From: a virus
Taxonomy: Duplodnaviria; Heunggongvirae; Uroviricota; Caudoviricetes
Length of the DNA: 42,705 nt
Virus record (IMG/VR): IMGVR_UViG_2778261632_000005
Location: 1-42,705 of that record
Reading direction: 5' to 3' (one strand)
Shown: one piece after another, positions 1-42,705 of the stretch
How the letters are laid out: the number at the start of each line of letters is the position of its first letter
How positions within the stretch are numbered: the first letter of the stretch is position 1
The notes under the pieces: model-generated
The model's input: only the letters and a program-made list of their open reading frames with translations
Told to the model about the DNA's origin: nothing
Database searches by the model: none
Made by a program: the position numbers and the translations under genes

Positions 1-1134
1 TTAATTATTAATAATTTTTATCCAATCCTTGCCTCTATCATCATGGTATCTGGCTGTTTGCTGGGGAGATTTATGCCCCAGCAGTTTTTGAGTATTTACT
101 CCCTGGTCTTCATACAGACGTTCTGCCAGAGAGCGCTGCTCGTGAAAAGTTGCAGGCGTGCCCTCACCCCATTCAATCTCTGCTTTATCCCGTGCTTTGC
201 TGAAATTCATCGTAATGGTGTTGGACTTCACCTGCGCACCGCGCTCCGCCTGCGACGTTGCCCGAAAGAAGTGGATCATATACGGGCTGACTGCATAATC
301 CCGACATCTGGCAACAACATCCCGAAGACACCAACCTATAGCATTAAGGCGCAGAGAAAGAGGGATTGCGATTTTGCTCCCGGTTTTTTCCTGAATGACA
401 TGGAGATGATCATCCCAAATATCGCTAAATTTCATTCGCGAGATATCACCTAACCGCTGGCCAGTCACCAGTGCTAACAGCATAGCATTCCCCATATACT
501 GATGTTTCTTATCCGCGATATCGAAAATCTTCTGCCACTCGTCGAGGCTAAGTCGTTGTCTGGTAATCTTGCGCCTGGGCTGTTTAGTAGCAAGGGCAGG
601 GTTGTGACCAGACGGCACTTCACCGTAGTGTTGGGCCTCTTTGAATACATCGATCAGAACTGAGCGAACAACTTGTGCCATTCTTGGTTGGCCTGCAGAT
701 AGATACTCTTCAAGAATTTGAGCAATATCCCTGACATCAACAGAAGATATCAGTTTCATTCCCGCACGTTCTTTGAGAAGTGCAACTGGCTTTGCTTTTT
801 GTTTATACGTATTCTCTTTGATATCGCCTGACGCGAATCTTTCCTCCTGAATTTTCCAGTACCGCTCAAGCCAGGTAATAGTCGTAATTGCTTTACCTCT
901 GCTGGTGGCAATCCGATCGCTAATAGCCAGAACCTGTCTTGAGCGCTGCTCGGCAAGTCTTGCGTTCGCTTCAGTAGCAATTGCTATAGCCTCCACTTCA
1001 TCAGTACCCAAGCTGTGAAATTTCCCTGTCACAGGGTGTTTGTACCTCCAATAAACTTTATTGACCTTCCGACTATAGAGTGGATAAAGGTTAGGTACTG
1101 ATACATTATTTTTACGTGGTCTCGCTGCCATCGC
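1..1134 (-). CDS. int: Tyrosine integrase, lambda Int family
   Basis: 377 aa from MAARPRKNN; C-terminal motifs resemble lambda Int (LLALVTGQRLGDI, TFHEQRSLAERLYE, LLGHKSPQQTARYHDDRG); AAGGA RBS 8 nt upstream; the ORF is open to 1197 but 1134 fits the lambda Int N-terminus and the RBS. Confidence 0.9.
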   Translation of the reverse strand, partial: AMAARPRKNNVSVPNLYPLYSRKVNKVYWRYKHPVTGKFHSLGTDEVEAIAIATEANARLAEQRSRQVLAISDRIATSRGKAITTITWLERYWKIQEERFASGDIKENTYKQKAKPVALLKERAGMKLISSVDVRDIAQILEEYLSAGQPRMAQVVRSVLIDVFKEAQHYGEVPSGHNPALATKQPRRKITRQRLSLDEWQKIFDIADKKHQYMGNAMLLALVTGQRLGDISRMKFSDIWDDHLHVIQEKTGSKIAIPLSLRLNAIGWCLRDVVARCRDYAVSPYMIHFFRATSQAERGAQVKSNTITMNFSKARDKAEIEWGEGTPATFHEQRSLAERLYEDQGVNTQKLLGHKSPQQTARYHDDRGKDWIKIINN

Positions 1135-1357
1135 TAAGGATCCTTTGCAATTTTGGTGAGTCAGATTTCTTGATAACCGGCGCAGCAAGTTCTCCAACCA
1201 ATTCCGCGTCCTCTCTAACTCTCCAGAGCCTACCTTGCTTCATTGCTGGTGGAGAAAAGAGATTTTGCTTAGCGTAACGGCGCAATGTTGAGACGCTAGG
1301 TGGATTACTTCTGTATTTATCGGTTGCCCATTCTTCAAGAGTTAACATCTGAATCAT
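1112..1357 (-). CDS. xis: Excisionase-like small DNA-binding protein
   Basis: 81 aa directly upstream of int and overlapping its start by 23 nt as in lambda xis-int; GGAGA RBS. Confidence 0.65.
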   Translation of the reverse strand: MIQMLTLEEWATDKYRSNPPSVSTLRRYAKQNLFSPPAMKQGRLWRVREDAELVGELAAPVIKKSDSPKLQRILSDGSETT

Positions 1358-1416
1358 GCGTTATTCTCCATTTAACCCGGCTGCACCCGGAATACGAAAT
1401 TATAAATTATCGCTGG

Positions 1417-1701
1417 TTAGCTTTGGTGGAACAGCATAGAGCGGCCCGGGTGAGACATCAAAACAGCGCCAGCGTATATCACAGGTTCTTTCTTCACCTT
1501 CTTTGTGCCAGTCAACGACATCTGCCACTGGCTCGGCGTTCCTACCTGCCAACACTCATCTACTACCTTCAACATATCCGCGAGAATGTAAGCTCTGTTC
1601 CCGCCGTTTGAGTACTGGGTATCATGCTGCAGGTGTTCGCGTATCTGGTGCAGTCGATCGAGTGATGCAGGACCGTGCGCCGGGTGGTTGTTAGTTGTCA
1701 T
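1417..1701 (-). CDS. Hypothetical protein (94 aa)
   Basis: ATG overlaps the TGA stop of the upstream methyltransferase gene (ATGA coupling). Confidence 0.5.
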   Translation of the reverse strand: MTTNNHPAHGPASLDRLHQIREHLQHDTQYSNGGNRAYILADMLKVVDECWQVGTPSQWQMSLTGTKKVKKEPVIYAGAVLMSHPGRSMLFHQS

Positions 1702-2477
1702 GCTGCACGCTCCTGATTATTTATTTCTACGCAGCACGCTGAATGCTGCAGCTGCCACTCGCGGAACTTGTCCATTTCCAAGGGCTTTAATTCTGTCCAC
1801 CCGATGGGCCACCCCATTAGCCACTCGACCCATTCCGGGTTCAGTGGGCCAGTTACCGTATCCAGCTGCGGTGCAAATGACGGGATTCTGGATGGCGTAT
1901 TTACCTGCTGCGCTAAGCTGGTTCCCGTCATCTTCTCTGTGTACAGCCTCCCCGGTTCGCGTCGCTCGCTGATGGCGTTGTCCACATCCTGTGCGACGAC
2001 CCAAATTCTGTCTCGCTTGTGAGGCGCTCCAGCGTCGAGTGCTGAAATACGACACCATTGCGCGTCATACCCCATTTCGGCAAGGTCACCAACGACCACT
2101 GCAAGTCCTCTTCTAACAAGCAACGGTGAGTTTTCCACGAGCACGAAGCGCGGTCGAACCTCACTGATAATTCTTGCCATGTGCCGCCATAGTCCAGATT
2201 TCTCGCCATCAATTCCCGCTCCCTTTCCAGCGGCGCTAATGTCCTGGCATGGAAACCCTCCAGAAACGACATCAACAATTCCTCTCCATGGCTTTCCGTC
2301 AAAACTGCGCACGTCAGACCAAATCGGGAAAGGTCTGAGGATTCCATCGTTTTGTCGTTGCGCGAGAACTTGTGCGGCGTAGGCATCACGTTCAACTGCG
2401 CAAACTGTGCGCCATCCAAGGAGGTACCCTCCGAGAATTCCTCCGCCAGCGCCTGCGAAAAGAGCCAACTCATTCAC
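1698..2477 (-). CDS. DNA (cytosine-5)-methyltransferase, short orphan type
   Basis: Motif I FAGAGG, motif IV GGFPCQDIS (PCQ catalytic Cys), motif VI VLVENSP, motif VIII HKRDRIWVV; no adjacent restriction endonuclease gene. Confidence 0.85.
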   Translation of the reverse strand: MNELALFAGAGGGILGGYLLGWRTVCAVERDAYAAQVLAQRQNDGILRPFPIWSDVRSFDGKPWRGIVDVVSGGFPCQDISAAGKGAGIDGEKSGLWRHMARIISEVRPRFVLVENSPLLVRRGLAVVVGDLAEMGYDAQWCRISALDAGAPHKRDRIWVVAQDVDNAISERREPGRLYTEKMTGTSLAQQVNTPSRIPSFAPQLDTVTGPLNPEWVEWLMGWPIGWTELKPLEMDKFREWQLQHSACCVEINNQERAA

Positions 2478-2985
2478 ATGCTCCTCCCTGGCACTCCCCC
2501 TTCACGCCAATGCCAGCGGCTTGTAGTTCATCTTCTAGGTGACAAATCTCTTTCGCCATCCTCATTTGGTTGCTTTCGGCGCGGTCCTTGTAGTCACGGA
2601 AATCTCGCTCTACTTCTAATCGCTTCTCTCGGTGAATGCTTTCCAATGATTTAGCTTGGTGTAAATCCTCTGCCTGTCGCTCAAGCTTGAATCGCTGAAG
2701 TTCTACCAACTCATTTGCGGCTTCCAGCTCATCCATCAGCGCCACCACATCAGGGTCGCTAACATCGACGGCGATGACGCGTGACTGTTCGTAGTGGTAG
2801 TCAGCGATGCTGCGACCTTCTGCGTAATGCCCCCCAGCATCGTCATAAGTTGCTCCAGTACAACCGTAAGTAATTCGGCTGGCAGAAATACGCTGCACTG
2901 TCATTTCCGCGCCGCAAATGTGGCATTTAGGTACTGGCTGCGGTGAATAGCGCTCACGCAGCGCCTGTTTGTTGAGTGCTGTCAT
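2470..2985 (-). CDS. Hypothetical protein with N-terminal Cys-rich segment and coiled-coil C-terminus
   Basis: 171 aa ORF; CHICG...YGC putative zinc-binding pattern; charged heptad-like C-terminal half; stop overlaps the methyltransferase start. Confidence 0.55.
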   Translation of the reverse strand: MTALNKQALRERYSPQPVPKCHICGAEMTVQRISASRITYGCTGATYDDAGGHYAEGRSIADYHYEQSRVIAVDVSDPDVVALMDELEAANELVELQRFKLERQAEDLHQAKSLESIHREKRLEVERDFRDYKDRAESNQMRMAKEICHLEDELQAAGIGVKGECQGGACE

Positions 2986-3239
2986 TGGGTGGTCTCCTTG
3001 CGAAACATCAGTATTGTCAGGTCGCCTTTTGTTTCCAGTCGAACAGACCCACCAGGCTCAATCTCAGAAAGGTTGAATGCGTCATACAGTTCATTAACAG
3101 CCTTCTGTCTCTTTTCCTGCTTCTTTCTGGATACCCATTGCTTAAAGGCGATACTGATAAACCATTCACCGGCTTTAAACATGATGTATAACCACCCAAT
3201 AAGAGCTAAACCAGTATTCATCATTGTTGCGATGCTCAT
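2982..3239 (-). CDS. Small membrane-anchored hypothetical protein (85 aa)
   Basis: One hydrophobic helix (GLALIGWLYIMF) then a charged tail; 4-nt overlaps with neighbours. Confidence 0.5.
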   Translation of the reverse strand: MSIATMMNTGLALIGWLYIMFKAGEWFISIAFKQWVSRKKQEKRQKAVNELYDAFNLSEIEPGGSVRLETKGDLTILMFRKETTQ

Positions 3240-3757
3240 AGCGCGGCTCCTTTGCGAAGTTGGGCGGCGAATTCTGCGATGTCTGCTCTGGCCGTGTAGT
3301 GAGGTGGTAGAGAAGCGAGAAGCATCTCCACACCCTGTGCCCGCACTTCAGCCAGGATGGCGTCGGTGGCTGGGGCTTTGCCAGCTTTGCGCTCAATGGC
3401 GCATTGAAGACCTTGAATGGCATCCACAACGCGATTGCTGTCAAGATAGGTCTTACTACGATATACGTGCCTCATAACATCTGATGCGCACTCTTTCACG
3501 GTTACATTCTCCGCCGCCAGCTCCCTGCACTTGCTCTCGGCGTTAGCGAGCTGTACTGCCATGTCTGTGAGTTTCAGTTCAAGATTGTGAATAGTTGCGT
3601 CTGCTGCACGAAACTCGCGCTGGGATTCCGTTAAATTTGAGCATGCGTTCTGAATTGAGTAGGCCAAAATGGCAGTATCACGATCATCTGATTCTTCAGC
3701 TTTAACCTGCAACTGAACCGCCAGGCTGAAGAGATCAGCAATTTGAGTTTCTGTCAT
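3236..3757 (-). CDS. Hypothetical protein (about 173 aa)
   Basis: ORF open to 3859, but the ATG at 3757 lies 4 nt downstream of the ParB-like gene stop; start uncertain. Confidence 0.5.
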   Translation of the reverse strand: MTETQIADLFSLAVQLQVKAEESDDRDTAILAYSIQNACSNLTESQREFRAADATIHNLELKLTDMAVQLANAESKCRELAAENVTVKECASDVMRHVYRSKTYLDSNRVVDAIQGLQCAIERKAGKAPATDAILAEVRAQGVEMLLASLPPHYTARADIAEFAAQLRKGAAL

Positions 3758-3761
3758 ACGG

Positions 3762-4802
3762 TTATTGATAGTTTGCATTGGTATGTACCTGCTGAAGTTT
3801 GTGTTGTTTAACGAAGTGGGCCACTGCTTTTGACTGGCTGGCGATAATTTTTCTGTCACCTAGGTCGAGCGTGACGTTCTTACCGCGATAAATTATTGCC
3901 GAGCCGATTTCCTTACCGTCCAGCTTCACATACAGCACTTTCCCGATAATCTCTGTCGTAGGGATTGGCTGTGAAAGGCGATATGTTTCGCGAGCTTCAG
4001 CAATGGTTTTATGTTCGTCGATTATCGACAGGGCTTCAGCCAGAGCCGTGCCTTGCAAAGTGAACACGCCTTCATCGCTGATCGTCGCCATGGCCATCAG
4101 TTCCACGAAACGGCGAGCACTTTTAATGTTGAGTTCCGGAGCGATAGAACTGCGCGTAACCTTTGTTTTCCCCTGGGCGGCGGCTACGGCTTTATCGTGT
4201 TGGAGAACTTCACCAGCCTGTTCGCCAAACTCACGAACTCGGTCAACGGCAACATCAACAGACACAGCCCCTGATTTAACTTCCTGCTGAACGTCATGGT
4301 TCGCTGTGCTGAGTAGAAGAAGCTTTTCTACGGTGGCTACAGATTTGTTTACCAGCTTTGCAATCTCGCTGGTGGTTTGGTTGAAAGCATTATGAAGCTC
4401 CTGAATAACAGCAGCCTGTTCAATATCGGAAAGGGGGAGTTGGTTATTACTGGTCATGATGCGAGCCAGCCGCTGCACATCGTTACCGTTAAACGGCATG
4501 ATATGAATACGGTCTACTGGCTTACCAGCTTCAGCACAACGCGCATAGCAACGGCGACGGCGATGGCCTTCAACAACCCACACTCCACCTTCATCACGTG
4601 CGATAACCTCCAGCGGAGGAACGGTTCCACCGTTCATCAGATAGTTAAACAGGTCGTCATCTGCCTGGCGGGTGCGTTCGTCGTCTTCACGCTTGTTGAA
4701 ACCTTCACGCACGTGGATATGTTCAAGGCTGATAAACATCCCGGTATCGGTGCGCTTGATGGTCCCATCACGGGACATCTGTTTGAATGAGTTGGCGGCC
4801 AT
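3762..4802 (-). CDS. ParB-like nuclease-domain protein
   Basis: 346 aa; N-terminal ParB/Srx-like motif VVEGHRRRR; start ATG overlaps the stop of the upstream gene (TAATG). Confidence 0.7.
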   Translation of the reverse strand: MAANSFKQMSRDGTIKRTDTGMFISLEHIHVREGFNKREDDERTRQADDDLFNYLMNGGTVPPLEVIARDEGGVWVVEGHRRRRCYARCAEAGKPVDRIHIMPFNGNDVQRLARIMTSNNQLPLSDIEQAAVIQELHNAFNQTTSEIAKLVNKSVATVEKLLLLSTANHDVQQEVKSGAVSVDVAVDRVREFGEQAGEVLQHDKAVAAAQGKTKVTRSSIAPELNIKSARRFVELMAMATISDEGVFTLQGTALAEALSIIDEHKTIAEARETYRLSQPIPTTEIIGKVLYVKLDGKEIGSAIIYRGKNVTLDLGDRKIIASQSKAVAHFVKQHKLQQVHTNANYQ

Positions 4803-5284
4803 TACGCAGTACCTTCACGAAGTTGGTTAGCGAATAACAGAGCCTGATTACCAGCGTAAACAATGCTTTCTTCTTGCTCTTCTTTCCCTATGGCAATAGT
4901 GACGTTTGCGTACTTTTCCACGCCAGTGGCCTGGATATCGCGAATAACCTGATCGGTTACTGGAGTTAACTCGCGTAATTCTCTCTGCGCCTCCAGCATG
5001 TGCATATTGGTCGGCGATTTGGTATGACGTTCAACGATGCGGTCGCACTCTTTGGCCCAACAATTAACATCGTCGCGTAAAACAGTGTTCTCGATGGCCA
5101 GTGTTTTACGCTGTTCCATTGATTCGCACAGCGCGACACCCTGAACATCGTAGCGGTTCGCCAGTTCATTCATCAGCCACTGGGAAGCAGGTGGCAGGAG
5201 AGGGGCAGCTTTACGGGCTGCATCGATCAGTTGCTCTCTGGTCATACGTGGTTGTAACTCAGTGACGTTCTGTGTGGTCGTCAT
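4802..5284 (-). CDS. Hypothetical protein (160 aa)
   Basis: Start MTTTQNV chosen because GGAGA lies 5 nt upstream; the ORF is open further to 5395. Confidence 0.5.
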   Translation of the reverse strand: MTTTQNVTELQPRMTREQLIDAARKAAPLLPPASQWLMNELANRYDVQGVALCESMEQRKTLAIENTVLRDDVNCWAKECDRIVERHTKSPTNMHMLEAQRELRELTPVTDQVIRDIQATGVEKYANVTIAIGKEEQEESIVYAGNQALLFANQLREGTA

Positions 5285-5530
5285 GGTTAGTTTCTCCGTG
5301 TTATATGCGCCCTGCACGGCGCTGAATTTTGGTTGCACGAATCCATCGCCAAAAGGCGAATAAAAGTTTGGGTTTCGTTTCAGTAAATGCCCCATGAAGA
5401 GGCACTTAGTGAAACGGGCGACTGCAATCGCCGGTAAGTTTCTCCACTCAATTGAAAGCGCGTTCCGCTGGTTTTGGATTTAACGAACTGGCACTTAATG
5501 ACAAGGGACAGAACGCGCTTTCAGTTGAGT

Positions 5531-5576
5531 AAAAAGGGCGGTACCAGGGACTTCAAAGGTTGGTACTGGTACCGCC
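5531..5576 (-). terminator. Intrinsic terminator downstream of the tRNA
   Basis: Perfect 11-bp inverted repeat (5537-5547 / 5566-5576) followed on the minus strand by a U-run (5531-5535). Confidence 0.6.
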
Positions 5577-5628
5577 AAGACTCCACACAGCTTTCTTACT
5601 TCCTTGGATCACGAGAACTACGTGATTC

Positions 5629-5705
5629 TGGTGCAGCATGCAGGATTCGAACCTGCGACCCACGGCTTAGAAGGCCGCTGCTCTATCCATCTGAGCTAAT
5701 GCCAC
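5629..5705 (-). tRNA. tRNA-Arg (anticodon UCU), prophage-borne
   Basis: 77-nt cloverleaf read on the minus strand: D-arm GCTC/GAGC, anticodon loop CUUCUAA, T-arm GCAGG-UUCGAAU-CCUGC, 3' ACCA; the acceptor stem has two adjacent G-U pairs. Confidence 0.8.
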
Positions 5706-5709
5706 AACT

Positions 5710-5773
5710 GGAAGCGCACTCCACCTGTTTCACACCTGTCACCCATAACTGGTAAGTAAAGGAGTGCGCTTCC
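5710..5773. repeat. Perfect 13-bp inverted repeat (GGAAGCGCACTCC / GGAGTGCGCTTCC) with a 38-nt spacer
   Basis: Arms at 5710-5722 and 5761-5773; spacer contains CACCTGT twice; sits 4 nt upstream of the tRNA 5' end. Confidence 0.7.
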
Positions 5774-5885
5774 ATGTTGTGTGCCTGTCTTTTCACCACA
5801 TCAGGCTCGGTGGTTCTCGTGTACCCCTACAGCGAGAAATCGGTTAAAATCTTCTCACCCCTACAGAGAGTGATGGATTCCACCG

Positions 5886-6386
5886 ATGGACAACAAATGG
5901 TTGCAGGAAGTACTGCGTTCAATCCTGCGTGACATAGACATTAGGCGTTTAATGCATATGCTAATCATTTTCGTCATTCTCACGGTGCTTTTGCCTGACT
6001 CTGTTAAGCAGTCTGTTGGTGCTCATAATCCGGAATTCCTTCCAGCTTTCAGCCTCTACTATCTGATGATCATCTGCGTAAGTTTTTTTATTTCTTCGCT
6101 TACCAGCTTCACTACTAAATCTCTTTTAAATGCGCTTCATACATTGGCTTTACGTATTCGAGTCATCATGCTTTCAGAACCTGAAAAGCAGTGCCTTCTG
6201 TCTTTCATAAAGACCGGTGACCATGTTGTGTATGCAAAAAATCACAATCCGGTGGTTGAGCAGTTGGTCTATAAAGGCATTCTTAGGAAAACCTACTCAC
6301 TAAATTGTGGCCCAGACATGGAAGGGTACGTCATAGAAGACAAATATCATTTCCACGTGTTAAGGCACTTATCTACCAGTCTTTGA
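5886..6386 (+). CDS. Membrane protein, putative superinfection-exclusion / abortive-infection candidate
   Basis: 166 aa ORF in an AT-rich island; two predicted TM helices then an 80-aa soluble domain; weak RBS; lies between the tRNA and the repressor. Confidence 0.5.
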   Translation: MDNKWLQEVLRSILRDIDIRRLMHMLIIFVILTVLLPDSVKQSVGAHNPEFLPAFSLYYLMIICVSFFISSLTSFTTKSLLNALHTLALRIRVIMLSEPEKQCLLSFIKTGDHVVYAKNHNPVVEQLVYKGILRKTYSLNCGPDMEGYVIEDKYHFHVLRHLSTSL

Positions 6387-6622
6387 CCAAAAAGCTTTAT
6401 CTTTAAAGCAAGCTTTTTAAGCGCAATAGAAATTAGTTTTTCCAGTCGACTTCTATTGCGACGTTCTCGCCTGACCAGCTCATCGAACGTATCAGGTAGG
6501 ACCTTAATATCTGCAGGCAGCTTTTTAAGGTCACAACCGCATTCTGGGCACTTCGTATAAAGTGGCTCAAATTTCCACGATCTAGACAATGCCTCCATCT
6601 TTCTGTTTGCGTATGTGCTCAT
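6347..6622 (-). CDS. Small putative zinc-ribbon protein (91 aa), first gene of the leftward early transcript
   Basis: CPECGC motif and a basic RRERRNRSR stretch; AAGGG RBS 8 nt upstream; 3' end overlaps the convergent 166-aa ORF by 40 nt. Confidence 0.5.
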   Translation of the reverse strand: MSTYANRKMEALSRSWKFEPLYTKCPECGCDLKKLPADIKVLPDTFDELVRRERRNRSRLEKLISIALKKLALKIKLFGQRLVDKCLNTWK

Positions 6623-6691
6623 TACATGCCCTTACATTTATTCCCGGGTTTTACCAGATGAATGTAACTATGGGGTCGTCTGATGTGTTTT

Positions 6692-6746
6692 AAATGTACC
6701 TTTAGTTACCATCATGGTCAAGTAAGTTAATGTACTTTTTGTTACC
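6692..6746. promoter_or_regulatory. Two tandem operator-like repeats (putative OL / pL region)
   Basis: AAATGTACCTTTAGTTACC (6692-6710) and TTAATGTACTTTTTGTTACC (6727-6746); a third copy at 7501-7521. Confidence 0.55.
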
Positions 6747-6798
6747 TTGGTGGCGAAAAAAAATGCCAGAATGATATCTGGCATTAGAAATGAGTTAC

Positions 6799-7458
6799 TT
6801 AGATGTTCTGCGTTATCTGAACAACTTTGCCTACAATGCGGCAATTGCCATCAATGGGGATCGGCTTAAAGGCGGGATTAAGCGGCATGAGATATGAGTA
6901 AGGGCTATCCCAAACAAGTTTCTTCACAGTCGCTTCTGCTGAACCATCAAGTATTGCAACGACAATTTTCCCATACAGGTCATCAAGTTGTCCGTAATGT
7001 GGCTCAACAATAACGATTGAGCCCTCCGGAATTGATGGAAGTCCATGTGGGTTAGTCATTGACTCACCACGAACTACCAATCCGAAAACTTCATCAGAAA
7101 CGTTTGCTGTGGTTTGAGTCCATGAAATCACATCAGTAAGCCTTGAACATGCATAGGTATCAGTCCATACCCCGGCCTGAACAGCAGAGATAATAGGAAC
7201 GGCGGTAGGTGGCTTCAGGTATGGGATAACTTTGGTGTCATCTTGAGTCTCATCACCCTTGCCGTAAAGAATCCATTCAGGAGTGGTCTGTAAAGCCATC
7301 GCTAGTTGGTGAAGGTTTTCTCCGTCAGGCTTAGTTGTACCGTTCTCCCATTTGGTAACGGACACTCTACTCACCCCAAGGCGTTTAGCCAGGGTCTGCT
7401 GAGTTATATCGAGCTGGACTCGCCGGGATCTTATTCGGTCTTTCATCTCTGTTTTCAT
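6799..7458 (-). CDS. cI: Prophage repressor, cI-like (HTH plus LexA-type S24 autopeptidase)
   Basis: N-terminal HTH (QQTLAKRLGVSRVSVTKWENG), Ala-Gly cleavage site (VQAGVW), Ser nucleophile GESM and Lys (TVKKL). Confidence 0.9.
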   Translation of the reverse strand: MKTEMKDRIRSRRVQLDITQQTLAKRLGVSRVSVTKWENGTTKPDGENLHQLAMALQTTPEWILYGKGDETQDDTKVIPYLKPPTAVPIISAVQAGVWTDTYACSRLTDVISWTQTTANVSDEVFGLVVRGESMTNPHGLPSIPEGSIVIVEPHYGQLDDLYGKIVVAILDGSAEATVKKLVWDSPYSYLMPLNPAFKPIPIDGNCRIVGKVVQITQNI

Positions 7459-7550
7459 GTAACCAATGTTACATTGATTCCTTGTAACTGTTGTTTGCTA
7501 TTTAATGTACCTTTTGTTACCTTTAAGGCGTGAGTTAACCAGGAGGAACC
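7459..7550. promoter_or_regulatory. Divergent repressor/cro promoter-operator region (OR-like)
   Basis: Third operator-like repeat TTTAATGTACCTTTTGTTACC at 7501-7521 plus GTTAC/GTAAC half-site-like motifs at 7465-7490; AGGAGG RBS before cro. Confidence 0.55.
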
Positions 7551-7748
7551 ATGTTTAAAACTGACGTCATAGAACACTTCGGAGGGGTATCAAAAACCGC
7601 GAGTGTTTTGGGAATTTCCCATCCTGCAGTGTGCAGATGGGGTGATGTGATCCCTCAGAAGCAAGCTTTTGTTATCGAACGTATCACTAAGGGCAAGCTT
7701 AAATACGATGCCAGCCTTTACCAAAAGTCTACAGACACAGCAGCTTAA
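7551..7748 (+). CDS. cro: Cro-like small HTH regulator
   Basis: 65 aa, divergent from the repressor; HTH (SKTASVLGISHPAVCRW); AGGAGG RBS. Confidence 0.7.
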   Translation: MFKTDVIEHFGGVSKTASVLGISHPAVCRWGDVIPQKQAFVIERITKGKLKYDASLYQKSTDTAA

Positions 7749-7773
7749 ACATAACTACCAAAGGAAAAACAAG

Positions 7774-8238
7774 ATGGTAGAGCAAACCCTGAAGGAAGTA
7801 GTGAAAGCGATGTGCAAGGCGTACCCCGGAGGCCGTCAGGCTATGGCTGGTGCGTTGGGCATGTCAGAAACCCAGTTCAACAACAACCTTTACGAGAAAA
7901 ACGGTTGTCGTTTCTTTGAAGTCACCGAGTTGGAAGCGATGGAAGACATTTCCAACACGTCATTGGTTGCTGACTACTTTGCCAAGCGTCGCGGCGCACT
8001 GCTGGTGGACGTACCAAACCTGGAAGATCTGGACCGTGTTGACTTGTTCAGCCGTGCAATGCGCACAGCAGCTGCAAGAGGGCAGGTTGATCAGATTATC
8101 CAGAAGGCGCTTGAGGATGGAGTTATTGAAAAGCATGAAGCCGAAGAGATTCAGGAACATCACCGCCGTCATCTGGCAGCGCGTGAAGAAGAAATCCGCG
8201 CGATTGTGGCCTTATTCAGCCGCCGTCAAAAGAAGTGA
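7774..8238 (+). CDS. CII-like / YdaT-like regulator
   Basis: 154 aa immediately after cro; AAGGA RBS; the ORF is open from 7669 but the first ATG with an RBS is 7774. Confidence 0.55.
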   Translation: MVEQTLKEVVKAMCKAYPGGRQAMAGALGMSETQFNNNLYEKNGCRFFEVTELEAMEDISNTSLVADYFAKRRGALLVDVPNLEDLDRVDLFSRAMRTAAARGQVDQIIQKALEDGVIEKHEAEEIQEHHRRHLAAREEEIRAIVALFSRRQKK

Positions 8239-8299
8239 CGCCAGCGAGTGTGCAGCTCCAGGCGTCGTGGCGTGTCGTATTCAGTGGAGAAACTAACGC

Positions 8300-8638
8300 A
8301 TGAACAGTGTAACAACACAGTACCGCAGGTCGCAACTTATTGCTCGACCTATGCCGGGTGGAAAAGGCCCGGCGCAGTTCGTGTATGGGGTAATGGTATC
8401 CGGATGCTTTGAGCCTGTCTGCTACCAGTTTGCCGATTGGGTTGTAGGTGATTTCAACGGCCAGGCGGAGAAGGTCGAATGCGAGCACTCAACAGACGGT
8501 TCAAAGACAGCTACGGCGTCCCAGTCAGGGTTATCCGGTGGGAGCCAGAAACTCAACGGGTTATATACCTGCGCGACGGATACGAGCATGAGTGCTTCAG
8601 TCCTCTCGAACAGTTTCAGCGTAAATTCAGGGAAATAG
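8300..8638 (+). CDS. Hypothetical protein (start supported; C-terminal extent doubtful)
   Basis: GGAGA RBS before the ATG at 8300; the C-terminal third is Ser/Thr-rich, looks like off-frame translation, and overlaps the next ORF. Confidence 0.35.
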   Translation: MNSVTTQYRRSQLIARPMPGGKGPAQFVYGVMVSGCFEPVCYQFADWVVGDFNGQAEKVECEHSTDGSKTATASQSGLSGGSQKLNGLYTCATDTSMSASVLSNSFSVNSGK

Positions 8639-8691
8639 AGGATCAGAATGAGCCTGTTAATGACATCCCGGCCCATAGTAATAAATCCTGA
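8479..8691 (+). CDS. Hypothetical small protein (70 aa)
   Basis: GGAGAAGG RBS; protein-like composition; overlaps the start of the replication gene. Confidence 0.4.
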   Translation: MRALNRRFKDSYGVPVRVIRWEPETQRVIYLRDGYEHECFSPLEQFQRKFREIEDQNEPVNDIPAHSNKS

Positions 8692-9568
8692 CCTTGCATA
8701 CAGCATTGGCCTGAATGAGGCGATTGCTTTGCAGCAGATTAATTACTGGCTGCAAGAAACCAAATCGGGCATGGAAAGTGATGGTGTTCGCTGGATTTAC
8801 AACACGACAGAACAGTGGCTGGAGCAGTTCCCGTTCTGGTCTGAGTCGACCCTGAAGCGTACCTTCACCCGCCTGAAGACACTCGGTGTGCTCAAAATTG
8901 AGCAACTGAACAAGTCCCAACGCGACATGACCAACTTCTACACAATCAACTATGAAAGCGAGCTTTTAGATGAAGTCAAAGTGACCGAATCGAAGAGGTC
9001 AAAATGTGCTCTTCCATCAGGTCAAAATGACACGATGGAAGAGGTCAAAGTGACACGCTCCATCAGGTCAAAACGAACCGATGTCATCAGGTCAAAATGC
9101 ACTGATGATCTTACAGAGAATACAACAGAGAGTACTACAGAGATTACAGGTAAAGACTCTTGTCCGGTTGCGGTGCAACCAGACCGAGATGTGTTGATTA
9201 CTGATCAGGCTAAACAGGTTTTGGTTCACCTTAACCAGGTCACGAACTCACGCTACCAGGTTTCAACCACGTCTCTGCAAAACATCCGTGCACGTATCGG
9301 CGAAGGGTTCACCGTTGCAGAGTTGTCGCTGGTGGTGGATTACTGCAACGCGAAGTGGGGTGATGACCTGAAGATGTCTGATTACCTGAGACCACAGACG
9401 CTTTTCCAGCCGTCCAAGTTCCCGGGATACCTCAAGTCTGCAAATAACTGGGACAAAGCTGGCCGCCCAGAACGAGTGAATGGCGAGTGGGCCCGCGAAG
9501 ATGGCATCTTCAAACCCAGCTTCAAGAACACTGATTACAGCGCTATTCCACCAGGGTTCAGGGGGTAA
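8648..9568 (+). CDS. Replication initiator, lambda O-like
   Basis: 306 aa in the replication position after cII; contains an internal iteron array; GAGGA RBS. Confidence 0.7.
   Translation: MSLLMTSRPIVINPDLAYSIGLNEAIALQQINYWLQETKSGMESDGVRWIYNTTEQWLEQFPFWSESTLKRTFTRLKTLGVLKIEQLNKSQRDMTNFYTINYESELLDEVKVTESKRSKCALPSGQNDTMEEVKVTRSIRSKRTDVIRSKCTDDLTENTTESTTEITGKDSCPVAVQPDRDVLITDQAKQVLVHLNQVTNSRYQVSTTSLQNIRARIGEGFTVAELSLVVDYCNAKWGDDLKMSDYLRPQTLFQPSKFPGYLKSANNWDKAGRPERVNGEWAREDGIFKPSFKNTDYSAIPPGFRG
8971..9099 (+). repeat. Origin-like iteron array inside the replication initiator gene
   Basis: Six direct repeats with core GTCAAA(A/G)(T/C)G at 8975, 8998, 9021, 9044, 9067 and 9091 (23-bp period, last 24), with alternating GAAGAG/CATCAG flanks. 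Confidence 0.75.
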
Positions 9569-9570
9569 CG

Positions 9571-10014
9571 ATGAGCATTCTGAAAATGGTCCAGATGTTT
9601 ATTGCCATGAACCCCGGCTCAACGACCAGGGACATCATCGAAGGTCTGACCCAGTTCAGCCAGGACAGGCTACAACTCGCCGTTTGCCGCCTGCATGGTT
9701 CTGGGCTGGCCACGCGTAAACGCGACGGTCGCCAATTCCGTTACTACGCGGAACCGCCAGCAGATTGCCACTTCGAAGTGTTTGAACCAACTCCTGAAGT
9801 CAGCGCCTTGATGGAAACGGCGAAAGGTCTGGAGTCGAAAGATCTCTTTCACCGTGCCGCGACGATTTACATGGAGGCGTTCAGCGCATCAGCCATTGAA
9901 TCAGAGCGAGCAGCAATACTGGCAGAACGTCAGCGCTGCCTTGGCCTGGCTAAACCAGCAGTTATTGCCGAAGACGGATGCTATCTGGCTGGTCGATTTT
10001 CGGGAGGCCGTTAA
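9571..10014 (+). CDS. Hypothetical protein in the lambda-P position (147 aa)
   Basis: Follows the O-like gene; no Walker motifs, so not a DnaC-type loader. Confidence 0.5.
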   Translation: MSILKMVQMFIAMNPGSTTRDIIEGLTQFSQDRLQLAVCRLHGSGLATRKRDGRQFRYYAEPPADCHFEVFEPTPEVSALMETAKGLESKDLFHRAATIYMEAFSASAIESERAAILAERQRCLGLAKPAVIAEDGCYLAGRFSGGR

Positions 10015-10682
10015 TGAACTATTCACTGATTTACGCCGATCCACCGTGGGAATACGGGAACACTATCAGCAATGGCGCAGCGGAAAACCATTACGGCACG
10101 ATGAAACTCATCGACATTAAACGCCTTCCTGTCTGGGAACTGGCCGCCGAAGATTCAGTTCTGGCTATGTGGTTCACCGGTACACATACCCGTGAGGCGA
10201 TCGAACTGGCTGAAGCATGGGGTTTTAAGGTTCGGACCATGAAGGGATTCACCTGGGTGAAGTTCAACTCACTGGCAGAACAGCATATCAATAAAGCGCT
10301 TCAGGCTGGTGGAGTAGAGGACTTTTACGACTTCCTTGACCTGTTGAACGCTCAGACCCGAATGAACGGTGGTAACTATACCCGCGCCAACACCGAGGAT
10401 CTGTTAATCGCCACCCGTGGTAAAGGGCTGGAACGGTTAAACGCGAGCGTGAAGCAGGTTATCTACAGCCCACTTGGTGAGCATAGCCAGAAGCCAGCAG
10501 AAGCGCGTTACCGTCTGGAGCAGTTATATGGCGATGTGTCACGCATTGAGTTGTTCAGCCGCTGCGCGTCCCCCGGCTGGCATCACTGGGGAAATCAGGC
10601 AGAAAACCCTGATGTAATCATGTTCCCTGGTTACGTTGCTAAACCTGCTCCGCTGCTGGAGGTGGCTTATGCAGGATGTTGA
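10014..10682 (+). CDS. DNA N6-adenine methyltransferase, MT-A70 / phage Dam-like
   Basis: DPPW catalytic motif (LIYADPPWEYG) near the N-terminus; GGAGG RBS; ATG overlaps the upstream stop (TAATG). Confidence 0.8.
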   Translation: MNYSLIYADPPWEYGNTISNGAAENHYGTMKLIDIKRLPVWELAAEDSVLAMWFTGTHTREAIELAEAWGFKVRTMKGFTWVKFNSLAEQHINKALQAGGVEDFYDFLDLLNAQTRMNGGNYTRANTEDLLIATRGKGLERLNASVKQVIYSPLGEHSQKPAEARYRLEQLYGDVSRIELFSRCASPGWHHWGNQAENPDVIMFPGYVAKPAPLLEVAYAGC

Positions 10683-10887
10683 GGCACGAAACGCGCTTCG
10701 TAACATCGCCAGAAGATGCAACGAGGAAATAACCGCTAAACGCAAGGCTAACCCAGGTATTAATTGTGACGAAATAGCCAGGCCAATTTTTAACGATGCC
10801 ATGGGGATGGTTAAGCAGCTCGGCTTTACGCCATCTCATTTGTATCTCGAAGTCGGGATTCTGAACAAGCGGATTAAGGAGCGCTGA
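10669..10887 (+). CDS. Hypothetical protein (72 aa)
   Basis: GGAGG RBS; start overlaps the methyltransferase 3' end. Confidence 0.45.
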   Translation: MQDVEARNALRNIARRCNEEITAKRKANPGINCDEIARPIFNDAMGMVKQLGFTPSHLYLEVGILNKRIKER

Positions 10888-10888
10888 A

Positions 10889-11206
10889 GTGAACAAACTT
10901 ACCGTGAGACAAAGTGAAGTACTTGGTTCGATCGTTAACTATCAGCGCCGGTTCGGATTCCCTCCAACGATATGTGAACTGGCTGGGCTGATTGGTTGCT
11001 CATCACCGAACGCAGCAGCGGAGCATGTGAAGGCCATAGCGAAGAAGGGATATATCTCAGTAGCACCTGGAGTTTCCAGGGGGATCACCGTTATTTCAGG
11101 AAATGATGAGGCAGACGCGATATCGATCATCAAGTCACTCATTAACGGTGAGAGTGATTCAAGAGAACGCGCCTTGTCATGGCTGGAAGCGAGGGGTGTT
11201 CAGTAA
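10889..11206 (+). CDS. LexA N-terminal DNA-binding-domain-only protein
   Basis: 105 aa, GTG start with AAGGAG RBS; resembles the LexA winged-helix domain (FPPTICELAGLIG-SSPNAAAEHVKAIAKKGYI); no S24 peptidase domain. Confidence 0.7.
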   Translation: MNKLTVRQSEVLGSIVNYQRRFGFPPTICELAGLIGCSSPNAAAEHVKAIAKKGYISVAPGVSRGITVISGNDEADAISIIKSLINGESDSRERALSWLEARGVQ

Positions 11207-11595
11207 TGAAATTAACGCTGCCATTCCCGCCAACAGTTAACACCTATTACCGGTCACCTGACCGTGGAGCGTTAAAGGGTAAGCACCTGATCAGTGAGAT
11301 GGGTAGGAAATTCAAGAAGAACGTTTACGCATCTGTTGTTGAGCAGTACGGCGGTATACCTAAACCAGTTAACGTCAACGTTGAGGTAAACATAGTTCTT
11401 TTCCCGCCAGATAACAGACGGCGGGATTTGGACAACTACAACAAAGCGCTGTTCGACGCACTGACGAATGCCAGAGTCTGGGAAGACGACAGTCAGGTTA
11501 AACGGATGGCAATCGAATGGGGGCCTGTAGTAAAGCCTGGAAGGGTAGAGATAACGATCAGCCGATTTGAAACCGTGGCGGGTGCAGCCGCCTGA
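11206..11595 (+). CDS. rusA: Holliday-junction resolvase RusA
   Basis: 129 aa; RusA-like motifs (LPFPPTVNTYYR, RRRDLDNYNKALFDALT); TAATG overlap with the upstream gene. Confidence 0.85.
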   Translation: MKLTLPFPPTVNTYYRSPDRGALKGKHLISEMGRKFKKNVYASVVEQYGGIPKPVNVNVEVNIVLFPPDNRRRDLDNYNKALFDALTNARVWEDDSQVKRMAIEWGPVVKPGRVEITISRFETVAGAAA

Positions 11596-11611
11596 TAAGT
11601 GGAGACAGAGC

Positions 11612-12337
11612 ATGCAACAGATGAGCATAACAGTAACGTGTCCGACCCATCATGCAGCAACGATAGGGCAGCAGATCACCATGTCCAGCCGTGAAATTGC
11701 GAAACTGGTTGATTCCCGGCACAGCAATGTCTGCGTAACGATAGAGCGCCTCATGAATTCCGGTGTGATTGGAGGGTATGCTGCATTGCAGTACACCCAT
11801 CCCCAGAACGGGCAGACCTACCATCACTATGAAGTGAACAAACGAGACAGCTATGTGATCGTTGCTCAATTATCGCCGGAGTTTACCGCCCGACTTGTTG
11901 ACCGCTGGCAGGAACTGGAGAGCAACGGTGGAATGATTGTTCCCCGGTCACTTCCTGAGGCACTGCGCCTTGCTGCTGATCTGGCAGAACAGAAACAGCG
12001 CCTGAGTGAAGAACTGGCAGTTGCAGCACCGAAGGCCGAGTTCGTTGATCGTTATGTTACGGCTACTGGGTCAATGACTTTCCGGCAGGTTGCCAAGCTG
12101 CTTAACGCCAAAGAGCCAGAGTTTGCGATGTTCCTGATTGAGAACGGCATCATGTACCGGCTTAACCGTGTTCTCACACCAAAGAGCAAGCATATCGAAG
12201 CAGGGCGCTTTGAGGTGAAGACGGGCACGACAAACCAGACAAATTATGCGTTCAATCAGTCCCGCTTCACCGCCAAGGGTGTTCGCTGGATTGGTGGCCT
12301 GTGGGCAGAGCATATTGCTAAGGGGCAGGTAGCGTGA
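11612..12337 (+). CDS. Rha-family phage regulatory protein / antirepressor-like
   Basis: 241 aa; Rha-like N-terminus (MSSREIAKLVDSRHSNV) with an antirepressor-type C-terminus; GGAGA RBS. Confidence 0.65.
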   Translation: MQQMSITVTCPTHHAATIGQQITMSSREIAKLVDSRHSNVCVTIERLMNSGVIGGYAALQYTHPQNGQTYHHYEVNKRDSYVIVAQLSPEFTARLVDRWQELESNGGMIVPRSLPEALRLAADLAEQKQRLSEELAVAAPKAEFVDRYVTATGSMTFRQVAKLLNAKEPEFAMFLIENGIMYRLNRVLTPKSKHIEAGRFEVKTGTTNQTNYAFNQSRFTAKGVRWIGGLWAEHIAKGQVA

Positions 12338-13323
12338 GGGCATTACTGACACCTGAAGTGGCACCGATGACCGGGGTAGTGATATTTCGCCCAGGCAGTG
12401 AACTGATGCATCTGTTCAGACGTGGGCGTGTTCTTATCGAGCCGCAGGCAGAGTCAATGACTGAGTTACCGTCTGGCATGCTGCCGGAGACTGCTCAGGA
12501 GCTTCAGAACGATCCGTTAATGCGTGCTGTCTTCGAAAATCAGAAGGTCATACATCGTGCTGGTGGACTGAATTCACTGGATTCCTGGCTCGAAAGAAAA
12601 CTGGAATGTCAGTACCCACACAGCGAGTGGCATGATCGCAACTACACCATCACCCGGCATGCGCCTAGCTCAATCCGCACGTGCTGGGGCTGTGACTTAA
12701 AAATTCGTGAGCAGTTCACTGAAGGTCTGGCGGGTATTGCCCGTCAAAACCTGGTATCCTGGCTTCTGAAGGTCGTAAACGGTCAATTAGGCTTCAGTGA
12801 AGACCATGTTCTTACGCTTCCGGAGTTTTGCTGGTGGATGGTAAAGAGCGACCTGGCTGACGAGATACCTGAAGCCGTAGCCCATAAAGCCCTTCGTCTG
12901 AAGGAGGAGACTAACCAGTCGGTAACACGTGAAAGCGATATTGTTCCGACATTACCCGCTCAACAACTGGTACAGGAGAAAGCGAAAAAGATAGTGGCGA
13001 TGAAGGTAGACCCGGAGACACCGGAATCCTTCATGCTTAAACCCAAGCGTCGCCGCTGGGTGAATGAGAAATACACGAGATGGGTTAAGGCCCAGCCGTG
13101 CGTATGCTGTAACAAGCAAGCTGACGACCCCCACCACCTGATTGGCCACGGGCAGGGTGGAATGGGTACAAAGGCACACGACCTGTTTGTGATTCCTCTG
13201 TGCAGAGAGCATCACGACGAGTTGCATGCTGATCCTGTGGTATTTGAATCGAAATACGGTGACCAGCTGGTCCTGGTGTTTCGGGTTATAGATCGTGCGC
13301 TGGCAATCGGCGTACTGGCGTAA
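12334..13323 (+). CDS. DUF968-like phage protein with C-terminal HNH-like Cys/His cluster
   Basis: 329 aa; C-terminal CVCCNK...HHLIGHG...CREHHDELH; GTG start overlapping the upstream stop. Confidence 0.55.
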   Translation: MRALLTPEVAPMTGVVIFRPGSELMHLFRRGRVLIEPQAESMTELPSGMLPETAQELQNDPLMRAVFENQKVIHRAGGLNSLDSWLERKLECQYPHSEWHDRNYTITRHAPSSIRTCWGCDLKIREQFTEGLAGIARQNLVSWLLKVVNGQLGFSEDHVLTLPEFCWWMVKSDLADEIPEAVAHKALRLKEETNQSVTRESDIVPTLPAQQLVQEKAKKIVAMKVDPETPESFMLKPKRRRWVNEKYTRWVKAQPCVCCNKQADDPHHLIGHGQGGMGTKAHDLFVIPLCREHHDELHADPVVFESKYGDQLVLVFRVIDRALAIGVLA

Positions 13324-13335
13324 GTGGAGACGCTC

Positions 13336-14166
13336 ATGGATCTCGATAATGTTGTTAAATTTTTTGCCCCAAAAGGAATGCATATTTCCGATAGTGTTCG
13401 CGCTACTGCTAGTGAACAACTAACAGTAACTGATGTTATGGCAGCTCTTGGCATGACCCAGGCAGACGCTGGAATTGGCCTTGCCATGTATCTTGGTAAG
13501 GCTGGGGTAAGTAAGCAGGACAGAGAAGCATCAATAAACTGGCTTGCTGAATACGCCAAAGAATCCGCGCCTTTTGCAGTTCGCCGCCTAGCCGGTAAAA
13601 AATTCCCTCTATGTATGCTCATCTTGGCTAAGTTCGCCTATAACGACTATGCATCATCAGCTGCTGATGTATTCGATTGTCCTAAATGCAATGGCAAAGG
13701 GCTAATTGAAAAAGTTGTAACGGTAACTAAAAGCCATTACACAATGAGGCTTCCGCAATGGGCCAAAGACTTCGGGCAGTCACCATCTTATTTCGAAAAG
13801 AAGCGTGAGGTTAAGGATATTGAGCAATCACTCTGCACTAAATGTCACGGAACCGGAAAGCTAAGCAAGCGCTGCCAGTGTGGTGGGACAGGAAAGACGC
13901 TGGACCGAAAAGCAACAGATCTTCAGGGCGTACCGGTTTATAAGGAATGCAAACGCTGTGAAGGTCGCGGTTACAGCAGACCAAAATCCTCCGTTGCTTA
14001 CCGGGGTATCTTTTCCGAACTTCCAAGCCTTCCAGATCGTACTTGGCGCTATAGCTGGAAACCATTCTATGAAATGCTCGTTTCTCGTTGTTTCCAGGAA
14101 GAGAGCTATTCAAATACACAATTGAAAAAAGTTACCAGAAACGAAAGTTTGAGCGATATCGCGTAA
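13336..14166 (+). CDS. Q: Late antiterminator, Q-like
   Basis: Sits just before a promoter-terminator region and the lysis genes; Cys-rich zinc-finger-like motifs (CPKCNGKG, CTKCHGTGK, CQCGGTGK, CKRCEGRG). Confidence 0.65.
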   Translation: MDLDNVVKFFAPKGMHISDSVRATASEQLTVTDVMAALGMTQADAGIGLAMYLGKAGVSKQDREASINWLAEYAKESAPFAVRRLAGKKFPLCMLILAKFAYNDYASSAADVFDCPKCNGKGLIEKVVTVTKSHYTMRLPQWAKDFGQSPSYFEKKREVKDIEQSLCTKCHGTGKLSKRCQCGGTGKTLDRKATDLQGVPVYKECKRCEGRGYSRPKSSVAYRGIFSELPSLPDRTWRYSWKPFYEMLVSRCFQEESYSNTQLKKVTRNESLSDIA

Positions 14167-14262
14167 TTTAGCGTCAAGTTACTTGCAATGTTGCCGTTTT
14201 TGAGTTAATTTGACACTAACGATGGGCATTGTATGTCTACGGTTAGGAATAAAATTTAAAAA

Positions 14263-14285
14263 CCTCGCTACGGCGGGGTTTTTTT
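14263..14285 (+). terminator. Intrinsic terminator (tR'-like) downstream of Q
   Basis: Stem CCTCGC/GCGGGG with loop TACG then a T7 run; candidate promoter TTGCAA-16 nt-TAATTT at 14184-14211. Confidence 0.65.
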
Positions 14286-14437
14286 ATGGATGACCGCCGC
14301 CAATAAGACAAAGAGCGGGGAGTGATAAGGAGTCTACATGTTCCAGCCGACCTTAAAGCTCACATAGGCAGGACCACAATTAAACTCTGCGCAAACCAAG
14401 GTTGAGCGCCCTGTACCAGTAAGCAGGACCATTTTAA

Positions 14438-14462
14438 GGCTGCGCATTGCGTGGCCTTTTTT
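14438..14462 (+). terminator. Second intrinsic terminator in the Q-to-lysis leader
   Basis: 8-bp stem GGCTGCGC/GCGTGGCC (two G-U pairs) followed by TTTTTT. Confidence 0.55.
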
Positions 14463-14508
14463 ATTTCCCCTCAATTTGAGAGGACTCACAGCAATAAGAG
14501 GGGGCTTA

Positions 14509-14904
14509 ATGTCCGATCCTGTTTCTGGCACTACGGTCGCGGCTGGTGGACTGATGGGAGCCAGCGTATTTGGTCTTGCAACCGGTATTGATTATGGCGT
14601 GGTATTTGGCGCATTCGCTGGTGCAGTATTTTATGTAGCGACAGCGGCAAATATCACACGAGTACGATTGATTGCTTACTTCATGACGTCATTCATTGTT
14701 GGCGTTCTTGCTGCTGGCCTGGTTGGTTCAAAGTTGTCACAGGCTACCGGGTACAATGACAGACCATTAGACGCACTTGGTGCTGTTGTAGTGGCTGCGA
14801 TGACAATCAAAGTGCTCACATTTTTCAACAGTCAGGATTTGGGAAGCCTGTTCAGTATTCTTTCGCGATTCCGTGGAGGAGGGGCCAGCAATGGTAACAA
14901 GTGA
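14509..14904 (+). CDS. Putative holin (membrane protein)
   Basis: 131 aa, several hydrophobic helices, GAGGGGG RBS, immediately upstream of the endolysin. Confidence 0.6.
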   Translation: MSDPVSGTTVAAGGLMGASVFGLATGIDYGVVFGAFAGAVFYVATAANITRVRLIAYFMTSFIVGVLAAGLVGSKLSQATGYNDRPLDALGAVVVAAMTIKVLTFFNSQDLGSLFSILSRFRGGGASNGNK

Positions 14905-15172
14905 TCCGTCAGCGATGGTGAATGCAGGTATTTGTGCGGTCATCGTCCTTGTCCTGATGTTTTACCAGCGTGAAGGGGCAAGACATCGCCCCGCTATATC
15001 ATTGCTGGCGTACTTCGTTGTGCTGGTTTATGCCAGCGTTCCATTCAGATATCTGTTTGGCCTCTACCAGGAGTCACACTGGATGGTGGTCATCGTAAAC
15101 CTTCTTATTTGCGCTGCCGTCTTATGGGCTCGTGGGAACGTGGCGCGTCTCGTTGATACGCTGAGGCATTAA
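14891..15172 (+). CDS. Second small lysis-cassette membrane protein (holin/antiholin candidate)
   Basis: 93 aa with 3 predicted TM segments; GGAGGA RBS; overlaps the neighbouring genes. Confidence 0.55.
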   Translation: MVTSDPSAMVNAGICAVIVLVLMFYQREGARHRPAISLLAYFVVLVYASVPFRYLFGLYQESHWMVVIVNLLICAAVLWARGNVARLVDTLRH

Positions 15173-15789
15173 TGAACCAATCACAATTTCAACAGGCGGC
15201 TGGTGTCAGCGCCGGGTTAGCTTCGCGCTGGTTTCCGCACATTGACGCAGCAATGAAAGAGTTCGGCATTGTTAAGCCCGAAGACCAGGCAATGTTTATC
15301 GCTCAGGCAGGACATGAATCAGCAGGATTTACCGCGCTGGTGGAGAGCTTCAACTACACCCCTGCTGCTCTGCTGACCACCTTTGGACGCCGCATTACGA
15401 ACTATCAGGCATATATGCTTGGGCGTGACAAAGAAAAAGGGCAGCTAGCCAATCAGCCAGCCATTGCAAATCTGGTGTACAGCAATCGCCTCGGTAACAA
15501 AGCATCAGGCGATGGGTGGAAATATCGTGGCCGTGGGCTGATTCAGATTACCGGTCTTGATAATTACCGCCGCTGCGGAACGGGATTAAAACTGGATTTA
15601 GTCAGTAATCCTGAGTTGCTGGAAAAGGATATCAACGCTGCACGGTCAGCTGCATGGTTCTACGCCACCAGCAGATGCCTGAGCTACTCCGGCGATCTGG
15701 TTCGTATCACTCAGATCATCAATGGTGGACAGAACGGCATTAACGACCGTCGTGCACGCTACGCCAAAGCAAAATCGGTGCTCTCATGA
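15172..15789 (+). CDS. Endolysin, glycoside hydrolase family 19 (chitinase-like)
   Basis: 205 aa; GH19-type catalytic region (AQAGHESAGF, GRGLIQITG, IINGG) between the membrane proteins and the spanins. Confidence 0.8.
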   Translation: MNQSQFQQAAGVSAGLASRWFPHIDAAMKEFGIVKPEDQAMFIAQAGHESAGFTALVESFNYTPAALLTTFGRRITNYQAYMLGRDKEKGQLANQPAIANLVYSNRLGNKASGDGWKYRGRGLIQITGLDNYRRCGTGLKLDLVSNPELLEKDINAARSAAWFYATSRCLSYSGDLVRITQIINGGQNGINDRRARYAKAKSVLS

Positions 15790-16010
15790 TTAAGTGGCTG
15801 GTTCTCCTCATTCCACATTGGGAAACGGACACGGTTGTTTTGCAGGAGAAGGGTGACGAATTACATATCGCTTGCAGTTATAGCGATATTAAACCTGGCG
15901 AGGTGTTCGACGGGATGTGTGAACTTAAAACCTTCACATGGCTTAACTGGTCTTTCCCATACGGTCAGCCTATCAACGTCCGCTCATTTGAACCAAAGGT
16001 AATCGCATGA
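15786..16010 (+). CDS. Hypothetical lysis-cassette protein (74 aa)
   Basis: ATGA overlap with the endolysin stop. Confidence 0.45.
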   Translation: MIKWLVLLIPHWETDTVVLQEKGDELHIACSYSDIKPGEVFDGMCELKTFTWLNWSFPYGQPINVRSFEPKVIA

Positions 16011-16279
16011 GCATTGTAGAAATCATTATCGGCGTTATTGGCGCAATTATGGTAGCAGCTGCTGGTGGTTTTGGTGTTGGCCATTTGCGAGGCACCAATA
16101 AAGCGGAAGCCAAAGCAGATCAGCAGCGCACTGAAGAACGTGCAGCAGCTACTGAAGCCGTTGCAGAACGCCGGGTAGAGACAACAAAAGGAGCCAGGGA
16201 TGTACAGCAGACTGTTAATCATCTTCCTGATGACGATGTTGACCGTGAGTTGCGCGAAAACTTTACCCGCAAAACCTGA
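16007..16279 (+). CDS. i-spanin, Rz-like
   Basis: N-terminal TM helix (IIIGVIGAIMVAAAGGFGV) then a charged periplasmic domain. Confidence 0.7.
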   Translation: MSIVEIIIGVIGAIMVAAAGGFGVGHLRGTNKAEAKADQQRTEERAAATEAVAERRVETTKGARDVQQTVNHLPDDDVDRELRENFTRKT

Positions 16280-16433
16280 AGTAACGGACACGGCCTGTGA
16301 CTGGGTGAACATCATCTACCTCACAGAACACGACATTGAGGTAATGGATCGCCAGACTAAGAAAGATGTGTTGACGCATAACCGGTCTGTTCAGCGCAAC
16401 TGTCCAAATAAAATCACTACGGCCTCGCAATAG
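16200..16433 (+). CDS. o-spanin, Rz1-like lipoprotein (overlapped, +1 frame)
   Basis: Lipobox LTVSC in the signal peptide; starts inside the Rz gene and runs past its stop; AAAGGAG RBS. Confidence 0.7.
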   Translation: MYSRLLIIFLMTMLTVSCAKTLPAKPEVTDTACDWVNIIYLTEHDIEVMDRQTKKDVLTHNRSVQRNCPNKITTASQ

Positions 16434-16445
16434 CGGGGCTTTTTA
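16422..16445 (+). terminator. Intrinsic terminator after the spanins
   Basis: Stem GCCTCGC/GCGGGGC with loop AATA then TTTTT; overlaps the Rz1 stop. Confidence 0.65.
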
Positions 16446-16465
16446 ACGTAATAAAGGTAAAGACG

Positions 16466-16753
16466 ATGGATGAAGAATATCGTAAAGACCTGCAACTATG
16501 GTTTGGACTATCACACGCCGCTTTTTGCGTAATGCCTCGCGTATTCATGGAAGCTATGCCCGCTGAATGGCAAGAGAAGATGGCCCAACTGCTATTTGAG
16601 TATGACGATACGGTTAAAACGAATGTGTGTGGAATTCATAGTTGTTTTGTTACTGCCAAGGACAGAAGCAACAGATTTATGAAGATGCCAGACGACATTC
16701 TTAATTATCGTCACCCACGGCGTGAGTTCATCGAATCTTTCCTGAACAAGTAG
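16466..16753 (+). CDS. Hypothetical protein (95 aa)
   Basis: ORF after the lysis terminator; no recognisable motifs. Confidence 0.45.
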   Translation: MDEEYRKDLQLWFGLSHAAFCVMPRVFMEAMPAEWQEKMAQLLFEYDDTVKTNVCGIHSCFVTAKDRSNRFMKMPDDILNYRHPRREFIESFLNK

Positions 16754-17017
16754 TCATTACAAAGCTCATCTGCTGGTGGACTATAAACAGATAGCATTAC
16801 AGCAGGCATTCACTGAGTGCCTGTGATAATGTCAAATTGTGGTGAATGCGCAGGCTGATGCGCGTGCAACAGCTACTCATTGAAACGGTAGTTATGTCGG
16901 AGTTCAGCACCGGCCACCACACCTAATTGAATTGTCAGTGGCTAGGGTAGCTCCTGAAAAGCGGCATCGTCACCGCCTGCCACTGATAACATGACGAGCA
17001 ACTAAGACGAGGTTGTG

Positions 17018-17233
17018 ATGGGAGACAATAAAAGCCAATGGATCAGTATTGAATGCCGACTACCAGAAAGCAAAGAGGGTCAGTGGTCGAAAGAGGTAAT
17101 TGCGCTTAGTGATACCGGTGATGTCTTCAAATTATCCTGCATGGGATCATATTGGCAAAGGTCGAAGGCATTCATTGAGTCGGGTTCAACAAAGATAACG
17201 CACTGGATGCCGCTTATTTACCCCGATGATTAA
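17018..17233 (+). CDS. Small phage protein, DUF551-like
   Basis: C-terminal W-rich pattern (HWMPLIYPDD) typical of DUF551 late-region proteins; RBS ACGAGG. Confidence 0.5.
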   Translation: MGDNKSQWISIECRLPESKEGQWSKEVIALSDTGDVFKLSCMGSYWQRSKAFIESGSTKITHWMPLIYPDD

Positions 17234-17250
17234 AACAGAATGAAACGAAA

Positions 17251-17272
17251 GGTCGCTTAGGCGGCCTTTTTT
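17251..17272 (+). terminator. Intrinsic terminator
   Basis: Stem GGTCGC/GCGGCC with loop TTAG then TTTTTT. Confidence 0.6.
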
Positions 17273-17398
17273 ATTGCGCTTCGCACGCGCATATCGAAGA
17301 GAGTCTTTCAGTAGTGAGCCTGGGTGATGCCGTTAGGTTGCGTTTACCTCTCGGGCGGCATTGCCGTGCGACAGGCTCACGTCTAAAAGGAAACGCAC

Positions 17399-17734
17399 AT
17401 GAATTATCAGCTTGCAAAATTGTATCGCGGTGATCGTTTCTTCGGGTATGGAATAGCCGTAGGTGGCTTGCTTATTGATGGTCAGGTTTCAACGGTGGTA
17501 GAAACTGCGCCAAACGAAATGCCGAAAGTAATTGCGACATTTAATCTCAGCAATGAACATTCCGAAAAACAACCACGAATTGATTTAGACAACCCAAGAG
17601 CTTCTAACGAATTCCAGATTGTAATCCATCCAGATAAGACATTAACCGTTGAGCAGTTAGAAGAGTTGCGAGACACGGTTAAAGGATTTCTTACCAAGCA
17701 TAATTTGTCTGATGGTGGTTTATGGAAGTATTAA
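17399..17734 (+). CDS. Hypothetical protein (111 aa), first gene of the glycosyltransferase cassette
   Basis: 3' end overlaps the downstream glycosyltransferase start by 13 nt. Confidence 0.5.
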   Translation: MNYQLAKLYRGDRFFGYGIAVGGLLIDGQVSTVVETAPNEMPKVIATFNLSNEHSEKQPRIDLDNPRASNEFQIVIHPDKTLTVEQLEELRDTVKGFLTKHNLSDGGLWKY

Positions 17735-19179
17735 TAAACGGGGTGCGTTTTACACCAGAAGGCGATAACAAAGTACGTATTGGGATTGCAATCACAACCC
17801 ATAATCGGCATGAAGTGCTTAAGCGTGCCATTGAGCAGCACATGAAGCATCTTCCATCTGGTGCGCTGGTGGTTGTGATAGACGATGGATCAAGTCCTGC
17901 TGCAATAGTTCCTGATGGGGTTAAGTTGGTACGCCATGAGCAATCACGCGGCATTGTCGCCTCTAAGAACGCCAGCCTGACAGCGCTGGTGGACGCAGGG
18001 TGTGAGCATCTTTTCCTGTGGGATGATGATGCGTGGCCAATAGCTGATAACTGGCATCTACCCTACATCGAGTCACCAGAACCCCATTTGGCTTATCAGT
18101 TTCTTGACCTCGCTGGTCCACGAAAGATTAACGATATGACTGTCCTGTACAGGGATGATAAGCATATCGCTTACACCGGGCAGCGCGGCGTTATGCTTTA
18201 TTACCACCGCAGCGCCATTGATAAGGTTGGCGGCTTCGATCCGGTATACGGGCGTGGCATGTACGAGCATCCTGATCTGGCGCTTCGCATTCACAACGCA
18301 GGGTTATCGACCTGGGCGTTTGCGGATGTTGCGGGCTCTGAAAAGCTCATTCATTCGATGGATGAATACGAAGAGGGTGCGCGTTCAATTCCCCGACCTG
18401 AGTGTGAAGCGTTAGCAAAAGCTAATGCTGTTATTTATAGCGACAGACGCGATAACGGTTATACCGCATACGTTCCTTTCAGGAAACAGCGCAACGTGGT
18501 GATTACGGCATTGCTGACCAGCCAGAATGATCCACAACGTCAGGTAAGGATGAAAGCGTCTCCTGAGTTGGTTCAGGGATGGGCCACGTCTATTAGTGGC
18601 GCTGATGCAGTGGTACTGGCCGATGAGCTCGATACAGCACCGAAAGGTGCGGACCTTTTTAAAGTGTCACCTTTGTCAATGAGTCCCTATTTCGCACGAT
18701 GGCTGCATATTTATCAGTATCTGCGTGCTCATCCAGAGTATCTCCTTATCTGGTGTACTGATGGTACCGATGTCGAAATGCTTAGAGAGCCATGGGCAGA
18801 AATGCAGCCGGGTAAAATTTACGTGGGCTCAGAGCATAAGACGTATGCCGACGAATGGATGAAGTCCAATCACCACGGCAAAGCGTATAGCGAGTTCATC
18901 GAGAAGCACATTGATGAACCGCTGCTCAACGCTGGACTACTTGGTGGTAGTCGTGACGATGTAATGGAGTTTGCTCACAGGATCATCAGACAGTATTACC
19001 TGATTGAAAGCCATCATTTCTGGAGGATGGAGACAGCTCTCCCCGCGCTGGTCGATATGGGTGCTTTCGGTATGGCTGCGAAGTCATTTGGCAATAGAGT
19101 CGTTACCGGCCCTAAGGTTCATACCATTTTTAAAACTGATGGTATCGGTAAGGAGTTCGCATGGTTTCGCCACAAGTAA
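17722..19179 (+). CDS. Two-domain glycosyltransferase (N-terminal GT2-like GT-A domain, second DxD-containing domain)
   Basis: 485 aa; N-terminal GT2 pattern (IGIAITTHNRHEVLKRAIEQ, VVIDDGSS, LWDDDAWP); C-terminal half has a further acidic motif (LIWCTDGTDVE). Confidence 0.7.
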   Translation: MEVLINGVRFTPEGDNKVRIGIAITTHNRHEVLKRAIEQHMKHLPSGALVVVIDDGSSPAAIVPDGVKLVRHEQSRGIVASKNASLTALVDAGCEHLFLWDDDAWPIADNWHLPYIESPEPHLAYQFLDLAGPRKINDMTVLYRDDKHIAYTGQRGVMLYYHRSAIDKVGGFDPVYGRGMYEHPDLALRIHNAGLSTWAFADVAGSEKLIHSMDEYEEGARSIPRPECEALAKANAVIYSDRRDNGYTAYVPFRKQRNVVITALLTSQNDPQRQVRMKASPELVQGWATSISGADAVVLADELDTAPKGADLFKVSPLSMSPYFARWLHIYQYLRAHPEYLLIWCTDGTDVEMLREPWAEMQPGKIYVGSEHKTYADEWMKSNHHGKAYSEFIEKHIDEPLLNAGLLGGSRDDVMEFAHRIIRQYYLIESHHFWRMETALPALVDMGAFGMAAKSFGNRVVTGPKVHTIFKTDGIGKEFAWFRHK

Positions 19180-19754
19180 TGTTTGTGGTTATTGGTCATC
19201 ATGTTCGCCGTAAACAGGCATTGATTTTGGCTGAATCTATTGGTGCAACCCTGATGATTGATACTGATGATCACGGTGCTAACTGGAATCATCGCCGCGC
19301 GCTGGAATGGGCAGCCAATCAATCATGCCGTGTGGTAGTGCTTGAAGATGATGCTATGCCAGTTGCTGGTTTCTGCGAAAAGATTGCTGTATGGCTTGCA
19401 CGTTATCAGGATGCACTGTGTTCATTTTATCTCGGCACTGGCCGTCCACCACAGTATCAACTGGAGATAGCATCAAAGCTAATAGCAGCTGATAAGGCCA
19501 GAGCTGACTTCATTACATTGCCGCGTCTTATTCATGGCGTCTGCTACAGCGTACCTCAGCAACATATCAAGAGAGTGCTGGATAAATGGAACCACAGCAA
19601 AGCAGCAGACTATGCAGTCGGTGATGCTTACGGTGGCCCTGTTGTCTATCCATGCTACTCACTTGTTGACCACGCTGATGGACAGCCAGTAGAACCAGCC
19701 AGAGACAATCAGCCAAGAACAGAACGCCGCAGAGCATGGAGGTTACATGTCTAA
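19179..19754 (+). CDS. Putative GT-A-fold glycosyltransferase (191 aa)
   Basis: DxD-like motif VVLEDDAMP; ATG overlaps the upstream stop (TAATG); the ORF is open from 19161. Confidence 0.5.
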   Translation: MFVVIGHHVRRKQALILAESIGATLMIDTDDHGANWNHRRALEWAANQSCRVVVLEDDAMPVAGFCEKIAVWLARYQDALCSFYLGTGRPPQYQLEIASKLIAADKARADFITLPRLIHGVCYSVPQQHIKRVLDKWNHSKAADYAVGDAYGGPVVYPCYSLVDHADGQPVEPARDNQPRTERRRAWRLHV

Positions 19755-20115
19755 GTTAAAGACACTACAACCGCGCCTGAAAGCTATCGACACCCGACGA
19801 ATAAAGCCTGTCTATGGTGAGCATCGTCGAGTGAGTGGAAGCGCAAGGGTAAGCCTTAAGCGTCGTATCTATGTGCGCGACGGTGGTCACTGCTGTATGT
19901 GCAATCAAGTAGTAGACCTGCATGACAGCGAGCTTGATCACCGCATAGCACTACAGTTCGGTGGTGACAACGATGAGAGCAACCTCTGGACGCTGTGCAT
20001 TGATTGCCACTCAGGTAAGTCATCGCGCGAAGCATCAATGAACCAACCTGACAGTGAGGCTCTGAAGCACTCTGTGCCGAAAGATAAATCACAATCTGGC
20101 ATCGTAATTCTCTGA
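19747..20115 (+). CDS. HNH endonuclease (packaging-associated)
   Basis: HNH motif (CCMCN...DHRIALQFGGDNDESNLWTLCIDCH) directly upstream of the terminase genes. Confidence 0.8.
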   Translation: MSKLKTLQPRLKAIDTRRIKPVYGEHRRVSGSARVSLKRRIYVRDGGHCCMCNQVVDLHDSELDHRIALQFGGDNDESNLWTLCIDCHSGKSSREASMNQPDSEALKHSVPKDKSQSGIVIL

Positions 20116-20215
20116 CCAAACACCGGGGGGGTATCGGTGGGTGTCAACGCCGATCGCGCTGGACACCGCGCCCCCTCTCACACACAGAAAATTTTCCCCT
20201 TTGGAGGGTGTTAAC

Positions 20216-20677
20216 GTGTTAACAGGACAAAAGCGCAAATTCGCACAAGCGCTGATGTCCGGTTCATCCCAGGCTGAAGCAGCCCGAAAGGCCGGTTACT
20301 CCGAGAAAACCGCGAGGTCACAGGGTTCCCGGCTGGCAAAAGACCCGGATATCATCGCGTTTATCAGTAAAAAACGTGGGGTCGAAGTCATTGCCGAGCA
20401 GGCTGTTTCTGAACCAGATGATCTGCCAAAAGTTGTTAACAGAACGGTGAAGGAATTTGATGATCCGCTTGAGTTCCTGAAAGCAGTGATGAACGACGTA
20501 TCAGAAGAGACGGACGTCAGAAAAGACGCCGCAAAAGCGATGCTGCCATACCTTCACCCCAAAAAAGGAGAAGGCGGTAAAAAGGATGCAAGACATGCCG
20601 CCGCGAAGGTCGCAGCAACGGGTAGCAAGTTTGGAGCAATGGCACCGCCGAAGCTTGTTGTTAATAACAAGGGGTAA
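20216..20677 (+). CDS. Terminase small subunit
   Basis: GTG start with GGAGGG RBS; HTH-like N-terminus (QKRKFAQALMSGSSQAEAARKAGYSEKTA); ORF open from 20141. Confidence 0.75.
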   Translation: MLTGQKRKFAQALMSGSSQAEAARKAGYSEKTARSQGSRLAKDPDIIAFISKKRGVEVIAEQAVSEPDDLPKVVNRTVKEFDDPLEFLKAVMNDVSEETDVRKDAAKAMLPYLHPKKGEGGKKDARHAAAKVAATGSKFGAMAPPKLVVNNKG

Positions 20678-20680
20678 TCA

Positions 20681-22339
20681 ATGGCTCAATGGACCACGGC
20701 TTGCCCTGAATGGGAATCTCTTCTGGTTGCAAAGCAATCAATCATCCCACCACCAATTTTCCCAGACCAGGCAGAACAGGCACTTGGCATCTTCAAAGAG
20801 TTACGCGTCTCTGATTTACCAGGGAAGCCAACATTTGGTGAGTGTTCCGAGGAATGGGTATTTGACTTTGTTAATGCCATTTTTGGTGGCTATGAAGCAG
20901 AGACTGGTAAGCAGTTAATCCGCGAATATGGACTACTTATCTCGAAAAAGAACACAAAATCGACCATCGCTGCAGGAATTATGCTGACCGCGCTAATCCT
21001 GTGCTGGCGTGAAGATGAAGAGCACCTGATTCTCGCGCCGACAAAAGAGGTGGCTGATAACAGTTTTAAACCTGCTGCCGGGATGATACGCGCCGATGAA
21101 GAGCTGTCTGATATGTTCCAGATTCAGGACCATATCCGCACCATCACACACCGAGTAACACGAAATACACTCAAAGTAGTAGCAGCTGACACCGATACTG
21201 TTTCAGGTAAAAAGTCAGGGCGCATTCTGGTCGATGAGCTTTGGTTGTTTGGCAAGCGAGCTAATGCCGAAGCCATGTTTATGGAAGCACTTGGTGGGCA
21301 GGTATCTCGCAACGAAGGGTGGGTTATATTCCTGACTACGCAAAGTGATGAACCGCCTGCTGGTGTATTCAAAGAACGCCTTGATTACTGGCGAGCTGTG
21401 CGAGATGGGAAGATTAATGACCTTAAAACACTCGGCGTCCTGTATGAATTCCCTGACTCTATGGTGGAAAGCAAGGCTTACCTTGAACCAAAAAATTTCT
21501 ACATCACCAATCCGAATATTGGACGTTCGGTAAGTGAAGAATGGATTGCCGATCAGCTTCTGAAGAACCAGAACAAAACAGACGGCACATTACAGCAGTT
21601 CCTTGCGAAACACCTCAATATCGAAATTGGTCTGAACCTCCGCAGTGACCGATGGGCAGGTGTTGATTTCTGGGAGCCGCAAATTAGGCAGGTAACATTC
21701 AGCGATATCCTTCAGCGAGCTGAGGTTGCTACGGTTGGGATAGATGGTGGTGGCCTTGATGACCTTCTTGGTCTTTACATTATTGGTCGTGACAAAGAAA
21801 CCCGTGAGTGGATTGGATGGGGCCATGCCTGGGCGCATGAAATAGCTGTGCGCCGCAGAAAAAGCGAGGAATCCAGGTTCAACGATTTCGTTAAGGCCGG
21901 TGACCTGACTATCGTAAAACGAGTAGGACAGGACACGGAGGAAGTCGCTGAATATGTTAGCCGTATTAATGATGCGGAACTGCTGGATAAAATTGGCATT
22001 GACCCTTCTGGTGTCGGTCAGATCCTTGATGCTCTTGTAGAAGCTGAAATACCTGAAGATTCAGTGGTTGGTGTCAGCCAGGGATGGAGACTTGGTGGTA
22101 CGATTAAGACCACAGAGCGCAAGCTTGCAGAGGGTGTGCTTATTCATGGCGGACAACCATTAATGGCCTGGTGTGTAGGAAACGCCAGAGTAGAGCCAAA
22201 AGGTAACGCTATCCTCATCACCAAACAGGCCAGCGGTAAGGGTAAAATTGACCCCCTTATGGCCCTGTTTAATGCCGTTTCGCTAATGGCACTTAATCCT
22301 GAAGCGAAGAAGAAAGATTACCAGGTATTTTTTATATAA
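20681..22339 (+). CDS. Terminase large subunit
   Basis: 552 aa directly after TerS; N-terminal ATPase region and acidic nuclease-like C-terminal region (GIDGGGLDDLLG). Confidence 0.8.
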   Translation: MAQWTTACPEWESLLVAKQSIIPPPIFPDQAEQALGIFKELRVSDLPGKPTFGECSEEWVFDFVNAIFGGYEAETGKQLIREYGLLISKKNTKSTIAAGIMLTALILCWREDEEHLILAPTKEVADNSFKPAAGMIRADEELSDMFQIQDHIRTITHRVTRNTLKVVAADTDTVSGKKSGRILVDELWLFGKRANAEAMFMEALGGQVSRNEGWVIFLTTQSDEPPAGVFKERLDYWRAVRDGKINDLKTLGVLYEFPDSMVESKAYLEPKNFYITNPNIGRSVSEEWIADQLLKNQNKTDGTLQQFLAKHLNIEIGLNLRSDRWAGVDFWEPQIRQVTFSDILQRAEVATVGIDGGGLDDLLGLYIIGRDKETREWIGWGHAWAHEIAVRRRKSEESRFNDFVKAGDLTIVKRVGQDTEEVAEYVSRINDAELLDKIGIDPSGVGQILDALVEAEIPEDSVVGVSQGWRLGGTIKTTERKLAEGVLIHGGQPLMAWCVGNARVEPKGNAILITKQASGKGKIDPLMALFNAVSLMALNPEAKKKDYQVFFI

Positions 22340-22358
22340 ATAACACGTCAGTTAATGA

Positions 22359-22378
22359 CCCGCCACGGCGGGTTTTTT
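22359..22378 (+). terminator. Intrinsic terminator-like hairpin after terL
   Basis: Stem CCCGC/GCGGG with loop CACG then TTTTTT. Confidence 0.55.
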
Positions 22379-22397
22379 CGTTTCTGGAGGACAGTAA

Positions 22398-24335
22398 ATG
22401 AAGCTTGACCGCGCATGTACGATCATGACGGTGAAAGCGGTGGATGAGGACAAACGGATAATCACCGGGATTGCTTCCACACCATCACCTGACCGTGACG
22501 GCGACATTATGGACCCTGACGGTGCGAAGTTCGGTAGTGAAAACCCTTTCCTCTGGCAGCATGACAGAACCCAACCTATTGGGAACTGTTCTGCAAAGAA
22601 AGTGAAAGAAGGGCTTCAGATCACGGCGCAACTTGTTAAGCCAACACCTGACATGCCATCGCAGCTGGTGGCCAGGCTTGAAGAAGCGTGGGCATCAATC
22701 AAATCAGGTCTTGTGAAAGGCCTGTCTATCGGCTTCAAGCCAATTAAATACGCATATCTCGACTCTGGTGGCATCCATTTTCTTGAATGGGAGCTTCTTG
22801 AAGTTTCTGCAGTAACGATCCCGGCGAATGCCGAGTGTTCGATTCAAACCGTTAAATCGTTTGACCGCCAGTTACTCGCCGCGCTCGGCACTGAGAAACC
22901 GGTAGTTAAAACCATAAATTCTGCTGGCGCTTCAGCACCGAATAAATCTTCTCAAAAAGGAAAATCAACGATGAATATCGCTGAACAGATCAAAAGTTTT
23001 GAAAACAAGCGTGCAGCGCTGGCTTCTTCACTGAACGACATCATGAGCAAAGCCGCCGATGAAGGCCGCACGCTGGATGCGGAAGAAACAGAAAGCTACG
23101 ACAACACCTCTACTGAAATCAAAGCGGTCGACGAGCACCTTAAACGCCTGCGTGATATGGAAACCAGCATGGCATCAACCGCCAAGCCAGTAACTAAAGC
23201 AGCATCTGGTGAAGTTACAGTGGTGAATAACGCACCATCCATCATCCGTGTAGAGCCTAAGCTGGAAAAAGGTATTGCCTTTGCCCGTTTTGCCAAGTCT
23301 CTTGCAGCTGGTAACGGTAGCCGCTCCGAAGCGCTACAGATTGCGAAAAACCAGTATCCTGATGACACCAAACTTCATCACGTTCTGAAAGCTGCGGTAA
23401 GTGCTGGTACTACCACAGACCCTGCCTGGGCTGGTGCACTGGTTGAATATCAGGATTACGCGCAGGATTTCGTTGAGTTTCTGCGTCCTCAGACCATTAT
23501 CGGACGTTTTGGCCAGGGTAACATCCCGTCCCTGCGTCAGGTTCCGTTCAATGTTCGAATTCCGGCGCAGACCTCCGGTGGTTCTGCTAACTGGGTTGGT
23601 CAGGGTAAAGCCAAGCCTCTGACCAAGTTTGACTTCGCAACCATCACCTTCGGTTTCTCCAAGGTGGCTTCTATTGCAGTACTGACCGAAGAGTTGATCC
23701 GTTTCTCAAATCCATCTGCTGATGCTCTGGTGCGTAACGCCCTGGCTGAAGCGGTGATCGCGCGGCTGGATACCGACTTCATCGACCCGGCAAAAGCGGC
23801 AGTGGCTGATGTTTCCCCTGCATCTATTACCAACGGTATTACTGCGATTCCGTCTACTGGCGATCCAGATACCGATGCTGCAGCAGCATTTGGTAAATTT
23901 ATTACCAATAACCTGCAGCCGAATGGCGCGGTATGGCTGATGTCCAGTACTACGGCTCTCACTCTCTCCATGCGTAAAAATGCCCTGGGCCAGAAAGAGT
24001 ATCCTGACATGACCATGCTGGGCGGTACATTCCAGGGTCTGCCAGTAATTGTCTCCCAGTACGTTGGCAATCAGTTGGTGCTGGTTAATGCACCGGATGT
24101 ATACCTGGCTGATGACGGCGGTGTGGCAGTTGATATGTCTCGCGAAGCTTCTCTGGAAATGCAGAGCGCTCCGACCCATGACAGCACCACCCCAACGGCA
24201 GTGGAACTGGTATCCATGTTCCAGACCAACAGCGTGGCCATCCGTGCAGAGCGCTGGATTAACTGGAAACGCCGTCGCGATACAGCAGTGGCCGTTATCT
24301 CCGGCGTTGATTACAGCACTGGCGCTACCAGCTAA
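22398..24335 (+). CDS. Fused prohead protease (HK97 family) and major capsid protein (HK97 fold)
   Basis: 645 aa; N-terminal 170 aa resembles HK97-type prohead protease, the rest from MNIAEQIKSF resembles HK97-family major capsid protein. Confidence 0.75.
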   Translation: MKLDRACTIMTVKAVDEDKRIITGIASTPSPDRDGDIMDPDGAKFGSENPFLWQHDRTQPIGNCSAKKVKEGLQITAQLVKPTPDMPSQLVARLEEAWASIKSGLVKGLSIGFKPIKYAYLDSGGIHFLEWELLEVSAVTIPANAECSIQTVKSFDRQLLAALGTEKPVVKTINSAGASAPNKSSQKGKSTMNIAEQIKSFENKRAALASSLNDIMSKAADEGRTLDAEETESYDNTSTEIKAVDEHLKRLRDMETSMASTAKPVTKAASGEVTVVNNAPSIIRVEPKLEKGIAFARFAKSLAAGNGSRSEALQIAKNQYPDDTKLHHVLKAAVSAGTTTDPAWAGALVEYQDYAQDFVEFLRPQTIIGRFGQGNIPSLRQVPFNVRIPAQTSGGSANWVGQGKAKPLTKFDFATITFGFSKVASIAVLTEELIRFSNPSADALVRNALAEAVIARLDTDFIDPAKAAVADVSPASITNGITAIPSTGDPDTDAAAAFGKFITNNLQPNGAVWLMSSTTALTLSMRKNALGQKEYPDMTMLGGTFQGLPVIVSQYVGNQLVLVNAPDVYLADDGGVAVDMSREASLEMQSAPTHDSTTPTAVELVSMFQTNSVAIRAERWINWKRRRDTAVAVISGVDYSTGATS

Positions 24336-24342
24336 GAAGGAG

Positions 24343-24360
24343 GGCGGGGGAAACCCCGCC
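24343..24360 (+). other. GC-rich stem-loop with GAAA tetraloop downstream of the capsid gene
   Basis: GGCGGGG-GAAA-CCCCGCC, perfect 7-bp stem; no strong U-run. Confidence 0.6.
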
Positions 24361-24367
24361 GTTTCAT

Positions 24368-24538
24368 ATGGCAAAGATCAGATACCTACAGCGTACACAT
24401 GACTCATTGCCAGGTGATGAGAAAATTGTGAATGACCAGTGCGCAAAGGTACTGGTTCTGCTGCATAAAGCTGAATATGTGACTGGCAAAAAAGCTGGTG
24501 GACCGAAAAAGAAAAAAGTTAACGCGGAGAATGGCTGA
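24368..24538 (+). CDS. Small basic hypothetical protein (56 aa), absent from the supplied ORF track
   Basis: Found by manual translation (MAKIRYLQRTHDSLPGDEKIVNDQCAKVLVLLHKAEYVTGKKAGGPKKKKVNAENG); stop overlaps the portal ATG; no clear RBS. Confidence 0.4.
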   Translation: MAKIRYLQRTHDSLPGDEKIVNDQCAKVLVLLHKAEYVTGKKAGGPKKKKVNAENG

Positions 24539-25890
24539 TGTGGAATCCTTTTAGTCGGAAAGAGAAAGCACTACAGCAACCATCATCTCGCGGCTGGACT
24601 CCGATATTTTCCTTTGTCAGAGAACCTTTCGCAGGTGCCTGGCAAAGAAACATGGAAATCAGGAATGAGACCGTACTTTCGTATTATGCGGTGTTCTCTT
24701 GCATTACGCTGATAGCCAGTGACATTTCAAAGATGTCGCCAGCCATTCAGGCCAAAGATTCTAACGGCATCTGGAAAGAAGTTTCGGATAATGAATTCGA
24801 CACACTAATCAGTAAACCTAACCAGTTTCAGAACACAATTCAGTTTTTTGAAACGTGGATGAATTCAAAACTTTCTCGCGGAAATACCTACGTGATGAAG
24901 GTTAAAAACAATACCGGGAAGATTACAGAACTTCGTATTCTTGATCCGGATAAAGTCACACCCTTAGTTGCTGATGATGGTTCTGTTTTTTATCAAATTA
25001 GCCCTGACCAGATTAGCGGTTTGCCGACACAAGTAACCGTTCCGGCGCGAGAAATAATTCACGATCGCTTTAACTGCCTATTTCATCCTTTGATCGGTAT
25101 TTCTCCTATCTATGCATGTGGACTCGCAGCAATGCAGGGTAAGCACATCCAGGAAAGCTCTGCGTTCTTCTTTAAAAATGGCGGCAAACCAAGTGGCGTT
25201 ATTACTATTCCTGGCTCTGTTGATGCTGACAAAGCCACAGAAATAAAAAAAGCATGGGATGCAGGTTACACAGGGGAAAATGCAGGAAAGACTGGACTGT
25301 TATCAGGTGGCGCAGAATACAAAGCGATCACCATGTCTGCGGTAGATGCGCAGACTGTTGAGCAGCAGAAACTCTCTGCAGAAATGGTTTGTTCTGCCTT
25401 CCATGTCCCGGCATATAAGGCTGGCGTTGGCGAAATACCAAGTTCTGATAACGTTGAAGCACTTGAACAACAATATTACTCACAGTGCCTGCAGGTGCTG
25501 ATTGAGTCTATCGAGTCACTCTTGAAAGAAGCTTTCGAACTGGATGCCAAAAAGCGTGTTGAGCTTGATATCGGCGCGCTGTTACGAATGGACAGCGAAC
25601 GCAGAATGAAAGCGCTGGGTGATGGAGTTAAAAACACCATCCTTACTCCAAACGAAGCCCGTAAAAGTGAAAACCTTCCTCCTGTTGAAGGTGGTGATTC
25701 TCTCTTCCTGCAGCAGCAGAACTTCAGCCTGGCAGCGCTGGCCAGGCGCGATGCATCAGAAGACCCATTCGCGAAAGGGACGCAACAGCCGCAGACAGCG
25801 ATTGCACCTGTTGATGAAAGTGGAAAGACGCTAAGTGAGACTGAACTTTTCGCGGCGAAAACAATGCTCAGAGGATTATTAACAAAATGA
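24538..25890 (+). CDS. Portal protein, HK97 family
   Basis: 450 aa; composition and C-terminal pattern (LTPNEARKSENLPPVEGGD) consistent with HK97-type portals. Confidence 0.7.
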   Translation: MWNPFSRKEKALQQPSSRGWTPIFSFVREPFAGAWQRNMEIRNETVLSYYAVFSCITLIASDISKMSPAIQAKDSNGIWKEVSDNEFDTLISKPNQFQNTIQFFETWMNSKLSRGNTYVMKVKNNTGKITELRILDPDKVTPLVADDGSVFYQISPDQISGLPTQVTVPAREIIHDRFNCLFHPLIGISPIYACGLAAMQGKHIQESSAFFFKNGGKPSGVITIPGSVDADKATEIKKAWDAGYTGENAGKTGLLSGGAEYKAITMSAVDAQTVEQQKLSAEMVCSAFHVPAYKAGVGEIPSSDNVEALEQQYYSQCLQVLIESIESLLKEAFELDAKKRVELDIGALLRMDSERRMKALGDGVKNTILTPNEARKSENLPPVEGGDSLFLQQQNFSLAALARRDASEDPFAKGTQQPQTAIAPVDESGKTLSETELFAAKTMLRGLLTK

Positions 25891-26771
25891 ATGAACGTGA
25901 ATTATCCCTGATTAAAGCGCTTGGTGAAGAGTTTGGAGCAGCCATTAAAAAAATGGCAGATGACTTTCAGCAAGCGCTGGAGAAAACAGCCAGTAATCTG
26001 GAGAAGCAACTGGAAGAGGTTCGTCAATCAATTCCAGAATTCCAACCAGTAGAAATACCAGATGTATCTAAAATGGTTGCCGATGCTGTAAGTGAAATTG
26101 AATTACCGAAGGCTCCAGAACTACCAGACTTGAACCAGATTATCGCCGATGCTGCCAAAAGCGCGGTGAAGCAGGTTTTTGAATCAATTCCAGTACCCAA
26201 GGATGGTAAAAGCGTCACGGTTGATGATCTGCGTCCCCTTGTCGAAGAGGTAGTTAATGCGTTAATTCCTGAGCCGGTAGATGTTGAAAAGCTCGCTCAG
26301 GATTTGTTGTCAAAGATTCCTGATCCTGAACCTGGTTCAGATGGTCGTGACGCTCTTGCAATAGAGCTTGAACCATTCATTGACGAGAAAAAAAGCTATC
26401 CACGCGGTACCTATGCGACTCACAAAGGCGGCCTTTGGCGCGCCCATGAAAAGACGCACGGCATGCGGGGCTGGGAATGTATTGTTGACGGTGTGTCTGG
26501 CATTGATATCAAACAAGATAACCAGCGAACCTTCTCAATTTCTCTCGAAAGAGCAAGCGGAACTGTTGAAGTTAAGTCCTTTGACATCCCGGTAACTATC
26601 TATCGCGATGTATTCAAATCTGGTACCGAATATCAACCTGGCGATACGGTCACATGGGGTGGTTGTATGTGGCATTGCAACGAGAAAACCTGCGACAAGC
26701 CTGGTGAGACAGGATCAAAAGGATGGACGCTTGCTGTTAAGAAAGGGCGAGATCTGAGGGATAAACCATGA
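25887..26771 (+). CDS. Hypothetical head-region protein (294 aa)
   Basis: Coiled-coil N-terminus, Pro/Glu-rich linker, Cys/His-containing C-terminal domain (WGGCMWHCNEKTCDKPGE); ATGA overlap with the portal stop. Confidence 0.5.
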   Translation: MNERELSLIKALGEEFGAAIKKMADDFQQALEKTASNLEKQLEEVRQSIPEFQPVEIPDVSKMVADAVSEIELPKAPELPDLNQIIADAAKSAVKQVFESIPVPKDGKSVTVDDLRPLVEEVVNALIPEPVDVEKLAQDLLSKIPDPEPGSDGRDALAIELEPFIDEKKSYPRGTYATHKGGLWRAHEKTHGMRGWECIVDGVSGIDIKQDNQRTFSISLERASGTVEVKSFDIPVTIYRDVFKSGTEYQPGDTVTWGGCMWHCNEKTCDKPGETGSKGWTLAVKKGRDLRDKP

Positions 26772-27094
26772 TTGAACTGGTTACGCTCGAAGAAGCTAAA
26801 TTGCATCTCCGTATTGATGACGACTATGGAGATACTGATCTTACCTTGAAAATTAAGGGCGGCAGTGCGGCGATCCTTTCTTACATCCAGGGGAGTCGCG
26901 CGCTAATCGTGGGTGATTCTGGAAATCTTATCGATGGTGAGCCGCTTACTCGCGTTCAGACAGCCCTGTTGGTTCTGCTTGGCTATCTGGACCGTAACCG
27001 CGGCGGCGAAGAAGAAGAAAAGTTGAAACAGGGAGAGCTTCCTTTTTCTGTATCAATGCTGATTTACGACCTCCGTAAGCCGACAATTATTTAA
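26768..27094 (+). CDS. Head-tail connector protein (gp6-like)
   Basis: 108 aa, N-terminal LEEAKLHLRID pattern typical of gp6-like connectors. Confidence 0.6.
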   Translation: MIELVTLEEAKLHLRIDDDYGDTDLTLKIKGGSAAILSYIQGSRALIVGDSGNLIDGEPLTRVQTALLVLLGYLDRNRGGEEEEKLKQGELPFSVSMLIYDLRKPTII

Positions 27095-27164
27095 GGGGCA
27101 GGTATGGCATGCGCAGGATGCGCCAGACGGCGCGAGTGGATTAAAAAGTGGACGAGGATTGCCT

Positions 27165-27359
27165 ATGAACGAGCAGCAGGTAAACGAACTAACGGTGGCA
27201 CTGAAAGCGCTGGCAACGTCTCAAATGAAACAGGCAGAAGCGATAAACCGTCTGGCTCAGGCTGATGAAACACTGATATCTCTGATTGCAAAAACGCTCG
27301 TTGATGAAATTGACGATGAGTTGCCACCGCAAACCTATCTTGATGGCAAGCCGAGGTAA
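27165..27359 (+). CDS. Hypothetical small head-tail region protein
   Basis: 64 aa ORF between connector and head-closure genes. Confidence 0.4.
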   Translation: MNEQQVNELTVALKALATSQMKQAEAINRLAQADETLISLIAKTLVDEIDDELPPQTYLDGKPR

Positions 27360-27361
27360 TT

Positions 27362-27694
27362 GTGGAATTTGCAAAACTGCGCCACCGCGTCACCATTCAG
27401 CGGAGAACCGCCATCCAGTCACCTACTACTGGTGCAATGGAATATACCTGGAATGACCTTGCAGATGTCTGGGGTAACGTGGTTGCCTCTTCGGTCAGGG
27501 ATTTCATTACAGCCCAGGCATCAAACGTAAAAGTAACAGCCAGAATCACTATTCGATACCGGGAAGATATCCAGGAGAAAGACCGTATTCTTTTCTGTGG
27601 CAAAATCTACAGCATTGAGGGGATCCTTCCTGACCCTGATAGTGGACTCGAATATCTCACGCTTCCGTGCTCAGAGGGGGTAAAGGATGGCTGA
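27362..27694 (+). CDS. Head closure / head-tail adaptor protein
   Basis: 110 aa, GTG start with GAGG RBS; position and size typical of head-tail joining proteins. Confidence 0.55.
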   Translation: MEFAKLRHRVTIQRRTAIQSPTTGAMEYTWNDLADVWGNVVASSVRDFITAQASNVKVTARITIRYREDIQEKDRILFCGKIYSIEGILPDPDSGLEYLTLPCSEGVKDG

Positions 27695-28172
27695 CAGCAT
27701 TGAGTTTAAGCTTGAAGGTGTAGATTCACTGCTTGGTAAGTTAGAAGCCATTACCACGGAAACTAAGCGCAAAACAGGGCGCTCCGCACTGAGGAAGGCG
27801 GGTAACGTTATCGTAACTCAGGTAAAGAGAAACGCAGAACGACTGGACGACCCTCACACAGCCCGTAGCATTGCTGATAACGCCGCGCTTCGCTGGAATG
27901 GTCGTATGTTTAAACAAACCGGTGATCTTGCCTTCAGGATAGGCATTCTTCAGGGCGCCGTACTTAAAAAACATCCAAGCACTGCGAAAGATGCACCCAC
28001 TCCACACTGGCGTCTTCTTGAGTTTGGCACTGAAAAGATGGCAGCAAAACCGCTGGTTCGTGCTGCAGCAAATTCCAGCTTGATAGAGGTTTTCAACACA
28101 TTCTCTGTTAACTACGAAGCGGGGATTGACCGAGCCATCAAACGAGCACAGAAGAAAGGAGAGACGGCATGA
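27687..28172 (+). CDS. Tail completion protein (HK97 gp10-like)
   Basis: 161 aa; position and size. Confidence 0.55.
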   Translation: MADSIEFKLEGVDSLLGKLEAITTETKRKTGRSALRKAGNVIVTQVKRNAERLDDPHTARSIADNAALRWNGRMFKQTGDLAFRIGILQGAVLKKHPSTAKDAPTPHWRLLEFGTEKMAAKPLVRAAANSSLIEVFNTFSVNYEAGIDRAIKRAQKKGETA

Positions 28173-28534
28173 TTGCTCCTATTTTCCCTGTTTGCGCATC
28201 GAGTTCTGAAGTCACTGCTTTACTCGGAAGTAATCCGTTAAGAATTTACCCTTTCGGCATTCAGGATGATAACGTTGTTTATCCATACGCCGTCTGGCAG
28301 AACATCAGCGGCTCTCCCGAAAATTTCCTAAACCAACGACCAGATGCGGACATGTATTCGCTTCAGGTTGATATCTATGCCGATACCCCTGATGAGGCTA
28401 TTTCTGTCGCTCAGGCCATGCGTAATGCGATTGAGGTAAAAGCCAACATTGTTCGCTGGGGTAATCAGACGCGAGACCCTGAGACGCTCAGGTATCGATA
28501 TTCTTTCGACGTTGACTGGATAGTCAACCGATAA
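28169..28534 (+). CDS. Tail terminator-like protein
   Basis: 121 aa immediately upstream of the major tail gene. Confidence 0.5.
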
Positions 28535-28546
28535 CAAACCTTCCAC

Positions 28547-28570
28547 AACCGGCCTTGAGCCGGTTTTTTT
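28547..28570 (+). terminator. Hairpin plus T-run upstream of the major tail gene
   Basis: Stem AACCGGC/GCCGGTT with loop CTTGA then TTTTTTT. Confidence 0.55.
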
Positions 28571-28586
28571 ATACCCGGAGATAATT

Positions 28587-29084
28587 ATGTCAGTAGTGAC
28601 TCAAGGCACTCAGATGTACGTTCTGAATAACGGTGTGGTCAGTGAAGTTGAATGTATTACTTCGTTCTCACCAGGTAGTAGCCCGGCAGATCAGATTGAA
28701 GATACCTGTCTGAGTGAAACCAGTACTCGTTCCTATAAAAAAGGTCTGCGCACACCTGGTCAGGCTACGGTAGCTCTTAACGCAGACCCGGCAAACGCCA
28801 GTCATGTCATGCTGAGCAATCTTGCCGAATCAAGCGATCAAACAAACCTGACCTTCGCTATTGGCTGGGCTGATGGAACGGATGAACCAACGGTAGCGAC
28901 TTCAGGTGATCCAGATGCAGTAGATGGTCTTTCTCTACCGGATACGCGTACCTGGTATGTATTCCAGGGCTATGTTTCTGATTTCCCGTTCGACTTCCAG
29001 GCTAATACGGTCGTACAAACCTCAGCAACTATTCAGCGTTCAGGGCAGGGGGTTTGGGTTCCAAAGGCCCAACCAACGAGCTAA
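28587..29084 (+). CDS. Major tail tube protein
   Basis: 165 aa, GGAG RBS, immediately upstream of the G/GT chaperone pair. Confidence 0.7.
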
Positions 29085-29101
29085 TAACCAGGCATTAATG
29101 A

Positions 29102-29117
29102 GCGGGGGAAACCCCGC
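29102..29117 (+). other. GC-rich stem-loop with GAAA tetraloop downstream of the major tail gene
   Basis: GCGGGG-GAAA-CCCCGC; same motif as at 24343-24360. Confidence 0.6.
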
Positions 29118-29139
29118 AAATTGAGAGGAGAGGAAAGAA

Positions 29140-29517
29140 ATGAAACTGAATATGGATTCGTTAAAACAGGCAGGGGCGTTCACTGGTCGTCCTGTTGAAA
29201 AGGAAATTACCTGGAAGCAAGGCGATAAGGAGATCACAGCTACCGTTTATATCCGACCAATGGGTTATCACGACGCGGTATCAAATGTTCTTTCAGCAGT
29301 GGGAAAAATTGATGGTGTTGCAGGGCGTATTGCTGCATCAATCTGTGATGAAAATGGTGCACCTGTTTTCACTGTCGCCGATATCACTGGTGAAGCAGAC
29401 CCTGAGCGCGGCGCACTTGATGGTGCTCTTACCGTCGCTCTGCTTGTCGCTATTCAGCAGGTTAACGATCTGGGAAAGGCGAACTCAGCGCAGAAGACGA
29501 ATTCTGGTGTGAATTAG
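29140..29517 (+). CDS. Tail assembly chaperone (lambda gpG-like)
   Basis: 125 aa between major tail and tape measure genes; contains a G GGA AAG slippery heptamer near the 3' end. Confidence 0.75.
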   Translation: MKLNMDSLKQAGAFTGRPVEKEITWKQGDKEITATVYIRPMGYHDAVSNVLSAVGKIDGVAGRIAASICDENGAPVFTVADITGEADPERGALDGALTVALLVAIQQVNDLGKANSAQKTNSGVN

Positions 29518-29783
29518 TTCTCAACGGAATCGGTGGTCGCACCATTGCTGAAGCAAAAGAACGCGTTAGCGTCACAGAGTATCGCGACTGGGTTCTTTAC
29601 CGTCAAAAGTACGGTAGCCTTAACGGAATGATGCGTACTGAGTGGGCCGCTGGCCTTATTTCTTCTGTGCTGGCTAACGTCAACCGTGGAAAAGATTCCC
29701 CCTCCTTCAAAGTAACAGACTTCACACCACACATTAACGAGCCTTCCATTTCACTGGAGCAGGCTATGCAGGAGTGGACATAG
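29140..29783 (+). CDS. Tail assembly chaperone frameshift product (gpGT-like), -1 shift at 29472-29478
   Basis: The -1 frame is open from the slippery site to TAG at 29781-29783, 2 nt before the tape-measure start. Confidence 0.7.
29472..29478 (+). promoter_or_regulatory. Programmed -1 ribosomal frameshift slippery heptamer G GGA AAG
   Basis: Identical to the lambda G-T slippery sequence and correctly phased in the G-like ORF. Confidence 0.75.
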
Positions 29784-29784
29784 C

Positions 29785-32310
29785 ATGGCTGGTAAATCCC
29801 TCGGAACGCTGACCATTGACCTCGTAGCTAAGGTTGGTGGATTTGTATCTGGTCTAAGCCAGGCTGAACGAGCATCACAAAAATGGCGAAAACAGGTTCA
29901 GGCTGATGCAAAAGCAGCTGCGGTAGCATTTACTGGTTTTGCTACCGCGGCAAGTGCGGCAGCTATCGGTGTCGGCGTCGCCGGTTACAACCTGCTAAAA
30001 ACAACGTCAAAGCAGATTGCCGAAACAGACCGTTGGGCTAAGTCGCTCAATATGTCTACGCAGTCTTTGCTTGCCTGGCAGTATGCAGCTGAAAAAGCTG
30101 GCGTATCCGGTGACCAGATGGCCGATATCCTCAAGGATATTGGCGATAAAATTGGTGATGCTGTACTGAATAAATCTGGGGAAGCTGTTGGTGCGCTTGA
30201 TGCGCTGGGATTATCCGCAAAAAAATTAGCCGGTGAGTCACCTGATAAACAACTGCTCGCTATCAGTGATGCTCTTGGCAAGATAAAAACAAACGCCGAA
30301 AAAACAACCATTCTCGAAAGCCTTGGTAATGACCTGTCAAAGCTCCTGCCCTTACTTGATCAGGGTGGTGAAAAGCTTCGTCAGTACATGGATGCGGCAA
30401 AGCAGTTCGGTGTTGCCCCTGATGATGCAGACATCGAAAAACTGGTGAAAGTAAACTCCCTGTTTGAGGACATGGAGACACAGGTAAACGGTGTAAAAAT
30501 TGAGATTGCTACCGGTCTTGCAAATGTTGACCTGTCAGGATTACAGAATGCGATCACTGACATGGGCGATGTTTTCAAAGACCCTCAGGTGATTCAGGGA
30601 CTAACAGACCTTGTTGGCGGCGTTGTTGACCTCGCTACCTGGCTTGTGAAAGTTGGTGCTGAAGCAGGTAAGCTAATTGACCTGTACAAAGGTGGGAAGG
30701 CTGTTGGTGACAATGCATCTGTAACTGATATAGAGCGCCGACTTAATAACCTTAAAGCTGATGTAGAAGATCAGGGCTTCCTTGCCAGTTTTAACAGAAT
30801 TGGAATGGACGTTGACGGGAAGAAAGCTGAAATAGCGCAGCTTGAACGCCGACTTTCCATCATGAAAGCCGGTAATAATCTTCCTCTCAGTCCTGCCACC
30901 ATTGGTGGGCCACCCTCATCCAGCAAAAATTATTCCTTAGGCTCAGGAGAAACAAACGGTAAAGCATCGCCTGACGCCGGGGCCAAGAAGCTGGAATCAG
31001 CATTTAAGTCTCTGGAAATGAGTTATCAGCGCCAGATTGCGTTAATTGACATAACTGGCAAAAAGAACCAGCAGGTTACTGAGCTTGAGAAGCTGCGTTT
31101 TGATTTCACTTCTGGAAAATTAACAGGGATTAATGCAGCTCAGAAAGAGCGTCTTGAGCAGCTTGCTACGGAAATAGATCGTCTAAACTCCCTGAAAAAA
31201 GCCAATGAAGAAAACCTGAAACTTGTCGAATTTACCGCTAATTTGCGCAAGCAAAATCAGAATGACCAGGCAGCAAATGATTCTGATTTTATTGGCGCAG
31301 GAATGGGCGACAAGACTCGCCAGCGCATGAAGGAATTGCTGGATATTCAGCGTAGTTTTCTCGACAGACAGTCTGACCTTCAGAAGCAATACCAAAGCGG
31401 CGATATCAGTAAATCGCTTTATGACCAGGAGACGGCAGCATTACAGCAGGCACTTATTGAGCGTCTCGATATTCAGCAGGACTATTACAAAAAGTCCGAT
31501 GCACAGATGGGCGACTGGCAAAGCGGGATTATGGATGCGTTGAATGATTACGCTGATAACTCTGCTGATTACTACCAGACCGCCGCCGATGCGATGACAT
31601 CAATTCTTAATGGTGCAACGGAATCCATCTCTGACAACCTGAATGATCTTGTGCACGGGGCGGAGGATTTAGGTGATTTCTTCAGCAATATTTTCTCTGG
31701 TCTTGGTGAAACAATCATTAAAACCCTTTCTGATATGGCGGCGCAGTGGTTGGTATATCAGGCGGTGCAATTGCTGGTAGGTAAATCAACACAGGCAAGC
31801 GCAGCGGCATCAATGCTGGCGAACGCACAGGCTTCATCCTTACAGGCTCAGATCGCCGCTTATGCATCTACTGCGGCTATTCCTATCGTTGGTCCCGCTC
31901 TTGCGCCTGCTGCTATGGCAACGGCGGCGGCAGTGACTGCTCCGCTTGTCGCTGCAGTTGGTACTTCTGCCCTTGCAGGTATGGCCCACGATGGTATCGA
32001 CAGCGTTCCTGAAACTGGGACTTGGCTCTTGCAGAAAGGTGAGCGAGTCGTTACATCGCAGACTTCGGCCAAGCTTGATGAAACACTTGACAGGGTAAAT
32101 CAGCAGTCCACACAGGGCGCCAGCTTCTCACCCGTTATTAACATGAATGTGAATGGTGACCCTTCCGACACTCAGATTGCCATGATGAAGCAAGCAACCA
32201 CAGAAGGGGCAAAGCTTGGTTATCAACAGGCAGCCAGTGACCTGGCAAGCGGAAAGGGAAGCATCTCAAAAGCGATGATGCGATGGAACACTAACAGGAG
32301 AACTGGTTAA
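29785..32310 (+). CDS. Tail tape measure protein
   Basis: 841 aa, Ala/Gly/Gln-rich with coiled-coil segments and a hydrophobic stretch. Confidence 0.85.
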   Translation: MAGKSLGTLTIDLVAKVGGFVSGLSQAERASQKWRKQVQADAKAAAVAFTGFATAASAAAIGVGVAGYNLLKTTSKQIAETDRWAKSLNMSTQSLLAWQYAAEKAGVSGDQMADILKDIGDKIGDAVLNKSGEAVGALDALGLSAKKLAGESPDKQLLAISDALGKIKTNAEKTTILESLGNDLSKLLPLLDQGGEKLRQYMDAAKQFGVAPDDADIEKLVKVNSLFEDMETQVNGVKIEIATGLANVDLSGLQNAITDMGDVFKDPQVIQGLTDLVGGVVDLATWLVKVGAEAGKLIDLYKGGKAVGDNASVTDIERRLNNLKADVEDQGFLASFNRIGMDVDGKKAEIAQLERRLSIMKAGNNLPLSPATIGGPPSSSKNYSLGSGETNGKASPDAGAKKLESAFKSLEMSYQRQIALIDITGKKNQQVTELEKLRFDFTSGKLTGINAAQKERLEQLATEIDRLNSLKKANEENLKLVEFTANLRKQNQNDQAANDSDFIGAGMGDKTRQRMKELLDIQRSFLDRQSDLQKQYQSGDISKSLYDQETAALQQALIERLDIQQDYYKKSDAQMGDWQSGIMDALNDYADNSADYYQTAADAMTSILNGATESISDNLNDLVHGAEDLGDFFSNIFSGLGETIIKTLSDMAAQWLVYQAVQLLVGKSTQASAAASMLANAQASSLQAQIAAYASTAAIPIVGPALAPAAMATAAAVTAPLVAAVGTSALAGMAHDGIDSVPETGTWLLQKGERVVTSQTSAKLDETLDRVNQQSTQGASFSPVINMNVNGDPSDTQIAMMKQATTEGAKLGYQQAASDLASGKGSISKAMMRWNTNRRTG

Positions 32311-32783
32311 TGGCTAAAACTACCAGCATTAACTATCCGAATGATTACCTTCCGATTCCATTACAGGAAGGGTTCGGGTTAAAGCCTGTTAGTCCATTGC
32401 TGAGAACAGAACTTACATCTGGCAGGGCAAGGCAGCGCCGCCTGTACACTTCAACGCCAACTCAGGCCTCAGTGGCATGGTTGTTTACAGATCCGGAGTC
32501 TCAACTGTTTGAGGCGTGGTTCAGAGACACCATCAAAGATGGGGCTGACTGGTTCAATATGCCTCTTCGCTCACCTCTTGGCATTATCGACATGTACGTT
32601 TGCCGGTTCGTCGATATTTATGAAGGGCCGACCATTGAGGGGGGTAATTACTGGCGATATACAGCCACCCTTGAATTATGGGAACGACCAATTCTTGCAC
32701 CTGGTTGGGCTGATTTCCCGGATTACATTATCAACAGCAGCATTATTGATATTGCGCTCAACAGGGAGTGGCCCAGACCGTGA
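32310..32783 (+). CDS. Minor tail protein
   Basis: 157 aa, TAATG coupling to the tape measure gene. Confidence 0.55.
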   Translation: MAKTTSINYPNDYLPIPLQEGFGLKPVSPLLRTELTSGRARQRRLYTSTPTQASVAWLFTDPESQLFEAWFRDTIKDGADWFNMPLRSPLGIIDMYVCRFVDIYEGPTIEGGNYWRYTATLELWERPILAPGWADFPDYIINSSIIDIALNREWPRP

Positions 32784-33262
32784 CAATTCTGAATCGTCTT
32801 TACGCCTCATCTGGTGAAGAGGTGATTATCGAAACACTCCAGATAAACATCGGTAGTGAAGTTTATTATTTATGTAAGGGCTTCGATGATATTACCGCAA
32901 CCACAGAAAATGGTGATGCTGTGACATTCAATGCAGCAGCGATTGATATTGCTCTTCCTGCCCGGAATAGTGATGGAACTCAGGACTTGCAGTTTGCTAT
33001 CGATAACATTGATGGAGTTACTTCAACAGCGATTCGTAACGCGCTGGATAATCTCTCCGAGGCATCTTTAACCTATCGTAACTACGTCTCTACTGACCTC
33101 AGTGCACCTGCTTCTGTTCCATACACTCTGGCTATTAAGAGCGGTTCGTGGACGTCGACACAGGCGCAAATAACGGCTGGCTATATGAACGTACTCGATA
33201 CTGCATGGCCTCGCCACCGTTACACCCTTCCGTACTACCCAGGCCTCCGTTACATGAGTTAA
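32768..33262 (+). CDS. Minor tail protein
   Basis: 164 aa; start ambiguous (GTG at 32768 or 32780). Confidence 0.5.
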   Translation: MAQTVTILNRLYASSGEEVIIETLQINIGSEVYYLCKGFDDITATTENGDAVTFNAAAIDIALPARNSDGTQDLQFAIDNIDGVTSTAIRNALDNLSEASLTYRNYVSTDLSAPASVPYTLAIKSGSWTSTQAQITAGYMNVLDTAWPRHRYTLPYYPGLRYMS

Positions 33263-33271
33263 GGAGAAACT

Positions 33272-33652
33272 ATGTTCAATCCTGACAAATACCTTTCTGT
33301 TGTGTGGCAGAAGGGGGGGCGCGTTTACCCTGATCTTGACTGTTTTGGCATCGTCAATGAAGTACGGAAAGACCTTGGATTACCTCTCTGGCCAGATTTT
33401 TCAGGAGTAACTAAAGATGACGGTGGTCTTGACCGAGAGGCTGTCAAACTGATGCGATCACTTGAGAAGTGCGATCCTTGTGTTGGGGCAGGCGTTGCAT
33501 GTTATTCCGGGTCAACCGTCACTCACGTTGGTGTCGTAGTTGAGATAAATGGTCAACTTCACGTAGCTGAATGTAATCCGGGAATGAATGTGACCTTTCT
33601 TCCTGTTTCGCGTTTCAAGCGACGCTTCGTTAAAGTGGAGTTCTGGAAGTGA
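33272..33652 (+). CDS. Tail assembly protein with NlpC/P60-like Cys/His pattern (lambda gpK-like)
   Basis: 126 aa; candidate catalytic Cys (DCFGIV) and His (VTHVGVV); AAGGAG RBS. Confidence 0.55.
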   Translation: MFNPDKYLSVVWQKGGRVYPDLDCFGIVNEVRKDLGLPLWPDFSGVTKDDGGLDREAVKLMRSLEKCDPCVGAGVACYSGSTVTHVGVVVEINGQLHVAECNPGMNVTFLPVSRFKRRFVKVEFWK

Positions 33653-36366
33653 CAATCAGAATTTATCCCTCTCGCTTGCCTGGTGAACCGCTTGAAACGC
33701 ATGAACACGGTTCCATCACAATTCACCAATGGCTGATTAAAAAAGTAGAAGGCTATAAGCCTGATATGAGGCAACCGATAACAATTGATGTTGATGGAAA
33801 AAATATTCCACCTCAGGCGTGGTTTGAGTTTGCTATCAAATCAGACAGTGATGTCAGAATTTACCCTGTCCCTTATGGCGCTGTAGCTCTTGCCTGGATT
33901 GCCGTTGCTGTATCGGTTGCATCAGTCGCGTATGCTCTTTTCTTTGCTCCTGGTGTTGGTGACCTTGGCGGTTATTCATCAGGTACTGGAAACCCTCTTG
34001 ATGTAAATCCTGCTAAAGCGAATAACGCAAAATTGGGCGACCCGATACGCGAGTTATTTGGAAGAAGCCGTATTTATCCTGACTATGCAGTGCAGCCTGT
34101 AACAAGATTCTCAGTTGATGATCCAACCGTAATGACAGTTGAAATGTTCGTTGTTATGGGGAGAGGGCGTTTTTCATTTGGAGATGGTGATATTCGCGTT
34201 GGCTCAACCCCAATTGCCTCTCTTGGCGATGGGTTTAACTACACAGTGTATCAACCCGGGCAAAACGTTAGTGGAGATCAACGATCAGAAAACTGGTTCA
34301 ATTCCACAGAGGTTGGGGGAACCGCATCTGGTTCTGGTCTTGATATGGCGCAAACCGCGCCGGACACGGAAGATGTTGTTGCCAATTCGTTAACCGTTTC
34401 AGGACCAACAATAACATTTAATGGGCTGAGCACGGATGATGGAGATGAAACAACAAATGACCTTCCAGATACATGGACTGTTGGTGCAATTGTTGAGTTA
34501 ATTGTTCCTGATTCCTATGTGGTAACTAATGACGGTGCTTACAGCAGAATTACCAGTGATACGCTTGAGGAAATAGCTCCTTATGTTGGGATGCCTGTAA
34601 CGCTCTGGTACAACAGCATTGATTACCAACTATTCATTGCTGATTTTATACCTCACTCTGAGCCAGTCGGCGAAGATGTGATTACCGCATCAATAACTCT
34701 CGCTTACGATAGCGCTACCGGGACTCCGTTCACCGGGATTCCTGAGGGTTATGTCAGGCTATCTGTTTCCCATTCCGGAAGCGAATATAAGATTCTTGAT
34801 ATAGATGGTAGCTCTGTAACTCTAGAGAGGATTATTGATGGCAGCGTTGACCCGTCATGGCCTGGATTTTCCCCGCGTACAGTTCTTGATTTTGAAGCAA
34901 ACGGTTTAAATGAGAATGATAGCTGGATGGGGCCTTTTCTGGCATGCCCCGAAAATGAAGTTGCTGATATGTTCGAAGTAAACTTCTACTTCCCAAACGG
35001 AATTTGTGGGTACAACAAAAAAGGGAACAAGCAAAACCGTGAGGTGAAGTGGGAGATTCAGTACCGGCCATACAGTTCTGGTGCCGGGTGGATAAGCAAA
35101 ACAGGATCGTACAATCTCCAAAACATCAACGGACTTGGATTCACCGAAAGAATCACGCTGGATACGCCTGCGCTTGTAGAGGTGAGAGCTCGCCGCACGA
35201 ACGAGCAGGGACAGAATAACAGCCGCGATAACATGTACTGGCAGTCATTGCGTGGGCGTTTGTTGTCACGGCCAGCATCGTATACTGGCGTCACCACAAT
35301 GGCGGTTACTGTGGAAACTGGCGGTAAACTGGCAGCGCAGTCAGATCGCCGCGTAAACGTTGTAGCCACGCGAGTTTATGATTCTGGTGTGTCAAGGAGC
35401 ATTTCTGGTGCTTTGTATCATATAGGTAATGAGTTGGGTCTGGCGATGGACCATGAAGCTATTGACTCACTAGAAACTACTTACTGGACTCCTGGCAGTG
35501 AATTTTTTGACTTTGCCACTACGGATTCTGTTTCTGCACTTGAGATGCTTCAGAAAGTGACAAACGCAGGAAAAAGTTACTTCCTTCTGACTGATGGTCT
35601 GGCATCTGTAGCAAGGGAAGGTGTGAAAACGTGGACGGGAATAATCAGCCCACAGGAGATGACTGATCCGCTTCAGACGGCTTTCGTTGCTCCTTCAGCA
35701 GATGACTATGATGGTGTTGATGTTACATATATCAACGGTACAACATGGGCTGAAGAGACGGTGCAGTGCAGAACAGCAGATAACCTAACTCCGGTAAAGA
35801 TTGAGGACTATACGCTTGATGGTGTTCTTGACCAGGACCGCGCGTATCAGATAGGTATGCGACGTCTGATGAAGTACCGTCAGCAACGGCTGACTCACAC
35901 CACCACAACGGAAATGGATGCTCTCTGTTATAACGTTGGCGACAGAATTGTTTTTACAGACGATATTCCTGGAAGCAAAACAGTCAGCACGCTGATTGAA
36001 GATATGAGATCAAGTAGTGGTGTGACGACGATTGCAGTGTCAGAGCCCCTTGACTGGACATTCAATAATCCTCGCGTATTAATCCGCTATCAGGATGGTT
36101 CAGCGTCTGGTTTACTGACCGCTATGAAAGTGGGTGATTATGAATTATCTGTTCCTGAACAAGCAGAATTCATTAACATCATAATGAACGACCCAGCAAT
36201 TGAACCTCCGCGCCTGATATTTTGCGAGTCATCTCGTGTTGGATACAGCGCGTTAATTTCAGAGATTGCACCACAATCTGACGGTACATGTCAGGTAACT
36301 GCCAAAGAATACCGCGATTCATTCTACCAGTACGACAATGCCACATACCCAGGCAATGTAGCTTAA
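33649..36366 (+). CDS. Tail tip / central fibre protein (lambda gpJ-like)
   Basis: 905 aa, GTG start with AAAGTGGAG RBS, in the J position after the M/L/K-like genes; has an N-terminal hydrophobic segment. Confidence 0.7.
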   Translation: MTIRIYPSRLPGEPLETHEHGSITIHQWLIKKVEGYKPDMRQPITIDVDGKNIPPQAWFEFAIKSDSDVRIYPVPYGAVALAWIAVAVSVASVAYALFFAPGVGDLGGYSSGTGNPLDVNPAKANNAKLGDPIRELFGRSRIYPDYAVQPVTRFSVDDPTVMTVEMFVVMGRGRFSFGDGDIRVGSTPIASLGDGFNYTVYQPGQNVSGDQRSENWFNSTEVGGTASGSGLDMAQTAPDTEDVVANSLTVSGPTITFNGLSTDDGDETTNDLPDTWTVGAIVELIVPDSYVVTNDGAYSRITSDTLEEIAPYVGMPVTLWYNSIDYQLFIADFIPHSEPVGEDVITASITLAYDSATGTPFTGIPEGYVRLSVSHSGSEYKILDIDGSSVTLERIIDGSVDPSWPGFSPRTVLDFEANGLNENDSWMGPFLACPENEVADMFEVNFYFPNGICGYNKKGNKQNREVKWEIQYRPYSSGAGWISKTGSYNLQNINGLGFTERITLDTPALVEVRARRTNEQGQNNSRDNMYWQSLRGRLLSRPASYTGVTTMAVTVETGGKLAAQSDRRVNVVATRVYDSGVSRSISGALYHIGNELGLAMDHEAIDSLETTYWTPGSEFFDFATTDSVSALEMLQKVTNAGKSYFLLTDGLASVAREGVKTWTGIISPQEMTDPLQTAFVAPSADDYDGVDVTYINGTTWAEETVQCRTADNLTPVKIEDYTLDGVLDQDRAYQIGMRRLMKYRQQRLTHTTTTEMDALCYNVGDRIVFTDDIPGSKTVSTLIEDMRSSSGVTTIAVSEPLDWTFNNPRVLIRYQDGSASGLLTAMKVGDYELSVPEQAEFINIIMNDPAIEPPRLIFCESSRVGYSALISEIAPQSDGTCQVTAKEYRDSFYQYDNATYPGNVA

Positions 36367-36417
36367 TCAATATCAAATCAACCTGCCGAGGCGAGTTGTT
36401 TCTTTTATGAGGCCCAT

Positions 36418-38514
36418 ATGACCACTTATAACACCGGCAATCCGCTGGGGTCTGCTGCTGCAAAAGATTTATACGATAACGCTCAGAACTTTGATCATCT
36501 GTCGAATGATCTTGAAAATGAGATGTGGCCTGACCGATTTGGGAAGAGCAGGTTAACTTGGCATGGAATGGAAAAAAGATACCAGGAAAAGCTGGTGTCT
36601 ATGGGGTGGGAACTGATTGATTCATTTCAGGGAGGAACTACGTTAACGAGGGCAGATCAGGCGTTGCGTTGGGAATTACCTGATGGGGATGGAGAGTATT
36701 ACCGCTGGGATGGCTCTCTGCCTAAAACAGTCCCTGCCGGTTCTACACCAGATTCAACAGGTGGTGTTGGCACTGGCGCATGGGTTGGAGTTGGTGATGC
36801 ATCTCTTAGATCTGATCTAACAAAATATGGTGCAACGGTTGACCAGATAGCGCATCGGGTTACAACACTGAAATCTTTTGAAGAGTTTGGTGCGATTGGA
36901 GATGGGGTTACTAATGATACAGCCTCGATGCTGGCAGCGCTGGAATGGCTGAAAGATGTCCCTTTCGGTAAATTGGTTGGCAGACCTGGCGCAAATTATC
37001 TAATCACACAAAGCCTCGTCATGAAATTTGACGGCTCATACACTCAAGATGTAACGTCAACTCGCTATCTGGATTTTACTGGGACAGTGATTGTGGCAGG
37101 CGCCGATAATATCACTTGCATTCGCATGAGCCATGATTTCTGCCATATCATCAATCCTGTAGTAATTAACCCAAATAACTATTCCGACGTTATCGCCTAC
37201 GCTATTGCACCAGAAACCGAATCTCAGACTACCATACGCGTGTCACAGCAATTCTGTGTAATGGAGAATCCACGAGCACGGGGAACTAAGATAGGCCTTA
37301 AGTTTAAACCAGGGCCTACAGTCGGTGGGAGTAATAGCGGTGCGTATTACCACTCAATTATGAATCCTAATTTTGAGAGAGTGGATTGCGGATTCTATTT
37401 CGAGCGCAGCGTAAGCGGAGACAATAACAACACAAGGATTCATATCTTCAATCCAGTTCATATAACCGGTAACTGTGCTTTTTGGATCGAAAGCACTGAC
37501 TCACTACGCGTTTACGGTGGATCATGTGAAAATATCACATTGGGAACCTGGCCGGCTGACGTGCCATGCGCAGTCCGTGTTGTAAAAACAGTAAGCACAG
37601 ATACACAGGTCGCTGGAAACCTACATTTCTACGGATATCTTGGAGAAGTTTGTCACAGAGCCTATCAAATAGATACAAATGTAGGAACCTACGAAAACTA
37701 CTTTGATTGGAAATGGGTATTAATTAATGAAAACCCATATCGCGCACCAGGACAGGATGGGAATTTCGTAGCACGATTTGATGGGGAAATTCTTAGTAGT
37801 AGCTGGGACAACAGTGCTCTTAACGTAGTAGGGTGTAGAAACCCACATACAGGACATCAGGCAATAATCATCCAAAATCCAGATGAGACGCCAGCAGAAC
37901 TTTGGAGTAATACTGGGTGGAAATTTACCGCAACAATTTACGATTGCCCGGCACAAAATTTACAACATAGTAATAGCCATGAACAGATATTAGGGGCATT
38001 GTATGCTGGATTGACGCTTACAACCTATCCTGATAGCAGGAGAATAATGTTAACAAGCAAGGAGGGGGCTGATGGGGTTGAGAGACCACAAAATGATCTG
38101 ATAATTAATGGATTTAACAGGCTATGTGCAGAAAATGATAATGATACCGCTCTTGGTGATTCTGATAGACGGTGGAGTGTTGTTTATGCAGCTACTAGTT
38201 CAATAGTTACATCTGATGAGGAGCATAAAACCTCTTTTCTATCAGATGATAATACTTTAGAAAGAGAGAAGAAGGCAGCTAAGGAAATTAAAAGCTGTAT
38301 ATTTCGGTATAAGTTTAAAAAAAGCATTGATAAAAAAGGAGAGGGGGCCCGTCTTCATTATGGAGTGGGGGCGCAAACTGTTGGCGAAATTATGAGGAAG
38401 TATGACCTGAATCCGGATAATTATGCTTTTTGGTGCAGAAACAAAACAAATGAAGGCGATAGGTATGGTATCAGATACGAAGAGTTAATTATGTTTCTGA
38501 TGGTTAACGCATAA
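36418..38514 (+). CDS. Tailspike / side tail fibre with C-terminal intramolecular chaperone-like domain
   Basis: 698 aa; central region looks like a beta-helix depolymerase domain; C-terminal 110 aa resembles peptidase-S74 autoproteolytic chaperone domains (TSSIVTSDEEHKT ... GARLHYGVGAQTVGEIM ... YGIRYEELIMF). Confidence 0.6.
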   Translation: MTTYNTGNPLGSAAAKDLYDNAQNFDHLSNDLENEMWPDRFGKSRLTWHGMEKRYQEKLVSMGWELIDSFQGGTTLTRADQALRWELPDGDGEYYRWDGSLPKTVPAGSTPDSTGGVGTGAWVGVGDASLRSDLTKYGATVDQIAHRVTTLKSFEEFGAIGDGVTNDTASMLAALEWLKDVPFGKLVGRPGANYLITQSLVMKFDGSYTQDVTSTRYLDFTGTVIVAGADNITCIRMSHDFCHIINPVVINPNNYSDVIAYAIAPETESQTTIRVSQQFCVMENPRARGTKIGLKFKPGPTVGGSNSGAYYHSIMNPNFERVDCGFYFERSVSGDNNNTRIHIFNPVHITGNCAFWIESTDSLRVYGGSCENITLGTWPADVPCAVRVVKTVSTDTQVAGNLHFYGYLGEVCHRAYQIDTNVGTYENYFDWKWVLINENPYRAPGQDGNFVARFDGEILSSSWDNSALNVVGCRNPHTGHQAIIIQNPDETPAELWSNTGWKFTATIYDCPAQNLQHSNSHEQILGALYAGLTLTTYPDSRRIMLTSKEGADGVERPQNDLIINGFNRLCAENDNDTALGDSDRRWSVVYAATSSIVTSDEEHKTSFLSDDNTLEREKKAAKEIKSCIFRYKFKKSIDKKGEGARLHYGVGAQTVGEIMRKYDLNPDNYAFWCRNKTNEGDRYGIRYEELIMFLMVNA

Positions 38515-38525
38515 GTAAATTAATA

Positions 38526-38553
38526 CCCCCCGCACTATATAATTATACGGGGG
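38526..38553. terminator. Hairpin between convergent tailspike and gtr genes (possible bidirectional terminator)
   Basis: CCCCCG / CGGGGG stem flanking an AT-rich 15-nt loop. Confidence 0.45.
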
Positions 38554-38558
38554 TTATA

Positions 38559-39995
38559 TTAGAATCTAATAACTACAATATTATCAACGAGATATATTGC
38601 AAATACATTACCTGCATATAAGGTGGTTTTGTCATTTGCTTTTAGTAAAATTTCATCACGTTTATCATTATTTGCATAGGTAATATCATTTAGCCCGTTC
38701 CTCATTAAAATAAATCTTCCACCATCATAACCCCAAGAAAATGTGTCAAGCATCATGTTATTCATGAATGGATAAATGTTAATGGTTGACTCCATGACTC
38801 CAGAATGTTGTGGGCGCCCATCAATAATAAATTCTTTATGCTTTGATAAATTCAACCTGTCAAGATTACTCACTATCCTGGTTGCTAAAGATTCTGCATA
38901 TCTAAAATCTTCTCGCACTGCATTTGTAGATGCACATAAAAAAAGATAATTAGTAAAGTAAAAAAATACCGCTGGCGCAAGCCATAGCCATTTACGTTTA
39001 AAAGAACAGCACAACGCATAAAGACAGAAGAAGGATGCAGCAGAAATCCCTATAATTGTTCGTGGTATGATTGATGGATTTTGCCCATACACTCCAACTC
39101 CTGGTATAAACGTGACAAGTGCACATAAAACAATAACTATCGTCAGAAAGGTAAATAATGGTTTTGTTGATCTAAAGCACATAACGCATACAGCAACAAC
39201 AAACGCAGCGCACATGATTGCAATCGGGTATAAAAATGGTGAGTCTAGTAGTTTTAAAATGAGTATGTATGAGTTTTTGTAATTATTAAGAACTGTTTCA
39301 AGTCCCGAATAAGTCAATGGAACGATTTTATTGAAATTCAAAAAGTAATAACTTACATTAGTTATTGGGATAATAACTTTAAGGTATGCTATAGTGCCTA
39401 AAAGAAATGTTAAAGCTCTAATTATCAATACTTTGGTTATGTTTTTATAATTTTCTTTTTTTACATAAGCTCCCATGAATATCTCAATAGCGGATAGACA
39501 TATAAATAGTGCTATTGCAGCTTGGTAAAGAGAAAGGCTGGCAACAAGAGCCGTTACTGACAAAACAAAAGAAGATATTTTGTTAGTGTGTAAAATATAA
39601 GGCGTAATTGCCATGGTTACAGATAGAACCATAAAGAAGGAATCATATCTGAATAATAAATTAGAAACAAAAAAAGGAGATGCTAAGAAGCATAAAGATA
39701 GCACTATTGCTTTAATCCCTTTGCTCCCTATAAAGTATTCACATACTTTTAAAGATACTGCACTATAAAGGATTAATGCCAGAATTGTCATTCCTGGGAA
39801 GTAGTCAGGAAGAACATCTCCTGTAGTAATTGTTCTATATATAGCTTCTGCAAGAGGTCGTCCATCTCCTTGCCATCCATAATATGACCATACCGACCTA
39901 AATATGTCGTCATTATAATAACTAGTTCCTAACAGTAATGGAATGGCATAAAATAATGTCAGTCCAGCAGCAATAACTATATGTCTATTAGGCAT
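38559..39995 (-). CDS. Serotype-specific O-antigen glucosyltransferase, GtrC-like polytopic membrane protein
   Basis: 478 aa, about 10 predicted TM helices, strongly AT-rich coding sequence, immediately downstream of gtrA-gtrB. Confidence 0.75.
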   Translation of the reverse strand: MPNRHIVIAAGLTLFYAIPLLLGTSYYNDDIFRSVWSYYGWQGDGRPLAEAIYRTITTGDVLPDYFPGMTILALILYSAVSLKVCEYFIGSKGIKAIVLSLCFLASPFFVSNLLFRYDSFFMVLSVTMAITPYILHTNKISSFVLSVTALVASLSLYQAAIALFICLSAIEIFMGAYVKKENYKNITKVLIIRALTFLLGTIAYLKVIIPITNVSYYFLNFNKIVPLTYSGLETVLNNYKNSYILILKLLDSPFLYPIAIMCAAFVVAVCVMCFRSTKPLFTFLTIVIVLCALVTFIPGVGVYGQNPSIIPRTIIGISAASFFCLYALCCSFKRKWLWLAPAVFFYFTNYLFLCASTNAVREDFRYAESLATRIVSNLDRLNLSKHKEFIIDGRPQHSGVMESTINIYPFMNNMMLDTFSWGYDGGRFILMRNGLNDITYANNDKRDEILLKANDKTTLYAGNVFAIYLVDNIVVIRF

Positions 39996-39999
39996 GATA

Positions 40000-40920
40000 T
40001 TACCTCTTATTCTTCTTTATAAGATATTTTGGCCTTTTTTTGGTTTCTAAATATATTCTACCAATATACTCACCAAGTACTCCAATTCCTATTAATTGAA
40101 TTCCACCAAGAAACAGAATAGACACTAGCAGGGATGGATAGCCCCGTACGGCGTTACCAAACGCTAAAGTGTTGAATATCATCCAGGCGCCATACAAAAA
40201 AGCGCAACCGGCTACCACTAGCCCAATATACGTCCAGATGCGAAGCGGGAAGGTCGAGAAAGAAGTTATGCCTTCTAGTGCTAAATTCCATAGTTTCCAG
40301 CCATTAAATTTTGAGTCTCCGGCAACACGTTCAGCTCTTGCATACTCAACAACATCAATTTTCCCACCAACCCATGACAAAACACCTTTCATGAAGAGAT
40401 TGCGCTCAGGAAGCAGTTTGATGTTTTCAACAACTTCGCGTGACATCAGGCGAAAATCACCCACGTTCTCTTCAATTTTTGGGTTGCTAATTTTGTTGTG
40501 TAGCTTGTAGAACCACTCAGCAGATTTGCGCTTTAGCCTTCCATCGGTAGAGCGGTCTGTTCTTTTAGCCAGAACCATATCAGCGCCATCCTGCCACTTA
40601 GCAATGAGGTGCGGGATGACATCGATAGGGTCTTGCAGATCAACATCGATTGGGATGACTGCTTCGCCGGTAGCATTATCGAGACCTGCGAATAGGGCAG
40701 GCTCTTTACCAAAGTTTCTGGTGAAAGATAGAGGTACCACCAATTTGTCAGAGACAGCAAGTGCATTGATGATGGATTCTGTTGAATCGCTGCTCCCGTC
40801 GTTAATAAATACAATCTCAATGTCGTACTCTTTTAGGCCTTCAAACTCGCGTACCGTTTTATAAAATATAGGTATTGTGGCCTCTTCGTTAAAGACCGGA
40901 ACAACTAAAGAAATTTTCAT
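40000..40920 (-). CDS. gtrB: Bactoprenol glucosyltransferase GtrB (GT2)
   Basis: 306 aa; GT2 motifs ([24 protein letters not shown]) and two C-terminal TM helices. Confidence 0.85.
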
Positions 40921-41279
40921 TTCGCATCCCTAAAGACAATGAATTTCGAGTAAATAAATCCGCATACCAAGCTGATCGCGGAAAAAGCAACCAGGGTGAC
41001 AATAGGTGGGAGTGCGCACAAATCAGCCCCCCAGCCAACAGCAGCGCTTAATGATCCCATAAAACCGACATATAACATGTAGCGCAGCATTGTTGTCGAT
41101 GAATTGAATGTGAATTTGGCATTGGCATAAAAACTGAACGATACAGCTACGGCAAATCCAGCCAGGTTCGCTAGAGCCTGATTTGTGTGCAATACGTAGA
41201 TGCAGATTGCAAACACAACCCAGTGGATAAGCGTATTGATGATGCCGATAGATGTGTACTTAGCGAATAGCTTTAACAT
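40917..41279 (-). CDS. gtrA: GtrA flippase-like small membrane protein
   Basis: 120 aa from MLKLFAKYT, 4 predicted TM helices; stop overlaps the gtrB start; ORF open to 41342. Confidence 0.8.
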
Positions 41280-41495
41280 TATAAAAATCAGTGAATTCTT
41301 AGAGGCCGAAAGTTTAGCATTTGAAAGTGGATCGATCGACATATCATGTTAATTTGGTGAGACAAAAACGGGATACACAAAGCTTTGCATCGGTTTGCAA
41401 GGCTTTGCAGTGCCCACCTATGACACATTCTCATGAAGAGCTCAGCAGTAATTATTGATAGGCAGCGCCGCATTGATCTGCAATCATTTTAAAAC

Positions 41496-41515
41496 TACTG
41501 TATATAAAAACAGTA
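41496..41515 (+). promoter_or_regulatory. LexA operator (SOS box)
   Basis: TACTGTATATAAAAACAGTA matches CTGT-N8-ACAG; lies 18 nt upstream of the next ORF. Confidence 0.8.
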
Positions 41516-41532
41516 AAAGATTGGTGAAAATC

Positions 41533-41772
41533 ATGCCACGCCGTTCAGATATTAACGCTGCATTTTCGTCAGCAGTACAACAAAACCAGAAAGGATATCA
41601 GTGCTTACGCACAGACGACTTCATCCGAGAGTTAGCGAAAGTGCACTGGCATTTCAGCCGTGTCGATGCTAACTCCTGGATAGAGCGATACCAGCCAGAT
41701 TTTGCCGACAAGACCACGGACAACAGTGATAACCGTTACTGGATCCTGCGCAATATGGGAAGGGTATTCTAA
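41533..41772 (+). CDS. Small SOS-box-preceded protein upstream of a UmuD-like gene (ImpC-like by position)
   Basis: 79 aa; stop overlaps the downstream ATG; the ImpC label is an inference from operon architecture, not from sequence. Confidence 0.45.
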   Translation: MPRRSDINAAFSSAVQQNQKGYQCLRTDDFIRELAKVHWHFSRVDANSWIERYQPDFADKTTDNSDNRYWILRNMGRVF

Positions 41773-42160
41773 TGGGATTTACTTCACCTGCAGCAGATTA
41801 CGTTGAAACAAGGATTTCCCTTGATCAGCAGTTTATCAGTCAGCCCGCAGCGACTTACTTTATGCGAGCATCACGTTCACATTTCAGGTAAGGGATAATC
41901 CTGGGGGCGCTGCTTGTTGTGATGCGTCACTTTCTCCATGTGATGGCTCGTTGCTGATATGCGCGATAGACGGAGAATTCAGGATCAAGCGATATCGGAC
42001 TCATCCTCAGCCCCACCTGGTTAATCTGGAGAACGGGAGAAGGGAGGCGCTGCCAGCAGATGATGACGGTTACAGTTCTGCACCCGCTATATTCGGAGTG
42101 ATCACGTACATCATTAATGATGCCAGGAACGCGGAGTTTGATGACTGCCCGGTAATGTGA
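41772..42160 (+). pseudogene. UmuD/ImpA-like S24 peptidase gene, apparently disrupted
   Basis: N-terminus MGFTSPAADYVETRISLDQQF...ATYFMRAS ends at TAA (41889-41891); the C-terminal part (AIDGEFRIKRY...FGVITYIIND) continues in another frame; no umuC-like gene follows. Confidence 0.6.
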
Positions 42161-42528
42161 ATAGCTTAAATTGTGCGAGGATTTTAACCTCATTCACCTG
42201 ACTCGTTATGGCTATGTTGAGACCAAAAAATATTTCACCATTGTACCTCCTAGATGATTATAAGTTATTGATTAAGTTGATCTTAAAATCATGAATTATT
42301 GGCGAAAAAACGGTGTAACTTGTTGATAGTGCTTGATAACACGCATGATTTAAAATCCCTTTATCGTGAAAGGGCTGATAGGTACAGGCACTTGTTTTTG
42401 CCCTCTAAAACGGTTATCAAAACCAAAAAACACACATTGATAATCAATCGGTTAGGGGAATGCTGAAAGCCAGTTGATTTACAATAAAATTATAGAATTA
42501 TTTTTATTTATCATGTGGTTGTATATGA

Positions 42529-42705
42529 AGCATCTAACTACTGTTACGCCATATGGGTTGGACTGAAGCGGCTGACCTGATTGTTAAAGGTATGGAAGGC
42601 GCAATCAATGCGAAGACCGTAACCTATGACTTCGAACGTCTGATGGAAGGCGCTAAACTGCTGAAATGTTCAGAGTTTGGTGACGCGATCATCAAGAATA
42701 TGTAA
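42529..42705 (+). pseudogene. icd: 3' fragment of the isocitrate dehydrogenase gene (icd), prophage junction remnant
   Basis: Encodes [55 protein letters not shown], recalled as near-identical to the E. coli Icd C-terminus; an in-frame TAA lies immediately upstream, so only the 3' end is present. Confidence 0.8.

Follow-up and report, generated by a model that had tools for sequence, protein, structure and literature searches.

Organization of the methyltransferase locus

The window, which is the whole stretch of 42,705 nucleotides analysed here, is a lambdoid prophage of the icd site. The segment of interest runs on the + strand from the replication initiator gene to a resolvase gene and comprises the following ORFs:

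8648..9568, + strand: replication initiation protein (O-like/DnaD-like, Phg_2220_C), start of the module (PF09524, E=1.9e-20; phrog_428, phrog_6493)
9571..10014, + strand: winged-helix/PerC-like (YfdN-type) gene, 147 aa (phrog_1324 "transcriptional activator", E=3.2e-51)
10014..10682, + strand: MT-A70 family N6-adenine methyltransferase gene, orphan, 222 aa (ORF, PF05063, phrog_359)
10669..10887, + strand: 72-aa ORF (phrog_303), overlapping the 3' end of the methyltransferase gene by 14 nt
10889..11206, + strand: LexA-DNA-binding-domain protein, flank marker of the slot (PF01726, E=5.4e-18; 45% identical to SfV orf42)
11206..11595, + strand: RusA Holliday-junction resolvase, flank marker of the slot (RefSeq; 62-67% identical to its counterparts in SfV, mEp460, F1055 and ST64B)

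The methyltransferase ORF is intact, with an ATG at 10014, a TGA at 10680-10682 and 222 codons. Its ATG shares bases with the stop codon of the PerC-like ORF (TAATG), and a GGGAGG Shine-Dalgarno sequence graded as strong lies six nucleotides 5' of it (10002-10007); the gene is predicted to be translationally coupled to the one upstream. A crude promoter scan returned no sigma-70-like promoter for the methyltransferase gene, which fits read-through from the early-right promoter, and the + strand holds no terminator-like site between 7440 and 13989. The identical gene is found in two complete E. coli genomes, where it is labelled "MT-A70 family methyltransferase", the name that RefSeq also gives to the identical protein WP_089621178.1 of E. 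coli PCP07014. Intact copies with 83-96% protein identity occur in Citrobacter, Enterobacter, Leclercia and other genera. Phage records gave no Megablast match to the 1.8-kb region, and relatives had to be sought at the protein level. With an identical RefSeq protein correctly named and a 67%-identical enzyme characterised, this is an ordinary and already known accessory gene of lambdoid phages.

The gene order in the window is replication gene, PerC-like gene, methyltransferase, LexA-like gene, RusA, KilAC and DUF968. The sequence-only reading had assigned the methyltransferase to the nin region, and this assignment holds: the gene has the replication initiator (8648-9568) on one side and RusA, DUF968 and Q on the other. 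The arrangement is syntenic with that of six SfV-type phages, the LexA-like proteins being 45%, the RusA proteins 62-67% and the DUF968 proteins 58% identical. In these SfV-type phages the same slot is occupied by a Dam protein of family PF05869, and in the Salmonella phage F1055 by a D12-class adenine methyltransferase (PF02086). The history of this slot is one of displacement of one adenine methyltransferase by another.

Homologues of the PerC-like protein (SfV, mEp460, F1055, ST64B and others) are each encoded directly upstream of an adenine methyltransferase, at seven loci; that of SfV, orf40, matches PerC itself (PF06069, E=1.1e-9). Among about 48 MT-A70 loci, the gene found 5' of the methyltransferase is NinG in seven, a PerC-like gene in six and the replication gene directly in three, with many others in the remainder. 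An obligate partnership of the PerC-like gene with the MT-A70 subfamily of the window was rejected on this count of six in about 48. The family of the downstream 72-aa ORF follows the MT-A70 gene in eight of these loci. It is also present in 195 phage records, including Lambda-named ones, indicating that it is widespread among lambdoid phages and probably not specific to methyltransferase loci. A relation of this ORF to the C-terminal extension of the 283-aa variants was rejected on comparison.

Family, motifs and predicted fold

Pfam analysis assigns the protein to the MT-A70 family (PF05063; 89.3 bits against a cut-off of 23.9, E=3.5e-25, in two stretches), and the PHROG match is phrog_359, "DNA methyltransferase" (E=3.5e-96). 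A word-indexed protein search reports 951 homologues, while an exhaustive search reports 11,847 representative clusters with E<=1e-3. These scores and numbers establish that the methyltransferase is not a chance ORF. No NCBIfam model matches it, and PF05063 is the sole Pfam family at E<=0.01, with no match to PF02086 (D12) or PF05869 (phage Dam). Three segments of the gene deserve mention:

10038..10049, + strand: codons of the motif IV DPPW, the catalytic adenine-binding motif (residues 9-12)
10266..10364, + strand: subfamily-specific insert, candidate target-recognition element (~22 residues, roughly 95-116)
10482..10562, + strand: C-terminal SAM-binding region of the circularly permuted fold (HSQKP, residues 157-161; ELFSR, residues 179-183)

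Residues D9, P10 and W12 of motif IV are invariant in both alignments made (A1 and A2). In an alignment with eight relatives of 40-76% identity, so are H157, S158, K160 and P161 of the HSxKP motif (nt 10482-10496) and E179, L180, F181 and R183 of the ELFxR motif (nt 10548-10562). The SAM-binding region aligns with the MTA1 chain 7f4r of the PDB. Since motif IV precedes the SAM-binding motifs, the protein has the circularly permuted, beta-class order. An adenine methyltransferase ORF with a DPPW near its N-terminus had been recognised from the letters, and the intact 222-codon frame with its MT-A70 and phrog_359 matches bears this out. The accompanying designation "MT-A70/Dam-like" is right as to the family; the protein is not a homologue of the classical Dam enzymes, and in view of the missing PF02086 and PF05869 matches the second half of the label can refer only to a specificity, GATC, that homology makes likely.

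The insert falls inside a two-helix element (residues 86-117, with helices at 86-97 and 104-117 in the AF2 model). It is common to p32 of the Serratia phage vB_SspM_BZS1, to phiES15 and to Klebsiella phage copies, and missing from the Vibrio and Blautia homologues and from gp5 of the Stx phage PA8; it may serve in target recognition. The AF2 model is of moderate confidence (pLDDT 67, pTM 0.67). Foldseek analysis of this model reports METTL3 and Tetrahymena MTA1 (probability 1.00, TM about 0.45-0.5), and phmmer against the PDB returns the same two proteins at about 1e-7; no PDB entries match better than these eukaryotic enzymes in sequence or structure. As far as the model goes, the fold search confirms a Rossmann-like MT-A70 fold, one that is shared by DNA-acting and RNA-acting enzymes and cannot tell them apart. 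METTL3-METTL14 (RNA m6A) and the Tetrahymena MTA1c complex (DNA 6mA), although sharing this fold and the catalytic DPPW, are only about 20% identical to the window protein and are obligate heteromers with extra domains, as compared with the bare catalytic domain in the phage.

Orphan status and the companion C5-cytosine methyltransferase

The methyltransferase is neighboured by the PerC-like gene, the 72-aa ORF, the LexA-like gene and RusA, without any adjacent restriction endonuclease as a partner. For the late region we relied on RefSeq, whose annotation of the near-identical prophage of E. coli PCP07014 contains no restriction enzyme; the only nucleases in it are RusA, a DUF968/HNH-like protein and a terminase-associated HNH protein. 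The "orphan" label that the gene had received therefore stands.

The prophage had also been credited with both a C5-cytosine and an N6-adenine methyltransferase. Both ORFs are present, the former being:

1698..2477, - strand: short C5-cytosine methyltransferase ORF, 259 codons (PF00145, E=8.6e-31, residues 4-182)

This ORF is open, but relative to its RefSeq twin and to the Lelliottia and Dryocola orthologues it carries a 1-nt deletion at ~1942, which puts its last ~80 codons in another frame. The reading frame of the last third is doubtful, Pfam does not decide which C-terminus is the correct one, and this copy of the gene may be non-functional. Such pairings recur in other genomes and, as an association with DNA modification, speak for a DNA target: C5-cytosine DNA methyltransferases adjoin the MT-A70 gene at six loci (L022, L023, L025, L040, L042 and L047), and an annotated "Dcm methylase" stands beside it at a further one (L004).

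Relation to characterised enzymes

The closest tested relative is p32 of phage BZS1 (MT843275), with 67% identity over 95% of the length. The two proteins are of nearly the same size (220 residues for p32, 222 in the window), have the same motifs and insert, and are orphans of temperate phages. Their genes are placed differently, that of p32 lying in the early-left arm, where xis and int are its neighbours and a small ANR-family regulator gene precedes it, instead of following a PerC-like gene in the nin region. Of the two, p32 is the one with an experimental test: produced by itself in dam- E. coli, it renders plasmid DNA resistant to MboI and sensitive to DpnI, while HinfI and Hin1II sites are still cleaved (PMC7556043).

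A second relative, M.EcoPA8orf6770P (PA8 gp5), is 44% identical (E=1e-58). It is said to be very similar to M.EcoGV of E. coli O104:H4, an enzyme with GATC as its listed target (PMC10810198). Proteins of this type share with the window protein the MT-A70 clade, the N-terminal DPPW and the status of orphan prophage genes, but belong to another subfamily, devoid of the ~22-aa insert; their genes are located in the left arm and co-transcribed with PNB-2, a partner lacking from the window, which redirects the activity to 16S rRNA in vitro. Replacement of DPPW by APPA in the PA8 enzyme abolished its in vivo effect, complementation of virulence (PMC10810198). Like M.EcoGV more distant than p32 is the Tn1549 enzyme of Enterococcus, M.EfaBMDam, which is cited in PMC7556043 as GATC-specific and as the first bacterial MT-A70 enzyme with this specificity. 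It belongs to the same bacterial MT-A70 subgroup, and window homologues of ~40% identity occur in Clostridia contigs (L053, L054); unlike the window gene, it is carried by a conjugative transposon of Firmicutes.

The enzymes that otherwise occupy the slot are of different descent. The Dam proteins of SfV (orf41), mEp460, ST64B, Stx2a_1447, Kati and phiSTEC1575-Stx2k share the identical position, orthologous flanks and a similar size (217 aa), but are of family PF05869, and the window protein has no tblastn match in those loci. The SfV-type Dam is analogous in position and function, and no homology to it is detectable here. E. coli Dam and the D12-class enzyme of F1055 (PF02086), the latter from the same slot, resemble the window enzyme in predicted GATC target and m6A product, but have the alpha-class motif order and belong to a different family. 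The phage MT-A70 and host Dam enzymes have been described as convergent in specificity (PMC7556043).

Probable substrate and function of the methyltransferase

The product is best described as an N6-adenine methyltransferase that consists of a single domain, depends on SAM and belongs to the bacterial/phage MT-A70 clade, which has the beta-class, circularly permuted motif order. By homology to p32, M.EcoGV and the Tn1549 enzyme, GATC specificity is likely; the enzyme would recognise this site in double-stranded DNA without a partner. Given the position in the early-right operon and the translational coupling, its synthesis is expected once the prophage is induced or a cell is infected, at the time of phage DNA replication. 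Its job would be to complete the GATC methylation of progeny DNA where host Dam falls behind, and full methylation would shield this DNA from methylation-sensitive restriction enzymes that cleave GATC in the next host. A rationale is offered by the virion DNA of Lambda and P22, which host Dam methylates incompletely (PMC8022706). An early-expressed GATC DNA methyltransferase protecting progeny DNA is the reading that we favour as reasonably probable. The benefit is conditional, as a Dam enzyme is present in the host anyway. The roles put forward in the sequence-only reading, self-protection, packaging and replication timing, are conjectural, and for packaging the sequence gives no indication.

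Several observations temper this assignment. Specificity can change at 67% identity, and the published GATC results were obtained by over-expression, which Gong et al. argue may give off-target activity (PMC10810198). GATC is under-represented in the prophage, with 126 sites observed against 207 in a Markov expectation (ratio 0.61). This depletion runs counter to full self-protection, but it is weak evidence because phage genomes are mosaic; the sites do not form telling clusters either, and the statistics are uninformative on specificity. The residual avoidance would nevertheless fit a DNA N6-adenine methyltransferase of another specificity, either for a different short motif or relaxed to the point of being nearly non-specific. 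Prophage adenine methyltransferases with relaxed specificity are known, namely M.EcoGII and p25 of phage OS31 in the Serratia study (PMC7556043), and in the insert, which possibly contacts DNA, many positions are not the same in p32 as in the window protein. M.EcoGII and OS31 p25 are, however, not shown to be MT-A70 relatives, p25 being described apart from the MT-A70 protein p32 (PMC7556043). The DNA specificity reported for p32, M.EcoGV and the Tn1549 enzyme is GATC in each case, and the slot is otherwise occupied by enzymes of Dam-named families; a departure from GATC is unlikely. Far less credible still is an inactive remnant that is carried along unused. It could be suspected from the disabling changes in the neighbouring C5 methyltransferase of the same prophage lineage, from the degraded MT-A70 copies of endosymbiont genomes (L045, L048, L050, L052) and from the related M.EcoGV, whose expression in the strain it comes from is described as no more than weak (PMC10810198). 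Against this, the ORF is full length with all invariant family residues in place, its start combines a strong Shine-Dalgarno sequence with translational coupling, and the 83-96% identical copies of other genera are intact.

The 16S rRNA work on the PA8 relative means that DNA is not the sole published substrate of the clade. The PA8 enzyme has only weak DNA activity in vitro, and its 1:1 complex with PNB-2 prefers 16S rRNA more than 13-fold (2023 paper, PMC10810198). By analogy with M.EcoPA8orf6770P-PNB-2, the window enzyme, 44% identical to the catalytic subunit of that holoenzyme, could be mainly a 16S rRNA methyltransferase that alters translation and so affects prophage induction, with the upstream protein as a possible targeting subunit. 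This 147-aa protein is a predicted winged-helix protein of about the size of PNB-2, and its gene overlaps the methyltransferase start as that of PNB-2 does in PA8. A PNB-2 homologue is encoded upstream at three loci of the window's own subfamily (L027, L018, L034), which counts against the GATC reading. In addition, METTL3, an RNA enzyme, is among the nearest solved structures, and one ORF (P0031) fuses PerC-like and MT-A70 parts. P0031 is a single 2.5-kb contig with DPAW in place of DPPW, which is why the fusion may be a sequencing frameshift. The window itself is devoid of a PNB-2 homologue (best tblastn E=0.064, not significant). Homology of the upstream protein to PNB-2 was rejected, as its family has no detectable relation to PNB-2: BLASTP returned nothing against PNB-2 (E=4.2) or PNB-1, and the profile-profile comparison by hhalign gave a probability of 0.6%. 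Classical DNA Dam enzymes of two further families likewise come after PerC-like genes, so the pairing of these genes with MT-A70 is not the mark of an RNA enzyme, and at other loci the methyltransferase follows the replication gene directly without a PerC-like gene (L009) or is separated from the PerC-like gene (L010). The much closer relative BZS1 p32 methylates GATC DNA unaided (PMC7556043). Finally, the window gene belongs to the lytic early-right operon, whereas that of PA8 belongs to a left-arm operon induced as cells near stationary phase, and the PA8 study did not establish which rRNA base is modified (PMC10810198). Taken as an account of the window enzyme, the rRNA reading is improbable, and methylation of GATC in DNA remains our preferred assignment.

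For the phage MT-A70 clade, two claims of function are in conflict: methylation of GATC in DNA, and methylation of 16S rRNA with PNB-2 as a requirement. The window copy is a natural test case for them: it stands without PNB-2, in a lytic operon and in a slot otherwise holding classical Dam-type enzymes, and its target would tell whether the enzymes of the clade act on DNA by default.

A closer look may be warranted, too, at the constant pairing between PerC-like genes and adenine methyltransferases from three families. One conceivable explanation is that the PerC-like (YfdN-type) gene and the adenine methyltransferase that follows form a two-gene regulator/writer epigenetic module of lambdoid phages, in which the regulator would be constant and the methyltransferase swapped among three unrelated families, MT-A70, PF05869 and PF02086. 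The winged-helix protein could then regulate the methyltransferase, direct it to its target or recognise the mark that it sets, and in the MT-A70 case it might take the role that PNB-2 has in Stx phages. We regard such a module as rather unlikely, and mention it for the recurrence of the gene pair.

The MT-A70 methyltransferase gene and its product

The gene under study and its catalytic motif occupy the following positions:

10014-10682, + strand: MT-A70 methyltransferase ORF of 222 codons, ATG at 10014 and TGA at 10680-10682
10038-10049, + strand: codons of the DPPW motif (motif IV, residues 9-12)

The ORF is exactly the one that the sequence-only reading had delimited and named MT-A70/Dam-like; the family name is right and "Dam-like" is reasonable as a description of specificity, but the protein is no homologue of Dam. 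A Shine-Dalgarno sequence (GGGAGG) stands 6 nt before the ATG. The ATG also shares bases with the stop codon of the ORF before it (TAATG), an arrangement that usually points to translational coupling. Pfam analysis reports a hit with MT-A70 (PF05063; 89.3 bits, E=3.5e-25, cut-off 23.9) and PHROG analysis one with phrog_359, "DNA methyltransferase" (E=3.5e-96), while no NCBIfam model matched the protein. The MT-A70 family is very large: a word-indexed protein search returned 951 homologues, the nearest from Citrobacter portucalensis (96% identity), and an exhaustive search returned 11,847 representative clusters with E<=1e-3. Since public genomes already carry the annotation and the clade is characterised, the novelty of the gene is low.

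Alignment with eight relatives (45-76% identity) leaves D9, P10 and W12 of motif IV invariant, together with H157, S158, K160, P161, E179, L180, F181 and R183. The catalytic motif precedes the SAM-binding region, an order that is that of the beta class. An AF2 model built from 37 homologues is of moderate confidence (pLDDT 67, pTM 0.67), and its best PDB matches by Foldseek are METTL3 and MTA1, the DNA 6mA methyltransferase of Tetrahymena (probability 1.00, TM about 0.45-0.5), in agreement with the PDB matches at the sequence level. The predicted fold confirms MT-A70 membership and does not discriminate between DNA and RNA substrates. In the model, a two-helix element (residues 86-117) holds a segment of ~22 residues that the protein has in common with its close relatives and that the alignment shows to be missing from Stx-phage, Vibrio and Clostridia homologues, making it a candidate target-recognition element. 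Other architectures occur within the family. Long forms of 283-311 residues (among proteins P0077, P0090, P0094 and P0101 and at loci L025, L040 and L042) carry a conserved C-terminal extension of ~65-90 residues, and at these three loci the long form is followed by a C5 methyltransferase of 665-685 residues. The 357-residue protein P0031, known from a single short contig, fuses a PerC-like domain to MT-A70, matches both Pfam families and has DPAW in place of DPPW.

The prophage and the expression of the gene

Among 5,426 genomes searched, two complete E. coli genomes contain the gene with 100% DNA identity, annotated as "MT-A70 family methyltransferase", and five others contain it with ~92% identity. 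Over its first 25.7 kb the window shows 99.9% identity with a lambdoid prophage beside icd in E. coli PCP07014, and the remainder matches the late region of that prophage minus a copy of ISEc8 (IS66 family). In PCP07014 (locus L058, 3292-5735) this element separates the tail-fibre gene from the gtr operon; it is missing from the window (~38353-38360), which therefore comes from another strain. The last 164 nt (42542-42705) are 92% identical to the icd 3' end and are the duplicated icd segment that marks attR; such a duplication is typical of phages integrating at icd.

On the + strand, genes for a cro-like protein, a YmfL-like protein, DUF4222, the replication initiator (8648-9568) and a 147-residue protein (9571-10014) precede the methyltransferase gene, and those for a 72-residue protein, a protein with a LexA DNA-binding domain, RusA, a KilAC antirepressor, DUF968 and Q follow it. 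The earlier label "nin region" is a fair one for a gene in this order, between the replication initiator and RusA, DUF968 and Q. From 7440 to 13989 the + strand has no terminator-like site, nor is the gene preceded by a promoter-like one, suggesting that it would be transcribed by read-through from the early-right promoter and be silent in the lysogen. The description of the enzyme as an orphan is borne out, since the annotation of the near-identical PCP07014 prophage contains no restriction endonuclease. Nothing in the sequence supports the packaging role that had also been proposed. No GATC cluster that would hint at a methylation-controlled site was found; the terminase consists of HK97-type small and large subunits with an HNH protein. 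The early-left region also encodes a tRNA-Arg (anticodon TCT; 5629-5705, - strand) between a hypothetical gene and sieB.

A slot shared by three methyltransferase families

The 147-residue upstream protein is a winged-helix, PerC-like protein of the YfdN type, and its homologue in phage SfV matches Pfam PerC (E=1.1e-9). By tblastn, homologues occur in 51 phage records, seven of which were read: SfV, mEp460, F1055, ST64B, Stx2a_1447, Kati and phiSTEC1575-Stx2k (loci L055-L057 and L059-L062). In all seven, which amount to two independent cases (plus the window) because six are close relatives, the PerC-like gene stands right after the replication gene and right before a gene for an adenine methyltransferase, whose start codon overlaps the stop codon of the PerC-like gene. 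Downstream lie RusA (7/7), a LexA-like gene (5/7) and, wherever the fetched sequence extended far enough, DUF968/HNH. These flanking genes have their orthologues in the window (LexA-like 45%, RusA 62-67% and DUF968 58% identity). The enzyme between them differs: it belongs to PF05869 "Dam" in the six SfV-type phages and to the D12 class (PF02086) in F1055, whereas the window has an MT-A70 enzyme. The slot has thus been filled by three unrelated adenine methyltransferase families, a case of non-orthologous displacement, which argues by analogy that the MT-A70 enzyme would do the job of phage Dam. The pairing of PerC-like genes with adenine methyltransferases of three families, in seven phage loci and the window, is of modest interest and may be functional beyond being positional.

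Relatives of the MT-A70 gene itself, surveyed at 47 genome loci (40-94% identity) and six phage loci, occupy diverse settings. At six loci, window included, the gene follows a PerC-like gene in the nin region; at three (e.g. L009) it stands directly after the replication gene without a PerC-like gene, and at seven after NinG and before Q. Its place in phiES15, Klebsiella phages and BZS1 is the early-left arm, close to exo/bet or xis/int. A cytosine methyltransferase gene comes next downstream at seven loci, with C5-methyltransferase sequence or motifs seen in six (L022, L023, L025, L040, L042 and L047) and a "Dcm methylase" annotation lacking a Pfam match in the seventh (L004). The MT-A70 gene behaves as a mobile accessory gene, self-sufficient and moving in the company of other DNA-modification genes, and this speaks against an obligate partner for the subfamily of the window. 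Copies also occur in insect- and plant-associated endosymbionts, namely Candidatus Phlomobacter fragariae (five loci) and Arsenophonus (L043-L045, L048, L050 and L052); frameshifts or truncations affect some of them, and one upstream ORF of 80 residues is common to the Phlomobacter copies.

The companion C5 methyltransferase

The sequence-only reading had also credited the prophage with a C5-cytosine methyltransferase, which holds true at the ORF level:

1698-2477, - strand: C5 methyltransferase ORF, 259 codons open, PF00145 match over residues 4-182 (E=8.6e-31)

The locus is of modest interest for its unexplained dual-frame structure, seen by comparison with locus L001 (6690-7480), Lelliottia locus L022 (4649-5392) and Dryocola locus L047 (about 7120-7870). 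The orthologues in L022 and L047 each have two overlapping open frames that span the full ~245 codons: frame 0 contains motifs I-VIII and ends in "...RVDRVKALGNGQVP", and frame +1 starts with "MSWLFSQ" and ends in "...LNPEWVEWFMGWPIGWT". Relative to L022, L047 and the RefSeq twin, the window is short of 1 nt at about 1942, which shifts the reading frame of its last ~80 codons, so that the ORF fuses a frame-0 N-terminus to a frame +1 C-terminus. The twin keeps the other frame, but two substitutions interrupt both with a stop. The pattern of substitutions favours the methyltransferase frame (frame 0) over the first 510 nt and lean weakly towards frame +1 over the last 125 nt.

Substrate of the MT-A70 enzyme

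Experiments on relatives have led to two functional claims within the clade, GATC methylation of DNA for p32 and M.EcoGV and 16S rRNA methylation for M.EcoPA8orf6770P. The p32 protein of Serratia phage vB_SspM_BZS1 is 67% identical to the window protein over 95% of its length and has the same ~22-residue insert. Expressed alone in dam- E. coli, it rendered a plasmid resistant to MboI and sensitive to DpnI while HinfI and Hin1II still cut, the digestion pattern from which GATC specificity was assigned (PMC7556043). The same study places in the family the phiES15 protein (79% identity to the window protein) and the HK639 protein (78%). For M.EcoGV, from E. coli O104:H4, PMC6602927 lists GATC as the target, and PMC10810198 summarises that its over-production leads to GATC methylation in vivo. 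The Stx phage PA8 enzyme M.EcoPA8orf6770P is highly similar to M.EcoGV and shares 44% identity with the window protein (E=1e-58); it had only weak DNA activity alone in vitro, and preferred 16S rRNA when in a 1:1 complex with PNB-2, the product of its upstream gene; the modified base was not identified in that study (PMC10810198).

The window enzyme would on this basis be a stand-alone N6-adenine methyltransferase, made early after induction, and its most likely role would be to methylate GATC in replicating phage DNA; judged from sequence, we consider GATC methylation the probable activity. Its rationale is that host Dam leaves Lambda and P22 virion DNA under-methylated (PMC8022706) and that the prophage carries a cytosine methyltransferase gene besides. 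This reading is weakened because the published GATC evidence comes from over-expression, because the PA8 study is a counter-example inside the clade and because GATC is under-represented in the prophage, with 126 sites in the whole window where a second-order Markov model predicts 207 (ratio 0.61), rarer relative to expectation than most other 4-bp palindromes (CTAG is lower, at 0.39). Another or relaxed DNA specificity is rather unlikely in our estimation, and an inactive gene very improbable.

That the enzyme might act mainly on RNA, as in the 16S rRNA holoenzyme of PA8, deserves weighing since the arrangement is superficially alike: in PA8 the PNB-2 gene (143 residues, predicted winged helix) overlaps the methyltransferase start, as does the 147-residue ORF here. 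No relationship between this ORF and PNB-2 could be detected, with a BLASTP E of 4.2, different PHROG families (phrog_1324, "transcriptional activator", against phrog_1680) and an hhalign probability of 0.6% between the two families, albeit from small alignments; no PNB-2 relative was found elsewhere in the whole window. PNB-2 homologues (about 50-52% identity) do lie upstream of MT-A70 genes in Raoultella L027 (3567-3992), Pseudenterobacter L018 (3415-3834) and Enterobacter L034 (2910-3329, with an internal stop), whose enzymes belong to the subfamily of the window (75-78% identity), so the association is not confined to Stx phages. With PNB-2 absent at the window locus and the subfamily's settings so varied, a mainly RNA-directed activity seems decidedly unlikely. 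A copy devoid of PNB-2 in the classical slot of phage Dam is of modest interest.

GATC methylation by a phage enzyme could also bear on a second locus:

38559-41342, - strand, upstream region to about 41500: operon for O-antigen glucosylation (gtrA-gtrB-gtr(type)), right end of the prophage

The gtrA ORF has at its 5' end a pair of overlapping GATC sites (CGATCGATC, at 41330 and 41334), which coincide with its true start or immediately precede it; a further site occurs at 41475 in the upstream region. Since the P22 gtr operon is phase-variable via Dam and OxyR (PMC8022706), a phage GATC methyltransferase could, by analogy, be relevant to this operon.

What the first reader, a model, noticed from the sequence alone, without database searches (positions are those of the whole stretch)
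17399..19754. Three-domain glycosyltransferase cassette in the late region between the lysis and packaging modules
A 485-aa protein with an N-terminal GT2-type domain plus a second DxD-containing domain, followed by a 191-aa GT-A-like protein, sits between the lysis cassette and HNH-TerS-TerL, preceded by an overlapping 111-aa ORF and a structured leader. Lambdoid phages usually carry small morons here, not multi-domain sugar transferases, and the phage already has a canonical gtrABC cassette elsewhere. Candidate targets are virion proteins, phage DNA or a host surface glycan; none can be decided from sequence.
Basis: partly seen in the sequence, partly recalled or inferred. Interest (0 to 1): 0.75.

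Follow-up and report, generated by a model that had tools for sequence, protein, structure and literature searches.

The report
Phage coat-sugar-adding enzyme cassette
This prophage carries two sugar-transferring enzymes related to those that coat mycobacterial phage particles with sugars, and its head and tail-tube proteins end in the same short serine tag, so it probably sugar-coats its own particles, which has not been reported for phages of gut bacteria.

Summary
The ORFs are real and lie where stated: a 111-aa ORF, a 485-aa two-domain glycosyltransferase (GT485) and a 197-aa GT-A glycosyltransferase (GT197), between the lysis genes and HNH-TerS-TerL.

- **Not unusual.** The same cassette sits at the same place in HK542, mEp390, ECP1, ENT39118, ENT47670 and FSL SP-016, and in 53 of 55 assessable HK97-type head loci.
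- **Known relatives.** GT197 is 36% identical to Che8 gp110, described as essential for mycobacteriophage capsid glycosylation. GT485 is about 45% identical to glycosyltransferases of Cluster F mycobacteriophages.
- **Likely substrates.** Of 202 ORFs in the window, only the major capsid protein and the major tail protein end in [G/T]-Ser. The same ending marks both proteins in unrelated capsid and tail families of cassette-bearing phages (HK542, Che8, Dylan, Sparky). A cassette-free sister clade of Stx phages ends them in Gly-Gly.
- **Rivals weakened.** Both enzymes lack membrane segments, lie in the Q-dependent late operon and are separate from the gtrABC cassette. No gene for a hydroxymethylated base was found.

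Best reading: late cytoplasmic O-glycosylation of capsid and tail-tube C-termini. This is a new member of a known kind, extended to enterobacterial phages, and no glycan has been demonstrated. The "structured leader" is conserved but is not specific to the cassette.

The parts
17247..17276 (+). Rho-independent terminator hairpin plus U-run that closes the upstream DUF551 gene (17015-17233)
   Evidence: Read directly in the sequence. The fold gives a 10-bp stem followed by UUUUUU.
17277..17398 (+). Conserved structured leader. It has a small GCGC hairpin and a long stem (GTGAGCCTG at 17314-17322 pairing with CAGGCTCAC at 17372-17380). UCUUU at 17304-17308 pairs with AAAGG at 17386-17390, which overlaps the Shine-Dalgarno sequence of the first downstream gene.
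   Evidence: It is 72-98% identical in at least 70 distinct loci, including mEp390. The consensus fold is: mostly invariant, with one covarying pair. No Rfam family matches it. It also precedes non-GT genes in L176 and in an Stx phage, so it is not specific to the cassette.
17399..17734 (+). 111-aa accessory ORF of unknown function that overlaps the GT485 start by 13 nt. It is present in only a minority of related loci.
   Evidence: ORF. It matches phrog_10235 (unknown function) at 9e-25. Homologues at 41-96% identity occur in about 15 of 80 loci. It has no Pfam or NCBIfam match.
17722..18483 (+). GT485 N-terminal GT-A domain (GT2 / Glyco_transf_7C type), with invariant D101 and D103 in the WDDDAW motif
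18484..19179 (+). GT485 C-terminal domain. It is GT-A-like by topology, with invariant D347 and D350 after strand 340-346 and an invariant C-terminal His-Lys.
   Evidence: AlphaFold pLDDT is above 90 across the domain, with alternating strands and helices. It has no sequence match in PDB or Pfam. Two-domain alignments to multi-GT proteins of giant viruses appear.
19161..19754 (+). GT197, a small GT-A glycosyltransferase of the Che8 gp110 family. It is the proposed initiating enzyme that recognises C-terminal Ser tags.
   Evidence: It is 36% identical to Che8 gp110 at E = 8e-28. It matches phrog_854 at 8e-68. Invariant residues are E62-D63-D64, H125 and H171-x-D173. The model has pLDDT 90.4, with best fold matches to protein O-glycosyltransferases.
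19747..20115 (+). HNH endonuclease, the terminase accessory of HK97 gp74 type. It is the conserved right-hand neighbour of the cassette.
   Evidence: Pfam HNH and phrog_589 matches. Synteny holds in 80 loci and in Che8, where gp110 is followed by gp111 and then HNH gp112.
22398..24335 (+). Prohead protease-major capsid protein fusion. Its C-terminus ...DYSTGATS (Thr-Ser codons at 24327-24332) is the proposed glycan acceptor.
   Evidence: It matches phrog_617, Peptidase_S78 and Phage_capsid. It is one of only 2 of 202 ORFs ending in [GT]S. All 62 homologues in cassette-bearing loci end in [TG]S. In the cassette-free sister clade, 79 of 80 end in SGG.
28587..29084 (+). Major tail (tube) protein, lambda-like TTP without an Ig-like domain. 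Its C-terminus ...PKAQPTS (Thr-Ser codons at 29076-29081) is the proposed second acceptor.
   Evidence: Pfam Phage_TTP_11 matches at 1.9e-66. It is the second of the 2 ORFs ending in [GT]S. All 35 homologues in cassette-bearing loci end in [TG]S.

Best explanation
The cassette is a virion-glycosylation module of the type shown experimentally in mycobacteriophages Che8, Corndog and Myrna.

**Proposed mechanism.**
1. The genes are transcribed late, as part of the Q-antiterminated operon that also makes the lysis, packaging, head and tail proteins.
2. GT197, a soluble GT-A enzyme of the Che8 gp110 family, uses a host nucleotide sugar in the cytoplasm. It attaches the first sugar to the C-terminal ...[G/T]-Ser tail of the major capsid protein and the tail-tube protein.
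3. GT485, with its GT2-type domain and a second GT-A-like domain, extends that sugar by further residues.
4. The result is a virion whose head and tail surfaces carry many copies of a short O-linked glycan.

**Shown here:**
- enzyme family and fold;
- homology to the Che8 enzyme;
- late-operon placement;
- absence of membrane segments;
- the C-terminal Ser signature, and its association with the cassette across unrelated capsid and tail families.

**Inferred:**
- that the terminal Ser or Thr is the acceptor;
- which enzyme acts first;
- the sugar identity;
- the benefit to the phage, for which shielding from antibodies or proteases, or altered adhesion, are candidates.
For: 1. **Homology.** GT197 aligns with Che8 gp110 at 36% identity over 191 residues, E = 8e-28. 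PMC12363180, citing Freeman et al. 2023, names Che8 gp110 and Corndog gp38 as the two essential glycosyltransferases for capsid glycosylation. PMC10877033 describes these enzymes as modifying capsids and tail tubes. GT485 is 45% identical over its full length to glycosyltransferases of Cluster F phages such as Nitzel and Rita. Rita is reported to carry glycans on its capsid.
2. **Synteny across phyla.** The order GT485-type GT, gp110-type GT, HNH, terminase occurs here, in HK542 and at the right end of Cluster F genomes. In Cluster O phage Dylan the glycosyltransferases sit between the portal and the prohead protease.
3. **Linkage to the head-tail module.** In 80 IMG/VR loci found with GT197, the two glycosyltransferases almost always occur together and are followed by HNH-TerS-TerL-MCP.
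4. **Substrate signature in the window and its relatives.** Only the capsid and tail-tube proteins among 202 ORFs of at least 50 aa end in [GT]S. The background frequency is about 1.6%. In cassette-bearing loci, 62 of 62 capsid proteins and 35 of 35 tail-tube proteins end in [TG]S.
5. **The same signature in unrelated families.** The capsid and tail families compared are unrelated by BLAST. Endings (capsid / tail tube) are:
   - HK542 and mEp390: SSGS / ASGS;
   - L033: ESGS / EQTS;
   - Che8: KTGS / SDGS;
   - Dylan: LVGS / KGDS;
   - Sparky: GGGS / GGGS.
6. **Contrast with a cassette-free clade.** In an Stx-phage clade whose capsid protein is 73% identical, none of 62 assessable loci carry the glycosyltransferases. 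The capsid ends in SGG in 79 of 80, and the tail tube ends in AGG or AAG. The cassette-free locus L187 has endings SAD and TIS.
7. **Exposure.** The short tail-tube proteins of cassette-bearing phages align with the tube domain of the HK97 and Stx proteins. They stop where those proteins attach an Ig-like domain, which from my knowledge of lambda gpV is external. The tag should therefore be surface-exposed.
8. **Enzyme properties.** Neither glycosyltransferase has a membrane segment. GT197's best structural matches are polypeptide-modifying GT-A enzymes: POMGnT1, ppGalNAc-T2, COLGALT1/LH3 and mimivirus R699.
9. **Late expression.** Q lies at 13324-14166. No excess of promoter-like sites occurs between there and the terminase genes.
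Against: - No glycan has been observed; the case rests entirely on comparison.
- The attachment of Che8 glycans to the C-terminus of capsid and tail-tube subunits is recalled from the abstract of Freeman et al. 2023. That paper was not held in the library, so the exact acceptor residue could not be checked.
- The association is imperfect. HK97 and locus L176 lack the cassette, yet their capsid proteins still end in SSGS. Three cassette-bearing loci have an Ig-domain tail tube ending in TVN.
- The many concordant loci represent few independent evolutionary events, because the cassette and the head module are co-inherited.
- GT485 has no detectable similarity to Che8 gp108 or gp109.
- GT-A fold matches are generic and do not prove a protein acceptor.
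Confidence: 0.65

Rival explanations
1. The enzymes modify a host envelope glycan (LPS core or O-antigen, enterobacterial common antigen, or capsule) during lytic growth. The purpose might be to block superinfection or to stop progeny phage re-adsorbing to debris.
Against: - Both proteins are soluble, with no membrane segment.
- The genes are in the late lytic operon rather than a lysogenic-conversion locus, and the phage already has a canonical gtrABC on the other strand.
- The cassette travels with the head-tail module across Gram-negative and mycobacterial hosts with unrelated envelopes. This argues for a phage-encoded acceptor.
- This reading does not explain the C-terminal Ser signature.
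Confidence: 0.1
2. The enzymes glycosylate phage DNA, as T4 alpha/beta-glucosyltransferases or the TET-associated glycosyltransferases do, to evade restriction.
For: Eight of 36 GT485 homologues give sub-threshold hits to Pfam TAGT, the TET-associated glycosyltransferase family. The window encodes two DNA methyltransferases. A preprint shows phage GT-A enzymes glycosylating 5hmC.
Against: - The TAGT hits score 19-21 bits against a 27.5-bit cutoff. They cover only the generic nucleotide-binding/DxD part of the N-domain.
- No TET/5mYOX enzyme, dCMP or dUMP hydroxymethylase, or other source of a hydroxylated base was found among the ORFs scanned.
- The same preprint notes that about 65% of such GT-containing contigs lack a neighbouring base-modification enzyme and are less likely to act on DNA.
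- GT197's characterised relative acts on virion proteins.
Confidence: 0.05
3. The enzymes glycosylate other proteins, such as tail fibres, tailspike, portal or host proteins, rather than the capsid and tail-tube C-termini. On this reading the terminal Ser signature is incidental or serves another purpose.
For: Cassette-free HK97 keeps the SSGS capsid ending. The HK97-type head-tail adaptor also ends in EEGS whether or not the cassette is present. The acceptor residue in Che8 could not be verified from the primary paper.
Against: - The capsid and tail-tube proteins are the substrates reported for the homologous mycobacteriophage systems.
- The signature recurs on exactly these two proteins in at least five lineages with unrelated capsid or tail families. 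Chance expectation is about 2e-4 per lineage, from the 1.6% background.
Confidence: 0.12

Closest known systems
Mycobacteriophage virion glycosylation system (Che8 gp108-gp110, Corndog and Myrna equivalents; Freeman et al. 2023, Cell Host Microbe, PMID 37329881)
   Same: - A gp110-family GT-A enzyme is present (36% identity), accompanied by at least one further glycosyltransferase.
- The position is the same: immediately upstream of HNH and terminase, or inside the head gene block.
- The capsid and tail-tube proteins share a C-terminal Gly/Thr/Asp-Ser ending.
- GT485 itself has orthologues at 45% identity in hundreds of Cluster F phages.
   Different: - The host is a Gram-negative enterobacterium, probably Citrobacter, and the phage is a lambdoid, Q-regulated temperate phage.
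- The partner enzyme is a fused two-domain GT485 rather than Che8's gp108 (a glycosyltransferase of a different type) plus gp109. No similarity to either was found.
- The capsid protein is a protease-MCP fusion.
- Glycosylation is not demonstrated here.
The same cassette annotated in HK97-like enterobacterial phages (HK542 gp54/gp55, mEp390 gp54/gp56, ECP1 gp22/gp23, ENT39118, ENT47670, FSL SP-016; PHROGs 1579 and 854)
   Same: The proteins are 64-74% identical and lie at the same position between the spanin genes and HNH. The same leader element precedes the cassette in mEp390.
   Different: Those records carry only automatic names such as 'glycosyltransferase', 'glucosyltransferase' or 'hypothetical protein'. 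I found no functional study of them. Most have an HK97-type head rather than the protease-MCP fusion head seen here.
gtrABC O-antigen glucosylation cassettes of temperate enterobacterial phages (SfV, P22 and relatives)
   Same: They are phage-encoded sugar transferases, and one such cassette lies in this same prophage at 38559-41342.
   Different: gtrABC consists of membrane proteins that act on bactoprenol-linked sugar and periplasmic O-antigen. It is expressed from the lysogen and sits next to the attachment site. The late cassette is soluble, late-expressed and linked to the head genes.
Capsid-glycosylating enzymes of giant viruses (PBCV-1 A064R; mimivirus R699 and related multi-domain glycosyltransferases)
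   Same: These are virus-encoded cytoplasmic GT-A enzymes, often with several GT domains in one polypeptide, that glycosylate the virus's own structural proteins. They appear as fold matches (rank 39).
   Different: The resemblance is at fold level only (identity below about 20%). They belong to eukaryotic viruses and use different acceptor chemistry and sites.

Membership tests
Che8-type virion glycosylation module | Presence of a gp110-family small GT-A glycosyltransferase | tested here: met
   BLASTP against Che8 gp110 gives 36% identity at E = 8e-28. phrog_854 matches at 8.2e-68. tblastn hits 662 Mycobacterium phage records.
Che8-type virion glycosylation module | One or more additional glycosyltransferases encoded next to it | tested here: met
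   GT485 overlaps the GT197 start. It is 45% identical to glycosyltransferases of Cluster F phages. It is not similar to Che8 gp108 or gp109 themselves.
Che8-type virion glycosylation module | Placement within or next to the virion structural and packaging gene block | tested here: met
   The cassette lies directly upstream of HNH-TerS-TerL-MCP here, in 80 related loci and in Che8. In Dylan it lies between the portal and protease genes.
Che8-type virion glycosylation module | Capsid and tail-tube subunits carry a C-terminal Ser/Thr acceptor tail | tested here: met
   The capsid protein ends ...GATS and the tail tube ...QPTS, the only two of 202 ORFs with this ending. The same holds in Che8, Dylan, Sparky and HK542. 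That this tail is the acceptor is my recollection of Freeman et al. 2023, not a tool result.
Che8-type virion glycosylation module | Glycans covalently attached to virion proteins, dependent on the glycosyltransferases | not testable with these tools
   This needs mass spectrometry or glycan staining of virions from wild-type and deletion phage.
GT-A fold, metal-dependent (DxD) glycosyltransferases | GT-A Rossmann-like fold | tested here: met
GT-A fold, metal-dependent (DxD) glycosyltransferases | Conserved acidic DxD-type motif after the fourth strand | tested here: met
   GT197 has invariant E62-D63-D64. The GT485 N-domain has invariant D101 and D103.
GT-A fold, metal-dependent (DxD) glycosyltransferases | The second (C-terminal) domain of GT485 is also a catalytic GT-A domain | tested here: inconclusive
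   Invariant D347 and D350 follow strand 340-346, and the topology is alternating strands and helices. Two-domain alignments to multi-GT viral proteins were found. However, there is no Pfam, NCBIfam or PDB sequence match and no profile similarity to GT197. The fold hits could not be assigned to individual domains.
gtrABC serotype-conversion cassette | Membrane-embedded GtrA flippase, GtrB bactoprenol glucosyltransferase and GtrC-type transferase | tested here: not met
   The late-region proteins have no hydrophobic segment; the maximum 19-residue Kyte-Doolittle mean is 1.23 or lower. The true gtrABC lies elsewhere, at 38559-41342.
Phage DNA glycosyltransferase pathways (T4 alpha/beta-GT; TET/5mYOX-associated TAGT) | A co-encoded source of hydroxymethylated or hydroxylated bases (dCMP/dUMP hydroxymethylase or 5mYOX/TET) | tested here: not met
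   None appeared among the early and late ORFs scanned with PHROGs or Pfam. Small early ORFs were not all scanned.
Phage DNA glycosyltransferase pathways (T4 alpha/beta-GT; TET/5mYOX-associated TAGT) | Membership of the TAGT (PF20691) family at Pfam's threshold | tested here: not met
   The window protein has no TAGT hit. Homologues reach only 19-21 bits against a 27.5-bit cutoff, over the generic N-terminal region.

The most novel reading that the evidence does not exclude
HK97-family and related enterobacterial temperate phages routinely glycosylate their heads and tails. They would do so with a portable two-gene module that recognises a minimal C-terminal tag (...Gly/Thr-Ser-COOH) in the bacterial cytoplasm. 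The glycan would functionally replace the Ig-like decoration domain that cassette-free relatives carry on their tail tube. If so, virion glycosylation is not an actinobacteriophage peculiarity. The module would also be a ready-made, tag-directed cytoplasmic O-glycosylation system that works in E. coli-type hosts.
Probability: 0.5. Interest if true: 0.75.

Novelty: new member of a known kind. Interest (0 to 1): 0.58.

Why it matters
To my recollection, the abstract of the Freeman et al. 2023 study said there was little evidence of virion glycosylation outside actinobacteriophages.

- **Wider occurrence.** If this cassette works as proposed, sugar-coated particles would be common among temperate phages of Enterobacteriaceae. 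That includes close relatives of HK97, the structural paradigm for tailed-phage capsids.
- **Gut phage biology.** It bears on how gut phages meet antibodies, mucus and proteases.
- **Phage therapy.** It bears on particle design, because the mycobacteriophage glycan shields particles from antibody.
- **Structural work.** It bears on the interpretation of unexplained cryo-EM density at capsomer and tail surfaces.
- **Glyco-engineering.** A very short C-terminal acceptor tag recognised by a 197-residue soluble enzyme would be useful in E. coli.
- **Testability.** Isolated phages carrying the cassette exist (HK542, mEp390, ECP1), so the prediction can be tested directly.

Tried and rejected
- **Primary paper.** Freeman et al. 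2023 (PMC10527164) is not held. I relied on secondary descriptions and on my memory of its abstract for the C-terminal attachment.
- **Sequence searches of solved structures.** They gave nothing for GT485, GT197 or a profile of the GT485 C-domain.
- **NCBIfam.** It gave only far-sub-threshold GT2-type hits.
- **Profile comparison.** Comparing the GT485 C-domain with the GT197 family found no relationship.
- **Fold libraries.** The AlphaFold-database fold library was unavailable. The fold searches report no alignment ranges, so hits could not be assigned to GT485's two domains.
- **Che8 gp108 and gp109.** I tested whether GT485 corresponds to them; it does not.
- **DNA glycosylation.** I considered it because of TAGT hits in homologues. 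I set it aside because the hits are sub-threshold, generic and unaccompanied by any gene for a hydroxylated base.
- **Leader as a known RNA.** Rfam has no match at gathering or relaxed thresholds.
- **Leader as GT-specific.** I rejected this because the leader also precedes an antirepressor-type gene in an Stx phage and a non-GT gene in L176, and it is absent from HK97.
- **Literature.** One search was wasted by a loose setting. Four targeted searches found no report of virion glycosylation in enterobacterial phages. This is absence of evidence in an incomplete library.
Full report
**1. Observation**

The three ORFs exist as described. They are a 111-aa ORF (17399-17734), a 485-aa ORF here called GT485 (17722-19179), and a 197-aa ORF here called GT197 (19161-19754). 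All are on the plus strand and overlap at their junctions.

Upstream are the endolysin (15172-15789), the spanins, a 95-aa ORF and a DUF551 gene. Downstream are HNH (19747-20115), TerS, TerL, a protease-capsid fusion (22398-24335), the portal, connector proteins and a lambda-like tail-tube protein (28587-29084). A Q-type antiterminator lies at 13324-14166. Promoter-like sites are no more frequent than chance between it and the terminase genes, so the cassette lies inside the late operon. A canonical gtrA/gtrB/gtrC cassette is on the opposite strand at 38559-41342.

**2. What the proteins are**

*GT485*
- It matches phrog_1579 ('glycosyltransferase') end to end at 7.6e-226, and Pfam GT2 weakly over residues 22-109.
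- Of 36 diverse homologues, 26 hit GT2 and 24 hit Glyco_transf_7C, all in the N-terminal half.
- The two-domain architecture is conserved in at least 240 clusters at 50% identity.
- The C-terminal half has no sequence match anywhere. It shows strand-helix alternation, with invariant D347 and D350 right after a strand. I treat it as a probable, unproven second GT-A domain.

*GT197*
- It matches phrog_854 at 8.2e-68 and has no Pfam domain.
- Public records mostly call it 'hypothetical protein'. Its closest relatives are in Citrobacter freundii and C. portucalensis genomes.
- Its model (pLDDT 90.4) is a compact GT-A fold with invariant E62-D63-D64, H125 and H171-x-D173.
- Its best solved-structure matches are enzymes that glycosylate polypeptides: POMGnT1, ppGalNAc-T2, COLGALT1/LH3 and mimivirus R699. 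The minimal viral GT-A protein STIV A197 also matches.

Neither protein has a hydrophobic segment.

**3. The cassette is common, not exceptional**

tblastn finds full-length GT485 relatives in HK542, ECP1, Fraca, FSL SP-016, mEp390, ENT39118, ENT47670 and Aeromonas phage AsXd-1. It also finds them in Klebsiella jumbo phages and in 568 Mycobacterium phage records at about 45% identity. GT197 shows the same distribution.

In HK542, mEp390, ECP1 and ENT39118 the pair sits exactly as here, after the spanin genes and before the HK97 gp74-type HNH. Among 80 IMG/VR loci retrieved with an HK97-type capsid protein, 53 of the 55 with enough upstream sequence carry the cassette.

**4. Link to an experimentally characterised system**

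GT197 is 36% identical to Che8 gp110 (E = 8e-28). Three papers, all citing Freeman et al. 2023, describe the mycobacteriophage system.
- PMC12363180 states that mycobacteriophages glycosylate capsid and tail-tube proteins with their own glycosyltransferases. It names Che8 gp110 and Corndog gp38 as the two essential enzymes.
- PMC10877033 describes these enzymes as modifying capsids and tail tubes.
- PMC11652166 describes the capsid, the tail or both as O-glycosylated.

The Cluster F phages with GT485 orthologues keep them at the right genome end, just before the gp110-type enzyme, HNH and the cos site. That is the arrangement seen here. In Cluster O phage Dylan the three glycosyltransferases lie between the portal and the prohead protease. 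Dylan's gp35, the GT197 homologue, is probably the Corndog gp38 equivalent; that is my inference. GT485 is not related to Che8 gp108 or gp109. The conserved core is therefore the gp110-type enzyme, with a variable set of extending enzymes.

**5. A substrate signature**

From my memory of its abstract, Freeman et al. report glycans on the C-terminus of capsid and tail-tube subunits. The paper is not held.

| Phage or locus | GT cassette | Capsid protein ends | Tail-tube protein ends |
|---|---|---|---|
| Che8 | yes | ...NKTGS | ...YSDGS |
| This window | yes | ...STGATS | ...KAQPTS |
| HK542 / mEp390 | yes | SSGS | ASGS |
| L033 | yes | ESGS | EQTS |
| L050 / L082 | yes | GSGS | ASGS |
| Dylan | yes | LVGS | KGDS |
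| Sparky | yes | GGGS | GGGS |
| Stx clade (capsid 73% identical) | no | SGG (79 of 80) | AGG or AAG |
| L187 | no | SAD | TIS |

- In the window, the capsid and tail-tube proteins are the only two of 202 ORFs of at least 50 aa, in six frames, that end in [G/T]-Ser.
- In the 80 loci found through GT197, every complete capsid homologue (62 of 62) and every tail-tube homologue (35 of 35) ends in [T/G]-Ser.
- The capsid families of the window, HK97 type, Che8 and Dylan are mutually undetectable by BLAST, as are three tail-tube families.
- In Sparky and Dylan the other head and connector proteins mostly lack the ending.
- About 1.6% of long ORF segments end in [GT]S. Both proteins carrying it by chance is therefore roughly 2e-4 per independent lineage.
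- None of the 62 assessable Stx-clade loci carries the glycosyltransferases.

**6. Tail-tube architecture**

The short tail-tube proteins of cassette-bearing HK97-type phages are 147-158 aa long. They align with the N-terminal tube domain of the HK97 and Stx proteins at up to 73% identity. They terminate where those proteins continue into an Ig-like domain. That domain decorates the outside of the tube, which I take from established knowledge of lambda gpV and did not test here. The Ser tag should therefore be surface-exposed, and the glycan may substitute for the Ig-like decoration. This last point is speculation.

**7. Caveats**

- The association is not perfect. HK97 and L176 lack the cassette but keep SSGS on a near-identical capsid protein. 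Recent module exchange could explain this.
- Three cassette-bearing loci have an Ig-domain tail tube ending in TVN.
- The HK97-type head-tail adaptor ends in EEGS regardless of cassette status.
- The large locus counts reflect co-inheritance. The independent evidence is the handful of unrelated capsid and tail families plus two or three loss events.
- Nothing here shows a sugar on a protein.

**8. Rivals**

- *Host glycan modification.* This is disfavoured by the solubility of the enzymes, their late expression, the separate gtrABC cassette, and the spread of the cassette across hosts with unrelated envelopes.
- *DNA glycosylation.* This is disfavoured because the TAGT similarity is sub-threshold and confined to the generic nucleotide-binding region. 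No gene for a hydroxymethylated base was found.
- *Other protein substrates.* This cannot be excluded.

**9. The leader and the 111-aa ORF**

After the DUF551 gene there is a terminator at about 17247-17276, and then a 120-nt element that is strikingly conserved. It is 72-98% identical across loci whose proteins are only about 65% identical, and it is present in mEp390.

The consensus fold has three parts:
- a GCGC hairpin;
- a 9-bp stem (17314-17322 pairing with 17372-17380);
- pairing of UCUUU (17304-17308) with AAAGG (17386-17390), which overlaps the ribosome-binding site.

Most positions are invariant and only one pair covaries, so structure is suggested rather than proven. Rfam has no match. 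The gene that follows the element varies: the 111-aa ORF, GT485 directly, or other small ORFs. The element also precedes a non-GT gene in L176 and an antirepressor-type gene in an Stx phage, and it is absent from HK97. It is thus a generic leader of late-region inserted genes, possibly one that masks the ribosome-binding site, and not part of the glycosylation machinery. The 111-aa ORF is conserved at protein level in about 15 of 80 loci and matches only a PHROG of unknown function. It is an optional passenger.

**10. Verdict**

The claim of rarity is refuted, and the target can be narrowed. The most likely function is O-glycosylation of the C-termini of the capsid and tail-tube proteins, with confidence of about 0.65. 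This is a new member of a known kind of system.

It is of moderate to good interest for three reasons. It extends virion glycosylation to enterobacterial phages, including relatives of HK97. It proposes a minimal C-terminal acceptor tag. It can be tested directly with phages already in culture. I found no report of this in the held literature, but that library is incomplete.

Noticed in passing
window 17277-17398; also L086 (mEp390) 36602-36718 and L084 (Stx2a_1447) 3400-3525: A conserved element of about 120 nt lies after a terminator and before the first gene of late-region insertions, with predicted pairing that masks the Shine-Dalgarno sequence. It has no Rfam match and is not tied to the glycosyltransferases, so it may be an undescribed cis-regulatory RNA of lambdoid late operons.
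   Followed up: partly
window 16935-16999 (+): An Rfam int-alpA RNA motif scores 43.2 bits against a gathering score of 35.8. It lies immediately upstream of the DUF551 gene (17015-17233) in the late region, rather than next to an integrase or alpA gene.
   Followed up: no
L084 and L090-L169 (Stx1/Stx2 converting phages): In this cassette-free clade, the capsid protein (…SGG) and the Ig-domain tail-tube protein (…AGG or …AAG) both end in small Gly/Ala residues where the cassette-bearing relatives have Ser. The two proteins seem to have changed their termini in parallel.
   Followed up: partly
L085-L089 and L172-L251 (HK97-type loci); HK97 L087 5219-5545: The head-tail adaptor Ad1 (HK97 gp6 type) ends in …EEGS in nearly all loci, including cassette-free HK97. 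It may be a third substrate or a coincidence. The window's own Ad1 (26768-27094) lacks this ending.
   Followed up: no
window 28587-29084 compared with L087 6733-7437 and L084 14553-15269: Cassette-bearing phages mostly have short tail-tube proteins (147-165 aa) ending in the Ser tag. Their cassette-free relatives carry a C-terminal Ig-like domain instead. The glycan and the Ig-like domain may be alternative surface decorations.
   Followed up: partly
window 24538-25890 and 25887-26771: The portal gene appears split into two adjacent ORFs, which match the N-terminal (2-451) and C-terminal (704-857) parts of one 859-residue PHROG portal profile. The second ORF also has a weak CBM_5_12 hit. The Stx phage record likewise annotates two 'portal protein' genes.
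   Followed up: no
L086 (mEp390) 38222-38734; L088 (ECP1) 1283-1843: Free-standing HNH endonuclease genes are inserted between the two glycosyltransferase genes in mEp390 and directly upstream of them in ECP1. This suggests homing-endonuclease activity around the cassette.
   Followed up: no
L171 (Klebsiella jumbo phage FBKp24) 8001-10070: The same GT485-GT197 pair, at 42-57% identity, forms an isolated two-gene island on the opposite strand to its neighbours in myovirus genomes of about 300 kb. I did not check whether the capsid or sheath proteins of those phages carry the Ser tag.
   Followed up: no
window 16794-16831 and 16755-16782: Short intergenic segments, including a hairpin (caggcattcactgagtgcctg), recur at 93-100% identity in many related loci, sometimes twice in one locus. 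They look like shared boundary elements between late-region gene cassettes.
   Followed up: no
window 5632-5705 (-): A tRNA gene (Rfam tRNA, 65.6 bits) lies in the early, leftward region of the prophage.
   Followed up: no

Follow-up and report, generated by a model that had tools for sequence, protein, structure and literature searches.

A prohead protease-capsid fusion gene of an Escherichia coli prophage keeps a conserved internal start site that may give a second, capsid-only product

One 645-aa reading frame in an E. coli prophage carries both the prohead protease and the major capsid protein, which raises the question of whether such a gene makes one protein or two. The gene lies in a window of 42,705 nucleotides, the whole stretch of DNA analyzed here (IMG/VR virus record IMGVR_UViG_2778261632_000005). 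The original prediction had read the ORF as an HK97-type protease followed by an HK97-family capsid domain, and Pfam, TIGR and PHROG profiles all bore this out. In a profile search, residues 1-639 matched positions 7-626 of the 626 positions of PHROG 617 (E 4e-223), a model of the entire fusion, both domains included, from enterobacterial and Stx siphophages. The portal gene had also been placed after the capsid gene with a 56-aa ORF between them, and the coordinates of both on the plus strand confirmed this. The resulting order does differ from that of HK97, as proposed: HK97 has TerS, TerL, portal, protease and major capsid protein, whereas here the portal gene lies downstream of the capsid gene. 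We are nearly certain that the gene is a fused Peptidase_S78 protease and HK97-family capsid protein, followed by the 56-aa ORF and an HK97-type portal gene.

Features of the packaging and head module, with positions in the window.
Feature	Position	Strand	Basis or remark
HNH endonuclease gene, opens the packaging/head module	19747-20115	+	PF01844 E 5e-7; same position in FSL SP-016
Small terminase subunit	20141-20677	+	PF03592 E 1e-8; phrog_641 E 7e-51; PGAP start later, ~20216
Large terminase subunit	20681-22339	+	TerL_ATPase and TerL_nuclease domains; phrog_9 E 2e-126
GC-rich hairpin followed by T-run, in the gap between TerL and fused genes	22357-22380	+	Terminator scan; -17.3 kcal/mol, z -2.1
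Shine-Dalgarno GGAGG of the full-length fused ORF	22386-22390	+	7 nt 5' of ATG 22398; read from sequence
Fused prohead protease/major capsid protein ORF	22398-24335	+	645 aa, ATG start
Peptidase_S78 protease domain, ~aa 1-160	22398-22877	+	Pfam; BLASTP to HK97 gp4
Catalytic His55	22560-22562	+	Aligned to HK97 gp4 His65
Catalytic Ser110	22725-22727	+	Aligned to HK97 gp4 Ser114
Linker, aa 161-191	22878-22970	+	Old protease/capsid gene boundary; disordered in AlphaFold model
Internal Shine-Dalgarno-like AAGGAA	22957-22962	+	AGGA core 9 nt before ATG 22971
In-frame ATG (Met192)	22971-22973	+	Putative start of 454-aa capsid-only product
Delta-domain-like scaffolding segment, aa 194-260, two long helices	22977-23177	+	AlphaFold; profile match
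Capsid body, ~aa 290-645 (boundary approximate)	23265-24335	+	PF05065, TIGR01554
Seven-GC-pair hairpin with weak T-tail, directly 3' of fused ORF	24343-24360	+	-22.1 kcal/mol, z -4.1
Conserved 56-aa ORF, function unassigned; stop overlaps portal start codon	24368-24538	+	phrog_829 E 7.5e-22
HK97-type portal gene, 450 aa	24538-25890	+	PF04860 E 1e-76; TIGR01537 287 bits
294-aa ORF, start overlaps portal stop	25887-26771	+	phrog_1289; phrog_2271 positions 704-857 of 859
gp6-like head-tail connector gene; canonical HK97 order resumes here	26768-27094	+	PF05135 E 4e-6

The fusion and the gene order are real, but the rarity that the original prediction implied is not: both are common and are long-standing GenBank annotations. 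Many enterobacterial prophages and Stx phages have this as their standard head module. The order TerS, TerL, protease/major capsid protein, small ORF and portal is annotated in BP-4795, Stx phages 1717 and 2851 and Salmonella phage FSL SP-016. In BP-4795, ORF56 is labeled "putative major head protein/prohead protease", and ORF56-58 correspond to the fusion, the small ORF and the portal. The same gene order is found in the polycistronic transcript of the particle-forming phage EVP-1, and a Rhizobium phage has the same fusion and order. The module was matched in 976 of 5426 complete E. coli genomes, 117 phage records match at least 80% of the fused protein, and 1319 representative clusters match at E<=1e-30. 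The top 120 protein clusters are all full-length fusions of 644-647 aa, and at the 50% identity level about 130 of the top 150 representatives are full-length fusions. PGAP names the fused ORF only "phage major capsid protein", a label that hides the protease part, and it skips the 56-aa gene; both points are of use for annotation.

The Stx-siphophage module (BP-4795 ORF54-59, Marienburgvirus; Stx2 phage 1717; 2851; JLK-2012) and FSL SP-016 share the order seen here through the portal-associated ORF and the gp6-like connector. Their fused proteins are 72-83% identical to ours, and the modules differ only in sequence divergence and in the repeat number of the post-portal ORF. That 294-aa ORF is 47% identical to BP-4795 ORF59; it is conserved as a partner downstream of the portal, and in some phages the two are fused. 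The window is nonetheless a separate, non-Stx E. coli prophage with a gtrABC cassette. The 56-aa ORF is annotated in FSL SP-016, BP-4795 and the EVP-1 transcript and occurs in 220 of 243 related loci, unfused ones included. The portal protein is 26% identical to HK97 gp3 (E 4e-21). The hairpin at 22357-22380 resembles an intrinsic terminator and is also present 5' of the fused gene in FSL SP-016 and BP-4795. Hairpins flank the protease-capsid unit, as they do in HK97, where a putative terminator likewise follows gp5. Three antisense or overlapping ORFs in the capsid gene (23706-24374 and 23600-24070 on the minus strand, 24049-24402 on the plus strand) had no PHROG match and were taken as chance.

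Fused protease-capsid genes have been described in the literature (PMC5513430, PMC8601537). The same architectural idea has been published for actinobacteriophages (Arthrobacter clusters AM, AU and AN; Rhodococcus RRH1), Rhodobacter RcC phages and the NCBIfam model NF045541, and "Major capsid and protease fusion protein" is a standard annotation term in the actinobacteriophages and RcC phages. These are lineages independent of the module described here. NF045541 (scaf_prot_MCP2 prohead protease/MCP fusion) gave 41 bits against the 645-aa ORF, below its 525-bit cutoff and over the protease and linker region only, and the ORF therefore belongs to a different fusion lineage. A CBASS preprint considered as a source on the fused gene concerns a different fusion and was set aside.

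We examined the two halves of the protein separately. Residues 49-153 matched Peptidase_S78 (PF04586) with 41.4 bits against a cutoff of 21. Alignment to HK97 gp4, the check proposed with the original prediction, gave 31% identity (BLASTP, E 5e-9) and paired His55 with His65 and Ser110 with Ser114, the catalytic residues of gp4. By Pfam the domain is classed as a member of the S78 family, and by the NCBI rule it is no gp4 equivalog (TIGR01543, an NCBIfam equivalog model, 50.2 bits, under the cutoff of 59). The shortfall against TIGR01543 would fit a dead protease that is retained as extra scaffold while another protease carries out maturation. Among diverse representatives, however, His55 is kept in 144/144, Ser110 in 143/144 and Glu135 in 142/144, so that each is retained in at least 99% of these relatives; the Pfam S78 match lies above the gathering threshold, and the head module holds no other protease gene. 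We rejected the dead-protease reading on these grounds and regard it as very improbable.

For the C-terminal half, residues 385-634 matched Phage_capsid (PF05065; 54.3 bits, cutoff 24.2) and residues 203-584 matched TIGR01554 major_cap_HK97 (77.6 bits, cutoff 27.5). The PDB matches of the capsid profile were capsid proteins only, those of T5 and 80alpha included, with 9d9w the best (E 1.9e-17). The pairwise comparison to HK97 gp5 that had also been proposed did not succeed: BLASTP (E 1.8) and hhalign with a 70-sequence profile (E 0.29) were both non-significant. Kinship with the HK97 capsid protein is visible only through family profiles and matches to solved capsids. In the colinear but non-significant hhalign alignment, Lys406, Asn611 and Glu618 stand opposite the HK97 cross-link triad of Lys169, Asn356 and Glu363, and each is at least 90% conserved in alignment A4. 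Profile positions 197-273 matched residues 4-78 of the solved major head protein 9gyi (E 4.9e-9). The AlphaFold2 model of the whole protein is poor (mean pLDDT 40, from a shallow alignment of 24 sequences that are 81-99% identical), and within it helices 194-221 and 228-260 reach a pLDDT of 74-79. The module is thus HK97-like in its S78 protease, its HK97-type portal and a TIGR01554 capsid protein with an N-terminal helical delta-like domain. It differs from HK97 in that there the portal precedes the protease, and protease (gp4) and capsid protein (gp5) are separate genes.

Unfused relatives point to how the two genes came to be joined. They have the same gene order, and the stop codon of their protease ORF, a TAA, is part of the capsid gene's Shine-Dalgarno sequence (TAAGGA), just before the capsid ATG. 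The fused genes have AAAGGA at this site, which indicates that the fusion is a lost stop codon. Fused and unfused forms are a single stop codon apart and the window is an integrated prophage; a sequencing error, or recent loss of the stop in a defective prophage that left a decaying pseudogene, could in principle give the same picture. Against this, two complete, independent E. coli chromosomes have an identical ORF, and at least 120 protein clusters across Enterobacterales encode fusions of 644-647 aa, one of them on at least 1000 contigs. The fused gene is also carried by isolated phages (BP-4795, FSL SP-016, Stx phages 1717 and 2851), and purifying selection clearly acts on its catalytic and capsid residues. 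With the fused gene in isolated phages, independent genomes and many clusters, we consider an artifact or pseudogene ruled out, its chance being negligible.

The old capsid start lies inside the fused ORF. We found that this start, AAGGAA followed by the ATG at 22971, is strongly conserved there. Some relatives have stand-alone capsid proteins, which start exactly at the Met192 position. The linker is variable in amino acids and length (alignments A1 and A4), yet some of its codons are invariant, and Met192 is invariant in A1 amid this variation. A start codon (ATG, GTG or TTG) occupies the site in 128 of 129 unique DNA contexts. Diverse fused representatives have Met in 127/143 and Val in 11 more; the Val codon is GTG in 3/3 fused cases, which is weak evidence; a Met-to-Val change is conservative at the protein level too. 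The AAGGAA motif was found in all 83 close loci. The loci compared for the internal start are related and phylogenetically non-independent, and among them a Shine-Dalgarno core lies 5-17 nt 5' of the internal start in 52/54 (96%) enterobacterial-type and 30/39 (77%) divergent unique fused contexts, against a background of 6%, whether measured at other codons or at other internal Met codons. The motif is retained in differing codon phases, in which it encodes KG, KE or EG. The Gly188 codon inside it is GGA in 110/110 sequences, a codon that makes up 9% of Gly codons. GC-rich lineages have GGAGG at the internal site, with duplex energies of -10 to -12 kcal/mol. The site is weak in the enterobacterial group (AAGGA, -5.6 kcal/mol), where it gets no higher than the top 4-15% of ORF positions.

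Synonymous variation drops sharply at codons 151-195. Synonymous entropy in the linker is 0.06-0.4 bits compared to about 1.2 bits elsewhere, with codons mapped through the protein alignment; gap-free anchoring on the internal ATG was uninformative owing to linker indels. This trough is longer than a Shine-Dalgarno sequence requires, and a recombination linker at the old gene boundary or a small RNA hairpin are alternative explanations for it. Fold-energy computation found the RNA around the internal start unstructured. RNAalifold returned two short hairpins only, with one compensatory change and a covariation term of -0.45, which is insufficient support to claim a structured element.

We propose the following mechanism. 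The window carries a lambdoid E. coli prophage, and in the sub-lineage of its head-assembly cassette the protease stop was lost, so that one ORF encodes protease, linker, delta segment and capsid body. Ribosomes would start at two sites, with 22398 giving the 645-aa protease-capsid fusion and 22971 giving a 454-aa capsid protein. Sharing the same delta and capsid parts, the two products would assemble together by means of them, and each fusion subunit would take a protease into the interior of the procapsid. The protease would next cut off itself, the linker and the delta domains, after which the shell would expand and probably be cross-linked as in HK97. Taken as a whole, a lost-stop lineage with nested translation from two starts is the best explanation of the data, and we put its probability at roughly 0.8. 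The two-product step is less secure. Judged from sequence conservation, translation probably starts at both 22398 and 22971. We lean slightly toward a division of labor in which the capsid protein is translated alone from Met192, the full-length chain serves as a carrier subunit, and the ratio between the initiation sites sets the number of proteases per procapsid. Against two products, the upstream start has a strong GGAGG, so the full-length protein could be the main product, and ribosomes elongating through the 22971 site could occlude internal initiation.

The competing possibility is a single polyprotein like P2 gpO, in which all subunits would be protease-delta-capsid chains that process themselves or their neighbors, and the internal Shine-Dalgarno sequence and ATG would be relics or be kept by toggling between fused and unfused states. 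The upstream Shine-Dalgarno sequence is indeed the stronger one (GGAGG vs AAGGA), and P2 gpO is reported to be made as one full-length protease-scaffold protein. Fused and unfused states coexist in the lineage with a tiny difference between them, which makes relics plausible, and by a rough estimate 415 copies of the ~30-kDa N-terminal part would fit in a T=7 procapsid. However, although no other segment of the protein varies as much, nearly every fused lineage retains the start codon and Shine-Dalgarno sequence there, at identities as low as about 35-50%. The motif is also kept across codon phases, and the rare codon and the synonymous constraint argue for selection at the nucleotide level. 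We therefore regard a single polyprotein as possible but rather unlikely. P2 gpO resembles the fused protein in having an N-terminal protease covalently joined to an assembly domain, with self-processing; gpO differs in that it is without an internal start and is not fused to a capsid protein.

The two-start reading has parallels in nested genes. In HK97 the protease gets into the procapsid without a covalent link. In lambda C/Nu3, HSV-1 UL26/UL26.5 and HFTV1 gp17/gp17.5, a long product with an N-terminal protease is accompanied by a shorter in-frame partner from an internal start, and through the covalent link the procapsid receives a small dose of protease. The fused ORF resembles the lambda C/Nu3 type in its conserved in-frame internal start and ribosome-binding site. 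The shared C-terminal part is a separate scaffold in those systems, whereas here it would be the capsid protein with a built-in delta scaffold. Two products have been demonstrated in lambda, HSV-1 and HFTV1, whereas here we infer them. In the searchable literature, we found no expression or N-terminal data, proteomics or ribosome profiling for the head module, and no description of a nested two-product gene for the protease-capsid family.

The locus shows cleanly how two assembly genes can merge or part when a single stop codon within a ribosome-binding site is lost or gained. If both starts are used, the logic of lambda C/Nu3 and herpesvirus UL26/UL26.5 would extend to a case in which the protease is delivered by the capsid subunit itself and not by a separate scaffold. 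Mutation of the one stop codon inside the Shine-Dalgarno sequence could then move a lineage back and forth between the nested mode and separate genes. The conserved internal start suggests how protease dosage may be set in a protease-capsid fusion, a hypothesis that can be tested cheaply.

The three ORFs of the head module lie exactly where the original prediction had placed them, all on the plus strand (table below). Its central claim, that a single ORF carries an HK97-type prohead protease and an HK97-family major capsid protein (MCP), was borne out by Pfam, NCBIfam and PHROG matches. Residues 49-153 of the 645-aa product match Pfam Peptidase_S78, residues 385-634 match Phage_capsid and residues 203-584 match NCBIfam TIGR01554 (major_cap_HK97), each with a score above the curated cutoff; residues 1-639 match PHROG 617 (E = 4e-223), a family of full-length fusions. 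PF04860 (E = 1e-76) and TIGR01537 (287 bits) identify the 450-aa product as a portal protein of the HK97 type; it shares 26% identity with HK97 gp3, and its gene follows the capsid gene, as had also been claimed. HK97 has the order TerS, TerL, portal, protease, capsid, with separate protease and capsid genes, and the window therefore differs from HK97 in both the fusion and the order. GC-rich hairpins flank the fused ORF, as around the gp4-gp5 unit in HK97. The observation is thus confirmed and its interpretation supported.

Features of the head module and of the rest of the prophage
Feature	Position	Strand	Remarks
Lambda-type integrase	1-1197	-	Arm DNA-binding domain; left edge
Fused protease/capsid ORF	22398-24335	+	645 aa
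Small ORF between capsid and portal	24368-24538	+	56 aa
Portal ORF	24538-25890	+	450 aa
ORF after portal	25887-26771	+	294 aa; start on portal stop (ATGA); phrog_1289
Tailspike	36418-38514	+	TSP1/Gp66 N-terminal domain, C-terminal S74 intramolecular chaperone; near right end
GtrII glucosyltransferase	38559-39995	-	
GT2 glycosyltransferase	40000-40920	-	
GtrA-like flippase	40917-41342	-	

Pairwise alignment with the HK97 proteins had been proposed as a check, and the two halves of the fusion behaved differently. BLASTP aligned HK97 gp4 with the 645-aa product at 31% identity (E = 5e-9), placing His55 opposite gp4 His65 and Ser110 opposite gp4 Ser114. Among 150 representatives at ≤50% identity, His55 is conserved in 144 of the 144 sequences covering the site, Ser110 in 143/144 and Glu135 in 142/144. 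Given this conservation and the alignment to gp4, the S78 protease is very likely active. The gp5 comparison failed: BLASTP detected no significant pairwise similarity between gp5 and the fused product (E = 1.8), nor did hhalign with a 70-sequence family profile (E = 0.29). PDB matches of the family profile were capsid proteins only: 9d9w (E = 1.9e-17), 8gta, 9gyi, T5 5tjt and 80alpha 6b0x. The colinear but non-significant hhalign alignment sets the near-invariant family residues Lys406, Asn611 and Glu618 opposite the cross-link residues of HK97, Lys169, Asn356 and Glu363; this equivalence is suggestive only. Because the alignment was shallow, the AlphaFold model of the fused product is poor overall (pLDDT 40). 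Its N-terminal domain is rich in beta structure, residues 164-193 form a disordered linker, and two long helices at 194-260 are confident despite the poor overall model. The first 78 residues of the solved head protein 9gyi match these helices, which we read as a probable delta-type scaffolding domain. The fused ORF encodes, in this order, an intact protease of the S78 type, a linker, a helical domain resembling delta and a capsid body of the HK97 family.

This architecture, with the portal after a fused protease/capsid gene, is common and already annotated. The window represents a prophage integrated in E. coli, and the chromosome of strain PCP07014 is 100% identical to it across the 6.6-kb head region. 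Annotations of Salmonella phage FSL SP-016 (83% identity), Stx2 phage 1717, phage 2851, JLK-2012 and a Rhizobium phage (50% identity) already show both the fused gene and this order of genes. ORF56 of Stx1 phage BP-4795 is annotated "putative major head protein/prohead protease", again with matching gene order. At least 80% of the fused protein is covered in 117 phage records, and the module has a match in 976 of 5426 complete E. coli genomes, at up to seven places per genome. The best 120 protein clusters are all 644-647 aa long, each with both Pfam domains, and span Salmonella, Enterobacter, Serratia, Klebsiella, Hafnia and other genera. Of the best 150 representatives at 50% identity, ~130 are full-length fusions; a total of 1319 representatives reach E ≤ 1e-30. 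A polycistronic transcript of matching gene order has been described from a particle-forming siphovirus (PMC8156552), and capsid-protease fused genes also occur in Arthrobacter, Rhodococcus and Rhodobacter phages (PMC5513430, PMC8601537). The fused product does not satisfy the criteria of NF045541, an NCBIfam model for another fusion lineage. Given the prior annotation, the abundance and the published fusions, the submitted finding was therefore already known.

The 56-aa ORF represents a genuine, conserved gene. It matches phrog_829, its stop overlaps the portal start, and 220 of the 243 related loci have it, unfused relatives included; divergent versions share a C-terminal YKRRDMxAE motif. 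PGAP did not call it in the identical PCP07014 region. The 294-aa ORF aligns with the C-terminal part of phrog_2271, a "portal" profile of 859 positions, so some phages have portal and ORF fused. A tandem repeat makes up its middle, with a copy number that differs between phages (294 aa in the window, 347 aa in FSL SP-016, 461 aa in BP-4795), and its C-terminal ~150 aa are conserved; neither Pfam nor the PDB yielded a match that passed the threshold, CBM_5_12 staying below it. Long antisense ORFs within the capsid gene gave no family match and are regarded as chance ORFs.

The window spans essentially the whole lambdoid prophage. At its right end, the gtrA/GT2/gtrII cassette (38559-41342, minus strand) lies in a low-GC stretch (0.35-0.40) and is a serotype-converting O-antigen modification module. 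Directly upstream of the HNH/terminase genes, 17722-19754 (plus strand) holds a 485-aa GT2-like glycosyltransferase ORF and a 197-aa ORF, a pair also present in FSL SP-016.

Separate protease and capsid genes occur in ~45 of the 243 related loci (IMG/VR and GenBank). One such locus, L188, has the order TerL, S78 protease, capsid, 56-aa ORF, portal; the portal-after-capsid order is therefore a property of the whole lineage and not of the fusion. In unfused relatives only a few nucleotides lie between the end of the protease ORF and the capsid ATG, the stop usually being a TAA embedded in the Shine-Dalgarno (SD) site of the capsid gene, e.g. ...cTAAGGAttacgtATG, where the window reads ...aAAAGGAaaatcaacgATG. 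Where the frames agree, that stop codon is the sole difference between the fused and unfused states. In L188 (3976-4588), conserved N-terminal residues ("IASTP...") lie upstream of the first listed ATG/GTG/TTG of the protease frame.

The fused ORF retains an in-frame ATG (22971, Met192) at this boundary. Met192 is invariant in nine sequences, down to 50% identity, even though the protein varies most in the linker just before it. Across diverse fused representatives, Met stands 3-8 residues before the conserved Glu196 in 127 of 143 and Val in 11 more, against a background Met frequency of 1.8%; four MCP-only representatives start at the Met192 position or within a few residues. A start codon is present in 128 of 129 unique DNA contexts (119 ATG, 5 GTG, 4 TTG). 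An SD core (AGGA, GGAG or GAGG, 5-17 nt upstream) precedes it in 52/54 enterobacterial-type and 30/39 divergent fused contexts, against a rate of 6% both for other codons and for other internal Met codons. The motif is kept across codon phases, where it reads as Lys-Gly, Lys-Glu or Glu-Gly. GC-rich lineages have a strong GGAGG here, whose duplex energy (-10 to -12 kcal/mol) places it among the best 0.3-1% of ORF positions. In 111 unique enterobacterial CDSs, codons 166-195 show a synonymous codon entropy of 0.06-0.4 bits, down from ~1.2 bits, and the Gly188 codon is GGA in 110/110, although just 9% of the glycines in these ORFs are encoded by GGA. RNA around the internal start is unstructured. 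We regard these observations together as evidence for selection on the start.

The synonymous trough (22848-22970, plus strand) reaches ~120 nt upstream of the internal ATG and includes an invariant GCCGCG (22878-22883) and GCTGGCGCTnCAGCA (22923-22937). RNAalifold proposed two 3-4-bp hairpins in this region, and BP-4795 carries a compensatory change in one hairpin pair (GCUG/CAGC to GCCG/CGGC). Possible explanations of the trough are an RNA element, a constraint from a cleavage site, or a recombination linker where the two genes formerly met.

These features suggest that translation would initiate at 22398 and also at 22971, and that a capsid-only product would co-assemble with the protease-capsid fusion. 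The fusion subunit would bring the protease into the procapsid, where the protease would afterwards cut away itself, the linker and the delta domains. We put the probability of this scheme as a whole at about 60%. Its logic is common to lambda C/Nu3, HSV-1 UL26/UL26.5 and the recently reported HFTV1 gp17/gp17.5; unlike in those systems, the carrier here would be the capsid protein itself. A single polyprotein like P2 gpO, with the internal signals as relics, is the main rival. The enterobacterial group offers some support for it: the internal AAGGA is a weaker SD than the upstream GGAGG, and its duplex energy is only in the top 4-15% within the ORF. We consider the polyprotein the less likely of the two. 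Our literature search found no product-level data for the head module. What is worth following is the conserved internal start, together with the way one stop codon toggles the genes between the fused and the separate state.

Follow-up and report, generated by a model that had tools for sequence, protein, structure and literature searches.

Stable stem-loops located between the cistrons of polycistronic mRNAs are well-established 3' stabilising elements, as in the case of the REP sequence of malE-malF and of the hairpins of the puf and pap operons. T-phi of bacteriophage T7, located past gene 10, which encodes the capsid protein, is instead a weak, leaky terminator. Hairpins can also act on translation initiation, and the closest described systems are two genes of phage T4 with split translation initiation regions (Gold, 1988; Nivinskas et al., 1999; Malys and Nivinskas, 2009; summarised in PMC3014915, PMC7297116), in which a hairpin reduces the spacing from 22 to 5 nt in gene 38 and from 27 to 11 nt in gene 25 (PMC3014915, PMC7297116).

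Here, we describe two hairpins of the late structural operon of an Escherichia coli prophage, contained in a stretch of 42,705 nt of viral DNA (the window; IMGVR_UViG_2778261632_000005:1-42705), which are genuine and conserved representatives of a device common in phages. Like the T4 genes 38 and 25, the site of hairpin 1 has a primary Shine-Dalgarno (SD)-AUG distance that is too long (25 nt, against 22 and 27 nt), a stable hairpin whose folding would cut this spacing (to 7 nt, against 5 and 11 nt), a position at a junction between late structural cistrons and a layout that is phylogenetically conserved inside one phage group. Unlike the T4 cases, it belongs to a temperate lambdoid siphovirus/prophage, not to a T-even phage, and is described here from sequence; moreover, hairpin 1 consists of a tetraloop on a short GC stem of 7 perfect bp, also lies at the capsid gene's 3' end, and precedes a very small ORF that is coupled to portal. 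Like the REP, puf and pap stem-loops, both hairpins are stable, sense-oriented and without a U-tract, directly past the more highly expressed and more abundantly needed cistron, and by analogy they would be expected to block 3'-5' exonucleases following endonucleolytic cleavage; unlike REP, they lack a flanking repeat consensus, occur as single copies only and are phage-borne. As for T7 T-phi, hairpin 1 lies directly 3' of the major capsid gene, and the presumed purpose is an excess of capsid over downstream products, but its U-tract is not conserved and transcription is by the RNA polymerase of the host, subject to Q antitermination, and not by a phage enzyme. Finally, as elements of a lambdoid phage with a GNRA-type loop on a short GC stem, the hairpins recall boxB of the lambda and P22 nut sites; this identity was rejected, as the loop varies freely in relatives (CAA, TTT, GTGT and others), boxA is absent, and the hairpins lie inside the late structural operon, past coding genes.

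Hairpin Anatomy and Gene Context

The original prediction had located two GAAA hairpins just 3' of the capsid and major tail genes, and both the hairpins and the identity of these genes were confirmed, the latter by PF04586 + PF05065 and PF16460 (Table 1). Hairpin 1 begins 8 nt past the stop codon of the protease-capsid fusion, which is 72% identical to the 'major head protein/prohead protease' of BP-4795, and is directly followed by GTTTCATATG; hairpin 2 begins 18 nt past the tail-tube stop codon and is directly followed by AAATTGAGAGG. The T content of the 8 nt past the stem is 4/8 and 2/8, respectively, in agreement with the predicted lack of strong U-tracts, and each hairpin dominates the local fold at its site (z = -3.0 for hairpin 1 and -4.3 for hairpin 2). 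The two share the 16-mer GCGGGGGAAACCCCGC, of which the window holds exactly two copies, with none other when up to 3 mismatches are allowed (0.17 expected by chance). At neither hairpin was an Rfam covariance-model match found at the gathering threshold or at E <= 10.

Table 1. Features of the late region of the prophage discussed in the text.
Feature	Position	Strand	Evidence and details
Q antitermination protein gene	13324..14166	+	PF03589, E = 2e-47
tR'-like hairpin + U7, after Q gene	about 14267-14288
T1, GACCCGC-CACG-GCGGGTT then U-tract	22357..22380	+	terminator scan; fold -11.7 kcal/mol
Prohead protease/major capsid fusion gene, 645 aa	22398..24335	+	PF04586 + PF05065
SD AAGGAG(G) of small gene	24337..24343	+	directly 3' of capsid stop TAA (24333-24335)
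Hairpin 1	24343..24360	+	GGCGGGG (24343-24349), GAAA (24350-24353), CCCCGCC (24354-24360); 7 bp, -15.9 kcal/mol (predicted RNA stability)
Spacer GTTTCAT, hairpin 1 stem to ATG	24361..24367	+	7 nt, without SD
Small gene, 56 codons (MAKIRYLQRTHDS...)	24368..24538	+	phrog_829, E = 7.5e-22
Portal gene	24538..25890	+	PF04860, E = 1.2e-76
T2, AACCGGC-CTTGA-GCCGGTT then U7	28547..28572	+	terminator scan + fold
Tail tube (major tail) gene, lambda-like	28587..29084	+	PF16460, E = 1.9e-66
Hairpin 2	29102..29117	+	GCGGGG (29102-29107), GAAA (29108-29111), CCCCGC (29112-29117); 6 bp, -12.6 kcal/mol (predicted RNA stability)
Ordinary contiguous SD region (GAGAGGAGAGGAAAGAA) of chaperone gene, 3' of hairpin 2	29123..29139	+	sequence
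Tail assembly chaperone gene	29140..29517	+	PF16459, E = 7.8e-35

Strong GC hairpins are as numerous in the whole window as chance predicts (6 observed vs 5.2 +/- 2.3); for an all-GC 7-bp hairpin, however, the expectation is no more than 0.03 per window. Four of the six fall in the 443 nt (2.4%) of structural-operon intergenic DNA, where they flank exactly the capsid and tail-tube genes (binomial P ~5e-6, our own arithmetic from these counts). The structural operon is situated downstream of the Q antiterminator gene, which sets its transcriptional context. Canonical hairpins with U6-7, T1 and T2, are retained by the family 5' of the capsid and tail-tube genes: T1, between the large terminase and capsid genes and about 15 nt 5' of the capsid SD, keeps stem and U-tract in 46 of 47 unique relatives while its loop varies, and T2, between the tail completion and tail tube genes, is kept with variable loops in all 26, one of which (L011) has a wholly different stem (AGACCCGC/GCGGGTTT).

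A Small Gene and a Candidate Split Ribosome-Binding Site

Downstream of hairpin 1 lies a 56-codon gene that is absent from the PGAP annotation. This gene is real, as indicated by its match to phrog_829, by the overlap of its stop codon TGA with the portal ATG (TGATG), which is conserved in all but a few of ~100 loci encoding 48 protein variants, and by the three substitutions found in close relatives, every one at a third codon position. That hairpin 1 separates the SD of this gene from its start codon had been overlooked in the original prediction.

The last G of the SD is the first base of the hairpin 1 stem. From the last unpaired base of AAGGAG (24342) to the ATG (24368) the linear gap is 25 nt, above the limit of about 15 nt that marks a split site; with the 18-nt hairpin folded the effective gap becomes 7 nt (6-9 nt in relatives), inside the range of about 5-11 nt. 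No alternative contiguous SD (GGAG, GAGG or AGGA) was found in the spacers of site 1 relatives, including the Stx-type ones (GTTTCAT, ATTTTGC, GTAATAC, AACAGGTT and others). The layout is conserved with pairing kept through sequence change, in at least three stem types and with one exception (L007). On this arrangement, hairpin 1 probably bridges a split ribosome-binding site for the small gene; hairpin 2, unlike hairpin 1, which stands between SD and ATG, lies 5' of an ordinary SD.

Conservation Across Relatives

Hairpin 1 is conserved in 102 loci, with 70-100% capsid identity, that reduce to 43 unique intergenic sequences, and the order stop-variable-GGAG-hairpin-6 to 9 nt-ATG is found in 43/43 of these. 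GGAG adjoins the stem in 41; of the remaining two, BP-4795 has GGAGG adjoining the stem, as is also the case in the Stx-like clade, and L010 has GGAG 2 nt 5' of it. The spacer between stem and ATG is variable in sequence and measures 6-7 nt in 41/43 and 8-9 nt in distant relatives, and the loops vary freely (GAAA, GAGA, GCGA, GATA, GAAT, CAA, CAAAA, TTT and others). In Stx-type prophages hairpin 1 is replaced by ACGGGAGGC/GCCTCCCGT or GCGGGAGGY/GCTTCCCGC, so that the layout is present with an unrelated stem (GGAGG, ACGGGAGGC...GCCTCCCGT, 8 nt, ATG); in the stems of the Stx-like clade 98.9% of cells are paired, with one A-U to G-C compensatory pair. Erwinia and Pantoea have the same layout with GCGGGGA/TCCCCGC stems, and the SD-hairpin-6 to 9 nt-ATG arrangement is thus common to three different stem sequences. 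It is not universal, since the Rouxiella relative L007 has a hairpin with U5 and then a weak SD 3' of the hairpin. In the main clade compensatory changes are few and the stems are conserved in sequence beyond pairing alone; therefore, the support from covariation is modest and comes mostly from replacement between clades.

At site 2, 29 of 32 unique relatives have a strong hairpin although the flanks become unalignable on both sides, and 23 retain the GCGGGG/CCCCGC pairs; the three relatives with no hairpin at this site imply that hairpin 2 is dispensable. In most relatives the SD lies 5-8 nt and the ATG 16-22 nt past the stem, and the distance from stop codon to hairpin varies from 6 to 20 nt. 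The tail hairpin is also retained where the head module beside it, and the hairpin past the capsid gene, are different; in L005, the same tail module is combined with a different head module.

The 16-mer in Unrelated Viral Contigs

The 16-mer occurs 74 times in unrelated viral contigs, and 53 of these occurrences lie past the end of a gene on the same strand, versus 9 on the opposite strand. Among the 31 upstream proteins 17 are major capsid proteins, belonging to ~10 unrelated families, two are virion structural proteins and one is a tail sheath protein, which bears out the proposed tie to the most abundant structural genes. At least 5 T are found in the next 8 nt in 19 of the 74 occurrences (about a quarter); in other phages the hairpin may therefore serve as a terminator. 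A permuted control hairpin is as abundant as the 16-mer in viral contigs, with U-rich tails in nearly half of its occurrences. The 16-mer thus represents a generic hairpin class, found past many capsid families and behaving similarly to the control.

These data sustain the idea that the hairpins are selected RNA-level elements, with stems kept in relatives as loops and flanks diverge, some compensatory change and a sense bias of 53 to 9. The argument that had been drawn from the same stem occurring twice fares less well: the copies are exact, but they are weak evidence, given that the control hairpin is equally abundant and that the tail hairpin persists where the post-capsid hairpin is different.

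Possible Functions of the Hairpins

The explanation that we favour, with a confidence slightly better than even, is that both hairpins provide post-transcriptional 3'-end protection and uncoupling of the capsid and tail-tube cistrons, and that hairpin 1 also serves to bridge a split ribosome-binding site. The sequence comparisons show the anatomy, the conserved layout, the orientation bias and the existence of the small gene, and from these we infer effects on translation and mRNA half-life; in particular, stabilisation of 3' ends, already suggested in the original prediction, is plausible. Carried by the late mRNA of a lambdoid prophage under Q antitermination, 3' of its two highest-copy cistrons, the conserved stem-loops would act after transcription: when the polycistronic RNA is cut, the capsid or tail-tube cistron would be left with a protected 3' end, and the translation of the low-copy downstream genes would be uncoupled from that of the heavily translated gene upstream. 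Furthermore, the folding of hairpin 1, with AAGGAG at its 5' foot and the ATG 7 nt past its 3' foot, would make the 25-nt SD-ATG spacing functional and, because TGATG overlaps the portal start, the initiation rate of the small gene would also feed the synthesis of the translationally coupled portal. As a counterpoint, a hairpin of such high stability, placed within the 30S binding track, could reduce initiation rather than enable it.

It is unlikely, though still worth serious attention, that the two elements are purely translational devices with no effect on mRNA stability. Hairpin 1 would then be only the bridge of the split site, and hairpin 2 would only keep ribosomes, or scanning 70S, that come off the tail-tube gene from re-initiating, or shield the ribosome-binding site of the chaperone from pairing with upstream RNA. 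The strongly conserved geometry of site 1 agrees with this, as does the fairly constant distance between hairpin 2 and ATG, which suggests that the hairpin is placed relative to the downstream start. In unrelated phages, however, the hairpin is found past capsid genes with varied downstream arrangements and often no nearby start, which suggests that its role is linked to the upstream gene. In E. coli, moreover, 3'-5' exonucleases are generally impeded by stable 3' hairpins, so that some stabilising effect would be hard to avoid.

Partial termination, which the original prediction had also proposed, appears distinctly unlikely. Polymerase stopping at a fraction of its passes would yield fewer transcripts of the low-copy downstream genes, and phages are known to use weak terminators for tuning expression (PMC9163698). 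Both hairpins are indeed GC-rich, sense-oriented and past highly expressed genes; the terminator scan detected hairpin 1, whose stem is followed by G-UUU-C, many relatives have AUUUUGC in that position, and to these can be added the T-rich tails of the 19 unrelated occurrences. A conserved 3' U-tract, however, was found at neither site: hairpin 2 is followed by AAAUUGAG, without a U-tract, site 2 continues with AAATTGAG and site 1 with GTTTCATA, and the tail past hairpin 1 is not conserved, ranging in relatives from ATTTTGC to non-U-rich variants (GTAATAC, ATTAAC, GTAACTC, AACAGGTT). The operon, moreover, follows the Q gene, and in lambda the polymerase modified by Q passes terminators without stopping. 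T1 and T2 conserve their U6-7, which shows that the family keeps U-tracts where these are important, and termination leaves the fixed SD-hairpin-ATG geometry unexplained.

That the hairpins are operators seems very unlikely. A common RNA-binding regulator, which might be a structural protein or the basic protein of 56 aa, for instance, would bind both GCGGGG/CCCCGC stems and co-regulate the translation of portal and chaperone, in the manner of coat-protein or thrS-type operators; thrS in fact has a split ribosome-binding site that is an autoregulatory operator (cited in PMC7297116). The stem sequence is kept, beyond pairing, at two non-homologous sites despite divergent flanks and loops, and the small protein has a Lys-rich tail. 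Nevertheless, proteins usually recognise loops or bulges, and here the loops are free to vary; the T1 and T2 stems are equally conserved without sharing sequence, which makes stem conservation a family-wide trait. Protein and RNA do not co-vary, because Erwinia phages combine a very different small protein with a near-identical hairpin and BP-4795 a similar protein with a different hairpin, and the tail hairpin also occurs beside an unrelated head module without the small gene.

A role at the DNA level, in which palindromes at gene boundaries offer short homologies for module exchange in mosaic phages, is highly improbable. Mosaic joints do occur at these boundaries, as shown by the tail tube of L194 (94% identical, with neighbours at 70-75%), by L142 (large terminase 68% vs capsid 96% identical) and by the modules of L005; nonetheless, 16-18 bp are very short for homologous recombination, viable joints are expected at gene boundaries anyway, and the sense bias argues for a function at the RNA level, a DNA palindrome stem having no strand preference. 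Lastly, a chance similarity of two unrelated functionless hairpins, with which the total of strong hairpins in the window and the abundance of the permuted control would agree, is barely conceivable in view of the placement in 2.4% of the sequence and the orientation bias of the 16-mer, and is effectively refuted by the conservation across >100 relatives.

Two Matching Hairpins in the Late Operon

The hairpins GGCGGGG-GAAA-CCCCGCC (hairpin 1, behind the capsid gene) and GCGGGG-GAAA-CCCCGC (hairpin 2, behind the tail tube gene) were found in the sequence exactly where the original prediction had placed them, and its remark that strong U-tracts are missing also held, the stretches after the two stems, GTTTCATA and AAATTGAG, being poor U-tracts. 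The two have in common the exact 16-mer GCGGGGGAAACCCCGC, present in two copies in the window even when up to three mismatches are allowed (0.17 expected by chance), and each dominates its local fold, with predicted RNA stabilities of -15.9 and -12.6 kcal/mol, respectively. A scan of the 42.7 kb for perfect hairpins of at least 6 bp with at least 5 GC pairs returned six, where chance would give 5.2 +/- 2.3; four of them (T1, hairpin 1, T2 and hairpin 2) fall within the 443 nt (2.4%) of structural-operon intergenic DNA, for which our own binomial estimate is about 5e-6. The features are collected in the table.

Positions of the hairpins, genes and other features in the window
Feature	Coordinates	Strand	Remarks
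tRNA gene	5632-5705	-	Rfam gathering-level match
Q antiterminator gene	13324-14166		PF03589, E = 2e-47
int-alpA RNA	16935-16999	+	Rfam gathering-level match, 43.2 bits
GT2-like glycosyltransferase ORF and overlapping ORF	17722-19754	+	485 aa and 197 aa
Small and large terminase genes	20681-22339 (large)		Start of the late-operon gene order
T1	22357-22374 (hairpin); 22357-22380 (element)	+	Hairpin, then U6; just 5' of capsid gene
Prohead protease/major capsid fusion gene	22398-24335		Stop codon TAA, 24333-24335
Hairpin 1	24343-24360		Just 3' of capsid gene
Small gene	24368-24538	+	56 codons; between capsid and portal genes
Portal gene	24538-25890		Followed by head-tail connector genes
294-aa protein gene	25887-26771	+	3' of portal gene
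Tail completion gene	28169-28534
T2	28547-28565 (hairpin); 28547-28572 (element)	+	Hairpin, then U7; just 5' of tail tube gene
Tail tube gene	28587-29084
Hairpin 2	29102-29117		Just 3' of tail tube gene
5-nt duplication	29123-29133	+	Chaperone leader
Tail assembly chaperone gene	29140-29517		Followed by tape measure gene

The window is an E. coli prophage and is 100% identical to strain PCP07014 across a 7.5-kb test region, most of which is present in only 4 of 5426 complete genomes. The Q antiterminator gene and a tR'-like terminator sit 5' of the lysis and structural genes, and terminator-resistant late transcription is therefore expected, late transcription being terminator-resistant in lambda.

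T1 and T2, the hairpins with U-tracts, are kept in essentially all relatives, directly upstream of the Shine-Dalgarno (SD) sequences of the capsid and tail tube genes. They combine constant stems (ACCCGC/GCGGGT and ACCGGC/GCCGGT) with variable loops, and the U-tract is always kept. All four hairpins, and not the GAAA pair alone, thus show a fixed stem sequence with a free loop as a trait of the whole family; since the family retains U-tracts where they matter, their absence after hairpins 1 and 2 is meaningful. A position about 15 nt before the SD sequences of the two most needed genes is an odd place for such elements, which could act as 5' stabilisers, as U-rich translational enhancers or as blocks to polymerase not modified by Q.

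An Overlooked Small Gene and a Probable Split Ribosome-Binding Site

At site 1, the capsid stop codon is followed by G-AAGGAG, hairpin 1, GTTTCAT and an ATG, which opens the 56-codon small gene (MAKIRYLQRTHDS...KKKKVNAENG), with a Lys-rich C-terminus and a TGA overlapping the portal ATG as TGATG. This ORF matches phrog_829 (E = 7.5e-22), a family of unknown function, and its protein occurs in 48 variants; of about 100 loci, only a few lack the overlap of its stop with the portal ATG, and the three substitutions among close relatives all fall in third codon positions. These observations show that it is a real gene, although it is absent from the RefSeq/PGAP annotation of the identical E. coli genome, probably because its only SD sequence, at the 5' foot of hairpin 1, lies 25 nt from the ATG along the linear sequence. 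When the hairpin is folded, this distance becomes 7 nt.

Capsid homologues were sampled from species-representative genomes and IMG/VR; a MAFFT cross-clade alignment misplaced the sequences with 9-bp stems, and tables anchored on the hairpin were used instead, with base pairs counted in a same-length alignment. The succession of stop codon, 6-16 variable nt, GGAG, hairpin, 6-9 nt and ATG was present in all 102 loci so gathered, whose capsids are 70-100% identical and which comprise 43 unique intergenic sequences; 41 of the 43 have the GGCGGGG/CCCCGCC stem. The loops vary freely (GAAA, GAGA, GCGA, GATA, GAAT, GAAG, GAAC, GGAA, GAGT, GTAG, CAA, CAAAA, GAGAA, TTT), as does the spacer before the ATG (ATTTCAT, ATTTTGC, ATATTGC, GTAATAC, ATTAAC, GTAACTC and others), which contains an SD sequence in none of the 43. 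Covariation is sparse in this main clade. BP-4795 and its relatives, which are Stx-type E. coli prophages with a capsid identity of 72%, build the same layout with unrelated 9-bp stems, in the two forms GGAGG-(ACGGGAGGC-GTGY-GCCTCCCGT)-AACAGGTT-ATG and GGAGG-(GCGGGAGGY-GNNA-GCTTCCCGC)-AGTAACTG-ATG. An alignment of ten sequences from this clade has 98.9% of its cells paired, against 43-53% in slid controls; one pair changes between A-U and G-C and two pairs between G-C and G-U. Relatives in Erwinia and Pantoea carry AAGGAG-NN-(GCGGGGA-GAAA-TCCCCGC)-9 nt-ATG. The exception is a Rouxiella locus, with GAGGGGC-TTCG-GCCCCTC followed by U5 and a start codon 18 nt further. What is conserved at site 1 is therefore the hairpin, the abutting SD sequence and the short distance from stem to ATG, and not a U-tract.

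The geometry of GGAG, stem, 6-9 nt and ATG, retained over three stem types, is best explained as a putative split ribosome-binding site of the kind described for T4 genes 38 and 25, whose sequence features are all found in the site 1 element. In those genes a spacing of 22 or 27 nt shrinks on folding to 5 or 11 nt, respectively, and mutations that destabilise the hairpin reduce initiation (PMC3014915, PMC7297116). Another possible, independent case of SD, hairpin and ATG was seen in an unrelated low-GC viral contig (IMGVR_UViG_3300033075_000854, about 1777-1792, minus strand), as GGAGG-G(hairpin)-CTTTTATTGC-ATG.

A role of hairpin 1 in stimulating stop codon readthrough or bypass by ribosomes was rejected, as the distance from stop codon to hairpin ranges from 6 to 16 nt and no frame is conserved; nor is a matching pair of take-off and landing codons present.

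The Hairpin Behind the Tail Tube Gene

Hairpin 2 begins 17 nt past the tail tube stop codon and ends 22 nt ahead of the chaperone ATG, with an ordinary SD sequence (GAGAGGAGAGG) on its 3' side. The leader of the chaperone gene carries a 5-nt duplication (GAGAGGAGAGG against GAGAGG), absent in every relative examined. The 49 loci compared (tail tube identity 62-100%) gave 32 unique sequences, with a strong hairpin in 29 and none in three; 23 of the 29 keep the GCGGGG/CCCCGC pairs despite both flanks having diverged beyond alignment, the other stems being CGGGGC/GCCCCG or GGGCGTGA/TCACGCTC. The loops are GAAA, GCAA, GCGA, GAAG, GTAAA, CGAT, TTAT, TGCG and GCAT, and the distance from stem to ATG (mostly 16-22 nt) is steadier than that from stop codon to stem (6-20 nt). 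The same tail module, with hairpin 2, also occurs beside an unrelated HK97-type head module, whose capsid gene has another hairpin, AAGCGGCC-TTCG-GGCCGCTT, behind it; identity of the two hairpins, as in the window, is therefore not required. No co-variation of loops between sites 1 and 2 within genomes was seen among the relatives, and concerted evolution or copying between the sites is unsupported, loops differing within single genomes (GAAA and GCGA in locus L148, GTAG and GAAA in L194).

Similar Hairpins in Unrelated Phages

An exact-match scan of IMG/VR with the 16-mer gave at least 120 matches, the counts being samples and not totals; after relatives of this phage, duplicates and matches near contig ends had been left out, 74 remained among the matches listed. 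With ORFs in these foreign contigs approximated by a simple longest-ORF proxy, an ORF of at least 100 aa ended no more than 60 nt upstream, on the GAAA strand in 53 of the listed occurrences and on the other strand in 9, and fewer than five T were present in the next 8 nt in 55 of the 74. Of the upstream proteins of 200 aa or more among the matches listed, 31 were non-redundant, and 17 of these were major capsid proteins, from about ten families (phrog_4523/371, 10, 1328, 138, 267, 514, 283, 1357 and PF09950); the others were two phrog_771 virion structural proteins, a tail sheath protein and, for the rest, RecT, antirepressor or unknown proteins. The control, a hairpin with permuted stem (GGGGCG-GAAA-CGCCCC), likewise had at least 120 matches, so that relative frequencies are not comparable and the 16-mer cannot be called special; among its matches listed, 51 against 11 were sense-oriented after a gene end, and about 7-9 of 25 upstream proteins were major head proteins, with SSB and Erf also present. 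Given this similar behaviour, the hairpin belongs to a generic class, GC hairpins of very high stability with a GNRA cap that stand behind phage genes of abundant expression. The repetition of the 16-mer in the window, where the shared stem and tetraloop had originally suggested selected RNA elements, is most simply put down to the small sequence space of such hairpins.

In one unrelated viral contig (IMGVR_UViG_3300034417_000014, 398-3403), four copies of the 16-mer lie within 3 kb, each set in AATAGTGGTAGACAA-(hairpin)-TATAATGTTTACA; here the hairpin therefore makes up the 17 nt between the -35 and -10 parts of a promoter-like repeat.

Possible Functions and Alternatives

From the observed anatomy, conservation, orientation and coupled small gene, we infer a combined function, 3' protection and uncoupling at both sites together with a split ribosome-binding site at site 1, which we regard as somewhat more probable than not. 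Stable 3' hairpins are a generic barrier to 3'-5' exonucleases in E. coli (the REP, puf and pap cases), and both elements have the sequence features of intercistronic stabilising hairpins: they would protect the capsid and tail tube segments from such exonucleases after endonucleolytic cuts, and would stop the heavy ribosome traffic leaving these genes from sliding into the low-copy genes downstream. Because the intercistronic space is so short, the SD sequence of the next gene lies on the far side of hairpin 1, which would bridge the split ribosome-binding site of the small gene; as this gene ends in TGATG, site 1 would also feed portal synthesis. The ribosome-binding component is better supported than the stabilising one.

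Should this mechanism hold, one short hairpin would serve twice, as an end mark of the capsid message and as part of the ribosome-binding site of the next gene, in a large group of enterobacterial prophages including the Stx-converting phages BP-4795 and 1717; it would be a compact way for a single operon to supply capsid subunits by the hundred for every dozen of the portal. In practical terms, standard annotation misses a conserved phrog_829 gene that putatively gates portal translation by coupling. Nothing here is categorically new, the kinds of element being already known; what is new is the conservation of a putative split ribosome-binding site over a large family of temperate enterobacterial phages, Stx-converting phages included, the overlooked gene, and the recurrence of very stable GNRA-capped GC hairpins without U-tracts immediately behind major capsid genes from many unrelated families. 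In the literature searched, no specific account of a hairpin behind the capsid gene of a lambdoid phage was found.

That the hairpins are purely translational devices, with no effect on stability, appears rather unlikely. Partial termination, one of the roles originally proposed for setting stoichiometry, is improbable as the main role: leaky terminators fit poorly with a hairpin 2 that has no U-tract, a hairpin 1 whose U-tract is not conserved, an operon under Q antitermination, and the conservation of genuine U-tract hairpins elsewhere in that operon. It seems a long shot that the GCGGGG-loop-CCCCGC stem is a sequence-specific signal for a trans-acting factor, which would mark the highest-copy virion cistrons at their 3' ends and co-ordinate portal and chaperone expression; an RNA-binding protein or a nuclease, from host or phage, could fill this role, perhaps the basic 56-aa phrog_829 protein itself. 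Such a signal would account for a stem that has kept its sequence at two sites without homology, and for the presence of the identical 16-mer behind capsid genes from many unrelated families. That the two hairpins are a shared operator bound by a trans-acting protein is very improbable, and DNA-level recombination linkers are scarcely credible: mosaic joints do fall at hairpin-bearing gene boundaries, but the strand-orientation bias points to RNA. Chance is negligible as an explanation.

Known elements were considered as well. A REP or MITE element was excluded by the presence of only two copies without shared flanks, and a boxB-like N-utilisation site by the variability of the loops in relatives, which do not conform to a boxB loop. 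An antisense terminator was also rejected, a weakly U-rich minus-strand tail being present at site 1 only, where it is the complement of the conserved SD sequence. Rfam gave no match at site 1 or site 2, either at the gathering threshold or at E <= 10.

Other Features of the Region

Sharp mosaic joints were seen at three loci: in L194 a tail tube protein with 94% identity stands between two neighbours with 70-75%, in L142 a capsid with 96% identity goes with a large terminase with 68%, and L005 has kept the tail module but carries another head module throughout. The int-alpA RNA has the lysis genes on one side and the morphogenesis region on the other; the GT2-like ORF pair occupies a moron-like position between the lysis cassette and the HNH/terminase genes. 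Finally, the C-terminal half of the 294-aa protein matches 'portal protein' PHROGs (phrog_1289, E = 3e-106) and, weakly, a CBM_5_12 domain, although a complete PF04860 portal gene stands just upstream; the counterpart ORF in BP-4795 is much longer.

Follow-up and report, generated by a model that had tools for sequence, protein, structure and literature searches.

At the end of the lambdoid prophage in our window (the whole 42,705-nt stretch of DNA analysed), three minus-strand genes raise the question of whether they form a gtrABC cassette for O-antigen glucosylation, and whether the surface type that they would confer is a known one. Gtr cassettes are among the classic means of lysogenic conversion, by which O-antigen epitope, serotype, antibody recognition and phage adsorption are altered. 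Very probably, the locus is a moron with all three components of an O-antigen glucosylation (serotype-conversion) system intact, borne by an E. coli lambdoid prophage that is inserted at icd. The cassette is of the ordinary phage gtrABC type and only its third gene is new, being an uncharacterised variant of the enzyme that determines specificity.

The original prediction of a minus-strand operon of gtrA, gtrB and a third gene at the prophage end holds good: all three ORFs (141, 306 and 478 aa) were found, co-oriented and adjacent in the order gtrA, gtrB, type-specific transferase that defines a Gtr three-component system. They lie beside the tail spike and the att end, in the canonical layout of a tail-spike gene converging on gtrC-gtrB-gtrA, with the regulatory region and att/int beyond (Table 1). 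The predicted span was right in its ORF coordinates but had the start of gtrA mis-set by 63 nt, at 41342 (the 141-aa ORF); the corrected start is the ATG at 41279, giving 120 aa. This ATG is the PGAP call for gtrA in a 99.8%-identical genome and is aligned with the annotated gtrA starts of P22, epsilon34, SfI, SfII, SfV and SfIV; the 120-aa form covers PHROG 2224 over 1-120/120, and the 63 extra nt of the longer ORF take in promoter sequence and do not stay in frame in epsilon34. The gtrA/gtrB junction is a 4-nt overlap (ATGA), and gtrB and gtrC are spaced by 4 nt, with the Shine-Dalgarno sequence AAGAGG.

Table 1. Features of the gtrABC region and its surroundings (positions in the window).
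Feature	Coordinates	Strand	Evidence
Tail-spike gene, the phage's own receptor-binding protein, convergent with gtrC	36418..38514	+	PF18668 Tail_spike_N, PF13884, tail spike/fibre PHROGs
GC-rich hairpin, candidate bidirectional terminator	38521..38561	.	44-bp convergent gap between tail-spike gene and gtrC
gtrC, 478-aa polytopic type-specific GT-C glucosyltransferase (uncharacterised variant)	38559..39995	-	PF14264/PHROG 4829
gtrB, undecaprenyl-phosphate glucose synthase, GT2 domain and two C-terminal transmembrane helices	40000..40920	-	PF00535, GtrB identity, 5EKP
gtrA, 120-aa small membrane protein, proposed Und-P-Glc flippase	40917..41279	-	PF04138, PHROG 2224, PGAP start
gtr core promoter (predicted)	41304..41339	-	Homology to mapped P22 promoter; alignments with P22, epsilon34 and Sf phages
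Conserved hairpin and U-run upstream of promoter, terminator/insulator-like	41363..41415	-	Alignments, folding
orf79, divergent, unknown function	41533-41772	+	PGAP annotation
humD/umuD-like pseudogene	41772-42160	+	PGAP; in-frame stops and frameshift
icd 3′ fragment, prophage/chromosome junction (attR side)	42538..42705	+	PGAP of 99.8%-identical genome; Iso_dh C-terminal match

The first two proteins are those that had been predicted. GtrA is a ~120-aa membrane protein of the GtrA/DPMS family; it matches PF04138 (E = 9e-14) and PHROG 2224 (E = 2e-65), is 75-78% identical to the GtrA of P22 and the Sf phages, and is proposed to act as the flippase. GtrB is a GT2 polyprenyl-phosphate glucosyltransferase (PF00535, E = 4e-31) with a DxD region and two C-terminal transmembrane helices (hydrophobic segments at ~224-252 and 264-282 in a hydropathy scan). 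It is 86-91% identical to GtrB of P22, epsilon34, SfI, SfII, SfIV and SfV, matches the PHROG GtrB families at E = 1e-163 to 1e-173, and aligns over its full length with the solved Synechocystis GtrB 5EKP (E = 9e-86), the PIDxDLQDP motif included (here PIDVDLQDP). This very high GtrB identity points to glucose as the donor sugar. No NCBIfam model matches GtrA or GtrC; GtrB scores under the cut-offs of both the PgfS and the ArnC equivalogs and is therefore filed under neither.

For the third gene, the prediction of a 478-aa polytopic Gtr-type transferase is upheld by family, homology and fold. The protein matches PF14264, its only Pfam match, and PHROG 4829; it is homologous to P22 GtrC over its full length (27% identity over 490 columns, E = 1e-40), and the motifs YYxDDxFRS, GWxxDGRP, FRYDS and LYQA are common to it, P22 GtrC and its relatives. 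A sequence search of PDB chains with the GtrC profile gave no match at E <= 1, and the fold was therefore tested through a predicted model, which has a GT-C fold (pLDDT 85). An acidic motif (Y26-Y27-x-D29-D30...R33) is found between the first two hydrophobic segments, in a stretch (residues 25-65) that we would equate, from the analogy to other GT-C enzymes, with the first periplasmic loop, a crude hydropathy count alone not establishing topology; GtrC is thus predicted to combine the GT-C fold with conserved acidic residues in its first extracytoplasmic loop.

Comparison with the known Gtr types, suggested along with the original prediction, succeeded for P22 GtrC but not for GtrI, GtrIV or GtrV of Shigella flexneri (no match at E <= 10, E = 9.9 and E = 4.7 respectively), and was marginal for GtrII, which has the Pfam family in common (22% identity over 238 aa, E = 0.16). 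The GtrC of epsilon34 (family VIII) likewise has no significant similarity (E = 2.5). In this pairwise comparison, which covered P22 GtrC and the five types GtrI, GtrII, GtrIV, GtrV and epsilon34 GtrC, the protein had significant similarity to none of the five and thus belongs to none of them. Nor is it a member of Salmonella GtrC family I, that of P22, its 27% identity standing against the >96% general within Salmonella GtrC families (Davies et al. 2013, PMC3688519). On sequence grounds, GtrC is a member of the P22 GtrC superfamily (PF14264, PHROG 4829) which lies outside family I, and at 27% identity the acceptor and linkage therefore cannot be transferred from P22. We also considered a ‘GtrC’ of the acyltransferase type (Salmonella family II/BTP1, OafA-like), and rejected it: Acyl_transf_3 is absent and PF14264 is the sole Pfam match. 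Among ~15 billion proteins, no relative is closer than 41% identity; the closest full-length ones, from Citrobacter freundii and Yersinia pseudotuberculosis (UniRef G4WJC0), are 39-41% identical (E ~1e-100 to 1e-105), yet ~60% divergent. The C. freundii protein (40%) also comes after gtrA-gtrB, in a prophage remnant, and we found no functional data in the literature on these ~40% relatives.

Among known cassettes, P22 gtrABC (GtrC family I; Davies et al. 2013), which attaches glucose 1->6 to galactose of the O-unit (factor O:1), has the same gene order, convergent tail-spike neighbour, position beside att/int and GC pattern (gtrC 0.32, gtrAB 0.43), together with a homologous core promoter and upstream conserved block. 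Its GtrA and GtrB are 76% and 86% identical to those of the window, and the two GtrC proteins, for all their divergence, are colinear over their full length, with the DD, FRYDS and LYQA motifs and both family assignments shared. Unlike P22, a P22-like podovirus at thrW, the carrier here is a lambdoid prophage at icd with a tail of the tape-measure/TipJ type, and an extra orf79-humD pair stands between gtrA and att. The epsilon34 cassette comes nearest in gtrB (91% aa; 84.8% nt with gtrA and the upstream region counted in) and has a short regulatory region of the non-phase-variable type and the same tailspike-terminator-gtrC layout, but its GtrC (DUF6056) is unrelated and its GtrA only 55% identical. 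The SfI, SfII, SfIV and SfV cassettes, which also lie beside attP/int, have GtrA 78% and GtrB 86-87% identical, a short regulatory region with the conserved upstream block and the same GC pattern; they differ in the GtrC-position proteins compared above.

The strong AT bias that had been ascribed to the whole cassette is confined to gtrC: its GC content is 0.333 (z = -6.7), lower than in any 1437-bp segment elsewhere in the prophage, for which the value is 0.486 +/- 0.023 and the lowest 0.420, whereas gtrAB, at 0.432, gives only z = -2.3. Separate acquisition, also part of the original prediction, is supported, as the gtrC and gtrAB values equal those of six reference cassettes and homology to other cassettes stops at the gtrB/gtrC boundary. 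The cassette is thus of the kind carried by temperate phages beside attP/int, with GC well under that of phage and host (0.333/0.432 vs 0.486).

The module is bounded by two hairpins. Between the tail-spike gene and gtrC, the GC-rich hairpin folds at -13.3 kcal/mol on the + strand and -17.8 kcal/mol on the - strand (modest z = -1.7 and -1.8), at a place where P22 and epsilon34 have an annotated terminator. The shared gtr module has its 5′ edge at the block upstream of the promoter, which reads TTGC-N6-TTGC-N6-TTGC on the + strand; a core of 27 nt in this block does not differ between P22, epsilon34 and the window, and can still be recognised in SfI, SfII, SfV and SfIV. Its hairpin has a folding energy of -19.4 kcal/mol (z = -3.15; 0/200 shuffles equally stable), and among six sequences only, three of them identical, covariation was weak, amounting to one compensatory pair (consensus -4.5 kcal/mol). 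In the records of SfII and epsilon34 this place carries the annotation of a putative terminator or of CII-binding sites. We set aside the reading of the TTGC repeats as a CII-dependent promoter (a note in the epsilon34 record), which would fire away from gtr; the gtr-sense strand instead forms the significantly stable hairpin followed by a U-run. This block, conserved upstream of the seven gtr operons compared, could be an element that regulates or insulates the cassette and has so far gone undescribed. Beyond it, the orf79/humD region (41533..42160) has a PHROG 3893 match, and a humD-orf79-gtrA-gtrB module is also found in E. coli MB20 and Enterobacter phages.

How the cassette would be expressed can be judged from its promoter, where the predicted -35, TCGATC (41339-41334; a poor element, 3/6), contains the equivalent of P22 GATC4 and an abutting second GATC, and is followed by the extended -10 TGCTAAACT (41319-41311) and a predicted TSS at ~41304. 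The GATC at -58 from the gtrA ATG has the same position as GATC4 of P22, in which transcription starts 33 bp downstream of GATC4 and a -45..+34 fragment is intrinsically active (PMC2909390). A generic promoter/terminator scan called no more sites than in shuffled sequence, and flagged neither the gtr promoter nor, after gtrC, the hairpin with its long loop. That expression switches here as it does for P22 gtr, so that modified and unmodified cells would occur side by side in a population, might be thought from the retention of the GATC4 equivalent within the -35, since Dam methylation of GATC4 affects promoter strength in P22 (PMC2909390). We regard this as very improbable, however, as the Dam/OxyR type of regulation has three OxyR half-sites and four GATCs in two pairs over ~128 bp upstream of the TSS, and upstream of gtrA we found no OxyR half-site at >=8/10 and none of GATC1-3, where the P22 control gave three half-sites and four GATCs. 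In alignments the ~80-bp P22 segment with OxyR(A,B)/GATC1-3 is missing here, likewise in epsilon34 and the Sf phages, and gtr operons lacking this signature did not phase-vary (PMC3688519). With the architecture for Dam-dependent phase variation absent, the cassette is therefore probably expressed constitutively in lysogens.

In the mechanism that we propose (a model drawn from PMC7685785 and PMC11127046), GtrB would transfer glucose from UDP-Glc to undecaprenyl phosphate at the cytoplasmic face, GtrA would move the Und-P-Glc to the periplasmic face and GtrC, with its predicted GT-C fold, would put the glucose on one specific O-unit sugar, transcription from the cassette's own P22-type promoter, between candidate terminators on both sides, being probably constitutive in lysogens. 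The O-antigen should be the acceptor, and the expected outcome is a changed O-antigen epitope, to which phages that depend on the O-antigen, the prophage's own type among them, would adsorb less; the exclusion of other phages by the modified lysogen, as originally predicted, would likewise be expected. It is improbable that GtrC instead glucosylates another periplasmic glycan, such as enterobacterial common antigen, LPS core or capsule: an invariant acceptor would more easily explain occurrence across O-types, and three-component systems do act on diverse glycans (PMC11127046), but P22 GtrC and SfII GtrII, among the PF14264 members compared, are described as O-antigen glucosyltransferases, and gtrC adjoins the tail spike in the O-antigen-conversion layout of P22 and epsilon34. 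Transfer of a sugar other than glucose we find scarcely credible; although related systems add galactose or pentofuranoses (PMC11127046), the GtrB proteins of P22, epsilon34 and the four Shigella phages, to which this GtrB is 86-91% identical, are described as bactoprenol (undecaprenyl-phosphate) glucosyltransferases, and the PHROG GtrB matches agree.

Of more weight is the idea that the cassette is intact but phenotypically silent hitch-hiking cargo, Und-P-Glc being made and flipped in a present host which lacks the acceptor sugar. The identical cassette occurs in two complete genomes with differing O-antigen clusters, PCP07014 (O166-family wzx/wzy) and 23CRST032 (glf/KpsS-like), so that it may lack a substrate in some hosts; SM107 has the O-cluster of 23CRST032 without the cassette; and even constitutive expression of Salmonella GtrC families II and IV failed to produce a visible shift of the LPS (PMC3688519). 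We nevertheless think this unlikely, if distinctly possible. GtrC is 100% conserved over ~204 collection blocks and has survived whole even beside tail-spike genes destroyed by IS elements, which argues for selection, and both O-clusters adjoin a GlcNAc-PP-Und 4-epimerase gene, so a shared GalNAc/Gal-type acceptor is possible. Contigs L008 and L013 keep the order xis-int-att-orf79-gtrABC-tail.

Returning to active modification of the O-antigen, we tentatively suggest that GtrC, with no relative closer than 41% identity, may define a new O-antigen glucosylation specificity, expressed constitutively and converting at least two E. coli O-types (O166-family and glf-containing) into subtypes that gene-cluster-based O-typing would miss; we put this forward as a reading that could well prove wrong. 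The locus introduces no new principle; it adds to the Gtr systems one uncharacterised GtrC type, apparently not phase-variable, in hosts with different O-clusters. For about half of the E. coli O-units that bear a glucose side branch, the O-antigen cluster holds no gene for a corresponding transferase (PMC7685785), and a catalogue of GtrC types linked to structures would therefore be useful, serving in-silico serotyping and glycoconjugate vaccine design.

The window represents an icd-integrated lambdoid prophage of E. coli, in which we confirm the gtrABC cassette recognised by the original prediction and support its interpretation with minor corrections. The order of tail spike gene, gtrC-gtrB-gtrA and regulatory region follows the pattern of P22, epsilon34 and the Sf phages (SfI, SfII, SfIV and SfV). 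All three minus-strand ORFs proposed are present, but gtrA begins 63 nt later than proposed, at the ATG at 41279. PGAP chooses this start, it aligns with the annotated gtrA starts in the six reference phages, and it gives a 120-aa protein matching PHROG 2224 over 1-120/120; the 63-nt extension overlaps the promoter and, in epsilon34, is out of frame. The gtrA/gtrB junction is an ATGA overlap, and gtrB and gtrC are spaced by 4 nt with the ribosome-binding site AAGAGG.

Features of the gtr region and of the surrounding prophage
Feature	Position	Strand	Remarks
tRNA-Arg gene	5629-5705	-	anticodon TCT; prophage early region; ARAGORN; Rfam tRNA, 65.6 bits
SieB-family gene	5886-6386	+	superinfection exclusion; PF14163, E = 2e-19
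int-alpA RNA family match	16935-16999	+	RF02996, 43.2 bits (gathering score 35.8)
tail spike gene	beside gtrC	+	separated from gtrC by 44-bp gap
GC-rich hairpin	in the 44-bp gap
gtrC	38559-39995	-	478 aa
gtrB	40000-40920	-	306 aa
gtrA	40917-41279	-	120 aa
extended -10	41319-41311		TGCTAAACT
-35	41339-41334		TCGATC
conserved non-coding block	41363-41415	-	upstream of promoter; at all gtr promoters examined
orf79	41533-41772	+	79 aa, divergent from gtrA; PHROG 3893, unknown function, E = 4e-41
humD/umuD-like pseudogene	41772-42160	+	in-frame stops and frameshift
AT-rich non-coding stretch	42161-42537		0.329 GC; att junction presumably inside
icd fragment	window end, beyond humD pseudogene

Over 36400-42705 the window is 99.8% identical to two genomes, strains 23CRST032 and PCP07014, and among 5,426 complete E. 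coli genomes no others contain all of this stretch. Two contigs (L008 and L013) have the order xis-int-att-orf79-gtrABC-tail, which is a circular or tandem junction; thus gtr adjoins attP/int, as usual.

The GtrA-like and GtrB-like assignments are both borne out. GtrA has a PF04138 match and shares 75-78% identity with the GtrA proteins of P22 and the Shigella phages, and 55% with that of epsilon34. GtrB, an enzyme of the GT2 type, shares 86-91% identity with each of the six reference GtrB proteins; it has two hydrophobic segments at its C-terminus and aligns over its full length, PIDxDLQDP region included, with the solved Synechocystis GtrB (5EKP; E = 9e-86). Under the established three-component Gtr model (PMC7685785; PMC11127046), Und-P-Glc would be made by GtrB and flipped, which is thought to be the role of GtrA, and in the periplasm GtrC would then place the glucose on a particular residue of the O-unit. 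Because the identity to reference GtrB proteins is very high, we infer that glucose is the donor here also.

The expected kinship of the 478-aa protein with Gtr transferases holds for only part of that group. It matches PHROG 4829 ‘GtrC-like’ over its full length (E = 1.5e-66) and PF14264 ‘GtrII’ (E = 1e-20), a Pfam family that, among the reference enzymes compared, it has in common only with P22 GtrC and GtrII. P22 GtrC is colinear with it (27% identity, E = 1e-40), the similarity of SfII GtrII is marginal (E = 0.16), and pairwise comparison found none to GtrI, GtrIV, GtrV or epsilon34 GtrC. The conserved motifs (Y26-Y27-x-D29-D30-x-x-R33, W41...D44-G45-R46-P47, R116-Y117-D118 and Y157-Q158), all common to P22 GtrC, follow the first hydrophobic segment or lie in the helices beyond it; acidic residues that are conserved on the extracytoplasmic side, past the first transmembrane helix, are as would be expected for a GT-C active site.

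About 204 assembly-collection blocks contain this exact GtrC, with the same gtrABC and tail-gene context in all 24 contigs read; six of the eight places shown have chromosomal genes beyond icd and two an int-att junction. When 5.8 billion sequences were searched through a word index, the next relatives were only 37-40% identical; they include Yersinia pseudotuberculosis G4WJC0, several others and a Citrobacter freundii protein encoded in a prophage remnant, there too downstream of gtrA-gtrB. An exhaustive HMMER scan of 1.84 billion representatives gave 1,051 homologues at E < 1e-3, only 34 of them below 1e-30, the best full-length one being 41% identical. Since members of a Salmonella GtrC family are usually >96% identical (PMC3688519) and the nearest relatives here fall far below this, the protein ranks by that convention as a distinct, uncharacterised GtrC type.

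The AT bias ascribed to the whole cassette is strong in gtrC (0.333 GC, GC3 0.25; z = -6.7 against 0.486 +/- 0.023 for the rest of the prophage) and much less so in gtrAB (0.432 GC; z = -2.3). Because these values match those of the six reference cassettes (0.318-0.334 for gtrC and 0.423-0.446 for gtrAB), the bias is a family hallmark, carried unchanged between unrelated phage backbones. Separate acquisition is upheld, with gtrC as the exchangeable unit: nucleotide homology with other cassettes, namely epsilon34 (84.8%), Enterobacter phages and E. coli MB20 (85.6%), covers gtrB and gtrA together with the upstream region, and breaks off no more than ~10 bp from the stop codon of gtrB. MB20 carries the same humD-orf79-gtrA-gtrB module at a tRNA-Leu site, but its gtrC is a different one, truncated by IS1 (29% identity). 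This module thus recurs at a different integration site, with orf79 a constant companion of such gtrAB modules; the humD/umuD-like gene is intact in MB20 (129 aa; L025 5764-6153), and a gtrA/gtrB-umuD neighbourhood is also found in Enterobacter phages.

The 25-nt leader, extended -10 and -35 can be aligned with the gtr promoter of P22, where transcription starts 33 bp downstream of GATC4 and a -45..+34 core is intrinsically active (PMC2909390); by homology, transcription here would start near 41304. A further segment of ~80 bp in P22, which holds GATC1-3 and the OxyR half-sites A and B, is absent from the window and likewise from epsilon34 and the four Sf phages. A scan that finds three OxyR half-sites and four GATCs in P22 found no half-site of at least 8/10 in the window, which keeps only the GATC4 equivalent and one abutting GATC. 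As gtr operons without this signature did not phase-vary (PMC3688519), expression is predicted to be constitutive and not phase-variable.

The conserved block further upstream may act as a terminator/insulator or bind a protein. P22, epsilon34 and the window share an identical 27-nt core, still recognisable in the Sf phages. Read in the gtr sense, the block forms a hairpin (-19.4 kcal/mol, z = -3.15, 0/200 shuffles; covariation support is weak) followed by a U-run, GUUUUUGU, and a putative terminator is annotated at this position in the records of SfII and epsilon34; the other strand reads TTGC-N6-TTGC-N6-TTGC, and the record of epsilon34 has ‘putative CII-binding sites’ there as well. An insulating terminator is the best reading, and together with the hairpin after gtrC it would make the cassette a self-contained moron.

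In two other assemblies of the same prophage the tail spike gene is broken by IS66/ISEc8 or by several IS elements (L014 9682-14029; L011 9482-14454), and gtrABC is intact in both, with GtrC 100% identical. This speaks for selection acting on the cargo, and suggests that it persists as the prophage decays. The O-antigen clusters of the two complete genomes that carry the cassette differ: PCP07014 has O166-family wzx/wzy, and 23CRST032 a cluster with glf and a KpsS-like gene (the two clusters are those at L018 11699-22903 and L021 5941-17563). Either both O-antigens have the acceptor motif in common, or some hosts carry the cassette in a silent state. Strain SM107 has the 23CRST032 cluster without the cassette, and there is no colanic-acid (wca) cluster between yegH and galF in 23CRST032.

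The element is thus of a textbook kind, its new part being the uncharacterised GtrC variant. O-antigen change and superinfection exclusion are its predicted outcomes, and the SieB-family protein of the prophage would be a second, independent exclusion function beside the predicted O-antigen modification.

Follow-up and report, generated by a model that had tools for sequence, protein, structure and literature searches.

The stretch of viral DNA analyzed here (IMGVR_UViG_2778261632_000005:1-42705; 42,705 nt, referred to as the window) is a lambdoid prophage of E. coli integrated in icd. The locus under study occupies positions 41496 to 42160, where a LexA operator is followed on the plus strand by an intact gene for a 79-amino-acid (79-aa) protein and then by a humD pseudogene. 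Together they form the last coding unit ahead of a displaced 3' fragment of icd (42553-42705, +), which places the locus at the right end of the prophage, as had originally been predicted. This fragment, whose translated open reading frame (ORF) matches the C-terminus of isocitrate dehydrogenase, marks the right prophage/host junction and is separated from the end of humD by about 390 bp of non-coding DNA; PGAP labels its counterpart in the near-identical prophage of E. coli PCP07014 'isocitrate/isopropylmalate family dehydrogenase, missing N-terminus'. On the opposite side, a 253-bp intergenic region separates the locus from a divergent gtrA/gtrB/gtrC-like O-antigen glucosylation cluster (38559-41279, -). 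Apart from an insertion of ISEc8, the PCP07014 prophage is 99.7-99.95% identical to the window. In PCP07014 this 2.4-kb element of the IS66 family separates the tail-fibre gene from the gtr cluster (L008 6792-9235), and BLAST and ORF lists place no ISEc8 at the corresponding site of the window (about 38353-38360), so the window represents a different isolate of the same prophage.

The gamma-proteobacterial SOS box is a 20-bp palindrome, TACTG(TA)5CAGTA, with invariant CTG...CAG arms, and the sequence TACTGTATATAAAAACAGTA at 41496-41515 (+) conforms to this definition, differing from the consensus TACTGTATATATATACAGTA at two positions. It is the single match in the window even when three mismatches are allowed (0.01 expected by chance), and none of 100 shuffled sequences contained a match within three mismatches. 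The original prediction of a near-perfect LexA operator is upheld by this unique 20-mer, which is identical to the LexA boxes of E. coli umuD and sbmC (PMC3009722, Table 4).

The left half of the box, TACTGT, doubles as a -10-like hexamer, and a -35-like hexamer, TTGATC (41473-41478, +), lies 17 nt upstream of it. Both hexamers are weak, each matching at 4 of 6 positions, and a generic promoter scan did not report the site because only 8 of the 12 positions match; the assignment of an SOS promoter rests mainly on the conservation of hexamer and box across homologous loci. Of 122 distinct homologous upstream regions, 114 carry a LexA box in the corresponding position, and 99 of these 114 have TTGnnn 17 to 18 nt before TACTGT, with TTGATC at exactly 17 nt in 84 of the 99 (84/114 box-bearing regions). 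From this arrangement we infer that the SOS box overlaps the -10 region of a conserved promoter, TTGATC-17 nt-TACTGT, at which LexA would bind and from which the SOS response would induce transcription. A Shine-Dalgarno-like GGTGA (41523-41527, +), 5 nt before the start codon of the small ORF, would by its sequence serve that gene.

Downstream of the box, as claimed from the sequence, lies the 79-aa ORF (41533-41772, +), which begins with ATG at 41533 and ends with a TAA at 41770-41772 that overlaps the humD start codon at 41772 (TAATG). Its product matches phrog_3893 (4e-41), a PHROG annotated as of unknown function, and has the topology H1-b1-H2-H3-b2-wing-b3, the order of elements of a winged helix, so it is predicted to be a stand-alone winged-helix protein. 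No Pfam or NCBIfam family matched it significantly (the top match, DUF7669, had E=0.085, below the cut-off), and a profile search of PDB sequences returned only chance-level matches. The records examined give no annotated function for it, and the literature searched contained no description.

Megablast of positions 41400 to 42300 against the phage collection returned no match, so relatives had to be sought at the protein level. By tblastn, the small ORF is present in 46 phage records, including mEp390, HK225, HK140, Eeyore, Flotzy, and Klebsiella prophages, as well as the Erwinia phages Midgardsormr38 and vB_EhrS_59 and the Cronobacter phage phiES15. A profile search recovered 1092 proteins of the family, none with a Pfam domain and some mislabelled 'DNA polymerase V', and an exhaustive HMM search of 1.84 billion representatives yielded only 212 clusters, nearly all of about 79 aa. 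With dN/dS values of 0.12-0.19 against close relatives (dS is saturated beyond these), the small ORF is, judged by its substitutions, under purifying selection. Its Gly-rich C-terminal codons double as the Shine-Dalgarno sequence (GGAAGGG, GGAGG) for the gene that follows, which accounts for their conservation.

The junction between the two genes, where the small protein ends in ...GRVF and its partner begins with MGFPSPA, suggested a split precursor of the LexA or UmuDAb kind. In Acinetobacter UmuDAb, a DNA-binding-type domain is likewise tied to a UmuD-like S24 core, and PMC4807011 describes this N-terminal domain as needed to repress damage-inducible genes; in the window module the winged-helix and UmuD'-like parts are instead separate genes. 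The small protein has no similarity to LexA_DNA_bind, and there is no genuine fused homolog among the 212 representative clusters (the long matches P0199, P0248, and P0316 look like frameshift read-throughs), so the split-precursor idea lacks support.

The second gene (41772-42160, +) belongs to the P1 HumD family of UmuD' analogues. In a three-frame translation, the ATG at 41772 opens MGFTSPAADYVETRISLDQQFISQPAATYFMRASRSHFR, which ends at a TAA at 41889-41891; the same frame then reads GIILGALLVV, and the rest of HumD, DASLSPCDGSLLICAIDGEF...DDCPVM, continues in another frame to a TGA at 42158-42160. The intact ortholog in strain MB20 scores 224.4 bits on the NCBIfam equivalog NF051876 (HumD; cut-off, 120 bits), covering positions 1-129 of 129, and only about 10 positions distinguish it from the frame-repaired product of the window. 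The MB20 protein is 70.5% identical to P1 HumD and aligns with UmuD' (PDB 1UMU) from Gly25 of UmuD onwards (1.5e-22), such that the Gly of its MGF... start pairs with residue 1 of UmuD' in that structure.

Proteins of the self-cleaving UmuD/MucA/ImpA type have an N-terminal pro-peptide, a Cys/Ala-Gly cleavage site, and a Ser60/Lys97 dyad. The HumD ortholog has neither the pro-peptide with its cleavage site nor the dyad, its Lys97 being kept and its catalytic Ser60 being replaced by His37. Because the 24-residue pro-peptide is absent and His stands in place of Ser60, RecA-mediated self-cleavage would be neither needed nor possible, and the ortholog is, as read from its alignment, a genetically 'pre-cleaved' UmuD' analogue. 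The original description of the gene as UmuD/ImpA-like was thus right as to its UmuD'-like homology and wrong as to its type, which is that of P1 HumD with His for Ser60 rather than that of self-cleaving UmuD, ImpA, or MucA.

In the window, the run of about 129 codons that makes up a HumD gene is interrupted twice, as mapped on a DNA alignment with five intact or differently damaged homologs (MB20, Nissle 1917, L017, HK140, and P1). The first lesion is an in-frame nonsense mutation, TAA for GAA at Glu40 (41889-41891, +), caused by a G>T substitution; codon 40 is GAA in MB20, Nissle 1917, L017, and HK140 and GAG in P1. The second, about 30 nt downstream, is a 1-nt deletion in codon 50 (41920-41921, +), evident from the alignments and the three-frame translations, which changes GTTGTTGAT to GTTGTGAT by loss of one T from a TT doublet, not a long homopolymer, and puts the remaining 79 codons out of frame. 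Translation of humD would yield only a 39-aa stub, and the gene is, as read from its frames, a HumD-family pseudogene rather than a functional member. The predicted UmuD-like frame with a TAA at 41889-41891 and a C-terminal part in another frame is therefore present, except that the TAA arises from a separate substitution and not from the frameshift.

Of the two explanations first offered for this disruption, a decaying translesion-synthesis gene and a sequencing frameshift, decay is favored. That humD is really intact and its disruption an artefact of sequencing or assembly might be suspected from the single-base deletion, a common type of error, and yet it is very improbable: the other lesion is a substitution that creates a stop codon, the deletion lies outside any long homopolymer, and both are common to two further E. 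coli assemblies, while an intact ortholog exists in MB20. Megablast against E. coli complete genomes matched the locus region in 54 genomes, two of which, PCP07014 and 23CRST032 (one from Galapagos seawater, the other a human isolate), share the 901-bp region with the window at 100% identity; the window is itself a further isolate, lacking ISEc8. PGAP annotated the identical PCP07014 sequence as 'HumD family translesion DNA polymerase; frameshifted; internal stop', between a 79-aa hypothetical protein and a partial icd gene. Moreover, relatives carry other, independent inactivations (L017, L047, L050, L051, and L061), and BTP1 and the Stx phages retain only fragmented or partial humD matches. 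More improbable still, to the point of being negligible, is a programmed recoding in which stop read-through combined with a frameshift would still produce full-length HumD. Nothing favors it beyond the stop and the change of frame themselves; two distinct recoding events, 30 nt from each other, would both have to occur, and at these sites the intact orthologs have an ordinary sense codon and keep their frame. We rejected recoding on the ground that no homolog has the two unrelated lesions.

The decay of humD is recent, as judged from its divergence. MB20, in which both genes are intact, shares 92.6% DNA identity with the window over the full 901 bp; an intact humD ortholog is also present in Nissle 1917; and the frame-repaired humD has a dN/dS of 0.09 against MB20. 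The window copy nevertheless already carries a Pro>Thr substitution in GFPSPA (MGFTSPA), a motif that is conserved elsewhere.

Damage to humD is recurrent, since relatives show independent forms of it. In L017 (2237-2629), an IMG/VR relative whose small ORF is 96% identical to that of the window, the UmuD'-like gene carries a different nonsense mutation, TCA>TAA at Ser53, and neither of the window lesions. UmuD'-like partners are truncated in L047, L050, L051, and L061. BTP1 (L016 1501-1873) matches humD in two tblastn pieces at a place where no gene is annotated, and here too the neighbouring gtr cluster is divergent; in Stx phages the match is confined to the C-terminal portion of HumD.

On this comparison of loci, the combination of a LexA box with a small winged-helix gene and a UmuD'-like gene recurs as a module among the temperate phages of Enterobacterales. 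In all 10 annotated loci, a strong LexA box precedes the small-ORF ATG by 11 to 23 nt, and the small-ORF stop overlaps or abuts a gene starting with (M/V)GFPSPA in 9 of them, the exception being HK225, which has no partner. In the IMG/VR set of 80 loci, a box of the form CTG-N10-CAG is present within 80 nt in 76, and a UmuD'-like partner follows at a -1 overlap in about 78 of the 79 that include downstream sequence. Of 37 loci in genomes that span more than twelve genera, 31 have the box and about 30 the partner. Far from being incidental, the 79-aa ORF is conserved as the leading member of a two-gene module that is widespread.

The partners are of two types. The 129-aa HumD occurs in the window, in MB20 and HK140, and in 8 of the 80 IMG/VR loci. 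The commoner type, found in most IMG/VR loci from L018 to L095, is 103-110 aa long and keeps the N-terminal arm GFPSPAxDY (MGFPSPAxDYxE); the one short partner tested, mEp390 gp26 (L004 2740-3060), had no match to Pfam Peptidase_S24. Since one clade of small ORFs, together with its box, pairs with either type, recombination appears to take place at the conserved boundary between the small ORF and its partner. The small ORF occurs without a UmuD'-like partner in HK225, L104, L116, L119, and L124. At another locus (L097 3830-5100, from an ENA ERZ1332972 contig), the TTGATC promoter, the LexA box, and the small ORF are followed by a umuC-like gene with an IMS domain and no UmuD'-like gene intervenes; this junction is uncertain because the long-read assembly is full of frameshifts. 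A divergent dinI-like gene occupies the place of the window's gtrA in HK140, mEp390, Eeyore, and the humD locus of Nissle 1917.

No umuC-like gene follows humD, in agreement with the original observation: a six-frame search of the window for the UmuC N-terminal motif found none, and PGAP lists no umuC in the PCP07014 prophage. An umuDC-type operon has a Y-family polymerase gene (umuC, mucB, or impB) immediately downstream, where the window has non-coding DNA and then the icd fragment. The HumD-type loci that we examined (P1, N15, HK140, and MB20) all have no adjacent umuC, so its absence is the norm for the HumD family and not a sign of decay. The locus shares with E. coli umuDC an identical 20-bp LexA operator and a gene product homologous to UmuD' (1e-22, PDB 1UMU), and it differs in having none of umuC, the 24-residue pro-peptide, and Ser60.

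The closest characterized system is the humD locus of P1, and the closest sequenced relatives are the modules of HK140, MB20, and mEp390. In P1, as in the window, a LexA box stands just upstream of a gene for a 129-aa UmuD' analogue that starts at the equivalent of UmuD Gly25, and there is no umuC. The P1 GenBank record marks a LexA site just ahead of humD and credits HumD with functional complementation of UmuD', and the title of McLenigan et al. 1999, as cited in PMC4713147, has P1 HumD replacing UmuD' in SOS mutagenesis. Unlike the window, P1 has no 79-aa leader gene, its humD comes right after the box and is intact, and a 190-aa lxr gene is divergent. We also considered and rejected the identity of the small ORF with P1 Lxr, given the divergent orientation and 190-aa length of lxr and the position of humD directly after the P1 box; P1 is not among the small-ORF tblastn matches listed (40 of the 46 records). 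The UmuD-like genes N15 gene 26, phiKO2 gp23, HK140 gp27-gp28, and mEp390 gp26 occupy the same position between the tail-fibre genes and attP/integrase. HK140 has exactly the layout of the window (box, small ORF, and the 129-aa HumD type), whereas N15 has no small ORF and mEp390 pairs it with a divergent 106-aa partner.

The locus is, in all likelihood, a LexA-repressed, damage-inducible accessory operon at the prophage right end whose humD has been inactivated twice, 'accessory operon' being a description of its architecture and not of a phenotype. In a lysogen, host LexA would sit on the umuDC-identical operator, overlapping the -10 region of the TTGATC-17-TACTGT promoter, until DNA damage led to LexA cleavage and transcription of the operon. 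The first gene would yield the intact 79-aa winged-helix protein, and the second, when intact, HumD, a ready-made UmuD' analogue for SOS mutagenesis; translation of the two is presumably coupled through the TAATG overlap. HumD would need host UmuC to function, because HumD loci carry no polymerase gene. With humD inactivated and only its stub left, the module as found in the window would now deliver only the small protein.

Other roles for the small protein and its partner can be weighed against this evidence. The module might not serve translesion synthesis at all, its UmuD'-like and winged-helix proteins instead binding RecA filaments or other SOS components and so tuning the SOS response or the timing of induction. 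The short partners that predominate, with their GFPSPAxDY arm and, in mEp390, no detectable S24 domain, fit such a role, as do the loss of the catalytic Ser from HumD itself, the frequency of dinI-like genes divergent at the same box, the presence in the same prophage of a LexA DNA-binding domain without a cleavage domain, and the binding of UmuD in the groove of the RecA filament (PMC9926225). Phage UmuD'-like proteins may also serve in processes other than translesion synthesis; still, we consider this role for the module unlikely, in that P1 HumD is described as complementing UmuD' (in the GenBank note and the title cited above) and at L097 the small ORF leads straight into a umuC-like polymerase gene. 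Less likely again, in our view, is a role for the 79-aa protein in coupling prophage induction to the SOS response as an antirepressor under LexA control, of the kind known from 186 (Tum), N15 (AntC), and Gifsy (GfoA/GfhA), with humD as a passenger. Like those proteins, which are often encoded near dinI homologs, it is small and produced in a temperate phage under a strong LexA box (PMC3121763), and it persists both in the five loci without a partner and in the window, where humD decays. Those antirepressors, however, act with repressors that do not self-cleave, and the window CI (6799-7458, -) combines HTH_3 with Peptidase_S24 (E=1.6e-22), an Ala-Gly site, the GESM serine, and the VKKL lysine, so it should cleave itself; the repressor of mEp390, another carrier of the module, is likewise annotated as LexA-family. 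Furthermore, no family library ties the small ORF to known antirepressors, its PHROG being one of unknown function, and its near-obligate pairing with UmuD'-like genes has no parallel in the antirepressor operons of PMC3121763, which contain no UmuD'-like gene and among which that of Gifsy is arranged as dinI-antirepressor-irsA (dinI-gfoA/gfhA-irsA) and lies elsewhere in the genome.

Somewhat less doubtful than either, though we would still bet against it, is the proposal that the 79-aa protein is itself the selected cargo, an SOS-induced factor that would work together with UmuD'-like proteins, and perhaps also with host UmuC or RecA, and might belong to one circuit with the LexA-domain protein of the prophage, so that the phage would rewire the damage response of its host. 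Compatible with this are the nearly constant pairing, across Enterobacterales, of the small ORF with a UmuD'-like gene that it usually overlaps, its integrity where the partner is dead or absent, and its position directly ahead of a umuC-like gene at one locus (L097). The LexA-domain protein is a 105-aa ORF with a GTG start just upstream of rusA (10889-11206, +), which is made up of a full-length LexA DNA-binding domain (Pfam PF01726; 5e-18; positions 1-65 of 65) with no S24 cleavage domain; its positional counterpart beside rusA in mEp390 is a 106-aa protein labelled 'transcriptional repressor'. Once host LexA had been cleaved, a look-alike of this kind could bind at SOS boxes, that at 41496 among them.

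Under the reading that we prefer, a damage-inducible operon whose humD has decayed, the locus is an ordinary, recently decayed member of the known HumD kind, and its small gene is the one element with no description in the literature searched. For the annotation of the window, this means chiefly that humD is genuine and was inactivated recently, that its SOS box is canonical, and that the locus should not be taken for an assembly error or a truncated umuDC operon. UmuD'-type proteins have an effect on mutagenesis after DNA damage, so a partner for them that phages conserve would bear on the influence of prophages over host mutation rates, and the window locus, in which only the small gene is intact, offers a convenient natural background for the action of that gene alone.

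Elsewhere in the element, the DNA cytosine methyltransferase gene of the early-left region (about 1716-2477 of the window) is, in PCP07014, a pseudogene with an internal stop according to PGAP; if the same holds in the window, this would be a second sign of decay. Within the prophage, close to its immunity region, is a gene for tRNA-Arg(TCT) (5629-5705, -), and positions 16935-16999 (+) match the Rfam int-alpA sRNA family with 43.2 bits, against a gathering score of 35.8.
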